From IMG/VR virus record IMGVR_UViG_3300032250_000070, positions 64,001 through 103,660 of that record: a stretch of DNA of 39,660 bases, one strand, 5' to 3'. The position numbers and the translations under genes were made by a program. Every line of letters starts with the position of its first letter. Position 1 is the stretch's first letter. The DNA is from a virus (lineage: Duplodnaviria > Heunggongvirae > Uroviricota > Caudoviricetes). Under the pieces are notes generated by a model, which was given only the letters and a program-made list of their open reading frames with translations, was not told the origin of the DNA and did not search any database. This document shows positions 1 to 39,660 of the stretch, piece by piece.

Positions 1-1191
1 TTCATTGTAAAACCTTGTATAATAACTATGATGAGTCAATGGATTATGTGCATCGTATATATAACAATCCACCATATTCTGGATGTCTACATCTACAGGG
101 TAGTGGCTAACAAGTATAATCTTTCTGCCTAATGGCTTTAGAGATAGGATGGTATCTTTGGTCCATTGGATTCTATCCTTAATGTTTGGATAGGTGCCCA
201 AGATGATACACTCTTCATCTAGTACATCTAGGTTTAGTTTTTTTATGATTTCAGTAGCATCACTACAAATATCCCCTGTTAAGTAAACCATGTTCTCTGC
301 ATCATTATACTTGTTACAATATACATCTAGGTTGTACATCACTTTGATCAAGTCATCATATTCCATAGCTTCCTTAATGGCAATAGGATTTAATTCCTTG
401 TTGCCTCTGTCTCCCTTAGATGGGAAGAAGAATACATCACAGGCTTCTAAGAACTCACTTACATCATTACGCTCTCCCCATACAACACAATTGTCTGGTT
501 TGTTAGCCATCAATGGTTCCCAATAGTTAGCAAAGTTACCTGCTTGGTTACCTAAGAAGTGAAACTTAACCTTGTGGTTCTTCAATCTTTCTGCTAGTTG
601 GAATGCATATGCTTGATTCTTTCTAGGTGTAAACAAACCCACAGTTACAAAGTGTTTATATTCAGGATCTAAGCCATACTCTTCTTGTCTTTCAATCTTG
701 TTTCTAACCTTCTTATCTATAGGATACTCAATCACTTCCATAGGTACATCTAAGTCTATGTATTGGAATGAGTTATAAGAGCTAACAAATATAAACTTGT
801 CAGGCATCCACCTCTTCCACTTAGGATTGAATGAACTATCATGTGTAGTCTCTGATATCTTCCAGGTTCTAGTCTTTGAATAGATAAATGCAGAAAGCTT
901 ATCGTCCATAAACATCTCTGGGAACTCTTCCATTACCACTACATCTGGATTAAACTGTTGCATAATTTGCACAAGTTCACCATATTTATCTTCTCCTAGA
1001 GAATGGAAGTTAACTCCTTCTGTAAGCATGTCAATAATCTTGTTTCTTTGCACAACAAACTCCCATGCTAGGAATGCATACTCTACCACCTTAACTTCAA
1101 AGTGATCCTTTAACAGCTCTACTTTATTTACTGTTACCTGTGGTGCTCCTCCTGTCGACAGGTGAGGAGTGATGATTAATAGTTTTTTCAT
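1..1191 (-). CDS. Multidomain glycosyltransferase, N-terminal GT-B (GT4-like) domain plus a second domain; runs off the window edge
   Basis: Not in the ORF track. Translated by hand from ATG at 1191: MKKLLIITPHLSTGGAPQV...VGLFTPRKNQ...FFFPSKGDRGNKELNPIAIKEAM (E-x7-E of retaining GT-B), then ECIILGTYPN...IILVSHYP. Open to position 1. Confidence 0.85.
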   Translation of the reverse strand, partial: MKKLLIITPHLSTGGAPQVTVNKVELLKDHFEVKVVEYAFLAWEFVVQRNKIIDMLTEGVNFHSLGEDKYGELVQIMQQFNPDVVVMEEFPEMFMDDKLSAFIYSKTRTWKISETTHDSSFNPKWKRWMPDKFIFVSSYNSFQYIDLDVPMEVIEYPIDKKVRNKIERQEEYGLDPEYKHFVTVGLFTPRKNQAYAFQLAERLKNHKVKFHFLGNQAGNFANYWEPLMANKPDNCVVWGERNDVSEFLEACDVFFFPSKGDRGNKELNPIAIKEAMEYDDLIKVMYNLDVYCNKYNDAENMVYLTGDICSDATEIIKKLNLDVLDEECIILGTYPNIKDRIQWTKDTILSLKPLGRKIILVSHYPVDVDIQNMVDCYIYDAHNPLTHHSYYTRFYNE

Positions 1192-1201
1192 ATGTTATTA
1201 A

Positions 1202-1843
1202 TTACATTGACATTAAAAAGTCAGGAGTTGTATAGTCTCTTTTAATTGTTTTATATCCTAGTCTACCTAAGAAGCTTACCGCTGTGTTTGTATTGTCCTC
1301 TAACCATATTAGAGGTTTGTCTCTTTGTATTAGCTTTATCATTCCTTCAAATGCAGACATCTCATGGCCCTCAATATCTATCTTGATAAACTTGACAGGT
1401 TCATCAAACCACACATCGTCCAGAGCTAAGACTATGTTCTTATGTGCTCCATTAGGTACAATCTTCACTACACCACTATTAGATTCATGTCCATTGTCAA
1501 ATGATACAATAGATGTTCTACTACCCACCCCTACATTCATTGCAGATACATCATTATATCTCTTTACATTTTGCTTAAGAAGAGAGTAGTTGTCTGGATG
1601 TGGTTCAAATGCTATAATCTTTAGGTGGGGAAAGTGGTGCTTGAATTGTACACAGTGCCCTCCTATGTTAGCTCCAATGTCTAACATCAGTCCACTAGAT
1701 GGGAAATGGTCCTTCCAGCTGTTAAATAAGTCAAATTCCCAGAAATCATTGTACTTAACTATGTCATCTGAGATACATTCAGGACCCTCAAATATAATCA
1801 TGGGGTTGTTGTGTATACTTACCAATCTAGTTTCTCGTTTCAT
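1202..1843 (-). CDS. FkbM-family SAM methyltransferase
   Basis: MLDIGANIGGH, AFEPHPDNY and FIKIDIEGHE motifs. Start moved to ATG 1843 (MKRETRLV), just downstream of a minus-strand promoter. Confidence 0.9.
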   Translation of the reverse strand: MKRETRLVSIHNNPMIIFEGPECISDDIVKYNDFWEFDLFNSWKDHFPSSGLMLDIGANIGGHCVQFKHHFPHLKIIAFEPHPDNYSLLKQNVKRYNDVSAMNVGVGSRTSIVSFDNGHESNSGVVKIVPNGAHKNIVLALDDVWFDEPVKFIKIDIEGHEMSAFEGMIKLIQRDKPLIWLEDNTNTAVSFLGRLGYKTIKRDYTTPDFLMSM

Positions 1844-1846
1844 TTG

Positions 1847-1877
1847 TTGGTTATTTACCACAAATATACTATCTTTG
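1847..1877 (+). promoter_or_regulatory. Bacteroidota sigma70-type promoter
   Basis: TTG (1847-1849), N20, TATCTTTG (1870-1877). Confidence 0.75.
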
Positions 1878-1891
1878 CCCAACACAACAAA
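1861..1891 (-). promoter_or_regulatory. Bacteroidota sigma70-type promoter, overlapping and divergent from the plus-strand one
   Basis: On minus: TTTG (1891-1888), N19, TATATTTG (1868-1861). Confidence 0.8.
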
Positions 1892-1901
1892 ACATTTTGA
1901 T

Positions 1902-2270
1902 ATGAAAATTGAAGTTTCTGTAGGAGAAGTAGTAGACAAATGGACTATACTTTCTATCAAAGCTCTGAACATTACAGACAAAGACAAACTAGTTAATGTA
2001 TTCAAGGAGAAAAACTACTTGAACAATACTATTCATCCTGAGATTTTACATGATCCATTAATAGATGATCTATTAGATGTAAACAAGATGCTTTGGAACG
2101 TAGAAGACAGACTTAGAAACTGTGAAAGAGAGAAGCTGTTTGATGAACATTTTGTACAATTAGCCAGATCTGTCTATATATTGAATGACAAACGAGCACA
2201 TATTAAAAAAGAAATTAATATTAAGTATGGCTCTGATTTTGTAGAGGAGAAGTCCTACCAGCCCTACTAA
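1902..2270 (+). CDS. DUF6165-like protein
   Basis: MKIEVSVGEVVDKWTILSIK...LWNVEDRLRNCE...LARSVYILNDKRAHIKKEIN...EEKSY resembles DUF6165. Start moved to ATG 1902, after the promoter. Confidence 0.8.
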   Translation: MKIEVSVGEVVDKWTILSIKALNITDKDKLVNVFKEKNYLNNTIHPEILHDPLIDDLLDVNKMLWNVEDRLRNCEREKLFDEHFVQLARSVYILNDKRAHIKKEINIKYGSDFVEEKSYQPY

Positions 2271-2276
2271 AAAATA

Positions 2277-2308
2277 TTTGGTAGTTTCAACTTTTTTACT
2301 TAGTTTTG
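2277..2308 (+). promoter_or_regulatory. Bacteroidota promoter upstream of the lysis cassette
   Basis: TTTG (2277-2280), N20, TAGTTTTG (2301-2308). Confidence 0.8.
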
Positions 2309-2353
2309 CAATGAACTAGAATTTAATCTAAATAGGTCGTCCTGACCATGTTG

Positions 2354-2379
2354 TACACCCATGTCCTGGGTGTATTTTT
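2354..2379 (+). terminator. Intrinsic terminator-like hairpin in the 5' leader of the lysis operon
   Basis: TACACCCA-tgtcc-TGGGTGTA (8-bp stem) followed by TTTTT. Confidence 0.65.
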
Positions 2380-2397
2380 ATTTAACAACATATTGCA

Positions 2398-2700
2398 ATG
2401 ACAAGAGAAACCCAAGCTGTTTCAGCAATTAAGGTGTGGATATTTCCTACACTAGTATCATTAGTAAGTTTACTCATTTGGAATGATGTAAACGAAATCA
2501 AGGCTGATGTCAAAGCCCTAATGGCTCAGTCTAATATAGACAAGACACGTATAGATAATCTAGAAAGAATCATTTATAAGAGAACAAGTTCCCTACCTTT
2601 TGATGGACCTACCAGAGATGTAGTGTTTGAAAGCTTTGCTATCCTGCCTAATAATAGAACAACAATTAAAAACAAACAAAATGAAGAAATTCTTTTCTGA
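2398..2700 (+). CDS. Membrane protein, one TM segment plus coiled coil (lysis-associated candidate)
   Basis: Hydrophobic VWIFPTLVSLVSLLIW followed by heptad-like NEIKADVKALMAQ. Confidence 0.65.
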   Translation: MTRETQAVSAIKVWIFPTLVSLVSLLIWNDVNEIKADVKALMAQSNIDKTRIDNLERIIYKRTSSLPFDGPTRDVVFESFAILPNNRTTIKNKQNEEILF

Positions 2701-2932
2701 CCTATTTAATGACAGCAACTCAATTAATGAGAAGGCTATAATAGGGTTTGCAGCATTTGTTATGATGGTCATCTTTGCTATAGCAGACATTATTACAGGG
2801 GCTATGAACCAACCATTGTTAGTTAATGAGTTCATATTTGACTCATTCAAAATACTAACAATAGCTTGTTTTGGTATTGCTTCTGTAGACAAGTGGATAA
2901 ACAAAAAAAATCAAACTGAAGATAATGAATAA
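2681..2932 (+). CDS. Holin-like membrane protein (two TM segments)
   Basis: Start ATG 2681 (MKKFFSDLF). Hydrophobic AIIGFAAFVMMVIFAIADIITG and ILTIACFGIASV, charged C-terminus, upstream of the endolysin. Confidence 0.6.
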   Translation: MKKFFSDLFNDSNSINEKAIIGFAAFVMMVIFAIADIITGAMNQPLLVNEFIFDSFKILTIACFGIASVDKWINKKNQTEDNE

Positions 2933-3524
2933 AGTTTTAATAGTTATTGTAGTTGTTTTAATATTTATAGTGACAGCTCAAAATAGTGCATATTTAAAAG
3001 CTGATTTAAAAGCTGATACTGTAACATTACATGATACAGCCTGGATAATACATGACTCATTGATTATCAAGAAGTTAAAGATTAAGGAGGTGATTCATGA
3101 CACTCTTCCTCCAGAATATATAGCAGACACAAACTATCCTAAGCTCAAAGCACAATATGAAGCATTGGTATCAGCGTTCTTAGTTAAGAACATCTACACT
3201 GATACATTAAAGCTAGACACCTTAGGTTATGTAGCTGTAGATGATACAGTGTATAAGAATGAAATACATAACAGATCTTATAAATATAACTATAAGATAC
3301 CAACAATTACTGTGACAACTACCATTACTAAGCAGGCTCCTCCTAAGGGAGCTCTATTTATTGGTGGGGGTGTGGATGGTAATAAGGCAGGGGGTGTTAC
3401 AAACGTAAATCTTGGAATGCTCTTTAAAACTAAGAGTGATAAGATATATGGTTTAAAGGTTGGTTCTAATGTTGAAGGTCAGATAAACTATGGTTTTCAG
3501 GCATTTTGGAAACTGAAAAATTAA
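2925..3524 (+). CDS. Signal-anchored envelope protein with beta-rich C-terminus (lysis accessory candidate)
   Basis: N-terminal VLIVIVVVLIFIV, DT/DS-hydrophobic repeats, C-terminal alternating strands ending YGFQAFWKLKN. Confidence 0.65.
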   Translation: MNKVLIVIVVVLIFIVTAQNSAYLKADLKADTVTLHDTAWIIHDSLIIKKLKIKEVIHDTLPPEYIADTNYPKLKAQYEALVSAFLVKNIYTDTLKLDTLGYVAVDDTVYKNEIHNRSYKYNYKIPTITVTTTITKQAPPKGALFIGGGVDGNKAGGVTNVNLGMLFKTKSDKIYGLKVGSNVEGQINYGFQAFWKLKN

Positions 3525-3530
3525 ACTAAA

Positions 3531-3689
3531 ATGGAACAGACATTAAGCTTCATATCAGTAAATGCACTATGTATGGTGGCTATGTTTGTAATTGATTCTC
3601 AATTGATATTTTTAATATTTTTCATTGGAGGTTGTAGTTATTTAGTAATAAGAGGTAAAGAGAAGGGATGGTCTTGGGATAAGCCATAG
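3531..3689 (+). CDS. Small membrane protein, 52 aa
   Basis: Not in the track. MEQTLSFISVNALCMVAMFVIDSQLIFLIFFIGGCSYLVIRGKEKGWSWDKP fills the gap, with an A-rich start context. Confidence 0.6.
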   Translation: MEQTLSFISVNALCMVAMFVIDSQLIFLIFFIGGCSYLVIRGKEKGWSWDKP

Positions 3690-3709
3690 ATTAAAAAGAA
3701 GAAAACAAC

Positions 3710-4315
3710 ATGAACATTAATAACTTAAAAGGACATATTCCTGATGGAGTGATTGCTCAGATCCCTGCTGTGCAGGAGAAGTTTGACATCAACACACCAT
3801 TAAGACTAGCTCATTTCTTGGCTCAATGTGGTCATGAATCAGGTGGTTTTAAAGTTGTAAATGAGAACTTAAACTATAGTGCTGCTGGTTTACAGAGCAT
3901 CTTTAAGAAGTATTTCACAGCTGAGAGTGCTAAGGAGTACCAACGTAAGCCTGAAAAGATTGCTAACATTGTCTATGCTAATCGTATGGGTAATGGTCCT
4001 CAGGCTAGTGGAGAAGGCTGGAAATACAGAGGACGTGGATATATTCAGTTAACTGGCAAGGATAACTACACTGCTTTTGATAAGACAGTAGAGGATGACA
4101 TCCTAGCAAACCCAGACCTTGTAGCTACAAAGTACCCACTTTTATCTGCTGCTTGGTTCTTCCATAAGAATGGATTACATAAGATTGCTGATGAGGGAGC
4201 TACAGATGCTGTGGTAACCAAGGTGACTAAGCGTGTGAATGGTGGTACAATTGGTCTTGCTGATCGTATTCTTCACTTTAAAGAATACAATAACCTATTA
4301 AAAACAAGTGCATAA
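3710..4315 (+). CDS. Glycoside hydrolase family 19 endolysin
   Basis: AHFLAQCGHESGG, ENLNYS, YRGRGYIQLTGKDNY, SAAWFF and VNGGTIGLADR motifs. Confidence 0.95.
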   Translation: MNINNLKGHIPDGVIAQIPAVQEKFDINTPLRLAHFLAQCGHESGGFKVVNENLNYSAAGLQSIFKKYFTAESAKEYQRKPEKIANIVYANRMGNGPQASGEGWKYRGRGYIQLTGKDNYTAFDKTVEDDILANPDLVATKYPLLSAAWFFHKNGLHKIADEGATDAVVTKVTKRVNGGTIGLADRILHFKEYNNLLKTSA

Positions 4316-4704
4316 TGACACAGGAAGAAAGAAATGAGAAGATATCTGAACAGATGGCAGCTGATAAAAGTAAGTCAGGACTAGTTGAGAAGTTGGTTTT
4401 TACTCTTTTACCTATCTGTGTATCAGCTATTGGATGGTTACTTACAGAAGTGAGTACATTAGAGAATCAAGTGACTGTGTTAAATAACAAGGTGGCTGTT
4501 GTAGTGAATGCTGAGAATAAAGCTATACCTCCACAGGGTACCACTATTGAATTAGAACAATTAAGAGCTGCAGCTATGCAAGCTAGGGGTGATATGAAAA
4601 TGGAGATCTCTGAGAAGATGACAGCAGTTCAAATCGATGCTATGCAGGAAAGAGCTGACATTAAGGCAAGACTAAGTGTATTAGAATCAAAAATAAAACA
4701 TTAA
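4315..4704 (+). CDS. Membrane-anchored coiled-coil protein
   Basis: TM-like LVFTLLPICVSAIGWLL, then heptads. TAATG coupling to the endolysin. Confidence 0.65.
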   Translation: MTQEERNEKISEQMAADKSKSGLVEKLVFTLLPICVSAIGWLLTEVSTLENQVTVLNNKVAVVVNAENKAIPPQGTTIELEQLRAAAMQARGDMKMEISEKMTAVQIDAMQERADIKARLSVLESKIKH

Positions 4705-4714
4705 ATAAACCAAC

Positions 4715-4843
4715 ATGGCAAAAGCAAAAGGAGCATCAAATGCTAAGAAAATTACCTTTGGAAAACGCAAAGGGGGTAAGGCACAAAAGTTTAAAGGTCC
4801 TAAGGACAAAGCAACTAAGCCTTACAACAGACAGGGAAGATAA
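4715..4843 (+). CDS. Small basic protein, 42 aa
   Basis: Not in the track. MAKAKGASNAKKITFGKRKGGKAQKFKGPKDKATKPYNRQGR; aacATGGC start context as in neighbouring genes. Confidence 0.7.
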   Translation: MAKAKGASNAKKITFGKRKGGKAQKFKGPKDKATKPYNRQGR

Positions 4844-4902
4844 TAACTAAAAAAGTTAAAACACTTATAACTAAATTTGTTATTGTAAATTATTGATACT
4901 CA

Positions 4903-4932
4903 TTGTTAGTAGTGAAAGTTATCATATCTTTG
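4903..4932 (+). promoter_or_regulatory. Bacteroidota promoter upstream of the fibre/structural genes
   Basis: TTG (4903-4905), N19, TATCTTTG (4925-4932). Confidence 0.7.
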
Positions 4933-4948
4933 AACATTATTTTAAATT

Positions 4949-6268
4949 ATGCCCACTTTTATAAAACCAGGATTTTGGAGAGAGCTTTGTAACCCATGTG
5001 ATGGGTACGAAGGTTGGTTAAATCTAACTGATTTAATTAATGAAGGTGCAGCTGGAACAGCTGGTACCTCTGGCACCAGTGGTGCTAAAGGTGATCAAGG
5101 AATACAAGGTGTACAAGGTGTACAAGGAATCCAAGGCATTCAAGGACCTCAAGGTATAGGTGGTTCATCTGGAACTGCTGGTACATCTGGTGTCAATGGT
5201 GTTGCTGGAGATAAGTATCAAACAACATCTTCTACAACATTTACATTAGGTACTGGTGGCACAATCACTGTAGGTACAGGACTAGCATATACAGTGGCTC
5301 AAGATATATTGATAGCCTATGATGTTAATAATCATCAGGTTTCAATGGTTACGTCATACAATCCTGCTACAGGAGCGTTGGTATTTGGTACTCCTTCTGA
5401 AACTACAGGATCAGGCACATATAGCTTATGGAGTGTAAACCTTAATGGAGCAGCAGGTGGAGATGGTACTTCTGGTACATCAGGACTTTCTGGTTCTTCT
5501 GGAAGCAATGGTGCACAAGGTATCCAAGGTATACAGGGTATACAGGGTGTACAAGGTGAACAGGGTGCACAAGGTTTAGCAGGTACCAGTGGAACAAGTG
5601 GTAGCTCAGGAACATCTGGTGTTAGTGGCACTAGTGGTACGAATGGTAGCTCAGGAACAGCAGCAACAGCAGGAACAAGTGGTAACACAGGAACTTCAGG
5701 TTTAACTGGAACTAGTGGAACATCAGGAACTTCTCCTGTACTTCCTTTACCTGTAGTGTTTGGATTATATTCTCAAACAGCTAACAGTGCTATTGTTACT
5801 AATACAACAACTGAATCAACAATTATTGGTCCTGGTGTTGGTACATTAAGTGTACCTGCTAATGGATTTGCTGTTGGTGATTCCTTTAGAGCAGTTTTTG
5901 GTGGTGTTGTGAATGCTAATAATAATGAAACTATTAGAATTAGAATGAGAACAGGATCTGTTGTTCTTCTAGATAGTGGCATTCAAAACCTTGGAAGTGC
6001 TATTATAGATGATGTGTGGAGTCTAAATGTTGATTTTACAATTAGACAAATTGGAACTGCTGGTGTAGCATCTATTGTATCATTAGGATCATTCCATTAC
6101 ACAAAGACTAACAATGCCTCTATTCAAGGATTTGGATTTAATGTAATAAATAGTACAACATTCAATACAACAATTAACAATACATTAGATGTTACAGTTC
6201 AATGGGGAACTGCTAGCACAGGAAACAATATATATAGCGACATTTTTATATTAAATAAAACATATTAA
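4949..6268 (+). CDS. Collagen-like fibre/decoration protein
   Basis: G-x-Q runs ([13 protein letters not shown]) flanked by G-T-S runs, in two blocks separated by a small beta domain; C-terminal globular beta domain. Confidence 0.8.
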
Positions 6269-6272
6269 TAAC

Positions 6273-7481
6273 ATGGCAATACCTTCTAGACAAATAGGCT
6301 GGGGCACTACAGACAACCTATTATGGCAAATATCCAAGCAAATGGAAACATTAACTAAAGTTACATACAATTCTGGTGGTGGTGGAGGTGGAATAACCTC
6401 TATTGGTTTAAGTATGCCACCAGCATATAGTGTTCCTAATTCTCCTTTAATATCAAATGGCACACTTAATGTTGTTGCTAATGGTGTTGCAAGTCAATAC
6501 GTTAGAGGTGATGGAACGCTTGCAGATTTCCCAAACATAGGTGGAGGAGGTGGTCAAGTATTCTTCTTTAATGGTGGTACATCACAAGGTGTAATAGGTG
6601 GAAACACATATTATGAATTAGGTGAAACTGCTGCCACTGGTCCTAGTGCAGATTTTTCAGTGACTGGAGATGGTTTTTTAGCTAGATTCATCACTGATGT
6701 AAATAGTCCAAACGAGACGTTAATACCAAGTGGTAATTGGAATTTTAGAATGTATTTTAGTGCATCCTCTGCTGGTGGATCACCAACTATTATAGCTACA
6801 ATACAAAAATATGATGGGGCAACATTTACTACGATTGCAACATCCACTGGGGAGGTAATCACTGGTGGAACATCAGAAGATTTGTATAATTTTTCTGCCT
6901 CTTTTGCAGATACAGCCTTAGCTTCTACAGATAGAATTGCAATAACATTTACATTATCTAATTCTGATGGAAGAACTGTTACGTTATATACAGAAGGTTC
7001 TAATATATCTGAGGTGGTAACAACATTTTCAACTGGTATAAGCTCACTTAATGGCTTAACTGCTACTTCTCAAAACTTTGCAACAGGTGTTACTGGCACT
7101 GATTTTAATATTGTATCAAGTGAAGACACTCATACATTTAATATACCTACAGCATCAGCCACCGCAAGAGGGGTTATAACAAGTGCAATGTATAATACAA
7201 TTACATATAATGTAATTACCACTACAATAAACTACTTGGCTTTACAAAATGACTCTGTTATTTTAGCAGATGCAACTGGAGGAGCTATAACAATCACTTT
7301 ACCTAGTGCTATTGGAGCATATAAACCAGTGACAGTAAAAAGAATCAACGCTGGTGCAAATGCTGTGAATATTAACACTGTATCAAGTCAAACCTTTGAT
7401 GGTTCTACAACTGGAAGTCTTAATGTTCAAAACCAATCATTAACATTTGCTTCAAATGGTGCGAATTGGTTTATAGTATAA
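6273..7481 (+). CDS. Putative tail fibre/virion structural protein
   Basis: Gly linkers separating beta-rich Thr/Ser domains. C-terminal ILADATGGAITITLPSA...VTVKRIN...FDG...LTFASNGANWFIV resembles phage fibre tip domains. Confidence 0.6.
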   Translation: MAIPSRQIGWGTTDNLLWQISKQMETLTKVTYNSGGGGGGITSIGLSMPPAYSVPNSPLISNGTLNVVANGVASQYVRGDGTLADFPNIGGGGGQVFFFNGGTSQGVIGGNTYYELGETAATGPSADFSVTGDGFLARFITDVNSPNETLIPSGNWNFRMYFSASSAGGSPTIIATIQKYDGATFTTIATSTGEVITGGTSEDLYNFSASFADTALASTDRIAITFTLSNSDGRTVTLYTEGSNISEVVTTFSTGISSLNGLTATSQNFATGVTGTDFNIVSSEDTHTFNIPTASATARGVITSAMYNTITYNVITTTINYLALQNDSVILADATGGAITITLPSAIGAYKPVTVKRINAGANAVNINTVSSQTFDGSTTGSLNVQNQSLTFASNGANWFIV

Positions 7482-7510
7482 ACAATAAAAAACAATAAAA
7501 ATAATAAAAG

Positions 7511-8860
7511 ATGGCTTATAATCCTCAAAATCCAAATGGTCAAGCGACCTCAGCAAACAGTAGTCCAGTTGTTATAGCAAGTAACCAAAGTGCTGTACCA
7601 GTAAGTGGAACTGTAGCTGTATCAGGTACAACAGCAGTGAGTGGTACAGTAACTGCAAACGCAGGAACTAACTTAAACACTTCTGCCTTAGCACTAGAAA
7701 ATGGTAATATATCTAGTATTAATACAAAAACACCAGCGTTAGGTTCTGCAGCAACATCTGCAAGTACACCAATGGTTCAAGCTATTGACACAGCAAGTGG
7801 TGGTATTAGCGTTCTAAACTTAAATCAAACTGGAACAGCAACAAATAATAGTGCTGTAGAAATTGTTGTTAACAGTGCTAGTTCAGTAACAATAGGGGTG
7901 AGTGGAACATTTGTTGCCACTTTATCTGTACAAGTGAGTACAGATGGAACAAACTGGACCACTCTTACATATAATTCACTTATAAACGTTGTTAATGGTG
8001 GTGCCCAAGCTAACATTACTGCTCCTGGTGTGTATACACTTCAAACAGCTGGATGGTTAAGAATGAGAATCACTTCTTCAGCATATACATCTGGTACTGC
8101 TACAATATCATTAAGAGCCGTTGTTGCTCCTTCTATTGTTGCAATCAATAGCCCATTACCATCTGGAACTAACGCAATAGGTAGTACTGCTTTAAACCAA
8201 ACAAATCTTGTTAATGATGTAGCATCATCAGCTATTACAGGCACTACAACAACATCAGCATTCACTCCAACTACTGGAGTTGCTTATTCTGTTAGTATTC
8301 CAGTTACCGCATCTAGTGGAACTTTTATAGGATTAGATGTTAATATTGAAGAATCAGATGATAATGGTAATAACTGGTTTGTTGTATATTCATTTCCTAG
8401 AATCACTGCTAATGGTACATACCGTTCTCCAATGCTAACTTTAAGAGGTAATAGAATAAGATATGTACAAACAGTTTCAGGTACTTCTCCTTCATTTACA
8501 AGATCAATTAATAGACTTCAGTCAAATGCAATTCCTCAAAATCCAATTACACAATTGATTGATAGAAGTATAAATTTAACAACACTTAATAGCACAACTC
8601 CAATTCTAAACGTTCAAAATTCTACAAATCTTCAAGTGGCCGTATATATTAATACAGCTACCACTGCTCCTAGACTTATGTTTGAGGGTAGTAATGATAA
8701 TGGAGCGACTTGGTTTGACATTACAGGAGTAATTACTATTGCTGGTGTAACTATACTTGAAAATACAGCAAATACTAACGTACAATTAGTAAGGGCAAGA
8801 AATACTCAAAATGGTTCAAACGTTGGATCAGGTTATTATGTAATACTGAAAGGATTTTAA
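7511..8860 (+). CDS. Putative virion structural protein with three repeated beta-sandwich domains
   Basis: Repeated [QEG]-x-S-x-D-x-G-x-x-W units (VQVSTDGTNW, IEESDDNGNNW, FEGSNDNGATW), each followed by an RxR strand. Confidence 0.6.
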   Translation: MAYNPQNPNGQATSANSSPVVIASNQSAVPVSGTVAVSGTTAVSGTVTANAGTNLNTSALALENGNISSINTKTPALGSAATSASTPMVQAIDTASGGISVLNLNQTGTATNNSAVEIVVNSASSVTIGVSGTFVATLSVQVSTDGTNWTTLTYNSLINVVNGGAQANITAPGVYTLQTAGWLRMRITSSAYTSGTATISLRAVVAPSIVAINSPLPSGTNAIGSTALNQTNLVNDVASSAITGTTTTSAFTPTTGVAYSVSIPVTASSGTFIGLDVNIEESDDNGNNWFVVYSFPRITANGTYRSPMLTLRGNRIRYVQTVSGTSPSFTRSINRLQSNAIPQNPITQLIDRSINLTTLNSTTPILNVQNSTNLQVAVYINTATTAPRLMFEGSNDNGATWFDITGVITIAGVTILENTANTNVQLVRARNTQNGSNVGSGYYVILKGF

Positions 8861-8869
8861 TAAAAATAT

Positions 8870-9241
8870 ATGAGTCTAACTGCTTACGTAAGATATGACA
8901 ATAGGGGAAGGCTTGTTCCAGGCGGACCAATAGTCACCTCAGTTAAGCCCAAGGTGGGTGACTGGGTAGCTATTAGTGATGTGCTTGTTACAAATACTGC
9001 TCCAAACTACAAACTACGTGCGTTTGTTAGATATATAAATAATATAGGTCGTCAAAGCAAAGATAACAAATATGTAGCTGGTAGCTTGATCCTTCAACAC
9101 AATGAACCCCAAGATGGTAATTGGAAAGAGATTTACTTCATAAAACCTTGTGACTCTTGTAACCCCACTGGTGATTTTATATTAGCAGAGAACGGTGACC
9201 CCATCATAACAGAAAACAATAACAATTTAATTGTAGAATAA
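8870..9241 (+). CDS. Small structural/adaptor protein with two copies of the AYVRYD...KPKVGxW module
   Basis: LTAYVRYDNRGRLV..KPKVGDW and LRAFVRY..GSLILQHNEPQDGNWKEI; acidic tail DFILAENGDPIITENNNNLIVE. Confidence 0.7.
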   Translation: MSLTAYVRYDNRGRLVPGGPIVTSVKPKVGDWVAISDVLVTNTAPNYKLRAFVRYINNIGRQSKDNKYVAGSLILQHNEPQDGNWKEIYFIKPCDSCNPTGDFILAENGDPIITENNNNLIVE

Positions 9242-9242
9242 C

Positions 9243-12200
9243 ATGGCAAATATAAAAATTAGTGCATTACCAAACGCTGCTGCATTGACAGGAACTGAAC
9301 AAGTTCCTGTAGTTCAAGGTGGTGCAACAGTAAAAACAACAGCTCAAGACATTGCTAATTTAGGTGGTGGAGGTGGCGGTGGTGTAATGGCTGCTGGTAG
9401 TGGAATTTGTTCAATTGTAGGTAGTGGTTGTTACAATAACGCTTGTGGGGATTATTCTGCTGCATTAAGTGGTCAATGTAACAATATAACTGCAAGCGGA
9501 GCTAATGCTAAACATAACGTAATAAGTGGTGGTTTTTGTAACAAAATTAGTGGAACTTATAATAGTTATTCATTCATAGGTGGTGGACAATGTAATACAG
9601 CTTGTGGAACACGTTCAGTTGTTGTAGGTGGTAGATGTAACACAATTAGTTTTAGTGGATATTATTCATTTATTGGTAGTGGATTTCAAAACACAGTATC
9701 AGCATATTACGGAGTAGTAGTGGGTGGATATTCAAACACAGCTTGTGGAATACGTTCATTTATAGGTGGTGGTTGTGCTAACACAGTCAGTGGATATGCT
9801 TCTTTTGTAGGTGGTGGTAGAGATAACACAGCTAGTGGACAAGACTCATTTATAGGTGGTGGTAGATTTAATATAGCAAGTGGATATTATTCATTTATTG
9901 GTGGTGGTAGCTGCAATACTGCACAATGTGATTATACTGGAGTATTTGGATGTAACTTATGTAATACACAAGCTTGCACATTCATGGCTAACAACTTTGT
10001 TGTTGGTGACTTTGTAGGTTGTGATGGATGTTCTTTAGCTTTAGATGCTAATGGAAAAATGTGTATTGGTTCTGGTGGTGGTGGAAGTTCTCCTATGGTT
10101 GTTGGTAGTGGTGGTACTGGTTCAATTCAAGGTAATGGGTCAGACAATAATGCTTGTGGAAATTATTCATTTGTTGGAGGTGGTTTTTATAATACAGCTT
10201 GTGGTGAGACTTCATTCATTGGCGGTGGAGGTTTTAACACAGCTAGTGGAACTTATTCAACAATTAGTGGTGGGTATATTAATACAGCTTGTGGACGTAA
10301 TTCAACAATTAGTGGTGGATGTTGTAACAATATAACTGCAAGTGGAGCTTATATTTGTAATAATGTAATAACTGGTGGTGGTTGTAATACAATTAGTGGA
10401 GCTTATGCTACAAGTGCATTTATAGGTGGTGGTAGTGTTAATAATGCTTGTGGTAGTTATTCAGCTATTGTTGGTGGAACTTGTAATACAGCTAGTGGTA
10501 ATTATTCATTTGTAGGTGGTGGTGAATGTAACACAGCTTGTGGACCTACTTCATTTGTAGGTGGTGGAAATTGTAATACAGCCAGTGGGTATTATTCAGC
10601 TATTGGTGGTGGTCAAAATAACATAGCTAGTGGTAATTATTCATTTGTAGGTGGTGGATTTGGTAATACAGCTAGTGGATATTATTCAACAATAAGTGGT
10701 GGACAAGGTAACATAGCTTGTGGTACTTGTTCATTTGTAGGTGGTGGTGAAGCTAATAAGGCTTGTGGTGCTTATTCTTTTGTTGGAGCTGGTAAATCTA
10801 ACACAGCTGTTATTGATTATTCAACAATTGGTGGTGGTGAATGTAATGCTACTTGTGCTAGTCATTCAACAATTAGTGGAGGTTTTACTAACACAGCTTG
10901 TGGTATTGCTTCATTTATAGGTGGAGGTTATAGTAATATAGCTAGTGGAGTTAATTCAACTATTTCTGGTGGTTATTGTAATACAGCCAGTGCATATTAC
11001 TCATCTGTAGGTGGTGGATATTGTAACAAGGCTTGTGGTGTTGGTTCATTTGTAGGAGGGGGATGTGTTAATACAGCTTGTTGTATTGCTTCATCTGTTG
11101 GTGGTGGTATCTGTAATAGATCTTGTGGACGTAATTCAACTATCAGTGGTGGTTATGTTAATATTGCTAGCGGATGTTCTTCAACTGTAGGGGGTGGTGG
11201 TACCAACACAGCTAGCGGTTGTTATTCAACTATTAGTGGAGGATATCGTAGTACATCTTCAGGATATGTATCATTTGTTGGTGGTGGTAGAAATAATGTT
11301 TCAACTGCTGACTTCTCATTTGTTGGAGGAGGACACTTTAACACAGTTTTAGGCTGTGGAGGAGGTGTTGTTGCTGGTGTTACTAACACTGCTTGTGGAT
11401 GTAATTCTACAATTAGTGGTGGATATGTTAACACAGCTATTGCTGACCAATCATTTATTGGTGGTGGTATTTGTAATACAACTTGTGGGGTTAGTTCATT
11501 TATTGGAGGTGGTGGTGGTAACACAGTTTGTGGTCTTGATTCATTTGTAGGTGCTGGTTTTACTAATACAGTGGGTGCAGGTTGCTCATTCATAGGTGGT
11601 GGACAATGTAACACTGTAAGTAGTATTTATTCATTTGTGGGTGGTGGTCTATGTAACGCAGTTTCTACACAACAGTCATCTGTACTTGGAGGATGTAATA
11701 ATAGAATTATTTCTGCTGGTTCTCATTCAACAGTTGTTGGAGGTATAAATAATACTATTTGTGGTTGTTTTTCAACAGTTAGTGGTGATGCTAATACTAT
11801 TTGTAGTGGTTCTTGTTATTCATCAGCATTTGGTTGTAACTTAACAGCTAGTGCTCCTCGTACATTCTATGTAAACAACATGTGTGTATGTGGTACATTA
11901 AGTAAGACATCTGGTTCATTCAAGATTCCTCATCCAGATCCAATCAAAGCAGAAGCAGGTAAGTTTCTAAAGCATTCATTCGTAGAATCACCTACAGCTG
12001 GAGATAACATTTACAGATTTAGTGTTACAACATCAAATTGTAGTGCATCTATTGAACTTCCAGACTATTACAGCTTATTAAACACTAATGACCACGTATA
12101 TGTTAATGCTAAGAAGCATTTAGGATATGGATTTGGTATTGTTAATGACGAACAAACTCGTATTGACATTACAACTAATACTGATGGTGATTATAACATA

Positions 12201-12278
12201 CTTTTAATTGGTACAAGAAAAGATAAACTAGCTTTAGATGCTTGGAATGGCACAGAAGTTAATGACGTAGAGAAGTAA
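9243..12278 (+). CDS. Gly/Cys-rich repeat fibre (beta-roll/beta-helix) with C-terminal chaperone-like domain
   Basis: N-terminal IKISALP..LTGTEQVPVVQGG typical of aquatic phage fibres; about 50 imperfect 15-aa repeats; C-terminal FKIPHPDP...LKHSFVESP...IELPDYY. Confidence 0.8.
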   Translation: MANIKISALPNAAALTGTEQVPVVQGGATVKTTAQDIANLGGGGGGGVMAAGSGICSIVGSGCYNNACGDYSAALSGQCNNITASGANAKHNVISGGFCNKISGTYNSYSFIGGGQCNTACGTRSVVVGGRCNTISFSGYYSFIGSGFQNTVSAYYGVVVGGYSNTACGIRSFIGGGCANTVSGYASFVGGGRDNTASGQDSFIGGGRFNIASGYYSFIGGGSCNTAQCDYTGVFGCNLCNTQACTFMANNFVVGDFVGCDGCSLALDANGKMCIGSGGGGSSPMVVGSGGTGSIQGNGSDNNACGNYSFVGGGFYNTACGETSFIGGGGFNTASGTYSTISGGYINTACGRNSTISGGCCNNITASGAYICNNVITGGGCNTISGAYATSAFIGGGSVNNACGSYSAIVGGTCNTASGNYSFVGGGECNTACGPTSFVGGGNCNTASGYYSAIGGGQNNIASGNYSFVGGGFGNTASGYYSTISGGQGNIACGTCSFVGGGEANKACGAYSFVGAGKSNTAVIDYSTIGGGECNATCASHSTISGGFTNTACGIASFIGGGYSNIASGVNSTISGGYCNTASAYYSSVGGGYCNKACGVGSFVGGGCVNTACCIASSVGGGICNRSCGRNSTISGGYVNIASGCSSTVGGGGTNTASGCYSTISGGYRSTSSGYVSFVGGGRNNVSTADFSFVGGGHFNTVLGCGGGVVAGVTNTACGCNSTISGGYVNTAIADQSFIGGGICNTTCGVSSFIGGGGGNTVCGLDSFVGAGFTNTVGAGCSFIGGGQCNTVSSIYSFVGGGLCNAVSTQQSSVLGGCNNRIISAGSHSTVVGGINNTICGCFSTVSGDANTICSGSCYSSAFGCNLTASAPRTFYVNNMCVCGTLSKTSGSFKIPHPDPIKAEAGKFLKHSFVESPTAGDNIYRFSVTTSNCSASIELPDYYSLLNTNDHVYVNAKKHLGYGFGIVNDEQTRIDITTNTDGDYNILLIGTRKDKLALDAWNGTEVNDVEK
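9400..11900 (+). repeat. Coding tandem repeat, about 45 nt / 15 aa, consensus NTA[SC]GxxS[FT][IV]GGGxx
   Basis: e.g. aatacagctagtggtaattattcatttgtaggtggtgg, recurring with variation. Two blocks (about 9400-9990 and 10130-11890). Confidence 0.9.
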
Positions 12279-12304
12279 TAAAACAAAACCAACAAAAACT
12301 ACAT

Positions 12305-13321
12305 ATGAAGGATCTTAAATTTATCTGTGCTCAGCCAGATGATGTCTACTACACATGGCAAGTGCATCTATGGTTAGAAAGCTTGAAGAAGCTTGGGCAC
12401 TCAGACAAGGCAATTGTTTTAGTGTACACACCTAGTTTTAGGGAATACAATGGCAAATGGGAGAAGATAATGGAACTATATCCAGAAGCAAAGTTTGCTT
12501 TCTACAAGGATACAGGAGACGTTAGTCAGTATTTAGGAGTTTATATTCCTATTTTACGTCCATATTGCTTAATGAGATATTTTCAGGACAATCCTGATAT
12601 GGTGACCAAAGCAGTGTTTTACTGTGATTGTGATGTAATCTTCACAGAAAAGTTTGATGTAGATAAATTTAAAGATGATGATGTAAACTACTTGTCTGAT
12701 ACAAATAGTTATATCAACGCTTCATATTTTGATAGTAAGTTAAGAGATGTTCTACCAAGTAAGTTGGAAGAATACAAAACTAGAGATGTTTTAGCTGAGC
12801 TTACAAGCTTAGTGGGTATAACAAGAGAAATAGCTGAGGCTAACAATGATCATTCAGGAGGGGCTCAATACTTCCTTAAGAACATAGATGCTAATTTCTG
12901 GAAGAAGGTGATGAATGATTGTGTACTTATTCGTACCTATCTTCAGAACATAAATAGAGAGTTCTTTAAAGATGAGAACGCAGGGTTCCAAAGCTGGTGT
13001 GCAGACATGTGGGCTGTACTATGGAACGTTTGGCTTAGAGAACAAGAAGCAAAGAACATTCCTGAAATGGAATTCTGTTGGTCTTCAGATGCTATAGAGA
13101 AGCTGGATAGAACAACAATATTACATAACGCAGGTATTACAGGACAGAACACAATGGGCTATCCTGCTTTCTACAAAGGAGCATACCACACTGGTAAAGA
13201 TCCTTTTCTAGATACACACGTACTAAAAGTGCTTAGTGATGAGACTTCTAAAAAATATGCTAATCATTACTACACTCAACGACTAATAGAAATAAAAAAC
13301 AAGTATAATTTAAAATATTAA
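12305..13321 (+). CDS. GT-A fold glycosyltransferase, resembling peptidyl-Ser/Hyp O-glycosyltransferases (GT95/GT96-like)
   Basis: YYTWQVHLWLESL near the N-terminus, DxD in FYCDCDVIF, GGAQYF, WCADMWAVLW, ILHNAG. Confidence 0.6.
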   Translation: MKDLKFICAQPDDVYYTWQVHLWLESLKKLGHSDKAIVLVYTPSFREYNGKWEKIMELYPEAKFAFYKDTGDVSQYLGVYIPILRPYCLMRYFQDNPDMVTKAVFYCDCDVIFTEKFDVDKFKDDDVNYLSDTNSYINASYFDSKLRDVLPSKLEEYKTRDVLAELTSLVGITREIAEANNDHSGGAQYFLKNIDANFWKKVMNDCVLIRTYLQNINREFFKDENAGFQSWCADMWAVLWNVWLREQEAKNIPEMEFCWSSDAIEKLDRTTILHNAGITGQNTMGYPAFYKGAYHTGKDPFLDTHVLKVLSDETSKKYANHYYTQRLIEIKNKYNLKY

Positions 13322-13323
13322 TT

Positions 13324-14022
13324 ATGGCCCAAAACACAAATCGCCCTCTCAAAGCTTATGTACGCTTTGATGGTACTGGAAGAATCGTTCCAAGCAGCCT
13401 AATCTTAAGAAGAAAGAAACCAAAAGTGGGTAGATGGGTAGAGATACCAGCTTATGAATGCTGCAATTATGTTCCTACATCTACAACTACTACTACTAGT
13501 TCTAGCACAAGTAGTACAACAACAACTACTACAACAGCCGCAAGTTATACAATAGGTCAATCAGCATTAGGTGGTAAAATTGCGTATATTCTACAACCAG
13601 GTGATCCAGGATACAATGCTAGTGTACAACATGGATTAGTGGCTACAGTTGCAGATATTTCTACAGGTGCAGCATGGGGATGTGCAGGTACATTAATTAC
13701 AGGAGCTGATGGTCTGGCAATAGGTACTGGTAATCAAAATACAATAGATATATTGGCTCAGTGTCCAACAGCAGGAATTGCTGCAAGAATTTGTAGTGAT
13801 TTAATAGAAGGTGGATATAATGACTGGTATTTACCAAGTATTGATGAACTACAACAACTATACAATAATAGAGTGGCTATTGGTGGTTTTACTGGTAACG
13901 AATATTGTAGTTCTACAGAGTTTGACATTGACTATAATTGGGGTCTGGATTTCATAACTGACACTAGTGGTGCTTATCAAAAGGACCAATCACTATATGT
14001 TCGTGCAATAAGAAGTTTCTAA
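13324..14022 (+). CDS. Shared N-module + poly-Thr/Ser linker + DUF1566 (Lcl C-terminal-like) domain
   Basis: WYLPSIDELQQLY and C-terminal YVRAIRSF; linker TSTTTTTSSSTSSTTTTTT. Confidence 0.8.
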   Translation: MAQNTNRPLKAYVRFDGTGRIVPSSLILRRKKPKVGRWVEIPAYECCNYVPTSTTTTTSSSTSSTTTTTTTAASYTIGQSALGGKIAYILQPGDPGYNASVQHGLVATVADISTGAAWGCAGTLITGADGLAIGTGNQNTIDILAQCPTAGIAARICSDLIEGGYNDWYLPSIDELQQLYNNRVAIGGFTGNEYCSSTEFDIDYNWGLDFITDTSGAYQKDQSLYVRAIRSF

Positions 14023-14503
14023 AATAATTAAATAAAATAGAGCACACATCTTACGGTGTGCTCTTTATAAAAAATATAAAATGGCAAATAGCAATAATAG
14101 ATTAAAAGCATACGTTCGTTATGATGGTACAGGACGTGTCATAGCAGGTAGTTTGATCTTACAAAGATTCAAACCAAAGGTTGGTAACTGGCAAGAGATT
14201 GATGCAAATGAGTGTTGTAACTATGTTCCAACTACCACTACTACCACAACATCTGGAGGAATTTATACAATAGGCCAAGCTGCATTAGGTGGTATCATTG
14301 CGTATATTAATGGTGGTGGAACTTCAGGTACTTCAGGTTTAGTGGCTGCAGTTGCAGATTTTCCTAGTGGATATATTCAGTGGGGATGTAGAGGTACTGA
14401 AATAGTAACAGGAACTGCAATAGGTACTGGTAATCAAAACACTATTGATATACTTGCTGAGTGTCCAACAGCAGGAATTGCTGCAAGAATTTGTAGTGAT
14501 TTA
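13760..14503 (+). repeat. 44-bp exact direct repeat (13760-13803 = 14460-14503) between the DUF1566 paralogues
   Basis: AGTGTCCAACAGCAGGAATTGCTGCAAGAATTTGTAGTGATTTA occurs twice, 700 bp apart; flanks differ at synonymous sites. Confidence 0.9.
14039..14066 (+). terminator. Hairpin between the two DUF1566 genes
   Basis: AGAGCACAC-atcttacg-GTGTGCTCT followed by only TT(T); weak terminator or other signal. Confidence 0.55.
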
Positions 14504-14734
14504 GTTGAGGGAGGTTATAATGATTGGTACCTACCGAGTCAAGATGAGTTAAATGCTTTATATATAAATAGAGTGGCTATTGGTGGTTTTGTTGATGACA
14601 GCTATTGGAGTTCTTCACAACCCCAAGATATTTTTGGACAAGACGCAGCATTTGTTCAGGATTTCACAGATGGTAGTCAAGGGCAAGGGGGAAAAATTAC
14701 TGGACGCCTTGTTCGTGCAGTGAGAAGTTTCTAA
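14081..14734 (+). CDS. Paralogue: shared N-module + poly-Thr linker + DUF1566 domain
   Basis: WYLPSQDELNALY, YWSSS, LVRAVRSF. Confidence 0.8.
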   Translation: MANSNNRLKAYVRYDGTGRVIAGSLILQRFKPKVGNWQEIDANECCNYVPTTTTTTTSGGIYTIGQAALGGIIAYINGGGTSGTSGLVAAVADFPSGYIQWGCRGTEIVTGTAIGTGNQNTIDILAECPTAGIAARICSDLVEGGYNDWYLPSQDELNALYINRVAIGGFVDDSYWSSSQPQDIFGQDAAFVQDFTDGSQGQGGKITGRLVRAVRSF

Positions 14735-14758
14735 AATAATCAACTTTAAAAAAATAAA

Positions 14759-15166
14759 ATGGCACTTAAATCATTATTCCCTGATGAGATGATGAAATCA
14801 GGAGAATTAAACTTGGAAACAATAGCTGGGAAGCTTACATATTTCCATGAGCAATTACATCTATTACATTGGCAGACAAAGAGTTATGCTGAGCACCAAG
14901 CTCTAGGAGGATTGTATGATTATGTACATGATTTCAAAGATGGTGTGATAGAAAAAATCATGGGATATACAGGCAAACGTCCTGCTCCATATAAGATAGA
15001 ACCATTAAGTGGTGCAGATTCTAATTCAGTTGTCACAGCACTAATGGACTTCGCTAGTAACTTAAAAGCATATGGTGAGACTAATAAATTTCATGATATA
15101 GCTAACTTAGCTGATGCTCTATCTGGAGAAGCTGCTAAAGTACGCTACTTATTAACCTTGTCTTAA
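14759..15166 (+). CDS. Ferritin/Dps-like protein (DUF5856-like)
   Basis: HLLHWQTKSYAEHQALGGLYD..DGVIE resembles the Dps ferroxidase-site pattern; ends YLLTLS. Confidence 0.75.
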   Translation: MALKSLFPDEMMKSGELNLETIAGKLTYFHEQLHLLHWQTKSYAEHQALGGLYDYVHDFKDGVIEKIMGYTGKRPAPYKIEPLSGADSNSVVTALMDFASNLKAYGETNKFHDIANLADALSGEAAKVRYLLTLS

Positions 15167-15804
15167 TGCCTGTTATTTATAAAATAACGTCTCCTACAAA
15201 TAAAATTTATATTGGTCAATCTTGGAATTTTAATTCTAGGATTGGTTTTTATAAAACTTATAAATGTAAAAGACAAGTTAAATTATACAACTCTTTATTA
15301 AAACATAGTTACGAGTCTCATAAAGTAGAAGTTATTTGTTCACTACCAGAAGACATTACACAAGACTATTTAGATCTTTATGAGTTAACATATTGGCAAT
15401 TTTATAAAGACTGTAATTTTGATATGTTAAATATTAGAGAACCTGGTAGAGCTGGTAGACTTTCAGAAGAAACTAAAGTTAAAATTAGAAACAAATTAAA
15501 AGGAAGACCTCTTGATATAAAACACAAAGAGAATGTAATTAATGCTTTATATGGTAGAAGGTTTTCTGAAGAATCTAAGAAAAAAATTGGGGATTCTAAT
15601 AGAGGAATAAACAATGGTATGTTTGGCAGATCTGGTAACTTGAACCCTATGTCAAAACAGGTATTAGATTTATCAAATAATAATATTTTTACATGTGTTA
15701 GAGAAGCTGCAGAAAGTTTTGGTATAAGTAAACAGATATTAATAAATAAACTAAATGGACGTACTAAAAACAATACCACTTTAATATATGTGTCAAACAG
15801 TTAG
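15166..15804 (+). mobile_element. Free-standing GIY-YIG homing endonuclease with NUMOD3-type repeats
   Basis: VIYKITSPTNKIYIGQS; SEETKVKIRNKLKG and SEESKKKIGDSNRG; C-terminal HTH (VREAAESFGIS); more AT-rich than flanks. Confidence 0.9.
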
Positions 15805-16084
15805 AAAAGGATTTTTACGTGTATTAACAGATAATGAAGATACTTACTTTAGGCATTTAAATGGTATAATTGACTCAGTTGATGAACTATCTACGTTGGA
15901 GATTACTAAGACTCCTCACTCGTATCACTTTAGATTAGCACCTTCACTGCCTATGTACAATGAAATGTTGCTAGAAGAAATCTTAAAGTTTCATAATATG
16001 TTCAAAATTAGACTAAACCTGTCTAAAAGTATCAAAAGTTCTGCAACTATAACGTTCGAAATAAATTTGGCAGATACGCAATAA
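15788..16084 (+). CDS. Hypothetical protein
   Basis: 98-aa ORF filling the gap and overlapping the GIY-YIG stop. Confidence 0.65.
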   Translation: MCQTVRKGFLRVLTDNEDTYFRHLNGIIDSVDELSTLEITKTPHSYHFRLAPSLPMYNEMLLEEILKFHNMFKIRLNLSKSIKSSATITFEINLADTQ

Positions 16085-16097
16085 ATGCATATCTTTG
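16066..16097 (+). promoter_or_regulatory. Bacteroidota promoter for the basic-protein operon
   Basis: TTTG (16066-16069), N20, TATCTTTG (16090-16097). Confidence 0.85.
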
Positions 16098-16121
16098 TGA
16101 CTAAACTAAAAATATAAATAT

Positions 16122-16391
16122 ATGTCAGAGATTATTGATTTACAACAACAACCACAAGGTCCTAAGTTTGATCCAAACAAGAAGTACACATGGAACACAG
16201 ACGCTACGTTTGTATTAGATGGTGGTGACTTTGGAATGTTATTGAACGCACTACGTGCAGTTATTAATACAAAGGAAGCACAAACTATTTTATTAGCTAA
16301 ACAAGCAGGAGATGTTCTTGAAGAGACATTGGCTGCTGCTGTTGAAGCTGGTGTAGTTGTAGAGCTTCCAGAAAACAAAAACAGTTTATAA
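16122..16391 (+). CDS. Small acidic hypothetical protein
   Basis: First ORF after the promoter; TAATG-coupled to the next gene. Confidence 0.75.
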   Translation: MSEIIDLQQQPQGPKFDPNKKYTWNTDATFVLDGGDFGMLLNALRAVINTKEAQTILLAKQAGDVLEETLAAAVEAGVVVELPENKNSL

Positions 16392-16927
16392 TGGCAACAA
16401 TTAAAAAAGCTCAAGCTGGTATTAAGAAATCAGCTTCTAAAATGGTTCCAGGTGAAATGACTGGTAAAATGTACAAGAAGTCTGAAATAGATGATATTGG
16501 TAGAAAGCAAGCTGCTGAGTTAGACAAGTCTGGTGTATTTGGTAAAGCTGCTATGGCTAAGAAGAAAGCTCCTAAAGCTCAAGATGGTCTTAAAACACGT
16601 CAATATAAAAGACTTGGTAGAATTGATGAAAAAAATTCTGCAAGAGCTGAGCGAGTAGCTGATCGTATGAACACAAAAGCAAGTCGTGTTGAACGTGGCA
16701 AGGAGATTGCAAATCCTCCTATAAGAGTTGAGAGATTTGCTATGGACATATCAGAAAGAATGAAAAACTCTAAAATGAAAGCAGGTGGTATGCTAAAGCG
16801 TGCTGATGGTTCTTATTCTAAAAGAGGATTATGGGATAATTTGAGAGCTGCTAAAGGATCTGGAAAGAAGCCTACAGCTGCTATGTTGAAACAAGAAAAG
16901 AAAATAAAAGCTAAAACTAAAAAATAA
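16391..16927 (+). CDS. Lys/Ala-rich basic protein 1
   Basis: KKAQAG, KAQDG, MKAGG; C-terminal GLWDNLRAAKGSGKKPT. Confidence 0.8.
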   Translation: MATIKKAQAGIKKSASKMVPGEMTGKMYKKSEIDDIGRKQAAELDKSGVFGKAAMAKKKAPKAQDGLKTRQYKRLGRIDEKNSARAERVADRMNTKASRVERGKEIANPPIRVERFAMDISERMKNSKMKAGGMLKRADGSYSKRGLWDNLRAAKGSGKKPTAAMLKQEKKIKAKTKK

Positions 16928-17271
16928 TGGCAACTGTAAAAAAAGACAGAATGGGTAGTCTTTCAGGAATGAAAGCTTCTGATAAGCGTGTAGGTCCTAT
17001 TGACCCAATGGGTGCTTGGACAAAAGTTCAAGAAGCTACCTTAGCAGGTGCTAAGGGCAAAGCTAAGTTAACTAAAGATAAAGAACTTGGTGCTACTAAG
17101 ATGGCAAAGAATGGACGTTCTGAAATGCAATTTGGTCTTAACAAAAAGCAAGCAGCTACAAAAGAAGTGAATCCAGCAAGTTTCAGAAAAGCAGCATTAA
17201 AGCGTGAATCTGAAATCATAGAAAAGCGTAGTGGTGAAATGGCTCCTAAGTTAAAATCTAAAAAGAAGTAA
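16927..17271 (+). CDS. Lys/Ala-rich basic protein 2
   Basis: Coupled ORF, K/R-rich, contains AKNG. Confidence 0.8.
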   Translation: MATVKKDRMGSLSGMKASDKRVGPIDPMGAWTKVQEATLAGAKGKAKLTKDKELGATKMAKNGRSEMQFGLNKKQAATKEVNPASFRKAALKRESEIIEKRSGEMAPKLKSKKK

Positions 17272-17275
17272 CATC

Positions 17276-17698
17276 ATGGCAAAGGCTATTAAGAAGGCAC
17301 AAGGTGGTTTTGCAGCTGATCTTTTAAAGAAGAAAGCTGCCTCTGATACAACTAGAATGTATGACAGAGAAGAATTTATTAATAATATTAATAAAGGACT
17401 TAAAACTCCAAATGCTAAATCTAGTTCTAGTAAAGGAACTAAGTCTTATAAATACATAAGTCAAAGTGGTGATACTACTGCTATGAGTAAAGGAGACTTT
17501 GAAAAAAGATTTACTAAACAAAAAAGTGGTGGTAGTACTGCTAAAGATGGTAAGTGGATGCAGAAAGTATCTAAGTCTATTAAGGCTAGAGGTACAGAAG
17601 GCAAATGTACACCTATCACTAAACCTGGTTGTACAGGAAAGGCCAAAGCATTGGCTAAGACATTCAAAAAGATAGCTGCTAAGCGTAAAGCTAAATAA
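17276..17698 (+). CDS. Lys/Ala-rich basic protein 3
   Basis: KKAQGG, QKSGG, AKDG; C-terminal KWMQK...KAKALAKTFKK. Confidence 0.8.
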   Translation: MAKAIKKAQGGFAADLLKKKAASDTTRMYDREEFINNINKGLKTPNAKSSSSKGTKSYKYISQSGDTTAMSKGDFEKRFTKQKSGGSTAKDGKWMQKVSKSIKARGTEGKCTPITKPGCTGKAKALAKTFKKIAAKRKAK

Positions 17699-17699
17699 C

Positions 17700-18146
17700 A
17701 TGGCTAGAATACCTAAGACAAAAGTTTACAACCCACAGAAAGCAGAAGCTTACGTAGGTAAGAGAGTCCTTAAAAATGGGGACACTCTAAGTCCTATCAA
17801 AGGATCTATCACTCCTGTTCCTAATGGTCATCTAATTAAAAAAGATGGTACATCATTAAAGAATGGTGGTAAGACACCTGCTTGGCAACGTAAAGCAGGT
17901 AAAAATCCTGAAGGTGGATTGAATGCTAAAGGTGTAGCAAGCTATAGAGCTGCTAATCCTGGAAGCAAACTAAAGACAGCTGTTACTACTAAACCATCAA
18001 AGCTTAAAGCTGGTTCTAAAACAGCAGGTAGACGTAAGTCTTTCTGTTCTAGAATGTCAGGTATGAAAAAGAAACTTACATCTGCTAAGACAGCTAATGA
18101 TCCTAATAGCAGAATTAATAAATCACTTCGTAAATGGAATTGTTAA
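17700..18146 (+). CDS. Basic protein 4 with DUF6321-like domain
   Basis: TPAWQRKAGKNPEGGLNAKG...RRKSFCSRMSGMKKKLTSAKTANDPNSRINKSLRKWNC. Confidence 0.8.
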   Translation: MARIPKTKVYNPQKAEAYVGKRVLKNGDTLSPIKGSITPVPNGHLIKKDGTSLKNGGKTPAWQRKAGKNPEGGLNAKGVASYRAANPGSKLKTAVTTKPSKLKAGSKTAGRRKSFCSRMSGMKKKLTSAKTANDPNSRINKSLRKWNC

Positions 18147-18165
18147 AACATTAAAATTATAAAAA

Positions 18166-18633
18166 ATGGCAAAGATGAAAAAGGCTCAAAATGGTATAGG
18201 TGACAAATTAGCTGCTAAAACTGCAGAAAGAAAAGCAAAAGGACCAGAATTCAGAGAAGGTCAAGTAAAACGTATGGATAGAATCTTTGAATCTAATCCT
18301 GATAGAGCTATCAAGGTTGGTAAGAGAATGTTAAAAAGAGCTACTGCTAAAGCTGAAAATGGTACAAAGTTTGGTATGTTATCAGTGAAAGCTGGTATTG
18401 ACAAAAACCCTAAACCTACAGCAGCAGATAGAATTGCAGGTGCTAAAGGTCTTGCTAAGTCTGGTAAGAAAGTAGCTAAGAAGATGATGAAATCTGGTGG
18501 CACTGTATCTATGCAACTTGGTAGCTATGACAGACAAATTGGTAAAAACTATACAGGTAAAGCTACAAAAGCTGTAGGTTTAACTAAAGCTAAGTATGGC
18601 AAGTCTATGGGTAAGTGTAAAAGTGGTTGCTAA
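18166..18633 (+). CDS. Lys/Ala-rich basic protein 5
   Basis: KKAQNG, KAENG, AKSG, MKSGG, AKYG. Confidence 0.8.
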   Translation: MAKMKKAQNGIGDKLAAKTAERKAKGPEFREGQVKRMDRIFESNPDRAIKVGKRMLKRATAKAENGTKFGMLSVKAGIDKNPKPTAADRIAGAKGLAKSGKKVAKKMMKSGGTVSMQLGSYDRQIGKNYTGKATKAVGLTKAKYGKSMGKCKSGC

Positions 18634-18839
18634 TGAAATCAGCTAAAGTAAATAGCCAACAAGCAAAGTCAGTAAAGCCAATGACTGCAGGTAAAGCTAA
18701 AGGATCAGGTAAACCAAGACCTGCACCTAAGGTGGCTCCTCCTAAACCAGTTGATGGTAATTATATGAAGGAAGCTGATACAAAGCTTAGACTAAGAAGT
18801 AAGAATTGGCCTATGAAACAAAAAAGATTATCAAAATAA
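18633..18839 (+). CDS. Lys/Pro-rich basic protein 6
   Basis: Start moved to the ATG of the TAATG overlap at 18633. Confidence 0.75.
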   Translation: MKSAKVNSQQAKSVKPMTAGKAKGSGKPRPAPKVAPPKPVDGNYMKEADTKLRLRSKNWPMKQKRLSK

Positions 18840-18843
18840 TAAG

Positions 18844-18870
18844 AAAGCCCTCAATTAGAGGGCTTTTTTT
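18844..18870 (+). terminator. Intrinsic terminator at the convergence of the two gene blocks
   Basis: AAAGCCCTC-aatta-GAGGGC-TTTTTTT. Confidence 0.85.
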
Positions 18871-19405
18871 ATTTCTTCACTCCCCAAAAATATAAGTCTT
18901 GAGGCCATGTTTCTCTAGCAATAAACTCATGCTGTGAGAAATGGTTTTCCATATCTATCTCTTCACGAATATCTTGTTCTGTGAGATTCATGTAATAATC
19001 ATTCTCAATTTCTGATGTAAATGGAGAGTCTTGAGGTGTGGTTCTTTTAGTTCCATGTTCAGGTCTTCCTGTCGTAGCACAGCTAAACAAGAATATTCCT
19101 CCTGGTTTAGTTAAAGCAATGCAGTTTTTAATTGTATCCTTCCAGAATTCATCATGTTCAAAGCATTCAGCTGATATAACAATATCAAATCCTTCAGGGT
19201 CTTTGAACTCATGTCCTCTACATACAACGTCTACATTCTTTCCTGCTCCAATATCTACACCAATGTATTTATAGTTTGTAAATAGATATCTGTTGTTTCC
19301 ATTAATATCTAATGAACCAATATCTAACACTCTACAATTTGTAAACTTCTCAAGGAATCTATCCTTTACGTACGTCATGAACGTCCTCTGTTCTGGGTGT
19401 GCCAT
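18869..19405 (-). CDS. Class I SAM-dependent methyltransferase
   Basis: VLDIGSLDING, YIGVDIGAGKNVDVV, FDIVISAECFEH, KPGGIFLF. Confidence 0.9.
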   Translation of the reverse strand: MAHPEQRTFMTYVKDRFLEKFTNCRVLDIGSLDINGNNRYLFTNYKYIGVDIGAGKNVDVVCRGHEFKDPEGFDIVISAECFEHDEFWKDTIKNCIALTKPGGIFLFSCATTGRPEHGTKRTTPQDSPFTSEIENDYYMNLTEQDIREEIDMENHFSQHEFIARETWPQDLYFWGVKK

Positions 19406-20144
19406 TTAAATGTGTTTTTAATAATTCTAAATAATCTTTTTCCCAATAAGGAATAAGATGAACATCTCCTGTAGGAATTCTTCCCATAGTTCTTTCTCTT
19501 TCAATATGAGCACTGTGTCTTTGAATAGCATTGAGTTTACCAGGTGTATCATGACCTTGTCCACTCATATGGTATCCTCTTCCTCCCCACATATAGAACC
19601 AGCTAGCTTCTTCTTTAGGTGGTTTGGCAAACAGTCTACCTCCATATTTATGTAATGTTTCTATAAACGTCATATCATATCCAGCATTTTCAAGAGGATG
19701 TCCTCCTATTGCTTTCCAAGCTGACTTTCTAAACACAATACCAGAGTTACCTATCCAACCAACATTTTCAATACCTGTGATATGACATAAGACTCCTGTC
19801 TCCCAATGAAGAATATTTACTTCTTCTGTCATATACTTAGCTACGTTCTGTAAGTGATGTGGTAGAGCTACGTCATCATCATCCCATTGACATATAATAT
19901 CTCCTTGACATAACTCTGTAGCATAGTTTTCCTTTTCTCCTATAGTATCAAACGTTTTAGGTAGGTTGACTATCTTGATTTGAGGATGCTCAAATATAAG
20001 AGTTTGTAAGGGATAATCATTTACTATGATGAGTTCACATCTATCCTTAGGATAGTCTTGCTTGAGGAAAGACTCAATGCTCTCCTCAAGCGTGGCCACC
20101 CTTCCATAAGTTATACATTTGCATGATATAAATGGATAGTCCAT
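19359..20144 (-). CDS. Glycosyltransferase family 2
   Basis: ISCKCITYGR, ELIIVND, ICQWDDDD. Confidence 0.9.
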   Translation of the reverse strand: MDYPFISCKCITYGRVATLEESIESFLKQDYPKDRCELIIVNDYPLQTLIFEHPQIKIVNLPKTFDTIGEKENYATELCQGDIICQWDDDDVALPHHLQNVAKYMTEEVNILHWETGVLCHITGIENVGWIGNSGIVFRKSAWKAIGGHPLENAGYDMTFIETLHKYGGRLFAKPPKEEASWFYMWGGRGYHMSGQGHDTPGKLNAIQRHSAHIERERTMGRIPTGDVHLIPYWEKDYLELLKTHLNGTPRTEDVHDVRKG

Positions 20145-20145
20145 A

Positions 20146-20439
20146 TTACCAAATTTGAATTACATCAAATGGAGATATTAGAATAACACGTTCTTCACCA
20201 TCTTCAGAGATAGGAACCAATGTAGCATTGTTTAGAGCTTTTGGATCTACCAATACCCAATCCCCCACCTTGATTTCTGTAACAATGGTGCCTACTTGTA
20301 CTACCTTTAACTTAGACATCTTGTTAAGCAATTCTCTTTGTAATGCTTCTTTAGTGTTCTCGTCCACTACTAATTTGCTTTCTTCACCTTGTGCAGGTGG
20401 CAATTCTACATAAATTCTGTTTCCTAATAACTTTGGCAT
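20146..20439 (-). CDS. GroES-like co-chaperonin
   Basis: LLGNRIYVE, VVQVG...IKVGDWVLV, terminal DVIQI. Confidence 0.7.
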   Translation of the reverse strand: MPKLLGNRIYVELPPAQGEESKLVVDENTKEALQRELLNKMSKLKVVQVGTIVTEIKVGDWVLVDPKALNNATLVPISEDGEERVILISPFDVIQIW

Positions 20440-20441
20440 GT

Positions 20442-20708
20442 TTATTTGTTTAAATTGTGAAATCTTGTAATGTCCTCACCAGTCAGTGTAATCTCTGTTT
20501 GGTAAGTGTTACGTTCTCTCTTTTCACCTTTCACTTTACCTGTCTTTGGATCAATATCAGGTTTAGGTTCTGAACGCTCGTGTAAATCATCTAATACAAG
20601 AATGACTTTGTCGTCATCCACTTGCATAGATCTAATTACTTTGTTTAAATTGAAACTGTCTGTGTAGATCTTTCCATCTACTTCTCTTGTGTAAAAGAAT
20701 AAACTCAT
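20442..20708 (-). CDS. Hypothetical protein
   Basis: 88-aa ORF in a tightly packed operon. Confidence 0.7.
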   Translation of the reverse strand: MSLFFYTREVDGKIYTDSFNLNKVIRSMQVDDDKVILVLDDLHERSEPKPDIDPKTGKVKGEKRERNTYQTEITLTGEDITRFHNLNK

Positions 20709-21124
20709 TTGATTATGTTTACTTGGTTATAAAAAGAATTTGTTAAATGTTGCACTTCATATGCAAACGCTTCCTCTGTCTCTGAATTAAGCTCCATACC
20801 TGTCCAATACATTATGTTTAAGGTGGTATGAAATATTTCATGTGCTACAACACCTTTGTCTTCAGATGTAGCCATCCATATAATTGGAGATTTACCATCT
20901 ACAGTTGCAAAAGATACAGCTCTAGCATCAAAATCTTTAGATGTCACTGCAGAGTCTAGGTTTTCTTTTACATACTTAGTGGCAAATGCTACATCTTCTG
21001 TAATGAGAACTGTTACATCAAGATCAAATGTATCTCCTTTGAGAGTGAACAATTGATATCTTGTAAATGTTCCAGGTGTACATGCTGATAATAATAGCAT
21101 CAATAGTAGTAATCTATATATCAT
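20705..21124 (-). CDS. Putative lipoprotein zinc metallopeptidase
   Basis: Lipobox LLLLSA-C; HEIFH and downstream EEAFAY. Confidence 0.65.
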   Translation of the reverse strand: MIYRLLLLMLLLSACTPGTFTRYQLFTLKGDTFDLDVTVLITEDVAFATKYVKENLDSAVTSKDFDARAVSFATVDGKSPIIWMATSEDKGVVAHEIFHTTLNIMYWTGMELNSETEEAFAYEVQHLTNSFYNQVNIIK

Positions 21125-21512
21125 ACTTCTGTTTTAATTGTTCACGTCTTTTGTTTACTTCTTCGTATCTGGTAGGGTCCATCTCTACTTGGTCATGTTC
21201 TTCCCATGTCAAAAGTATGATATTTTCTTGATCCAAACAAGCTTCTGGGTATTTACTTTTAGGTAAAATGTGATGAAAGTATGTTGACAATGCTTCAGAT
21301 CCTAGAGACGCTCCACTAATCTCAGACTTATGTGGTCTTTTCTTCCAGATTTGTAAGAAGAATGTTTGCATTATAACAATATTATGCATCTCTTCTTCAT
21401 ACTTCTTAATAGGAGTTTTAAATCCTTTACTAGAAGCCAATGGTTTTCTAGGCTTGTGCATGAAACAATACTCATTATCACATTTCTTACCACAGGTTTT
21501 ACATGTAGCCAT
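21114..21512 (-). CDS. HNH-like nuclease
   Basis: N-terminal CxxC..C..H; FHHILPKS...ENIILL..EH. Confidence 0.6.
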   Translation of the reverse strand: MATCKTCGKKCDNEYCFMHKPRKPLASSKGFKTPIKKYEEEMHNIVIMQTFFLQIWKKRPHKSEISGASLGSEALSTYFHHILPKSKYPEACLDQENIILLTWEEHDQVEMDPTRYEEVNKRREQLKQKYDI

Positions 21513-21958
21513 TACTTAAGACCAGTTGATCCAAAGCCTCCCTCACCTCTTTCTGATTCTTCCAATTCAGGAACAACATCAAAAGATATAGACAAGACTT
21601 CTTCAAAGTAAATTTGAGCCACTCTATCTCCTACAGCATAAGGAAAGGCTTCATTCTTACGTGGGAATGTTTCATTCCCAATAGATGTAAAGATGGCCAT
21701 CCACTCACCTCTGTAGTCTGAGTCAATAACACCAAAGGAGTTGTTTAACACCCAGTTGAACTTGGTTAAGTTGCTGCGTGGAACAATAATACCTTTATAC
21801 CCTTTAGGTATTTCAGTCTTGAATCCAAGACCCACTGTTACTTTTCCATTGACTTCTGTTATGCTGTGAGCATATACATCATATGCAGCAGCGTGCTCGC
21901 TACCCTTGATGGGCATGCGAGCATCTTCTGTAACTTTTTGTAGTTTAATTTTCAACAT
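21512..21958 (-). CDS. dut: dUTPase (trimeric)
   Basis: AAAYDV, IVPRSNL, GVIDSDYRGE, RVAQI, RGEGGFGSTG. Confidence 0.95.
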   Translation of the reverse strand: MLKIKLQKVTEDARMPIKGSEHAAAYDVYAHSITEVNGKVTVGLGFKTEIPKGYKGIIVPRSNLTKFNWVLNNSFGVIDSDYRGEWMAIFTSIGNETFPRKNEAFPYAVGDRVAQIYFEEVLSISFDVVPELEESERGEGGFGSTGLK

Positions 21959-22982
21959 CTGCTAATTCAATTTTAGGTTCAATATGTTTAATTTTGTTAA
22001 TGATACTTTGTTTGATTTCAGTATAGAATTCTTCATTGTCTAACAACATGCGTTTGAATTCGTCAAGGTTATACTTGATTTCATTGAAGGTCATTGTTTG
22101 ACCATACTTTCTACCAAGCTCATACTCATTCAATAAATCCATGATTTCTTTCACCTTGTCAATACCTACACCATAGACAATCTCAAAACTAGTCATTCTA
22201 AATGGAGGACTCATTCTGTTCTTAGCACACTTCACTTTAGTAATGTTACCATAAGTTACATCACCATCTTTAGCAGCTGACTTAGAAACTTCTATACGAG
22301 CATCAGATGCAAACTTCAATGCATGCCCACCTTGTGTTGTAGTTGGATTACCAAACATCACACCAATCTTCTCTCTGTATTGAGAGATGACAATAACACA
22401 TGTGTTACTGATAGACATTGCAGACTTTAGTTTTGAATACACACTGCTGTTTAATCTAGCTTTCAAACCAATTGATGAATCACCCACCTCACCATCTAAT
22501 ACCTTCTTAGGAATCAATGATGAATCTGAGTCAATAATCAAAAGATCCACCTCACCAGTTCTAATCATTTCTAGTGCAACGTTAAATCCTTCTTCACCAC
22601 ATGATGGCTGAGCAATTAACATTTCTGATGTATCAACACCAATTGCTTCAAAATAGTTTTTATCAACAGCATGTTCGCCATCAATGTAAACTACTTTACC
22701 TCCTGCCTTCTGACATTCAGCAACTGCGTGACCACAAATGGTAGACTTACCTGAGCCTTCCCATCCCATAAGTTCATACAACTTACCTTTTACAAATCCA
22801 CCAGTACCTAATGTAATCCAATCAAATCCAATTGAACCTGTACTGATTACATCATAATGACCATCTGTTTTGGAATCAAGTGCAAGAACTGTACCTGTAC
22901 CATATGCTTTGTTTAATTTATCCAAAGCGTCTTGGAGTTTAGAGACACCACTGTCTGTTGGTTGTTTTACTGCTTTCGCCAT
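21945..22982 (-). CDS. recA: RecA recombinase
   Basis: ISTGSIGFD, GWEGSGKST, YIDGEHA, IIDSDSSL, TQGGHALKF. Confidence 0.95.
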   Translation of the reverse strand: MAKAVKQPTDSGVSKLQDALDKLNKAYGTGTVLALDSKTDGHYDVISTGSIGFDWITLGTGGFVKGKLYELMGWEGSGKSTICGHAVAECQKAGGKVVYIDGEHAVDKNYFEAIGVDTSEMLIAQPSCGEEGFNVALEMIRTGEVDLLIIDSDSSLIPKKVLDGEVGDSSIGLKARLNSSVYSKLKSAMSISNTCVIVISQYREKIGVMFGNPTTTQGGHALKFASDARIEVSKSAAKDGDVTYGNITKVKCAKNRMSPPFRMTSFEIVYGVGIDKVKEIMDLLNEYELGRKYGQTMTFNEIKYNLDEFKRMLLDNEEFYTEIKQSIINKIKHIEPKIELADVEN

Positions 22983-23001
22983 AATTGTTAATTTTGTGAT
23001 A

Positions 23002-23009
23002 CAAATTTA
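23002..23009 (-). promoter_or_regulatory. -7 box upstream of recA
   Basis: TAAATTTG on minus, 20 nt before the ATG; no clear -33 box. Confidence 0.55.
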
Positions 23010-23043
23010 AAACTTTTTGTGCATATTTCCATCTTTTTTCATT

Positions 23044-23082
23044 AAAAAAATTAGCCCCCAATGTAGAAACATCAGGGGCTGA
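23044..23082 (-). terminator. Intrinsic terminator
   Basis: On minus: tcAGCCCC-tg-ATGT-ttct-ACAT-tg-GGGGCTaa-TTTTTTT. Confidence 0.8.
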
Positions 23083-23106
23083 CACAATTAACGAAAAACA
23101 GAGATG

Positions 23107-23140
23107 CAAACATACGTATATATACGCATATAAATGCAAA
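23107..23140 (-). promoter_or_regulatory. Possible promoter containing a 12-bp palindrome
   Basis: TTTG, N22, TATGTTTG on minus (spacer slightly long); CGTATATATACG palindrome in the spacer. Confidence 0.4.
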
Positions 23141-23145
23141 CTATT

Positions 23146-23334
23146 TTATCTTTTATTATCTTCTGCTATCACTTGGTTACCTTTAATAGCTTTTGGCTCG
23201 TATGGACAATGTCTACAATTGTTGCCGCAGCAGAAGTTTCTCTCTCTGAGATATTTCTCTGTAAAAATTACATATCCTGCTTCAAGGTAGTAATCTACAT
23301 CCTTGACAAATTCTTTTTTATTATTGTTTTCCAT
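23146..23334 (-). CDS. DUF5522-like small Cys-rich protein
   Basis: YYLE.G..IFTEKYLRER.FCCGNNCRHCPY. Confidence 0.8.
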   Translation of the reverse strand: MENNNKKEFVKDVDYYLEAGYVIFTEKYLRERNFCCGNNCRHCPYEPKAIKGNQVIAEDNKR

Positions 23335-23872
23335 AATGTTCAGTTACAAGTTTACAAAGCTCAATAAACTCTGTATGTGACAATGTGCCTTTAAATACAT
23401 TAATAGGTTTATATACCCACTGGATATTACCATTTACATATCCTAATTTACTATCAATTCTGTCTAATGATGCATTTATTGGAGTTCTAGAATCTATATT
23501 TTTACAGTCTAAAACTAGTTCTATCCCTGTATATAGGCATTTTTTATCTTGTTTGAGATATGTTTGCCATAGTTCTTCTAAAGTTATTTCAAAAGATATG
23601 TCTCTTTTAATAGCATTATCTTTATAGTGACTATAAGTTCTACCAGATATACCTAGGTGTCCTTTCCATTGTCCATTTAAAGCACCTTTGTTTAATTGAC
23701 ACCCACAAGATTTTGTTTTGTTAGACCTAACGTCTTGTAATCTTGCAATGTGTTCATTGTTACATAATAAACATTTAAACTTCCAATATGTAACATTATT
23801 TGTTCTATGTGAGTGTTCTATAGCTTCTAAGCTATTGTACACATCACCCTTTTTTGTACTAGTCTTTAGCAT
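23321..23872 (-). mobile_element. Free-standing HNH-type homing endonuclease
   Basis: WKFKCLLC...TKSCGC, KCLYTG, ASLDRIDSKLGYVNGNIQWV..INVFK. Start moved to ATG 23872, after its own promoter. Confidence 0.8.
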
Positions 23873-23890
23873 ATGAGGATCTTGTTTGCA

Positions 23891-23922
23891 CAAATGTACA
23901 ACAAAATCCTCATATTACCAAA
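23891..23922 (-). promoter_or_regulatory. Bacteroidota promoter for the HNH gene
   Basis: TTTG (23922-23919), N20, TACATTTG (23898-23891). Confidence 0.8.
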
Positions 23923-23929
23923 TTTATTT

Positions 23930-25789
23930 TTACATTTCTAAAGAACAAGCTCCTCCAGCACAACTTGCCACCTGACCAAAGTCTACAGTGTCATCTAGTT
24001 CCATCACCTTAGTTAAGTCAAGGGAACTTAATGCATTAATACGTGCATTATATTCTTCTTCTGTAATGTCCTCGAAAGGAGCTTGTTTGTAAGTGTGGTC
24101 AAATGCTGGTAATACAGAAAGACCATTGTAATATTGTTGTTCAGTCCACATCCAATCTCCTACAGTTTCCCATTCTCCTTCTCTAACAGATATTGTTGCT
24201 GAGACGTTATGTGTATTAGCACCATCAATATGTCCTGCTTTGACCCATTCTGTAGAGAACTTCTTAACACGCTCTAGCGTATCAATTGCTGTTTCTTTAC
24301 GTAGAATAGAGTCTTCTGGAGCTTTAACAGGGATACGTACACACAAAGTGTCTGTAGGACGTAATACATCATCTTCACACAACTCTGGGTGATTGATCAT
24401 CAAGTATTGTGCAAGGTCTTCATTCTTATTAAATCTCATTGTACGTAGGTAGTAAGGAGCATGCCAAGCATGGATACCACTTGCTGTACCTAACACTAAT
24501 GATGTTGTTCCTGAAGGCTTGATACATGTAATACGAGCTGCTTCATTTGTACCAATAATCTCAGTGATTAATTGATTTGTCTTCTTAGCCACAGCTGCTG
24601 CCACTTCTAGATTGTATTTCAATACTTCACCAGAAGCAATACCAGTCATACCAATGCCTAATAGAGCATCTCTAAAGGTTGTCATCTTCCATACGTCACG
24701 TAGGTAGTGGAAATCAGTAAAGCCTGCTTGTAATGTACCAAAGAATGCAGCTGCTGTCACTCTATCATTAAGATCTTCCTGACATGTAATATCAGACACA
24801 TTCACCTCACATAGGTTACAGAACTGATATGGACGTAATCCAATCTCACAACAAGGATTAGTTCCCCAATCTAAGTCATTAGACCAATAGATACCTGGTT
24901 CACCACTTCCTGATGCTTCAATACGTTTCCATAAGCTTCCAAACTCTTCTTGTGATGTCTCACCTCTCTTAAGCACAGCTGAGTTATTAGCTCTACCTCT
25001 TTGCTCATTCAACTCCCACCAGTTACCATACTTACATGTAATCATTTCTTCATCATCATGGCTGAATAGAGCAATCATTGCTGATCTTCTAATACCACCA
25101 GCTAACACAGAGTTAGCAATGAAACACAAGATGTCGTGAGACTCTAGTGGTGTAAGCTTTGATCCATGTTCTTTACGCTCCATAATAGCATCAATGTGTG
25201 CTAAACAGATCTTTAATGGTTCTGGACCAGGTGCTTTACCACCTGCAGTTACTAATCTTGCTCCTTTGTGTCTAATAGCTCTAAAGTCAAACTTAGGCTT
25301 AAGACCACCTTCAAAATAAAACTTCATCAAGACCTTCACAGCATCAGCCCAGCCCATGATAGAATCTTCAATAAGCCAGTTTCTGTGCTTAAATTTCTCA
25401 TTCTTAACAATGGTAGGTAGTTGGTCTACGTGGTGCTTCTGTACAGAATAACCTACACCTGTACCTCCTAACAATAGGAACATAGTCTCACTGAAGCTAT
25501 GAACACTATCAATTGGTAGGAAACAACAGTTGTAGATTCTTGAGTTGTTCACTTCAGCTGCAGCACCTGCAAACTGTAGAGCTCTCATAGAAGGCAAAAC
25601 TTTCTTCTTTCTGATAAATGTAGCACTGTCTTTGATTTCTTTCTCTAGATTAGGATATTTCTTGACCATCATTGCCTCATATCTATCTACTATCTCGTCC
25701 CATGTCTCTCTTCTCTTTAGCTCAGGGATGTACTTTGCGTACTTGCTAAAAATTGTAATCTTGCTCAAGGCATCTAATCCTAAATCCAT
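23930..25789 (-). CDS. nrdJ: Class II (adenosylcobalamin-dependent) ribonucleotide reductase, monomeric type
   Basis: NCCF, GGIRRSA, GTNPCCEI, CNL, IKPSGT, C-terminal CAGGAC. Start at MDLGLD (25789). Confidence 0.92.
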   Translation of the reverse strand: MDLGLDALSKITIFSKYAKYIPELKRRETWDEIVDRYEAMMVKKYPNLEKEIKDSATFIRKKKVLPSMRALQFAGAAAEVNNSRIYNCCFLPIDSVHSFSETMFLLLGGTGVGYSVQKHHVDQLPTIVKNEKFKHRNWLIEDSIMGWADAVKVLMKFYFEGGLKPKFDFRAIRHKGARLVTAGGKAPGPEPLKICLAHIDAIMERKEHGSKLTPLESHDILCFIANSVLAGGIRRSAMIALFSHDDEEMITCKYGNWWELNEQRGRANNSAVLKRGETSQEEFGSLWKRIEASGSGEPGIYWSNDLDWGTNPCCEIGLRPYQFCNLCEVNVSDITCQEDLNDRVTAAAFFGTLQAGFTDFHYLRDVWKMTTFRDALLGIGMTGIASGEVLKYNLEVAAAVAKKTNQLITEIIGTNEAARITCIKPSGTTSLVLGTASGIHAWHAPYYLRTMRFNKNEDLAQYLMINHPELCEDDVLRPTDTLCVRIPVKAPEDSILRKETAIDTLERVKKFSTEWVKAGHIDGANTHNVSATISVREGEWETVGDWMWTEQQYYNGLSVLPAFDHTYKQAPFEDITEEEYNARINALSSLDLTKVMELDDTVDFGQVASCAGGACSLEM

Positions 25790-25811
25790 GTTTAATTGTG
25801 TTTTGTTAGTT

Positions 25812-25861
25812 AAAAAATAAAGGGGGGTTGCAAATTTAATGCATCCCCCCTTATAAACCAA
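25812..25861 (-). terminator. Terminator hairpin overlapping the nrdJ promoter
   Basis: On minus: AAGGGGGGATGCA-ttaaatt-TGCAACCCCCCTT-tatttttt. TAAATTTG (25838-25831) lies in the loop/3' stem with TTG 20 nt upstream. Confidence 0.75.
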
Positions 25862-25876
25862 GAGAATTAGAAAATT

Positions 25877-26128
25877 CTATCTAACTAAATTTCTTATTTT
25901 ATGACCAAGTTCAGCATCATTTGAATAATCTCTAACTAGTTTAGTTATTTCCTTATCCAAGCTCATTAATTTCTGTAAATAGAGCGTGGCATCCATTAAC
26001 TCTTCTTGTAAATGCTTTAGATAGTTATCATGATTATTCTGCTCAAGTGTAGTTCCATACTTATTGATTCCTATCTCACTACGTTGAGCATACTTCTCAA
26101 TAACCTCTAATACTATTTGGTCACTCAT
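25877..26128 (-). CDS. MazG-like nucleotide pyrophosphohydrolase fold protein
   Basis: GINKYGTTL...LQEELMDATLY. Confidence 0.6.
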   Translation of the reverse strand: MSDQIVLEVIEKYAQRSEIGINKYGTTLEQNNHDNYLKHLQEELMDATLYLQKLMSLDKEITKLVRDYSNDAELGHKIRNLVR

Positions 26129-26502
26129 AACTTCTCATTTAAGATTTTAAATGCTTTTTCAATAGCTGCAGTTTCAGCTAGCTTTCTATTGTTTAAATAT
26201 TCAGATGTCTCATAAACTTCTGCTTCTGAGTGTATTTCCCATCTAAAATAACCATCTGATGCTGCTACAGGAGTAGTAATATAAATACCATTTTCATCAA
26301 ATATGTCAAACAAAAATCTAGGATTAGTATCTATAAATGTTGCAACGTATTCACTATCAAACTGTTGTGCTTTGATCATGTCTTTGAACTCTTCTGGGAT
26401 GTCATTTTCTTCTTGTAAAGAATTAATCATCTTTCCATAATAAAACTCCTTAATAGCAACTGCTGCCTTAGGATAGGTTTCTAATAGTTCTGCTCCTTTC
26501 AT
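26125..26502 (-). CDS. Hypothetical protein
   Basis: Coupled ORF in operon. Confidence 0.7.
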   Translation of the reverse strand: MKGAELLETYPKAAVAIKEFYYGKMINSLQEENDIPEEFKDMIKAQQFDSEYVATFIDTNPRFLFDIFDENGIYITTPVAASDGYFRWEIHSEAEVYETSEYLNNRKLAETAAIEKAFKILNEKL

Positions 26503-26705
26503 ATTCTTTGTTTTAATTGTTTACCACTTTCAGCCCACCAGTCTCTCTCGAATCTCCATTCATTAGGTTCTGGATGGTGCTGTTTGTCTTCATCTACTGA
26601 ATCTGCTAAGAGAGCATTCTTTTCACGCTCCATGTCACAGAATTTAATTACATCATCTATACCATATTTGGTAATTAGATGGTTTAAGATATCACTGTTA
26701 TACAT
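26499..26705 (-). CDS. Hypothetical protein
   Basis: Coupled ORF in operon. Confidence 0.65.
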   Translation of the reverse strand: MYNSDILNHLITKYGIDDVIKFCDMEREKNALLADSVDEDKQHHPEPNEWRFERDWWAESGKQLKQRI

Positions 26706-27249
26706 ACTCTTTAATTTTAGTAAGGTCTAATGTTTCAAATTCTTCAAAGAAACCATGCCAAACTTCTAGATCTTCTGGAAGTTGCATTCCTAGTTTATCT
26801 TCCCAAAATTGTACAAGATCTTCTGTCTTATTAAAGACTCTGTATTGCAAAGATATCTCATCTCTACGCATACCATTCTTCTTAATCTGTACAATTTTAG
26901 GGAATATTCCCTGAAAAGCAGGAGAAGTTTTAGAATATTTGCCCTGTTTTATCAATTCTATGTCATTTTTCAGTTTAGAATTGATCTCATAAACAACCAC
27001 TACATAACCATCTTCATAGTCATAATCATCTATGATAGACTTAGTTTTTTCATACTCCTTGTCTAGAAAAGCTTTAAACTTATCTAAGTTAGTTGGCTTA
27101 AAGAGAAGATATACAGCATTTTCATACTGTACATCTCTCATTCCATCTTTTATATATCCATTTACAAATCCATTGTCTATCAACTTATCTCTGCCAATGC
27201 TGAGAGTTGGGACAATGAAAATGCTAGTGATTGTGTGTTTTCTCTCCAT
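26698..27249 (-). CDS. Hypothetical protein
   Basis: 183-aa coupled ORF. Confidence 0.75.
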   Translation of the reverse strand: MERKHTITSIFIVPTLSIGRDKLIDNGFVNGYIKDGMRDVQYENAVYLLFKPTNLDKFKAFLDKEYEKTKSIIDDYDYEDGYVVVVYEINSKLKNDIELIKQGKYSKTSPAFQGIFPKIVQIKKNGMRRDEISLQYRVFNKTEDLVQFWEDKLGMQLPEDLEVWHGFFEEFETLDLTKIKEYV

Positions 27250-28293
27250 TTAGTCTAGGTTTACAATACCATTATTAATATGATTCTCTCTTGAAATGTT
27301 CCACACATCATTATCTAAAGTCCATTTAAGGTCGTTAATGAGTTGTTCAACACCTGGATATTCTCTTCCTTTATATTCAAAACCAGCTATAGCTTTAGCC
27401 ATAGATTCTTTAGTCATTGAATATACTAATGGATTAGCATAGTTTGTACTGTCACAAACAATAAACTTAGGCAAAAGGATTTCATAATCTCCATAGCCAC
27501 ACTCACTAGCCCAAGAGGCTGCAGCTATCCAATACAAATAACCTTGGATGTATGCTCTTCTATACAAATAATACTCACTATAGAAGTTCTCTACAGACCA
27601 TGTACATTTAAGGTCATACACCTGAACAGTCTTTGCTTTGTGATCTACAATCACCTTGTCCATCATAGACTTAAACATGTGACCAAACACTTCATATCCT
27701 TCCACTTGTAACTGATTGAATACAGAATACTGAGTATCATTAACTAAGTTTACAATCTCTGCTGTGACAGAATTAGTTCTTAATTCTAGAACAACTTTCT
27801 CAGCGTTTTCTATTTCTTTAGTAGTCACCACTGTAAGCTTCTTAGATCTCACCTCTCTAATCTCTTTGTAATATATCTCAGCTTCAGATCCTATGAACTT
27901 CTTAAGAACAGCATCTAATGTAATCTTGAAGCCTGCGTCTGCATAAGCATCCTTACACATGTCTTCAAAGCTTCTAGTTACCATACCATCTTCAGTTGTA
28001 GCGTCCACTGTATATTTGTATAAAGCCTCTACAAAGTCCAACATCATAGCTGTTGGTGTAGACATACATGTAGATATGTGGAACTTCTCATCAAATAAAT
28101 GGGGCTCCATCAATAATGTTTCTACAAGTCTACCTGTAGTGGCTGCTTTACTTTCTTCATCTTCAACCACTTGGTTAAGTATATATTTCTTATGGTACTT
28201 TTTCCTATCCATGGAAAAGTCCTTTAAACTAGAACTGCTGTCTAGATAAATTGCTCTATATTGAGCTTCTGTTTTCGTTTCTCCCTGTATCAT
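27250..28293 (-). CDS. PD-(D/E)XK exonuclease (RecB/Cas4-like)
   Basis: LDSSSSLKDF, FKSMMDKVIVD...YDLK, YRRAYIQGYLY. Start at MIQGE (28293). Confidence 0.8.
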   Translation of the reverse strand: MIQGETKTEAQYRAIYLDSSSSLKDFSMDRKKYHKKYILNQVVEDEESKAATTGRLVETLLMEPHLFDEKFHISTCMSTPTAMMLDFVEALYKYTVDATTEDGMVTRSFEDMCKDAYADAGFKITLDAVLKKFIGSEAEIYYKEIREVRSKKLTVVTTKEIENAEKVVLELRTNSVTAEIVNLVNDTQYSVFNQLQVEGYEVFGHMFKSMMDKVIVDHKAKTVQVYDLKCTWSVENFYSEYYLYRRAYIQGYLYWIAAASWASECGYGDYEILLPKFIVCDSTNYANPLVYSMTKESMAKAIAGFEYKGREYPGVEQLINDLKWTLDNDVWNISRENHINNGIVNLD

Positions 28294-28531
28294 GTTTTGC
28301 TTCTTTAAAATCATTAATAATCTGTTCACTCATTCTTCTTACTTCCATAGGTACTTGTTTAAACCACCATCTCACTTCCATTTCATACTCACGTCCTTGC
28401 TCATCCATTCCTCTTGGATTAATAAGCCAAAACATAAAGGTTCTACCATCATATTCAACAGACCCTTCATGCCATAGTTCAGTGAAAGAAGGCTGTCTAT
28501 TAATTGATACTTTTACTTGTTTTTCACTCAT
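28256..28531 (-). CDS. Hypothetical protein
   Basis: 91-aa ORF in operon. Confidence 0.65.
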   Translation of the reverse strand: MSEKQVKVSINRQPSFTELWHEGSVEYDGRTFMFWLINPRGMDEQGREYEMEVRWWFKQVPMEVRRMSEQIINDFKEAKHDTGRNENRSSI

Positions 28532-28775
28532 CTTTTGTAGTTTTAGTAGGTTCCCACGAATAAGTTAATAAATGATATGGCTGTTCACCATACTTTGGCT
28601 TCTCAATATACTGTCTGCTGATACATCTTGTCTTGAGATCTTCTGGTGTAAGTATCATTAGCTTACCTCTGTATTCAACTTCAAAGTTTTCATTCTTTTG
28701 AATACATTCTTTAACCTTGTGATCAATTAAATCTACATACTTTTTATCATGTAGTTTTTGAATTACTCTTTTCAT
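28524..28775 (-). CDS. Hypothetical protein
   Basis: Start likely MKRVIQ (28775). Confidence 0.6.
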   Translation of the reverse strand: MKRVIQKLHDKKYVDLIDHKVKECIQKNENFEVEYRGKLMILTPEDLKTRCISRQYIEKPKYGEQPYHLLTYSWEPTKTTKDE

Positions 28776-29172
28776 TCTTATCTGCTTTTGTTTTCTTGTC
28801 ATGGCATTTCTCACATAAGACCTGTAGATTATCTACTTCACAGAACAACCTTTCTATAAAACTTGGTAGGTCTGCTGAAGAGTTTAAGCTTCCTGCAGGA
28901 TTGATGTGATCAACATTGATCTTCTTTTCTATGAACCAGTTTTTACATACATTGCATTGATACTCATACTTTTGTCTCTTGTTTACACCTTTGTACAGTC
29001 TGCGTGCTGCTAGCTTACATTCTGTAATAGGTTTCCAAAATCTAGACTTTTGTCTAAGAGCACTGCGTATAAAGCTCCAGAATGCTGATTCTGTCATAGT
29101 TCCATGACATCTTGGTTTAACAGCCACTTTTCTAGGTATCTTAGAGATTCTTTTTGTTGCGTTTTTTTTCAT
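28747..29172 (-). CDS. HNH endonuclease
   Basis: CNVC...VDHINP...NLQVLCEKCHDKKT. Confidence 0.85.
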   Translation of the reverse strand: MKKNATKRISKIPRKVAVKPRCHGTMTESAFWSFIRSALRQKSRFWKPITECKLAARRLYKGVNKRQKYEYQCNVCKNWFIEKKINVDHINPAGSLNSSADLPSFIERLFCEVDNLQVLCEKCHDKKTKADKNEKSNSKTT

Positions 29173-29184
29173 AATGTTAAATTA

Positions 29185-29220
29185 AGTCCAGGAGCATTAT
29201 ACCCCTGGACTACAAATTTA
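29185..29220 (-). promoter_or_regulatory. -7 box followed by a leader hairpin
   Basis: TAAATTTG (29220-29213), then AGTCCAGG-N11-CCTGGACT. Confidence 0.5.
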
Positions 29221-30684
29221 ATCAATTTTTACAATTCTTTTAGATATTTCTTGCTTTATTTCATCAAGACTCTTAACAATTGTATAAACTTCTACAGCAG
29301 ATAAAGCAGGTAAGTTGAAGTCATATTTCTTAGCTTCTGCAGTGAATCCTTCCTTAGCTTTCTCAGCTAAGTTTTCTAATTCACGTACAGCATAAGACTC
29401 ATCCAACTCAAGAGTGTCAAAGTCTAGGTCATGTAAGATTTCTGTTGCTTCCTCACGTGGCACAGTCATAATTGGTAAATACTCATAGCATCTACCCTTA
29501 GACTGACCAATACCTACAACCTTCATAGGGTTAATAAGTACAAGCACGCTTGTGTCACCACAGCCCACATAGTGAATCTCATCACTAGTGAAGTGAAGAC
29601 CTTCAGCACCACAGTCGTCAGTATTCCATCTGCATTGCTCCATAGGCATATCTACTGGTCTACCAATTCTGATGTCAAATGTTCTTGTGTGAGCATCTGT
29701 ATATCTATTCTCTGCTCTATTAGGCAAATCAAGATATAACTCAGTTAAGTTACCAATATTCTCACCATAGTCAGACTCATGATATTTTGTCTGTGTACCA
29801 GTACCATTACATTCCCAACAGTCTTCACTGTCATCATAATCATCATCTTCACAAGGAATAGTTCCAGAACCATCACAGCCAGTACATGTCTCTAGCTCAT
29901 CAAATATAGACTTAGGAACCATCTTATATTCACCATTCTGTAAGAACACTAAATAATCATCAGGTTTCTTCTTCCATACAGCTTTCACTTTATTATATGC
30001 ATTGGACACAAAGTCTACAAGTTCTGTACCTCCATGTAATGTCACTACGTTTCTCAAAGCTACAAAGAAGCCCTGCTTAGTGATACTAAAGCTATTCTTC
30101 TTCAAGAAGTTAAATAACTTGTCTGCCACTTCAGCTCTTGGGTTCAAACAACACCACATAAAGAATCTATGCAAAGCATTGAATTCATCATTGTCTGTGC
30201 CACCATGTCTACCTACCACTTCTAAGAACTCTTCCACTAGTAATGGAGGTAAGCTTCTGTTGATACCTTTTAGATACAAAGCATTGTTCTTCATTTCAAA
30301 CTGCTCAAGGGTAGCTAAATACTCAGCACCTCTCTTTACAGCAGCTGCTTTTTCATATGCAACTTCAGCTTTTCTTTTCTCGTCTCTAACCTCTTGTGAA
30401 CTTACAAGATTAATTAGACAAGCTTCTGTTCTACAGTCTCTAGCAGCATTGAAATCATCTGCTGTTGCTGGAGCTTTGGTAATGATGTTACCATCATTCA
30501 TTACAATAGTCAATGTATCATTAACCATTTTAATGTTTAGATAGGGCTTTTGAGAAGGATTATAAGAAGGGGCTACTTGCCCCTCCTCATTATCCAATTC
30601 ATTAAAAGCTTGCTCAATTTTGTTTTCTACTACTTTTTCAATTGTGCGTTCAATAGCACTCTTAAACCATTTTAAGCTTAACAT
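29218..30684 (-). CDS. rIIB-like protein with inserted DnaJ-type zinc-finger motifs
   Basis: LFNFLKKNSFSITKQGFFVALRNV and HTRTFDIRIG.PV.M...C..GLH parallel T4 RIIB motifs; CTGCDGSG and CWECNGTG inserted. Confidence 0.75.
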   Translation of the reverse strand: MLSLKWFKSAIERTIEKVVENKIEQAFNELDNEEGQVAPSYNPSQKPYLNIKMVNDTLTIVMNDGNIITKAPATADDFNAARDCRTEACLINLVSSQEVRDEKRKAEVAYEKAAAVKRGAEYLATLEQFEMKNNALYLKGINRSLPPLLVEEFLEVVGRHGGTDNDEFNALHRFFMWCCLNPRAEVADKLFNFLKKNSFSITKQGFFVALRNVVTLHGGTELVDFVSNAYNKVKAVWKKKPDDYLVFLQNGEYKMVPKSIFDELETCTGCDGSGTIPCEDDDYDDSEDCWECNGTGTQTKYHESDYGENIGNLTELYLDLPNRAENRYTDAHTRTFDIRIGRPVDMPMEQCRWNTDDCGAEGLHFTSDEIHYVGCGDTSVLVLINPMKVVGIGQSKGRCYEYLPIMTVPREEATEILHDLDFDTLELDESYAVRELENLAEKAKEGFTAEAKKYDFNLPALSAVEVYTIVKSLDEIKQEISKRIVKID

Positions 30685-30695
30685 GTTTTGCTTTT

Positions 30696-33050
30696 TTAAA
30701 TTGTTTGTAATTCTTCAATTGTGTCTTGTGTTAATGTCTCCTCTAAAGGAGCATCTTCTGTTAATTTTAGAGTGTAATGCTCTAAGTTAACTCTATGTTT
30801 ATAATACTTAAATAAATCAACAATAGCTGATACCATAGGAGCATTACTTGCACTTGAATAATAGGAGTTCATTTTATCTAGTAATACATTTAAGAAAGGC
30901 AGCTTTGTAAACACTTCATTCACCTGTCTATAGGTTGTATAGATGGGCTCATCAAATAACTTATTTGCTGTAGCGTGTTCTATTATAGCTTTTGCAACAT
31001 CTCTGTCAGCATAGCTTCTATAGTTTTTACTATTATAAGTTTTTAGTTCATGTAACTTATCTGCAAAATCTGTAGATATCTCACTAACTATTTCAAGTCT
31101 TCTAAATGTAGCATCTTGTTTGTCTACAAGCTCATTGATTAAAATCTCTGTAGCTATTGTCTTAAATGGTTTGTTCTTACCTTCCATAAATTTATCTAAT
31201 GTTATCCAGTTATGTAAATCAGCTTTCTGTAAGTTGTCATAGGTTGCTTGGGCTACAAGTACAAAGTTTGCCAAATGACCACCACGTGACCATAGTTTGT
31301 CCATTTGCTTCTTGTCTGCTTCTTTAGCATACACATGTAACTTAGGTAATTTATGAATATCTTCCATCTTAAATGTCATAGGAACAAACTTACAATATTG
31401 ATCAGATAGATTAATATCCATTCTTGTACCCACCTTACCAGAGAACTCACCTTTCATTCTAACCTTCTTAGGACCCTTTACAGCTGCAACTGTTATCTTT
31501 AGTCTCTTAGCTTTCTGAGCATCCTTAAATGATTGTGGAATCTCAATAGCATCTACATCTATAAAGTCTTTAGCATATAGCCCCACTACATATTGGAACT
31601 CTTTAATAACTTCTCTCCATTGAGATTTTGGATACATATTAAGACCTAATACAGAATGATAATACTTAGCATAATCTGATTGACCAGTTTTACTTTTAAG
31701 TTTAAATGGTGACTTCTTAACAAAGTATACTTGCTTATTGTCTGGTAAAAGAGTTCTTAAATAGTCTTGTTTACCTTTAGAAAACTCATTCTCATAAATA
31801 TACACACCACCAAAGTGATAACTTGTAAAGTCTGACATTCTTAAATACTCATGGTAATAGTTTTTCATGTTCTGAAACTTACCACTAGTAAATCTGTATT
31901 TAAACTTGTATTCAGCCAAGATATACTCCTTAGATTTTACAGCAAGTCTTTCTAAGTTCAATAACTTTATGTTATCTAGTTTAGGCTGTGCTACAGATAC
32001 AGTGGAGTGTCGTACAAGATCATCTATACAAACTTCATCGTCTGTACCCTTGTACCAAGACTTAATATACTTGTTGTTTTTGCTATAGAATTGCATAATA
32101 GCTTTGATATCACTTTGTGTAGTGATAGCTTCATTAAACTTGTTCATGAATACATCAGCCACTGTAGCTATCTTCTTAAGAATAGTTTCTTTAGCTTCTT
32201 GTGTATATCTAATAGCTTCTCTGTTTGGTGTAGGGAATAATCCATCACTAAGACTGAATCTCAAAGCCATTTTGATACCTATTCTGTTTATGCCAAGCTT
32301 ATCCCAATCAATAGGATAACTAACATTGTCCAAGCAAAGATGCATGTCACTGTTAGTAGCTAAGCTAGAATATTGGAAATGTTCAGCTCTATGTATTGTA
32401 AAGTCATTGGTAACAGAATAACTGCCCATTGGTTCTACATCAAAATAGACATTCTCAAAATAAGCTAATTGCTCTTTGATTTTGTTAACAAAGTTATATC
32501 TATCAGAGTAGCTCACTGGAACAATCACCTTTACACCATTTGGTTCTGCTGTAGGCTTCTCATACAAAAGGTCAATACTGTTTGTATCTTCTCCTTCGTA
32601 CATCATGTATTTACGTTCCATACCATCTTTTCTAGCTACAAAGTAGAAGCTAGAACTATATGCTAATGGAGCCTTGAAACCAAGACCCATCATGCCCAAT
32701 TCTGTGTTGCTATTACGCTTGGTTGACTTACCATACTTACTGATGATATTTACTACATCATCTGCATCTAAACCAATACCAAAGTCTTCAACAGCAAATT
32801 CATATGTATCTGCCTGATTGTTTCTTTTGAATGAAACAATAATAGGCTTGTCACTTCCAGCTCTTCTGTGACTATCTAATGCATTGGATGCACATTCTCT
32901 GATAGTAGAGCCTATTGAATCTGAATATAGATTCTTACTTAACATCTGCATCAGGACCTGAGCAGAATCTAAGTCTAGTGACATTTTCACAGTTTCCTGT
33001 GTGGTTCCTTCTTGAAGGATGTGTGATTCTGTTTGTTTTTCGAGTATCAT
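30696..33050 (-). CDS. rIIA-like protein (GHKL/Hsp90-type ATPase N-domain)
   Basis: LYSD...IRECASNALDS, VEDFGIGL, YGKSTK, GMMGLGFKAP, NGVKV; adjacent to the rIIB-like gene. Confidence 0.85.
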   Translation of the reverse strand: MILEKQTESHILQEGTTQETVKMSLDLDSAQVLMQMLSKNLYSDSIGSTIRECASNALDSHRRAGSDKPIIVSFKRNNQADTYEFAVEDFGIGLDADDVVNIISKYGKSTKRNSNTELGMMGLGFKAPLAYSSSFYFVARKDGMERKYMMYEGEDTNSIDLLYEKPTAEPNGVKVIVPVSYSDRYNFVNKIKEQLAYFENVYFDVEPMGSYSVTNDFTIHRAEHFQYSSLATNSDMHLCLDNVSYPIDWDKLGINRIGIKMALRFSLSDGLFPTPNREAIRYTQEAKETILKKIATVADVFMNKFNEAITTQSDIKAIMQFYSKNNKYIKSWYKGTDDEVCIDDLVRHSTVSVAQPKLDNIKLLNLERLAVKSKEYILAEYKFKYRFTSGKFQNMKNYYHEYLRMSDFTSYHFGGVYIYENEFSKGKQDYLRTLLPDNKQVYFVKKSPFKLKSKTGQSDYAKYYHSVLGLNMYPKSQWREVIKEFQYVVGLYAKDFIDVDAIEIPQSFKDAQKAKRLKITVAAVKGPKKVRMKGEFSGKVGTRMDINLSDQYCKFVPMTFKMEDIHKLPKLHVYAKEADKKQMDKLWSRGGHLANFVLVAQATYDNLQKADLHNWITLDKFMEGKNKPFKTIATEILINELVDKQDATFRRLEIVSEISTDFADKLHELKTYNSKNYRSYADRDVAKAIIEHATANKLFDEPIYTTYRQVNEVFTKLPFLNVLLDKMNSYYSSASNAPMVSAIVDLFKYYKHRVNLEHYTLKLTEDAPLEETLTQDTIEELQTI

Positions 33051-33054
33051 GTGT

Positions 33055-33411
33055 CTAGTAGTTTACTGTAATGTTGAATTCTTTTAGTATTTCTTTTGCT
33101 TCTAGTAGTGTTTCTATTGTCTTTTGATCTGTAATGTTATCTCTGTTTAATTTCATGATTCTAGTATCTCTTGGTGTATTTAAAAAGTCTTTCCAAAGAT
33201 GTTTAATTGTAAACTGTCCTGCTGCTTCGCCAAGTTTCTTTACTCTTTCTTCATGATTTCTTTTACAATATGCAGGAGTGGTATGTCTATAATATTGAAC
33301 TGTACCACCTAAACCTCTACCAAAATAAATACCAACAGTGAAGTCATTACCATTACTTACTGCTATTAAATCTCCTTTGTGGATGTCTCCACCATGTAAT
33401 ACTGTATACAT
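33055..33411 (-). CDS. Hypothetical protein
   Basis: 118-aa ORF in operon. Confidence 0.65.
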   Translation of the reverse strand: MYTVLHGGDIHKGDLIAVSNGNDFTVGIYFGRGLGGTVQYYRHTTPAYCKRNHEERVKKLGEAAGQFTIKHLWKDFLNTPRDTRIMKLNRDNITDQKTIETLLEAKEILKEFNITVNY

Positions 33412-33421
33412 AATTGTGTTT

Positions 33422-34138
33422 TTAAAATGGTGAATCTAACAACCAATCTATTGATAGGTTATTGTTTTCTTTTAATATTGTATTTACCTTTGTAAATACT
33501 CCTTCTGTGTCCCAATCAGTCTGCTTATAAGAAGCACTGGCTGGATGACTTAGTGTAAAGTTCCATGTGAATGGAGCAATATACTTTTGATATTTAGCTG
33601 CATCCTTACCTAGGAAGATTACAGGTGCTCCTGTTGTTGCCAACACTTCTTCTAACAGATACTTAGTAAATGGTTCCCAAATATCAATATGGGAGCCTGC
33701 TTTATTAATCTCTGTAGTCAAAGCTGCGTTATACATCAACACACCCTGCTTAGCTAGGAATGATACATCTGGTGATCTGTCGCATGTTACACACAAACCA
33801 TCATAAAACTCTTTCTCTACACCATCGTAAAACTTCTGTAGAGAAGGTTGTAATATGCCTGTCGTAGAACAGCCCATCAGAAGACCATCTGCCACATGTT
33901 CTCCATTCTTCATAGAGTGATAAGGGCACATGCCTATCATAATCACCTTCAGCTCATCATAGGGTGTCTCATAAAAGCATCTATAAACATTCTGAGAGAG
34001 AGGAGCAATCTTCTTGCCCCTCTGACTTTCAGATTTGAGATATTTATAGATGTTATCACACGCTTCACTTTCAATGAAAGGTTGCATAAACCTATGCCAA
34101 GAAGGATGAAAGAATTCTTGAAATTTCTCCCAATTCAT
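33422..34138 (-). CDS. ung: Uracil-DNA glycosylase (family 1)
   Basis: VIMIGMCPYH (GQDPYH-like), AKQGVLMYNAALT, SH..IWEPFT, HPAS. Confidence 0.9.
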   Translation of the reverse strand: MNWEKFQEFFHPSWHRFMQPFIESEACDNIYKYLKSESQRGKKIAPLSQNVYRCFYETPYDELKVIMIGMCPYHSMKNGEHVADGLLMGCSTTGILQPSLQKFYDGVEKEFYDGLCVTCDRSPDVSFLAKQGVLMYNAALTTEINKAGSHIDIWEPFTKYLLEEVLATTGAPVIFLGKDAAKYQKYIAPFTWNFTLSHPASASYKQTDWDTEGVFTKVNTILKENNNLSIDWLLDSPF

Positions 34139-34139
34139 A

Positions 34140-34901
34140 TTAAAATATTTCTAATTGACTAAATGTTGCTTCTTGAGCTTCCCATGGTGCTGATTGATTA
34201 TATGTATAATCATTAAAGAACTTATGTGCTTTGATATGACTATCCATCCATAATCCTGGATGAGATTCTTTCATAGCAAATGTTGTATAGTTGTACAACT
34301 CCCATAAGCTATCTTTAGCATTATAATCATGTGTAGGGGCTTTTAATTCTCTACTGATGATGTTTAACTGTGTAGATGTAATGAACTGCTCTTCTAGCAT
34401 CATTCTACCAACTAACTCAGCTTTGGTACGCTTAGTGATTTCTATTTGCTTCATAGACTCTCTTTGCTGTTGCATAAGTGTAAATGCTTCGCCTGCTTGT
34501 GCAATATAGTCTACAATAGCACTTGGTGTAAATGATTGAATCTCACCTACATGCTTCTTTTTGAATGCACCAAAGTCACCTGATACACAACCATTAGAAC
34601 AAACTAATATACGTGTACCAATAGCAAACTTTAATGTAAGCTGTTTGTTGTAGCTATTCTGCCAGCCAATCTGTAATTGCATCTCACTGTCTGCTACGTT
34701 GCTGATAGAGAATCTACCATTAGCAACCTGACCATCCACTGCAGAAGAGTAAGTCTCTTTGTCTAGTGTAAATCCTGCTTTCTCAATACTGTTTAATGTT
34801 AGGTCAATCAATTGTGAATGACTCACTGGTTTATATGTACGTGTTTGTACAGGAACTGCTGTATTCATTATCAGTTCCTTTGTTGTGTTAAAATTATCCA
34901 T
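34140..34901 (-). CDS. DUF932/DUF945-like protein
   Basis: TYKPVSHSQL, NSYNK, ILVCSNG, SLWELYN. Confidence 0.7.
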   Translation of the reverse strand: MDNFNTTKELIMNTAVPVQTRTYKPVSHSQLIDLTLNSIEKAGFTLDKETYSSAVDGQVANGRFSISNVADSEMQLQIGWQNSYNKQLTLKFAIGTRILVCSNGCVSGDFGAFKKKHVGEIQSFTPSAIVDYIAQAGEAFTLMQQQRESMKQIEITKRTKAELVGRMMLEEQFITSTQLNIISRELKAPTHDYNAKDSLWELYNYTTFAMKESHPGLWMDSHIKAHKFFNDYTYNQSAPWEAQEATFSQLEIF

Positions 34902-35905
34902 TATAACAGATTTTTACTTTTTAAATAATCTTCAATAACTTTCAATCCATGGACTTTTGCAAGGTCAGCCCAATCTTTAATGCCTTCTGCTAGATACTGA
35001 CGTGGGACGTTAGTATACTCAAAGTCAAACATCTTTGTAATCTGTACAGAATTCTGTACACCTACGTCATCAGCATCAAAGCTAAGGATCTGTCTGTCAG
35101 AGTTAGCCTTTAGATATTCTACATTCTCATGTGAGAAACATCCAAGTCCTTCATTCTGGACAGCACAGCTGCATGGAAAGATCTTCTTCATCACCATAAA
35201 GTCTTTCTTACTCTTGTTGATGAATGCTACGCTGCAGTTTTTTATATTCTCTTTACCATCCATTGCTGTGATAGGTACGTTGTTAGGCATCCATTTGTGT
35301 TTCTTGTCAGCAAGTGGTCTATAAATCTTCCAATACTGTCCTTCATAGAGATAGCCAAACCTGAGTTCATCTTCTCCTAGTGGGAACCTTTGTTTGTTGA
35401 GATATAGCTCTTTGATAGAATAGATGTTGTTGTCTCTTAGATCCTGGATATCCTGGTGATACTCTGCCCAATAGTCAAGTTCTCTATTAGTAAACTTTCT
35501 AGTCTTCACTTGGATGAGAGAGTATCTCTTCTCTATCTCAGGTTGTTTGTACTCAGATATAATCTTTTTATACTCTCCTGTCATGACACCTGTAGACAGA
35601 CCAAGACCAAAGTCTCTATCTATCATCTTCATAGCATCACTGACACTAGGAAGACTATGTAATGTCTGAACAAAGTTAAAACAATCACCACGCTTACTAG
35701 TATCTGTATAGTCTATAAACATAAGATAGCCCAACTTGTTACCAATCATAAATGATGGATTATTCTCATGTCTGAATGGAGAATAGGTCACCCTATTAAT
35801 CCTCCAGTCTTGATGAGGCATATAATATCTAAATATATCATACTCTGATATCCTGCTAAGAATAGCATCTATAGATATCTTTATTTTTCTTTCTCCACTA
35901 ATCAT
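34901..35905 (-). CDS. DNA primase (Toprim)
   Basis: SPFRHENNPSF, WKIYRP, KSKKD, FDADDVG, KDWAD. Confidence 0.8.
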   Translation of the reverse strand: MISGERKIKISIDAILSRISEYDIFRYYMPHQDWRINRVTYSPFRHENNPSFMIGNKLGYLMFIDYTDTSKRGDCFNFVQTLHSLPSVSDAMKMIDRDFGLGLSTGVMTGEYKKIISEYKQPEIEKRYSLIQVKTRKFTNRELDYWAEYHQDIQDLRDNNIYSIKELYLNKQRFPLGEDELRFGYLYEGQYWKIYRPLADKKHKWMPNNVPITAMDGKENIKNCSVAFINKSKKDFMVMKKIFPCSCAVQNEGLGCFSHENVEYLKANSDRQILSFDADDVGVQNSVQITKMFDFEYTNVPRQYLAEGIKDWADLAKVHGLKVIEDYLKSKNLL

Positions 35906-35920
35906 AATATAGGGTTAATG

Positions 35921-35944
35921 AAAAGGCCCCACAAGTGTGAGGCC
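35921..35944 (-). terminator. Intrinsic terminator between the SSB-like gene and primase
   Basis: On minus: GGCCTCAC-actt-GTGGGGCC-TTTT. Confidence 0.7.
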
Positions 35945-35967
35945 AATTCGTATTTAGAGGGGACACA

Positions 35968-36843
35968 CTAAAAATCACTGTCATCATCTTCCATAACCTT
36001 GTCAGATGCTACTAAATTGTCTTCAGAACTATATTCTTTCAACTCTTTAAATGTAAAGAAATCTTTACAGCCATACTCACCCACTACGTTTAATACAAAA
36101 CGCTCGTGAGGTTTTAAGTCTTTAGCAGACTTTTGACGTAAAGCACTAACTGAGTCAGCTCTGTTATAATCTACCAATCTGAAAGCTTTGATGCTATATG
36201 GAGGTAAGAATGCTTTGTTGTATACATTCTGGAACTCTTTTACACCATCTTCTTTCTCTTGTGTAGAAACAGTTGCTAAGGCTACAATGTTGTTAGCCCA
36301 CTCACCATTAATTTGCTCATTAAGTTCTTTAACATTACCCTTAATCAACTTGTTAAACTCCACTTGTAATGTAGATTTCTTACTGCTGAAGTCAATGTTA
36401 CTTAACCAAGAACGTAAGAAATTATATAAGTCTTCTTCACCAACAAATGCTACACGATTCTCTCTTTCTTTGAACCATGTTGGTAAGTTGTTTGGACTGT
36501 CTGCCCAAGTACAACGTCCTACATTATTGATGTATTGTTTCTTTGTACCATCTCTATTTTCTTTCTCTTTGTTCTCAATAAAGAAAGTCAATTTATACTT
36601 GTCTTGTGATTTAACTTCTTCTAACCAAAAGTCAATACGCAATCTAGCATTACCATCTTTACTTGTACCTAAGTAGTTAGTAGCTTTACTATCTTCTTTT
36701 AACTCTCTACCTAAGATGTCAGCATACTCCTCTGTTGTTGGATTCACTGCAATCACTTTTGCTTCGAATAGACCTACCTTTTTGGCAAATCCTTCTGATT
36801 CAAATACTGGGTTTTCTCTTTTTTCTCCTCCAATGTTACTCAT
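35968..36843 (-). CDS. Probable single-stranded DNA-binding protein
   Basis: Position between AAA ATPase and primase; acidic aromatic tail MEDDDSDF. Confidence 0.5.
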   Translation of the reverse strand: MSNIGGEKRENPVFESEGFAKKVGLFEAKVIAVNPTTEEYADILGRELKEDSKATNYLGTSKDGNARLRIDFWLEEVKSQDKYKLTFFIENKEKENRDGTKKQYINNVGRCTWADSPNNLPTWFKERENRVAFVGEEDLYNFLRSWLSNIDFSSKKSTLQVEFNKLIKGNVKELNEQINGEWANNIVALATVSTQEKEDGVKEFQNVYNKAFLPPYSIKAFRLVDYNRADSVSALRQKSAKDLKPHERFVLNVVGEYGCKDFFTFKELKEYSSEDNLVASDKVMEDDDSDF

Positions 36844-36864
36844 TTTTACTGATTTTATTTGTTA

Positions 36865-37536
36865 TTAATTGTAATATTCATCAATTGCATTGACTACTTC
36901 TTGTAAGTTATTAGGCATCTTGGTATCTGCAAACATTCCATCTGGACTCTTTGCTGGATACTTTCTAAACCTATTAGTTATGAAATTATATGTGGCTGAG
37001 CCATCTTTGCTCTCTTCCACGTGTGTGTATAAGCACACTGTTAGTAAACCTTCAAGAACAATCTGATTGTCAATCAACTTACCTGCTGTCTTAATCTTAT
37101 ATCCTATAATCTCACCACCATCTTCAATAGTCTCAGGGTGTGTAAAATAGAACACTTTTAAGTCATCACGTAAGCGTCTTGCTTCTCTAAACAACTCTAC
37201 CATATCTCTAGCCATTATGCTAAATTTAGTAAAGCCTGTTTCTGTAGCTTTAGCAATCATATTGAATCCCATAATGTAATTAGAGTCTTCAATAATGATG
37301 TTCTTGATGTGTGGTTGACCATCTGAGATTTTCTTCAATTGACGTGTAATCTCATTAGCGTCATCCATTTCCTTGTAATTCTTGTTCTCTGCGTTGTACA
37401 ACTTCTCTGCTCCTTTGAAAGGTAATTCTTTCTTAGCAACATTGATGATGAATGTTTCTTTGTGATTTAGATGTTTCACTGATGTTGACTTGCCAGTTCC
37501 TGTAGAACCAACAATTCCAATTAATTTGCTTGCCAT
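36865..37536 (-). CDS. AAA ATPase (AAA_24/Sak4-like)
   Basis: Walker A GSTGTGKST; IIIED; YPAKSPDGMF. Confidence 0.8.
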   Translation of the reverse strand: MASKLIGIVGSTGTGKSTSVKHLNHKETFIINVAKKELPFKGAEKLYNAENKNYKEMDDANEITRQLKKISDGQPHIKNIIIEDSNYIMGFNMIAKATETGFTKFSIMARDMVELFREARRLRDDLKVFYFTHPETIEDGGEIIGYKIKTAGKLIDNQIVLEGLLTVCLYTHVEESKDGSATYNFITNRFRKYPAKSPDGMFADTKMPNNLQEVVNAIDEYYN

Positions 37537-37541
37537 GTTTT

Positions 37542-37754
37542 TTACTGATTTGTTTCCTCCAAAGATAAATAAACTTCCTGAGATTTCAAAATATTTTTTA
37601 CAGGTTTTAATATACTTGGGTCAGCTATAAGATCATTATAAAATGTCTCTGCAGATTCTTTTGTAGTAAACCATTTAATAGATGAATCATCTACTCTTAC
37701 GCAATACATTGTACCAGTTGCAACACTAATTTCTTCTGTTAATTCTATTTTCAT
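37542..37754 (-). CDS. Hypothetical protein
   Basis: 70-aa ORF in operon. Confidence 0.6.
   Translation of the reverse strand: MKIELTEEISVATGTMYCVRVDDSSIKWFTTKESAETFYNDLIADPSILKPVKNILKSQEVYLSLEETNQ
37560..37590 (-). promoter_or_regulatory. Bacteroidota promoter for the ATPase/SSB genes
   Basis: TTTG (37590-37587), N19, TATCTTTG (37567-37560). Confidence 0.8.
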
Positions 37755-38845
37755 AGGTATGCTATTTTGTTTTTATCAAAAAATTCTAATGCTTTCTTAA
37801 GCCATTTCTTCTCTACTTCTTCTGTAGAACAGATGATGTAAATGTGTGCCTTCTTATCAGGTGTATCATACTCCATAGCCATGCATCTATTAATCTTTTG
37901 TGCAAGATTCTCAGCGTTACTATCAAAGTAATTGATTATCACTCTGTTAAGAGGCTTATATGTAACTCCTGTATTACCTATCTTTACGACAGCCAGGTGA
38001 TTACCTTTGCCAGATGCAAAGTCTTCAAACACTTCTTTGTCACCTGATTTGCTATGATAGACAGGAATGCCTAATGCATCAGCCACTTTAGTGACACCAC
38101 AGAATACTAGAATACGCTCGTCTTTATGCTTTGCTAGAAGTTCTTTAGTCTTGTTAAGTTTTGCAAGACTGCCTTGAACAATTCTCATCCTAGCAAGACG
38201 TAAGAACATAGTGCTCTTTCTCTGTTTCTCCATCTGATCTATCACCCAACCATAAGCATCAAACTGTTTCTTTTCAGATTTCCATTTGCCTTTATAGTTG
38301 TTTTCCACCTTGTTATCTAAAGGTACAGAAATCACTCTGATCTCATAGTCTGTGATAACACCCTCTTTGATAGCTTGTTCTATGGAATATGTAGCTAAAA
38401 CTGGTAGCTTTAACTCCAGTCCTAATGTTTCTTCTGTATCTGATGCTAAGGTTCCTGTTAAACCAAGCACCTTTGTGCACATAAGTTCCTTTACAGCCTC
38501 TATTTGTGCTTCAGAGAGTAAATGTATCTCATCAAGCACAACTAGGTCATAAAAGCCCTCTGTGTGCTTTTTAATAGACAAGTGGGTAGTATAAGTTATA
38601 TTGCTATTCTTATACTTCCTAGTTAAGAAGTCTTGCTCCCATGCTGATTTAATCTTTAGATCAGGATAGGCTATGAGGATGTTGATGTTCTTATCCAGTT
38701 TCTCCAGGATGTTGATAGTTGTATATATCTTACCAAATCTAGGACATAGGTTTAGAATACCATTTTTACCATTGTTTAACCATATATCAGCAAACTCTTG
38801 TTGTCTCTTATCTCGTAACGTAAGGGTGTTGACCTTTTTTGCCAT
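37751..38845 (-). CDS. Superfamily 2 helicase
   Basis: LRDKRQQE, CPRFGKI, VVLDEIH, GLTGT, ILVF, QKINR. Confidence 0.85.
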   Translation of the reverse strand: MAKKVNTLTLRDKRQQEFADIWLNNGKNGILNLCPRFGKIYTTINILEKLDKNINILIAYPDLKIKSAWEQDFLTRKYKNSNITYTTHLSIKKHTEGFYDLVVLDEIHLLSEAQIEAVKELMCTKVLGLTGTLASDTEETLGLELKLPVLATYSIEQAIKEGVITDYEIRVISVPLDNKVENNYKGKWKSEKKQFDAYGWVIDQMEKQRKSTMFLRLARMRIVQGSLAKLNKTKELLAKHKDERILVFCGVTKVADALGIPVYHSKSGDKEVFEDFASGKGNHLAVVKIGNTGVTYKPLNRVIINYFDSNAENLAQKINRCMAMEYDTPDKKAHIYIICSTEEVEKKWLKKALEFFDKNKIAYL

Positions 38846-39014
38846 AGCTTATAATTGTTGTAATTGACCAGAATAAATACTCAGCATTGACAGCTACGTA
38901 TGGGTCATATTTTTGTATGTTGTTCATTACACTCACTGTAGGAAACAACACCACTTGCCACCAATGGCTCTTCTTAGTGGGTAATGTATTATACATTTTA
39001 ACGTTTAATCTCAT
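38808..39014 (-). CDS. Hypothetical protein
   Basis: 68-aa ORF between the two helicases. Confidence 0.55.
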   Translation of the reverse strand: MRLNVKMYNTLPTKKSHWWQVVLFPTVSVMNNIQKYDPYVAVNAEYLFWSITTIISYGKKGQHPYVTR

Positions 39015-39015
39015 G

Positions 39016-39660
39016 TTATTTGTTTAAAAAGAAAGTTTTATTAATAATCTCATTGTATACGTTTTCATTCATATACTTAACCTTTGGTAGCTCTTTGAAC
39101 ATACCAATCTGACCTAGGAAACCTAGTCCTATTCTTACATCATCCTCACCATATGAATTCTTGATAAGTCTCAAGGATCTGAAGTACTTTGCACCAAACT
39201 CATCTCTAAGTTTATTCAGGTCATAGCCTGATGGGTCTTGCACCTTATATCTCATAGGATCAAATAATGCTAGGACAACGTCAGCATCATTCTGTGTTTG
39301 TGAACTGTCAGCAAAGTCTTCCAACTGTGGTTCTACATCACCATTCTTTAGTCTCATTGGACTAGAAATGTCTCTGTTGAACTGACTGACAATCACAGGA
39401 CTATAACCATACATATCTCTAGCATATCTAAGCTCATCTGACATCTTATCTATCAGTTGTTTCTTAGTAGGATAGTCTTTTGTTGGTTTTAAAAGACCTA
39501 TATGATCAATAACAACAATAGTTAGTTCACTCTCATTATTGGGAATGTATCTTTTGTTATACTGATCCACTTCTTCCATTACACCATTCTCTAGTGCATG
39601 TTCTTTAAGCTGTTTAGCTATACCTATTGGGTTTTCTGGTCCATCAATGATTGTAATGAC
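39016..39660 (-). CDS. dnaB: DnaB-like replicative helicase, C-terminal part; runs off the window edge
   Basis: VVIDHIGL, IVSQFNR, LEDFADSSQTQNDADVV, IKNSYG. Frame is open to 39660. Confidence 0.85.
   Translation of the reverse strand, partial: VITIIDGPENPIGIAKQLKEHALENGVMEEVDQYNKRYIPNNESELTIVVIDHIGLLKPTKDYPTKKQLIDKMSDELRYARDMYGYSPVIVSQFNRDISSPMRLKNGDVEPQLEDFADSSQTQNDADVVLALFDPMRYKVQDPSGYDLNKLRDEFGAKYFRSLRLIKNSYGEDDVRIGLGFLGQIGMFKELPKVKYMNENVYNEIINKTFFLNK

Follow-up and report, generated by a model that had tools for sequence, protein, structure and literature searches.

In an abundant aquatic lineage of crAss-like podoviruses, module A, a previously unnamed domain of ~45 amino acids (consensus LKAYVRYDGxGR…KPKVGxWxEI…CC), constitutes the N-terminal foot of small stalk proteins. 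Taken as a whole, the data are best explained if module A is the virion-docking foot of O-glycosylated poly-Thr stalk proteins, a reading to which we assign a probability of roughly 0.55. Its most likely role is to attach to the virion stalks that are coated with sugars and that may or may not bear exchangeable binding tips.

The window, by which we mean the whole 39,660 nt stretch analyzed, contains four full copies of module A; these copies, and all other features given below by window position, lie on the plus strand. Two copies are in ORF 8870 (8870-9241; residues ~2-46 and ~46-99), one is in ORF 13324 (13324-14022; residues 1-51) and one is in ORF 14081 (14081-14734; residues 1-50), as had been reported in a preliminary description of this DNA. 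A tblastn search of the whole 103,660 bp crAss-like phage genome with the 60-aa start of ORF 14081 returned exactly these four (E = 6e-40 for the query itself, 1.5e-26, 2e-8 and 1.2e-6), such that the copies, whose alignment had been left to be checked, do align significantly, at the last of these values or better. A module A profile run against all six-frame ORFs of the genome recovered the same four, with the next best match at E = 0.5. The preliminary description also had taken the start of ORF 4949 as a truncated module. The 12-letter string on which this was based is there, yet the profile was blank for this ORF even at E = 100; its N-terminus is a separate tag, tag D, and therefore three genes (8870, 13324 and 14081), not four, carry module A.

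The two single-module proteins represent two paralogue lineages, A-I and A-II. In the first paralogue, A-I, module A (13324-13476) is of a basic RRKKPKVG[KR]W..EIPAYECC type, gave the tblastn E value of 1.5e-26 and has positional orthologues in 63 loci that form one group. It is followed by a 20-residue poly-Thr/Ser linker (13477-13536) encoded by mixed ACN/AGY/TCN codons and an Lcl_C (formerly DUF1566) domain (13645-14013; Pfam PF07603, 43.8 bits against a cut-off of 34.9, with a partial match to NCBIfam adhesin_Lcl). In the second paralogue, A-II, module A (14081-14230), which served as the tblastn query, is of the LILQRFKPKVGNW.EIDANECC type and shares 80-100% identity with the N-termini of hundreds of metagenomic proteins; it precedes a short poly-Thr linker (14231-14254), like that of A-I read directly from the sequence, and an Lcl_C domain (14480-14725; PF07603, 37.9 bits against the same cut-off). 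Both ORFs thus score above the Pfam gathering threshold for Lcl_C after a poly-Thr/Ser linker. In ORF 8870, copy 1 of the tandem pair (8870-9007; tblastn E = 2e-8 against the ORF 14081 module) is without the Cys pair, and copy 2 (9008-9166; E = 1.2e-6, also found in alignments A1 and A3) carries 7 inserted residues and terminates in C..C. The acidic C-terminal tail of this protein (9167-9241; GDFI..E.GD.IITE...NLI.E) is conserved and predicted to be disordered (pLDDT < 50), and it also ends a 288-aa tandem-module protein with a payload (L012:6178-7044) as well as proteins P0126 and L058.

Module A had not been recognized from the sequence, and no characterized domain was matched in Pfam, PHROG, NCBIfam, PDB sequence or structure searches. 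ORF 8870 fell into no family in Pfam, PHROGs or NCBIfam; phrog_4245 matches begin only at residues 36 and 49 and thus do not cover module A, and the best match of the A1 profile to PDB sequences was at E = 0.47. The tandem modules of ORF 8870 were modeled confidently by AF2 (pLDDT ~90 for both copies; pTM 0.65 for the whole chain, disordered tail included), and searches of the PDB with the predicted fold matched no solved chain significantly. On these models, module A is predicted to be an autonomous all-beta domain without known relatives.

Clustered at 50% identity, the family has at least 1000 clusters (E ≤ 1e-10 for 658), and in nearly all of these clusters module A is at residues 1-50. 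A 90%-identity database contained 645 module A proteins, and among the best 120 of these the modules are 80-100% identical while the C-termini are completely different. The common architecture is the module A foot, a Cys-Cys pair (CC, in 137/150 representatives), a poly-Thr/Ser stalk of 8 to ~70 residues and an optional distal domain. Tandem-module proteins account for 30 of the 150 representatives, and the cysteines are gone from several of these forms. Most relatives are payload-less, consisting of only foot, CC and poly-Thr, and most are 60-100 aa; in 76 of the 77 proteins without a payload, no cysteines other than CC are present. Of the capsid-defined relatives, four are at least 90% complete, and all four have module A; none of the isolates in the phage collection has it.

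The payloads that follow module A fall into ~51 unrelated clusters among 132 representatives. All those recognizable by Pfam are binding or adhesin-type domains, and elsewhere in the family we found LRR, cadherin, PKD, lectin, ice-binding-like and PQQ domains and many unnamed Cys-rich ones. These observations bear out the idea of one module with interchangeable payloads, some of which also occur on other tags. The poly-Thr/Lcl_C and acidic-tail versions noted earlier were both seen, whereas the collagen stalk sits on tag D. The suggestion that the payloads are interchangeable fibers or adhesins fits insofar as payloads swap, but a payload is optional, being absent from 44/63 first and 34/63 second A genes.

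We considered two other classes for these proteins. The N-termini of module A proteins (MANSNNRLKAYVRYDG and similar) are polar and, as judged by inspection of the sequence, have no signal peptide, lipobox or hydrophobic stretch, which does not fit a secreted or lipoprotein adhesin. Nor do they resemble RiPP-like leader/core precursors, given that the region after module A reaches 772 residues and includes folded LRR, PQQ and Lcl_C domains; no RiPP enzyme was found near the module A genes, the neighbors being a GT-A enzyme and DUF5856.

Three other N-terminal tags are present in the same cassette, whose other members are collagen-like or PHROG tail-fiber proteins. Tag D, a sequence of ~30 aa (M[PA]TFIK[PA]GFW..LC.PC.GY.GWLNLD) found on 17 distinct proteins of related phages, begins the collagen-like fiber encoded at 4949-6268 (Pfam Collagen, 5.7e-21; PHROG tail-fiber families). 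Tag B (MAIPSRQIGWGT..NLLWQISKQ), present in 64/80 loci, is joined by a Gly linker to the rest of a 402-aa protein (6273-7481), and mini-proteins of 45-55 aa composed of tag B and poly-Thr occur directly upstream of the glycosyltransferase-like gene GT338. Tag C, likewise followed by a Gly linker, begins a 1011-aa Cys-rich beta-roll fiber (9243-12278; Pfam LbR_Ice_bind, 32 bits against a cut-off of 30) and recurs in relatives. Proteins with tag A and tag B have payloads that align at 53% identity over 191 aa (E = 7e-58), and a tag B payload is 79% identical to a tag D one over 265 aa. Judged by such alignments, the four tag types have payloads in common, and since payloads occur on more than one tag, the tags probably act as interchangeable addresses.

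The module A genes are part of a conserved gene order: B-tag fiber, short B, GT338, A, A, DUF5856. The exact GT338-A-A-DUF5856 order was found in 63 of 80 IMG/VR loci, and in these 63 loci A-I and A-II are kept as an ordered pair. GT338 is present in 75/80 loci and directly upstream of the A genes in 63; the DUF5856 gene (14759-15166; Pfam PF19174, 1.9e-13), which marks the downstream boundary of the cassette, directly follows the A genes in 75/80. Because two paralogue lineages are paired in this manner and tandem-module forms exist, the single virion site proposed in the preliminary description is unlikely. The region around the A genes is rich in glycosyltransferases and lies outside the main head-tail block, some proteins of which also have poly-Thr arms, without module A.

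GT338 (12305-13321), the upstream partner of the A genes and absent from the preliminary description, encodes a 338-aa GT-A glycosyltransferase-like protein. Its AF2 model (pLDDT 89.3) had 220 Foldseek matches in the PDB at E ≤ 1e-3, and the top ones listed are all GT-A enzymes, among them the UGGT catalytic domain, glycogenin and GTA/GTB. D108 and D110 of a DxD motif are invariant in 27 homologues. GT338 therefore has a GT-A fold with a DxD motif. The best Swiss-Prot models were peptidyl-Ser alpha-galactosyltransferase (SGT1) and hydroxyproline O-arabinosyltransferases (HPATs), peptidyl O-glycosyltransferases of families GT95/GT96 (E = 1.6e-9 to 4e-6), with TM scores of 0.57-0.60 over almost the full length at 12-14% identity. 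GT338 had no match to the Pfam HPAT family (PF23452) at E ≤ 0.01, and this family is found in 10% of the members of one ESM Atlas neighbor cluster. The enzyme fold and the gene position, which are the basis for this proposal, suggest that GT338 could O-glycosylate the poly-Thr stalk.

We propose that module A proteins would be made in the cytoplasm late in infection, cytoplasmic synthesis being suggested by the lack of a signal peptide, and that the stalk would be O-glycosylated there, most likely by the GT-A enzyme whose gene immediately precedes theirs. The stalk would next be inserted by its foot at a fixed virion site. We favor a pocket at the capsid hexon centers, as for the ΦcrAss001 head fibers gp21 and gp29, and A-I and A-II might each have a site of their own or might form a pair. 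The two cysteines of CC might staple neighboring chains once the virion is released into oxidizing water, a cross-linking role that is reasonable because these are the only cysteines in nearly all payload-less proteins. Payloads would be swapped by recombination between the module A foot and the three other tags. The most specific version of this scheme, a phage "glycocalyx" in which foot, CC and poly-Thr are O-glycosylated in an HPAT/SGT1-like manner, inserted into two kinds of hexon pocket and fitted with tips swapped among four tags, is more tentative, and we consider it possible though doubtful. If true, it would be a mucin-like modular surface display made entirely by a bacteriophage by means of a new 45-residue fold. 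Against a virion-docking foot, we note that the placement of the module A proteins in the virion is one we infer, that the lack of a distal domain in most members is unusual for an adhesin fiber and that the A genes are outside the main head-tail block.

Docking might instead be to the tail, with module A bound to the fiber hub or another fiber, and the A proteins forming side branches of a branched tail-fiber system like that of phages that have several receptor-binding proteins. The A genes do share their cassette with collagen-like and PHROG tail-fiber proteins, receptor-binding proteins classically combine an N-terminal anchor with a specificity domain that can be swapped (PMC8262889), and tag C of the adjacent 1011-aa fiber weakly matches residues 29-54 of ΦcrAss001 gp22 (42% over 26 aa, E = 4e-4 in a very small database), a hub-docked tail fiber that attaches via residues 1-26 and bears further fiber proteins (PMC10172136). 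However, the small size of most A proteins and their lack of a binding domain would be odd for receptor-binding branches, and two small paralogues better match two head-fiber species, such that we regard tail docking as unlikely. Self-association is a third way to read the module, with CC-stapled dimers or higher oligomers multimerizing the stalks and attachment left to the acidic tail or payload. The prevalence of tandem-module proteins, the whole-chain pTM for ORF 8870 despite its disordered tail and the constant co-occurrence of A-I and A-II are in line with this idea, as is the restriction of cysteines to CC in payload-less proteins, which suggests intermolecular bonds. Nevertheless, payload-less foot and poly-Thr proteins would be left with nothing to attach by, and several tandem forms are without the cysteines. 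As the main function of module A, self-association therefore seems very improbable, though it is compatible with a virion-docking foot and may be part of it.

The proximity of GT338 raises the further alternative that module A is a leader-like recognition handle that brings the poly-Thr tail to the enzyme, the products being soluble or loosely associated glycoproteins that are not docked on the virion. In 63 loci GT338 immediately precedes the two A genes, nothing besides the module, CC and poly-Thr is universal among A proteins, and a highly conserved N-terminal part with a variable remainder resembles leader/core systems. Yet GT338 also is flanked by the mini-protein in which poly-Thr is joined to tag B, unrelated to module A, and poly-Thr arms are found on structural proteins without the module; GT338, if active on poly-Thr, thus needs no module A. 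The existence of tandem-module forms and of two conserved paralogue lineages, together with folded payloads within regions of up to 772 residues, also fits an address better than a leader, making a handle function rather improbable, and we favor the virion-docking foot.

Among known systems, modular receptor-binding proteins such as those of KP32/KP34-type Klebsiella phages and E. coli tailspikes (PMC8262889; PMC10408124) similarly combine a conserved N-terminal module with horizontally exchanged C-terminal specificity modules, with several anchored proteins per phage. Their anchors, however, are larger, belong to known families and bear enzymatic tailspikes, whereas module A has 45 residues, is unrelated, is followed by a mucin-like linker and in most copies comes without a specificity domain. 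For virion glycosylation, phage-encoded glycosyltransferases of mycobacteriophage Che8 and its relatives are reported to glycosylate virion proteins (Freeman et al., 2023, as cited in PMC11256854). According to that account, virion O-glycosylation is demonstrated for the Che8 relatives, whose enzymes and hosts are different and whose glycans are on the capsid proteins themselves; for module A it would be on foot-and-stalk proteins. The plant and algal enzymes SGT1 and HPAT1-3, RDN and PLENTY, the best structural matches to GT338, act on extended, repetitive Ser/Hyp-rich stalks, whereas Thr would be the acceptor for GT338; they are eukaryotic Golgi enzymes, and the activity of GT338 is predicted from its model. 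T4 Hoc and other decoration proteins are non-essential and combine one capsid-binding part with outward-facing binding domains. Hoc binds the capsid through a C-terminal domain and displays Ig-like repeats; unlike module A proteins, it has no Thr stalk, paired paralogues or linked glycosyltransferase.

The closest precedent, by analogy, is the pair of ΦcrAss001 head fibers gp21 (HFT, a trimer, 97 aa) and gp29 (HFD, a dimer, 122 aa), which occupy pockets in the capsid hexons by way of residues 1-38 and 1-58, respectively (Bayfield et al., 2023; PMC10172136). The head-fiber reading rests on analogy because module A resembles neither gp21 nor gp29 in sequence and had no significant structure match: hmmsearch with the module A profile gave E ≥ 0.45 for all crAss001 proteins, hhalign of A1 with gp29 gave a probability of 0.1 and phmmer detected no homologue of gp21 or gp29 in this genome. 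The gp21 and gp29 docking domains themselves have a fold unlike any known, and their homologues are absent from most crassvirus groups (PMC10172136). Module A proteins differ in having the CC pair, a long poly-Thr stalk, usually no distal domain, tandem forms and a linked glycosyltransferase gene, and capsid binding, demonstrated for gp21 and gp29, is proposed for them. In ΦcrAss001, the head fibers and the tail fiber dock via their first 26-58 residues, and virion disulfides are documented (PMC10172136); the gp29 gene adjoins lysis and tail-fiber genes, as do the A genes here. Both systems belong to crAss-like phages and are built from small proteins in which a short N-terminal domain, docking in one case and putatively so in the other, is flexibly linked to a small distal domain, and the two different head-fiber species per virion have a counterpart in the two module A paralogues.

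The preliminary description proposed that four structural genes share a short motif. With residues 1-60 of the ORF 14081 product as tblastn query (ORFs are named by their start in the window), four places in the whole genome matched and no others: ORF 14081 itself, ORF 13324 (E 1.5e-26) and, twice, ORF 8870 (E 2e-8 and 1.2e-6). A profile built from the genome copies and metagenomic relatives gave the same four copies in a six-frame scan, with the next match at E 0.5. Since both approaches recover these copies significantly, the repeat of the motif in ORFs 8870 (twice), 13324 and 14081 is real and far beyond chance. The start of ORF 4949, taken earlier for a truncated copy, was undetected by the profile even at E 100 and belongs to a separate conserved tag, so three genes rather than four carry the module, here called module A or the foot. 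Module A had been reported as unrecognised, and indeed no match was found in Pfam, PHROGs, NCBIfam or PDB sequences.

The proposal that different payloads follow the shared module was borne out. The ORF 14081 query retrieved 645 proteins of 119-380 aa, the best 120 of which are 80-100% identical over the module and wholly different beyond it. A profile search run exhaustively against 1.84 billion cluster representatives gave at least 1000 matches at E <= 0.001 (658 at E <= 1e-10), nearly all with the module at residues 1-50. Of the 150 best representatives, 120 have a single module and 30 a tandem pair, a Cys-Cys pair closes the module in 137, and a poly-Thr/Ser linker follows it in most. Payloads of at least 40 residues, present in 132, form 51 unrelated clusters, including 35 singletons; those recognised by Pfam are of binding or adhesin type (Lcl_C, DUF285 and BspA-type LRR, Fib_succ_major, ice-binding-like, Big_9 and cadherin, PKD, ConA-like lectin and beta-propeller). 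The linker varies from 14 to 68 residues among proteins with near-identical foot and payload; its DNA has mixed codons and only weak repeats, which speaks against a slippage microsatellite as the origin of poly-Thr. A RiPP-like leader and core precursor was ruled out by post-module regions of up to 772 residues with folded domains and no RiPP enzyme nearby, and signal-peptide secretion by polar N-termini without a hydrophobic stretch. No match was found among 50,697 records of isolated phages, a collection that may lack near relatives (blastn of 7 kb; tblastn of ORF 8870 and of the 51-aa module), and a scan of cellular genomes from 185,579 species, resting on one peptide pattern, found no relative.

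The genome, of 103,660 bp with the window at bases 64001-103660, is that of a crAss-like phage, and its portal is similar to that of ΦcrAss001 (E 8.5e-33). The main structural block, on the + strand at genome 2.5-60 kb, encodes the terminase (phrog_6681), the 860-aa portal (phrog_6547), the 517-aa major head protein (genome 9116-10669, phrog_11589), collagen-like fibres and giant proteins of 1338, 1666, 1839 and 3655 aa. The module-A genes lie in a second + strand block after a GH19 endolysin, in the order tag-D collagen fibre (4949), tag-B protein (6273), 449-aa protein (7511), tandem-module protein (8870), 1011-aa Cys-rich beta-roll fibre (9243), 338-aa protein (12305), two proteins with module and Lcl_C (13324 and 14081) and DUF5856. 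Just past the lysis genes is a very basic 40-42-aa protein (..FGKRK.GKA.KFKGPKDK.TKPYNRQG.; window 4715-4843) that is kept in relatives (L009:7376-7498). Many sugar-related genes surround the cassette in relatives (L009:1-4415 and 14735-18132; L012:11124-13167), including GT1, GT9, several GT2, Gly_transf_sug, 2OG-Fe(II) oxygenases, an APS-kinase-like protein and methyltransferases, which suggests a larger phage-encoded glycan pathway.

The cassette has at least four types of N-terminal tag: module A (tag A); tag B, MAIPSRQIGWGT..NLLWQISKQ (ORF 6273, 6273-6390); tag C, MAN.KIS.L...PVVQG..T.KTT (ORF 9243, 9243-9380); and tag D, about 30 residues, M[PA]TFIK[PA]GFW..LC.PC.GY.GWLNLD (ORF 4949, 4949-5045). 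In related phages, tag D is found at the start of 17 distinct proteins, the cysteines being absent from several. More than one tag type occurs in 6 of 54 payload clusters of tagged proteins, the best A-B payload pair being 53% identical over 191 aa (E 7e-58) and the best B-D pair 79% over 265 aa (E 3e-112). After each of tags B, C and D comes a linker of Gly, Thr or collagen type, and payloads recur under different tags (also L009:7607-8489, L012:5043-8185). ORF 8870 is the payload-less form of a tandem-module protein whose L012 version has poly-Thr, payload, poly-Thr and the same acidic tail. This C-terminal tail, GDFI..E.GD.IITE...NLI.E (window 9167-9238; also at the C-terminus of L012:6178-7044 and in L058:9992-10219), is found on tandem-module proteins with or without a payload and on one single-module protein; it is disordered by prediction and may be a second docking peptide. 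Tag C (window 9276-9353, residues 12-37 of the ORF 9243 product) is 42% identical over 26 aa to residues 29-54 of gp22, a weak match, given that its E value of 4e-4 was obtained against just 23 sequences. As gp22 is the ΦcrAss001 tail fibre that plugs into the tail hub (PMC10172136), the 1011-aa Cys-rich protein may, from this similarity, be a hub-docked fibre.

In 80 IMG/VR loci fetched by the module profile, whose complete-looking contigs are 86-119 kb, the gene for the 338-aa protein (GT338) and DUF5856 are each present in 75, and the exact order GT338, A, A, DUF5856 in 63; cassette synteny is the same in other sources. The usual upstream neighbours of GT338-A-A are a tag-B fibre and a 45-55-aa protein consisting only of tag B and poly-Thr, the latter directly upstream of GT338 in most relatives. 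The first and second A genes are two paralogue lineages, A-I and A-II (here ORFs 13324 and 14081). In a quick tree (49 columns, many unresolved forks, all 148 distinct rows kept), 44 of 44 distinct first modules form one group and 38 of 45 second modules one clade, and the labels cluster far better than in shuffles. A-I is the more basic (RRKKPKVG[KR]W..EIPAYECC, as against QRFKPKVGNW.EIDANECC for A-II). The idea that the tandem halves correspond to A-I and A-II was not supported in this tree, where first halves join A-II on long branches and second halves form groups of their own. Unexpectedly, products of at most 100 residues, without payload, predominate: of the 63 gene pairs, 44 have such a first gene and 34 such a second gene. 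These products consist of foot, Cys-Cys pair and a tail of median length 25 in which 61% of residues are Thr, and the pair provides the sole cysteines in 76 of 77. A separate search with the capsid protein found at least 599 contigs, and the four capsid-found records with a completeness of at least 90% all have the module, which places module-A genes close to the core of the lineage. In the best 80 of these contigs the capsid protein is 96-99% identical, and the fibre cassettes of the same phages differ in their payloads and in how many genes they have: a frozen particle shell is combined with a hypervariable surface kit.

GT338 belongs to a large, unannotated family (2155 clusters). Its model (pLDDT 89, pTM 0.88) shows a GT-A fold and gave 220 matches in the PDB at E <= 1e-3, and a D108-x-D110 motif is invariant. 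The top reviewed structural relatives are the Arabidopsis peptidyl-serine alpha-galactosyltransferase (E 1.6e-9, TM 0.59) and the hydroxyproline O-arabinosyltransferases (TM 0.57-0.60), enzymes that glycosylate extended Ser/Hyp-rich stalks; Pfam HPAT is found in 10% of members of one ESM Atlas neighbour cluster. There is thus good reason to infer that GT338 O-glycosylates the adjacent poly-Thr tails, and it would be a candidate for a protein O-glycosyltransferase that acts in the cytoplasm on poly-Thr acceptors.

We favour, at a probability of about 0.55 and by analogy with ΦcrAss001, a reading in which module A would be the foot by which glycosylated stalks dock on the virion, the capsid hexon pocket being the preferred site. 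Docking at a tail site instead is unlikely. That module A serves as a recognition handle for GT338 seems more doubtful still, since the second, unrelated tag B also bears poly-Thr beside GT338 and some structural-block proteins that lack a foot have poly-Thr arms as well; the tags are therefore better read as addresses than as enzyme handles. Upstream of the window, three proteins of the main structural block bear poly-Thr/Ser runs of this kind (genome 12580-13740, 18729-19355 and 22904-28423). One, of 386 aa and encoded near the capsid genes, has a Thr tail at its C-terminus; another, of 208 aa, has poly-Thr between an N-domain and a Cys-rich domain; the third is the 1839-aa protein, which has five runs. 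A purely oligomerisation role for module A is improbable. An A-I and A-II complex prediction scored 0.03 and has no weight either way, as the predictor left the isolated modules unfolded (pLDDT ~50). The AlphaFold2 model of ORF 8870 (31 tandem-module sequences) has pLDDT ~90 across both modules and pTM 0.65, with three short strands in each module and a disordered tail.

If the foot docks glycosylated stalks to the virion, a very abundant environmental phage group wears mucin-like glycoprotein "hairs" with exchangeable binding tips, which would bear on phage adhesion to particles, hosts and polysaccharide gels and on resistance to grazing, enzymes or aggregation. An address tag of 45 residues that tolerates more than 50 unrelated payloads would also lend itself naturally to use as a display scaffold. 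In this genome no homologue of gp21 or gp29 was found, and module-A proteins have no sequence similarity to either of these ΦcrAss001 head fibres, so that the likeness is one of analogy and not of membership; they nevertheless agree with gp21 and gp29 in size, layout, number of species and gene position. Many crassvirus groups are without gp21 and gp29, and their head-fibre proteins are a gap named in the ΦcrAss001 structure paper (PMC10172136), a gap that module-A proteins, if they dock as proposed, would fill.

Follow-up and report, generated by a model that had tools for sequence, protein, structure and literature searches.

Glycosylation of virions by phage enzymes has been shown experimentally in only a few mycobacteriophages, where it reportedly shields the particle (PMC12619734, citing Freeman 2023; cf. 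PMC13313380). Mycobacteriophages Che8, Corndog and Myrna are reported to glycosylate their virions (Freeman et al. 2023, Cell Host Microbe 31:1216). In this system, phage-encoded glycosyltransferases are accompanied by methyltransferases encoded nearby, the glycans are carried at the C-terminal ends of capsid and tail-tube subunits, and Ser/Thr-rich extensions of these subunits are taken as the acceptor sites. Outside phages, plant and algal enzymes of families GT95 and GT96 initiate the glycosylation of extended structural proteins (extensins, AGPs) by adding the first sugar to their repeated hydroxy-amino-acid tracts. Among GT8-type enzymes, glycogenin and GlyE have protein substrates; those of GlyE, which belongs to the pneumococcal serine-rich-repeat protein pathway, are Ser-rich repeats. 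Chlorella virus PBCV-1 encodes A64R (PDB 2P6W), a soluble, cytoplasmic GT-A enzyme that builds the glycan of the major capsid protein. The Bacillus exosporium protein BclA carries collagen-like, Thr-rich repeats that are O-glycosylated by dedicated cytoplasmic glycosyltransferases.

Here we describe a gene in a 39,660-nucleotide stretch of a Caudoviricetes genome (IMG/VR record IMGVR_UViG_3300032250_000070, positions 64,001 to 103,660), the whole of which is referred to below as the window. The gene likely encodes a phage protein O-glycosyltransferase that acts on poly-Thr/Ser tracts of particle proteins, although no glycan has been shown. Like the mycobacteriophage system, it involves phage-encoded glycosyltransferases with methyltransferases nearby. 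The carriers of the gene infect other host phyla, however, and glycosylation, which was shown for the mycobacteriophages, is only inferred for the present family.

The Gene, Its Neighbors and the Proposed Acceptors

The presence of an open reading frame at 12305..13321 was confirmed. It starts with ATG and encodes a 338-amino-acid product with the motifs YYTWQ (residues 15-19), WLES (23-26), DCDVIF (108-113) and WCADMWA (230-236). No membrane segment is present, and thus the enzyme is taken to be soluble. The gene is co-oriented and tightly packed with its neighbors, lying 26 nt downstream of 9243-12278 and 2 nt upstream of 13324-14022. A first-pass annotation, made from sequence alone, had placed a DxD-containing GT-A enzyme between a Cys-rich fiber and two co-oriented proteins with poly-Thr/Ser runs, and the reading frame, motifs and neighbors all bear this out. 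The gene block contains the following features.

4949..6268, plus strand: collagen-like tail fiber rich in G-T-S triplets, with 44 overlapping runs of three GXY triplets
8870..9241, plus strand: 123-aa protein with two copies of the N-terminal module found in 13324..14022 and 14081..14734, without a Thr run
9243..12278, plus strand: 1011-aa Gly/Cys-rich beta-roll fiber with 64 Cys, a 15-aa period and 20% S+T (LbR_Ice_bind beta roll, E 1.3e-07)
12305..13321, plus strand: soluble, 338-aa DxD-type glycosyltransferase of GT-A fold, PHROG 4417; proposed protein O-glycosyltransferase for Thr/Ser tracts (motifs, conservation, AlphaFold model, fold searches)
13324..14022, plus strand: proposed acceptor 1, with the shared N-terminal module (aa 1-48), a Thr/Ser run of 25 aa (aa 50-74, nt 13471-13545) and a C-terminal, lectin-like Lcl_C/DUF1566 domain (aa 108-230)
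14081..14734, plus strand: proposed acceptor 2, with the same N-terminal module as 13324..14022, a poly-Thr run (aa 49-60, nt 14225-14260), a GTSGTS stretch and an Lcl_C/DUF1566 domain (aa 134-215)

The two ORFs downstream of the glycosyltransferase gene have in common an N-terminal module of about 48 amino acids, which is followed by the Thr/Ser run and then by the Lcl_C/DUF1566 domain (PF07603; E 3.5e-11 and 2.5e-09). The GTSGTS peptide was confirmed in the second of them. Because the product of 8870..9241 has two copies of the module and no Thr run, the module appears to be a reusable unit of the gene block. Tracts with at least eight Ser or Thr in 10 residues occur in only two of the 59 ORFs of the window, namely these same two. 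Five ORFs of the whole genome bear such tracts; the other three are located about 50 kb from the glycosyltransferase gene, and their products could conceivably serve as further acceptors. The beta-roll fiber directly upstream provides context, and might itself be an acceptor, either of this enzyme or of a TibC-like enzyme described below. By analogy with BclA, the collagen-like fiber may be an additional Thr/Ser acceptor.

Some further observations concern the surrounding DNA. No match was found when 7 kb of the window was compared with phage records by megablast. A sigma-70 promoter scan returned fewer sites than were found in shuffled sequence and is therefore uninformative, as is expected for a crAss-like Bacteroidota phage. 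The sole strong terminator on the plus strand is at 18841-18869. The window belongs to a large lytic phage whose genes for nucleotide metabolism include RNR and dUTPase; the glycosyltransferase gene does not adjoin these.

Fold and Family of the Enzyme

The AlphaFold model of the enzyme (pLDDT 97.1, pTM 0.93), a single Rossmann-like alpha/beta/alpha domain, establishes membership in the GT-A fold. At a cut-off of Z≥8 it matches 110 solved chains, of which the highest-scoring (Z 12.9-13.9) are without exception GT-A glycosyltransferases, and a Foldseek search of the PDB gives 262 matches at E≤0.001. The best solved structures, within this top range, are glycogenin, Skp1 alpha-GalT, LgtC, UGGT, WbbM and GlyE. 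Several of them act on proteins or protein-bound glycans. Since enzymes of LOS (LgtC) and O-antigen (WbbM) synthesis tie at the top of this list, the fold alone cannot fix the acceptor. No DNA glycosyltransferase is found among the listed fold matches, which supports the first-pass proposal of a protein rather than a DNA acceptor, with the reservation that the LOS and O-antigen enzymes tie.

The likeness to glycogenin, LgtC and GlyE (GT8-type), Skp1 alpha-GalT (GT77) and UGGT (GT24) covers 218-249 aligned residues at an rmsd of 3.7-4.5 Å (Foldseek E about 1e-6). These enzymes also share the DxD and a late His. However, identity to them is only about 10%, there is no match to Pfam Glyco_transf_8, and the phage enzyme is about 80-100 residues longer than glycogenin (338 versus about 260). 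A retaining mechanism is inferred by analogy with these nearest solved folds, which are retaining GT8-like enzymes. PBCV-1 A64R is a weaker structural match (Z 11.5), and differs in that the glycan on which it works is N-linked, the virus is a eukaryotic one, and there is no link to poly-Thr tags.

Among the AlphaFold models of Swiss-Prot proteins, the best match is the GT96 Arabidopsis peptidyl-Ser alpha-galactosyltransferase (E 1.3e-10, TM 0.60). Models of GT95 (HPAT1-3, PLENTY, RDN; PF23452) are likewise at the top and are followed by GT8. The best annotated GT96 (SGT1/SERGT1) and GT95 models align over nearly the whole protein with E 1.3e-10 to 1e-6. In the same search the fold is nearer to GT95/GT96 (TM 0.59-0.62) than to GT8 models (TM 0.41-0.47), predicted models being compared on both sides. 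HPAT-like proteins are also present among the AFDB cluster matches. The first-pass suggestion of a resemblance to GT96 and GT95 thus holds for the fold; it does not hold for family sequence models, and identity is 10-14%. Other differences are that the plant enzymes reside in the Golgi membrane, whereas the phage enzyme is soluble, and that the acceptor here would be Thr/Ser rather than Hyp.

At the sequence level, the enzyme is assigned to PHROG 4417, whose function is unknown, and the family comprises 2,155 clusters at 90% identity. The 338-aa query has no match in Pfam (E≤1), in NCBIfam or, by phmmer, among PDB sequences, and the family profile gives only chance-level matches to PDB sequences, none better than E 0.027. 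A GT95 assignment by sequence model is not met, as only two of 68 family members match PF23452, below threshold (E 0.012), and the query does not match it. Nor is GT8 supported in this way, PF01501 being absent from the 25 families most matched by the 68 members at E≤1. PF23452 is found on 10-58% of the members of the nearest ESM Atlas clusters, which we treat as a lead only. The link to GT95/GT96 is therefore an inference that rests on structure and on faint sequence and language-model signals, and not on family membership.

Conservation of the catalytic residues is well established. Across the 68 members, which are 30-95% identical to the query, D108, D110, Q229 and H274 are invariant and D234 is kept in at least 90%. 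With both aspartates invariant over this range, the DxD cannot be put down to chance. In the model the DxD follows a strand (103-106) and H274 is in a late strand (272-274), the usual metal-binding layout of GT-A enzymes; no side-chain superposition on a solved metal site was made.

Association with Threonine Tracts

The first-pass annotation had suggested checking whether the gene occurs together with T-rich genes. The outcome is favorable in close relatives, in distant phages and in a control for presence and absence; the linkage of the genes and the paired presence or absence of gene and tails are shown. Of 80 loci in close relatives, 79 have a same-strand Thr/Ser tract no more than 1.5 kb from the gene. 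Such tracts occur at 0.84/kb in its vicinity and at 0.03/kb elsewhere, a 26-fold enrichment. One relative (L076) is without any tract. The next ORF carries the shared N-terminal module in 60 of 78 loci; the payload of the acceptor protein is common to only two relatives. Because these loci share ancestry, their synteny is not independent evidence.

Phages that are only distantly related were also examined. A tblastn search of 50,697 phage records with the 338-aa enzyme (E≤1e-5) matched 77 records. Twelve distant carriers, with identities of 22-35%, are phages of Enterococcus, Lactococcus, Lactobacillus, Staphylococcus, Clostridium, Arcanobacterium and Chryseobacterium. As in the window, the gene lies inside the structural module in all 12, next to tail-tube or head genes. 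Tracts were scored on annotated CDSs and with a frame-agnostic scan, which together revealed T-rich ORFs in Semele, phiCTP1, LP65 and ENFP1. The poly-Thr tracts belong to the major tail protein, to head-module proteins or to adjacent ORFs of the structural module, and are mostly C-terminal; annotated tail-tube or head-module proteins have poly-Thr tails in phiFL1A, 1706, R3.3, TPWB06, SA2, nattely and bIL285. In 10 of 13 loci, no more than 153 nt separates the gene from the nearest tract (Fisher combined p = 2e-4); in bIL285 the distance is 1.8 kb.

Streptococcus prophages without a match to the gene serve as the control. Their tail and capsid proteins are 55-60% identical to those of phiFL1A and have no poly-Thr tail. 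In the tail-tube protein the chain terminates at the position at which the poly-Thr stretch of phiFL1A starts, and the capsid protein ends a few residues past the corresponding point.

The Firmicutes carriers thus meet the mycobacteriophage criterion of Ser/Thr-rich capsid or tail-tube extensions, and most of their poly-Thr tails occupy the position at which mycobacteriophage glycans are found, whereas the tracts of the window are internal linkers of Lcl_C proteins. The mycobacteriophage enzymes appear to be of a different family, since no Mycobacterium phage is among the 77 tblastn records, although no direct pairwise comparison was made. In the literature searched, we found no experiments that show glycosylation of Firmicutes phage tail or capsid proteins, or a glycan on the proteins considered here. 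A paper on Oenococcus used periodic acid for cell staining only.

Other Glycan Enzymes and Domain Fusions

Three further genes of the window encode putative partners in glycan synthesis.

1202..2005, minus strand: FkbM-family methyltransferase (PF05050, E 4.1e-17); may also belong to the glycan-building set, although nothing links it directly
18869..19405, minus strand: class I SAM methyltransferase (Methyltransf_23, E 3.1e-07), 41% identical to the middle domain of P0195 (E 4e-34); proposed glycan-methylating partner
19359..20144, minus strand: GT2-family glycosyltransferase (PF00535, E 2.7e-12), 28% identical to the N-terminal domain of P0195 (E 2e-13); proposed glycan-extending partner

P0195 is a natural fusion protein in which the glycosyltransferase domain under study is joined to homologues of the GT2 enzyme and the methyltransferase; in the window the three are encoded by separate genes. 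In other proteins the domain is fused to GT2, GT6, GT7C, GT25-like, GT32-like, methyltransferase or radical SAM domains. A fusion with radical SAM is encoded directly downstream of two genes whose products have 34-36% S+T and long poly-Thr runs. Conversely, at two multi-GT fusion loci the adjoining large proteins have 24-29% S+T and no pure poly-Thr run, which counts against the pairing with poly-Thr.

The genome also encodes, at genome positions 60470-61462, a TibC/AAH-family heptosyltransferase-like protein (249 bits, above the curated cut-off). This is a second candidate protein O-glycosyltransferase, and it is possible that it acts on the tracts of this phage. No gene for sugar-nucleotide synthesis was found among the ORFs scanned. 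The first-pass description of the system as self-contained is too strong, because the GT2 enzyme, two methyltransferases and the TibC/AAH-like protein are present besides.

Proposed Function

Because the glycosyltransferase gene adjoins genes for particle proteins with Thr runs in many unrelated phages, its product most likely sugar-coats the virus particle. As a soluble, cytoplasmic, metal-dependent GT-A enzyme, it would use a nucleotide sugar, whose identity can only be inferred, to O-glycosylate Thr/Ser runs on the phage's own particle proteins before lysis. In this phage, the likeliest acceptors would be the two Lcl_C-domain proteins encoded just downstream, modified at their disordered Thr/Ser linkers; in Firmicutes phages, tail-tube and head-module proteins would be modified on the poly-Thr tails that they carry at or close to the C-terminus. 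The GT2 enzyme and methyltransferase of the window would probably extend and methylate the first sugar, an order of action that is likewise inferred. The resulting mucin-like coat, the benefit of which is also conjectural, would stiffen and extend the linkers, shield them from proteases and alter recognition of the particle surface. That virion fibers are the acceptors, as first proposed, and that any sugar is attached are inferences and have not been shown.

Alternative Explanations

The alternative that survives best, although unlikely, is that the enzyme extends virion glycans after a TibC/AAH-like heptosyltransferase or a host enzyme has attached the first sugar to Thr/Ser. In its favor are the TibC/AAH-family protein of this genome, the frequent fusion of the family to other GT domains, and the extension of protein-attached glycans by Skp1 alpha-GalT, UGGT, GlyE and A64R, all close solved folds. 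However, small temperate phages such as bIL285 have poly-Thr tails and the gene as their sole annotated glycosyltransferase (among 62 genes in bIL285), and thus in bIL285 this enzyme would have to prime. The GT96 and GT95 enzymes that are the top AlphaFold DB matches also attach the first sugar directly to peptide. Moreover, TibC-type enzymes (TibC, AAH) are known to act on Ser in beta-helix repeats and are not known to act on disordered homopolymers.

It is very unlikely that in infected or lysogenic cells the enzyme alters a host envelope glycan (LPS, capsule or teichoic acid), for instance as a means of superinfection exclusion, with the Thr-rich neighbors being incidental. Phage-encoded serotype-converting glycosyltransferases are well known, and LgtC and WbbM are among the tied best solved folds. 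Nonetheless, lytic and temperate phages alike carry the gene within the late structural operon rather than beside integrase or lysogeny genes, the enzyme lacks a membrane segment, and gene and poly-Thr tails come and go together. The hosts, furthermore, include Gram-negative and Gram-positive bacteria with unrelated envelope glycans.

Still less likely is glycosylation of phage DNA (hypermodified bases) for evasion of restriction. Many phage glycosyltransferases act on DNA, and a large lytic phage with RNR and dUTPase would be a plausible setting. Against this, the fold matches listed include no DNA glycosyltransferase, the gene is not next to those for nucleotide metabolism, and it is carried by the small prophages bIL285 and phiFL1A, whose listed annotation includes no base-hydroxymethylating enzyme.

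Finally, an enzyme for small molecules, or a protein that has lost catalysis and assists assembly of the neighboring structural proteins, is the least likely reading: the gene does sit where accessory and chaperone genes of tail and head usually do, but the fusion partners are other glycan enzymes rather than structural domains, and the DxD and late His remain invariant even in members whose identity to the query is as low as 30-47%, an indication that catalysis has been retained.

Implications

O-glycosylation of Thr/Ser tracts thus remains the preferred reading, and a bolder form of it can be put forward. The PHROG 4417 enzyme and a poly-Thr tract might constitute a portable “glyco-tag” system, in which any particle protein that gains a Thr run becomes a substrate, and the pair may have passed between phages of Bacteroidota, of Bacillota and, in view of the Arcanobacterium phage, possibly of Actinomycetota. 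O-glycosylated virions would then be common and not a peculiarity of mycobacteriophages, the enzyme, GT2 and methyltransferase described here would together build a methylated glycan, and the family would be a prokaryotic-virus branch of the lineage that gave plants the extensin-modifying GT95 and GT96 enzymes. Taking all of these parts jointly, we lean toward this reading by a narrow margin.

The findings point to an enzyme family that differs from that of the mycobacteriophages, is very large and has no name, and whose acceptors would be recognizable by a simple feature, the threonine run. Its carriers are phages of gut, dairy, clinical and freshwater bacteria, and several of these phages are cultured and genetically tractable. 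Cultured carriers include Enterococcus phages phiFL1A and VPE25, Lactococcus phages 1706 and bIL285, Lactobacillus phage LP65, Staphylococcus phage SA2 and Chryseobacterium phage MA9V-3. If the proposed activity is correct, a “hypothetical protein” in thousands of phage genomes would acquire a function, and there would be an explanation for why tail-tube and capsid proteins bear poly-Thr tails, a puzzle so far. There would be relevance to phage therapy, through antibody recognition, clearance and mucus adherence of Enterococcus and Staphylococcus phages, and to the control of dairy phages. The small enzyme-plus-tag pair could also be of use in glyco-engineering, and phage enzymes would be linked to the glycosyltransferases of plant cell-wall proteins.

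Genomic setting of the GT gene

The open reading frame at 12305-13321 (+) is real, and its 338-residue product, hereafter GT, is encoded within a tight, co-oriented plus-strand block that spans 6273 to 16084 and whose genes are separated by -17 to 58 nt. The sole strong plus-strand terminator of this block lies at 18841-18869. The source phage has a genome of 103,660 bp that encodes rIIA/rIIB, UvsX, ribonucleotide reductase and primase. Working from sequence alone, the first-pass annotation had placed GT between a Cys-rich fibre and two proteins with Thr/Ser runs, all in one orientation. This setting held, and every motif it listed is present (YYTWQ at residues 15-19, WLES at 23-26, DCDVIF at 108-113 and WCADMWA at 230-236).

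Features in and beside the GT block
9243-12278, immediately upstream of GT: Gly/Cys-rich beta-roll fibre, 1011 aa, 64 Cys, 15-aa period
12305-13321, +: GT
Immediately downstream of GT: two paralogous Lcl_C proteins that share an N-terminal module of ~48 aa, which a Thr/Ser run (aa 50-74 in the first, aa 49-60 in the second) separates from an Lcl_C/DUF1566 domain
14759-15166, +: DUF5856 protein (PF19174, E 1.9e-13; phrog_858, 'starvation-inducible transcriptional regulator')
15166-15804, +: GIY-YIG/NUMOD homing endonuclease inserted in the block (phrog_314, E 3e-20)
16391-18839, +: run of small basic Lys/Ala/Gly-rich proteins starting MATxKK, kept in relatives and ending at the terminator

The small basic proteins are without any family match. 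In the window, as in 9/9 relatives with inspected ORF lists, the putative acceptor genes are followed by the DUF5856 gene. The homing endonuclease is missing from this position in inspected relatives, where the DUF5856 gene directly precedes the next conserved ORF. A second shared N-terminal module, starting MAIPSRQIGWGT, opens the window ORF at 6273-7481 (+), and also opens one to three ORFs upstream of GT in relatives (L008-L083), where payloads again differ and Thr runs occur in some cases. Because this module exists beside the one found downstream of GT, the block contains two distinct reusable N-terminal modules.

GT has a GT-A fold

Searches with the GT sequence against Pfam, NCBIfam and PDB gave no match. 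PHROGs assigns it to phrog_4417, of unknown function (E 1.2e-55). The family comprises 765 representatives at 50% identity and 2,155 clusters at 90% identity; none of these clusters carries a Pfam domain or is informatively named. Across 68 aligned members, at 30-95% identity to the query, there is no variation at D108, D110, Q229 and H274, and almost none at D234 or in the GGAQY and HNAG blocks.

An AlphaFold2 model built on this alignment (pLDDT 97.1, pTM 0.93) has the GT-A glycosyltransferase fold, on which four independent fold searches agree. Among Swiss-Prot AlphaFold models, the best match is the Arabidopsis peptidyl-Ser alpha-galactosyltransferase (GT96; E 1.3e-10, TM 0.60); hydroxyproline O-arabinosyltransferases (GT95) are likewise at the top (TM 0.59-0.62), and GT8 enzymes rank next (TM 0.41-0.47). 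AFDB clusters return GT's own family first (TM ~0.8), followed by HPAT-like and DUF7164 proteins. Against solved structures, Foldseek places glycogenin, WbbM, alpha-1,3-galactosyltransferase and UGGT highest, and a Foldseek-independent aligner gives Z scores of 12.9-13.9 for glycogenin, Skp1 alpha-galactosyltransferase, LgtC, UGGT, WbbM and GlyE, and 11.5 for PBCV-1 A64R.

The link to GT95 in sequence is faint: Pfam HPAT is touched by just 2/68 family members, at E 0.012, and the closest named ESM Atlas clusters have HPAT on 10-58% of members. Thus, the resemblance to GT95 and GT96 that had been read from the motifs held at the level of fold, but GT does not belong to either family by any curated threshold. 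GT is nonetheless inferred to work like these enzymes, and is probably a remote relative. No membrane segment was found in GT, and it is therefore expected to be a soluble cytoplasmic enzyme.

Thr/Ser tracts accompany the gene

The first-pass annotation had proposed looking for co-occurrence of GT with T-rich linker genes across related genomes. The outcome is positive: among 80 IMG/VR loci whose GT is 67-95% identical to that of the window, 79 carry a Thr/Ser tract on the same strand within 1.5 kb of the gene, and tract density is 0.84/kb near the gene versus 0.03/kb elsewhere in the same loci. The immediately following ORF has the shared N-terminal module in 60/78 loci. Behind the Thr run the payload is highly variable, and certain relatives have an ORF with scarcely anything besides module and Thr run. 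Because these loci share ancestry, they show conservation and not independent association.

In several close relatives (L011:7020-7532, L016:7020-7616, L033:7020-7465 and L027:7038-7223), the tag-only ORFs after GT are 61-97 aa in length and consist of the shared module and a Thr/Ser run with almost nothing more. They might serve the particle as decoration or spacers, or be artefacts of metagenome assembly in which a frameshift has cut off the payload.

More distant homologues occur in 77 phage records (tblastn, 22-35% identity), whose hosts are mostly Lactobacillus, Enterococcus, Staphylococcus, Lactococcus and Clostridium; Arcanobacterium and Chryseobacterium contribute one phage each. In 12/12 distant phages examined, the gene is part of the virion structural module. 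In phiFL1A, phiCTP1, 1706, TPWB06 and SA2, the gene immediately before it is that of the tail tube or a short poly-Thr ORF that overlaps the tail-tube gene at its 3' end. In Semele it comes after an annotated 'major tail protein', and in bIL285, nattely and R3.3 directly after a head gene, annotated or presumed as such. Poly-Thr tracts in these phages are confined to a handful of ORFs, namely major tail proteins, head-module proteins (annotated major head protein, or head maturation or assembly protease) and neighbouring ORFs that are hypothetical or have no annotation, and are mostly at or near the C-terminus. In LP65, T-rich repeats close both gp050 and the adjacent gp051, whose annotation calls it a structural protein detected by 2-D gel and MS. 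In ENFP1, the gene that immediately precedes GT has (TTVAP)n at its end. In a frame-agnostic scan, the nearest tract is at most 153 nt from the gene in 10/13 loci, and tract proximity over the 13 loci has a Fisher combined p of 2e-4 under a conservative uniform null. Linkage of gene and tract is shown.

Poly-Thr is found in short ORFs that overlap or abut the 3' end of the tail-tube gene in Staphylococcus phage SA2 (L092:19658-19930) and Arcanobacterium phage TPWB06 (L085:18933-19187). In Enterococcus phage nattely, such an ORF (L086:8408-8548) overlaps or abuts the 3' end of the gene upstream of GT, which is unannotated there and which we take to be the capsid gene. These arrangements resemble programmed frameshifting or read-through, which would yield both tagged and untagged subunits.

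Gene and tags are gained or lost together

Streptococcus Javan prophages encode tail-tube proteins that share 55-60% identity with their phiFL1A counterpart, and no Streptococcus record matched GT among the phage records searched by tblastn. The Javan tail-tube protein ends at '...TTGDYDNITK', where the phiFL1A poly-Thr begins, and the Javan capsid protein ends a few residues past '...EIPEGVVEATIE', about where poly-Thr is appended to the phiFL1A capsid protein. On both phiFL1A proteins the added stretch is 20-27 residues long and almost pure Thr. With Thr tails and a Streptococcus GT match both absent, we conclude that gene and tags were gained or lost together.

Tracts and a second enzyme in the whole genome

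Tracts of at least 8 S/T in 10 residues occur in only 5/105 ORFs of this phage genome. Two are the genes right after GT, and three are in the structural region ~50 kb away, among them the gene of the 1839-aa protein listed below.

Features outside the window (whole-genome coordinates, G000:C1)
22904-28423, +: 1839-aa protein whose C-terminal third contains five separate poly-Thr/Ser tracts
60470-61462, -: homologue of TibC/AAH-family autotransporter heptosyltransferases (TIGR04414, 249 bits, above the curated cut-off; Pfam GT9)

The 1839-aa protein is the most heavily tagged of the genome and a candidate trans-acting target of GT. The TibC/AAH homologue (locus L098) lies ~2.5 kb before the window start. 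Together with GT, it gives the phage two candidate protein O-glycosyltransferases, and the pairing of enzyme with acceptor cannot be assigned between them from these data. The PHROG 4417 enzyme is tied to poly-Thr because phages with only that enzyme, such as bIL285, provide comparative evidence. TibC-type enzymes modify Ser in beta-helix repeats. It is possible, if speculative, that the beta-roll fibre with its 15-aa repeats is the acceptor for the TibC/AAH homologue.

Fusions suggest pathway partners

In longer family members, the domain is fused to GT2, GT6, GT7C, GT25-like, GT32-like, methyltransferase or radical SAM/SPASM domains. One of these, P0195, matches three window genes: its N-terminal domain the GT2 gene at 19359-20144 (28% identical, E 2e-13), its middle domain the methyltransferase at 18869-19405 (41%, E 4e-34) and its C-terminal domain GT (38%, E 3e-46). 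This Rosetta-stone fusion suggests that the three share one pathway, from which we infer that they probably build a methylated di- or oligosaccharide.

A GT-radical SAM/SPASM fusion (L101:656-5144) directly follows two genes whose products are 34-36% S+T with very long poly-Thr runs. An APS kinase gene comes next, perhaps a sign that the glycan of that phage is sulfated or undergoes some other further modification. Two multi-GT fusions adjoin proteins of ~1,250 aa that are 24-29% S+T without pure poly-Thr runs, and these loci fit the Thr-tract pairing less well.

Relation to known systems and proposed role

The closest known system in function is virion glycosylation in mycobacteriophages, where capsid and tail-tube subunits carry glycans at their C-termini (PMC12619734, citing Freeman et al. 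2023). The enzyme family differs, because no Mycobacterium phage was among the tblastn matches to GT. Host range also differs, and the acceptor signature here is a homopolymeric Thr run. The literature searched holds no account of the GT family or its poly-Thr pairing, the key mycobacteriophage paper being outside that search.

Among other readings, that GT extends a glycan rather than priming it is unlikely. Modification of a host envelope glycan is very unlikely: the gene sits in the late operon of both lytic and temperate phages, its product has no membrane segment, and the envelopes of the hosts are unrelated to one another. Glycosylation of DNA is very unlikely as well: no DNA glycosyltransferase is among the listed fold matches, and small prophages that carry the gene have none for base modification in their listed annotation. 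It is also very unlikely that GT lacks catalysis or acts on a small molecule.

Our preferred reading is that GT primes glycosylation of particle proteins. It builds on the fold, the catalytic residues, the linkage, the joint gain and loss and the fusion, all of which are shown. GT would be soluble, dependent on Mn or Mg, and fed by a host nucleotide sugar, and is probably retaining, as are all its nearest solved folds; donor and stereochemistry are both inferred. Acting in the cytoplasm, this GT-A enzyme would place an initial sugar on Thr/Ser where phage particle proteins have disordered homopolymeric tracts. The GT2 enzyme and the methyltransferase would then elaborate that sugar; acceptor and order of action are likewise inferred. 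The benefit is also an inference: a mucin-like coat would make the linkers stiffer, protect them and change how the surface is recognised.
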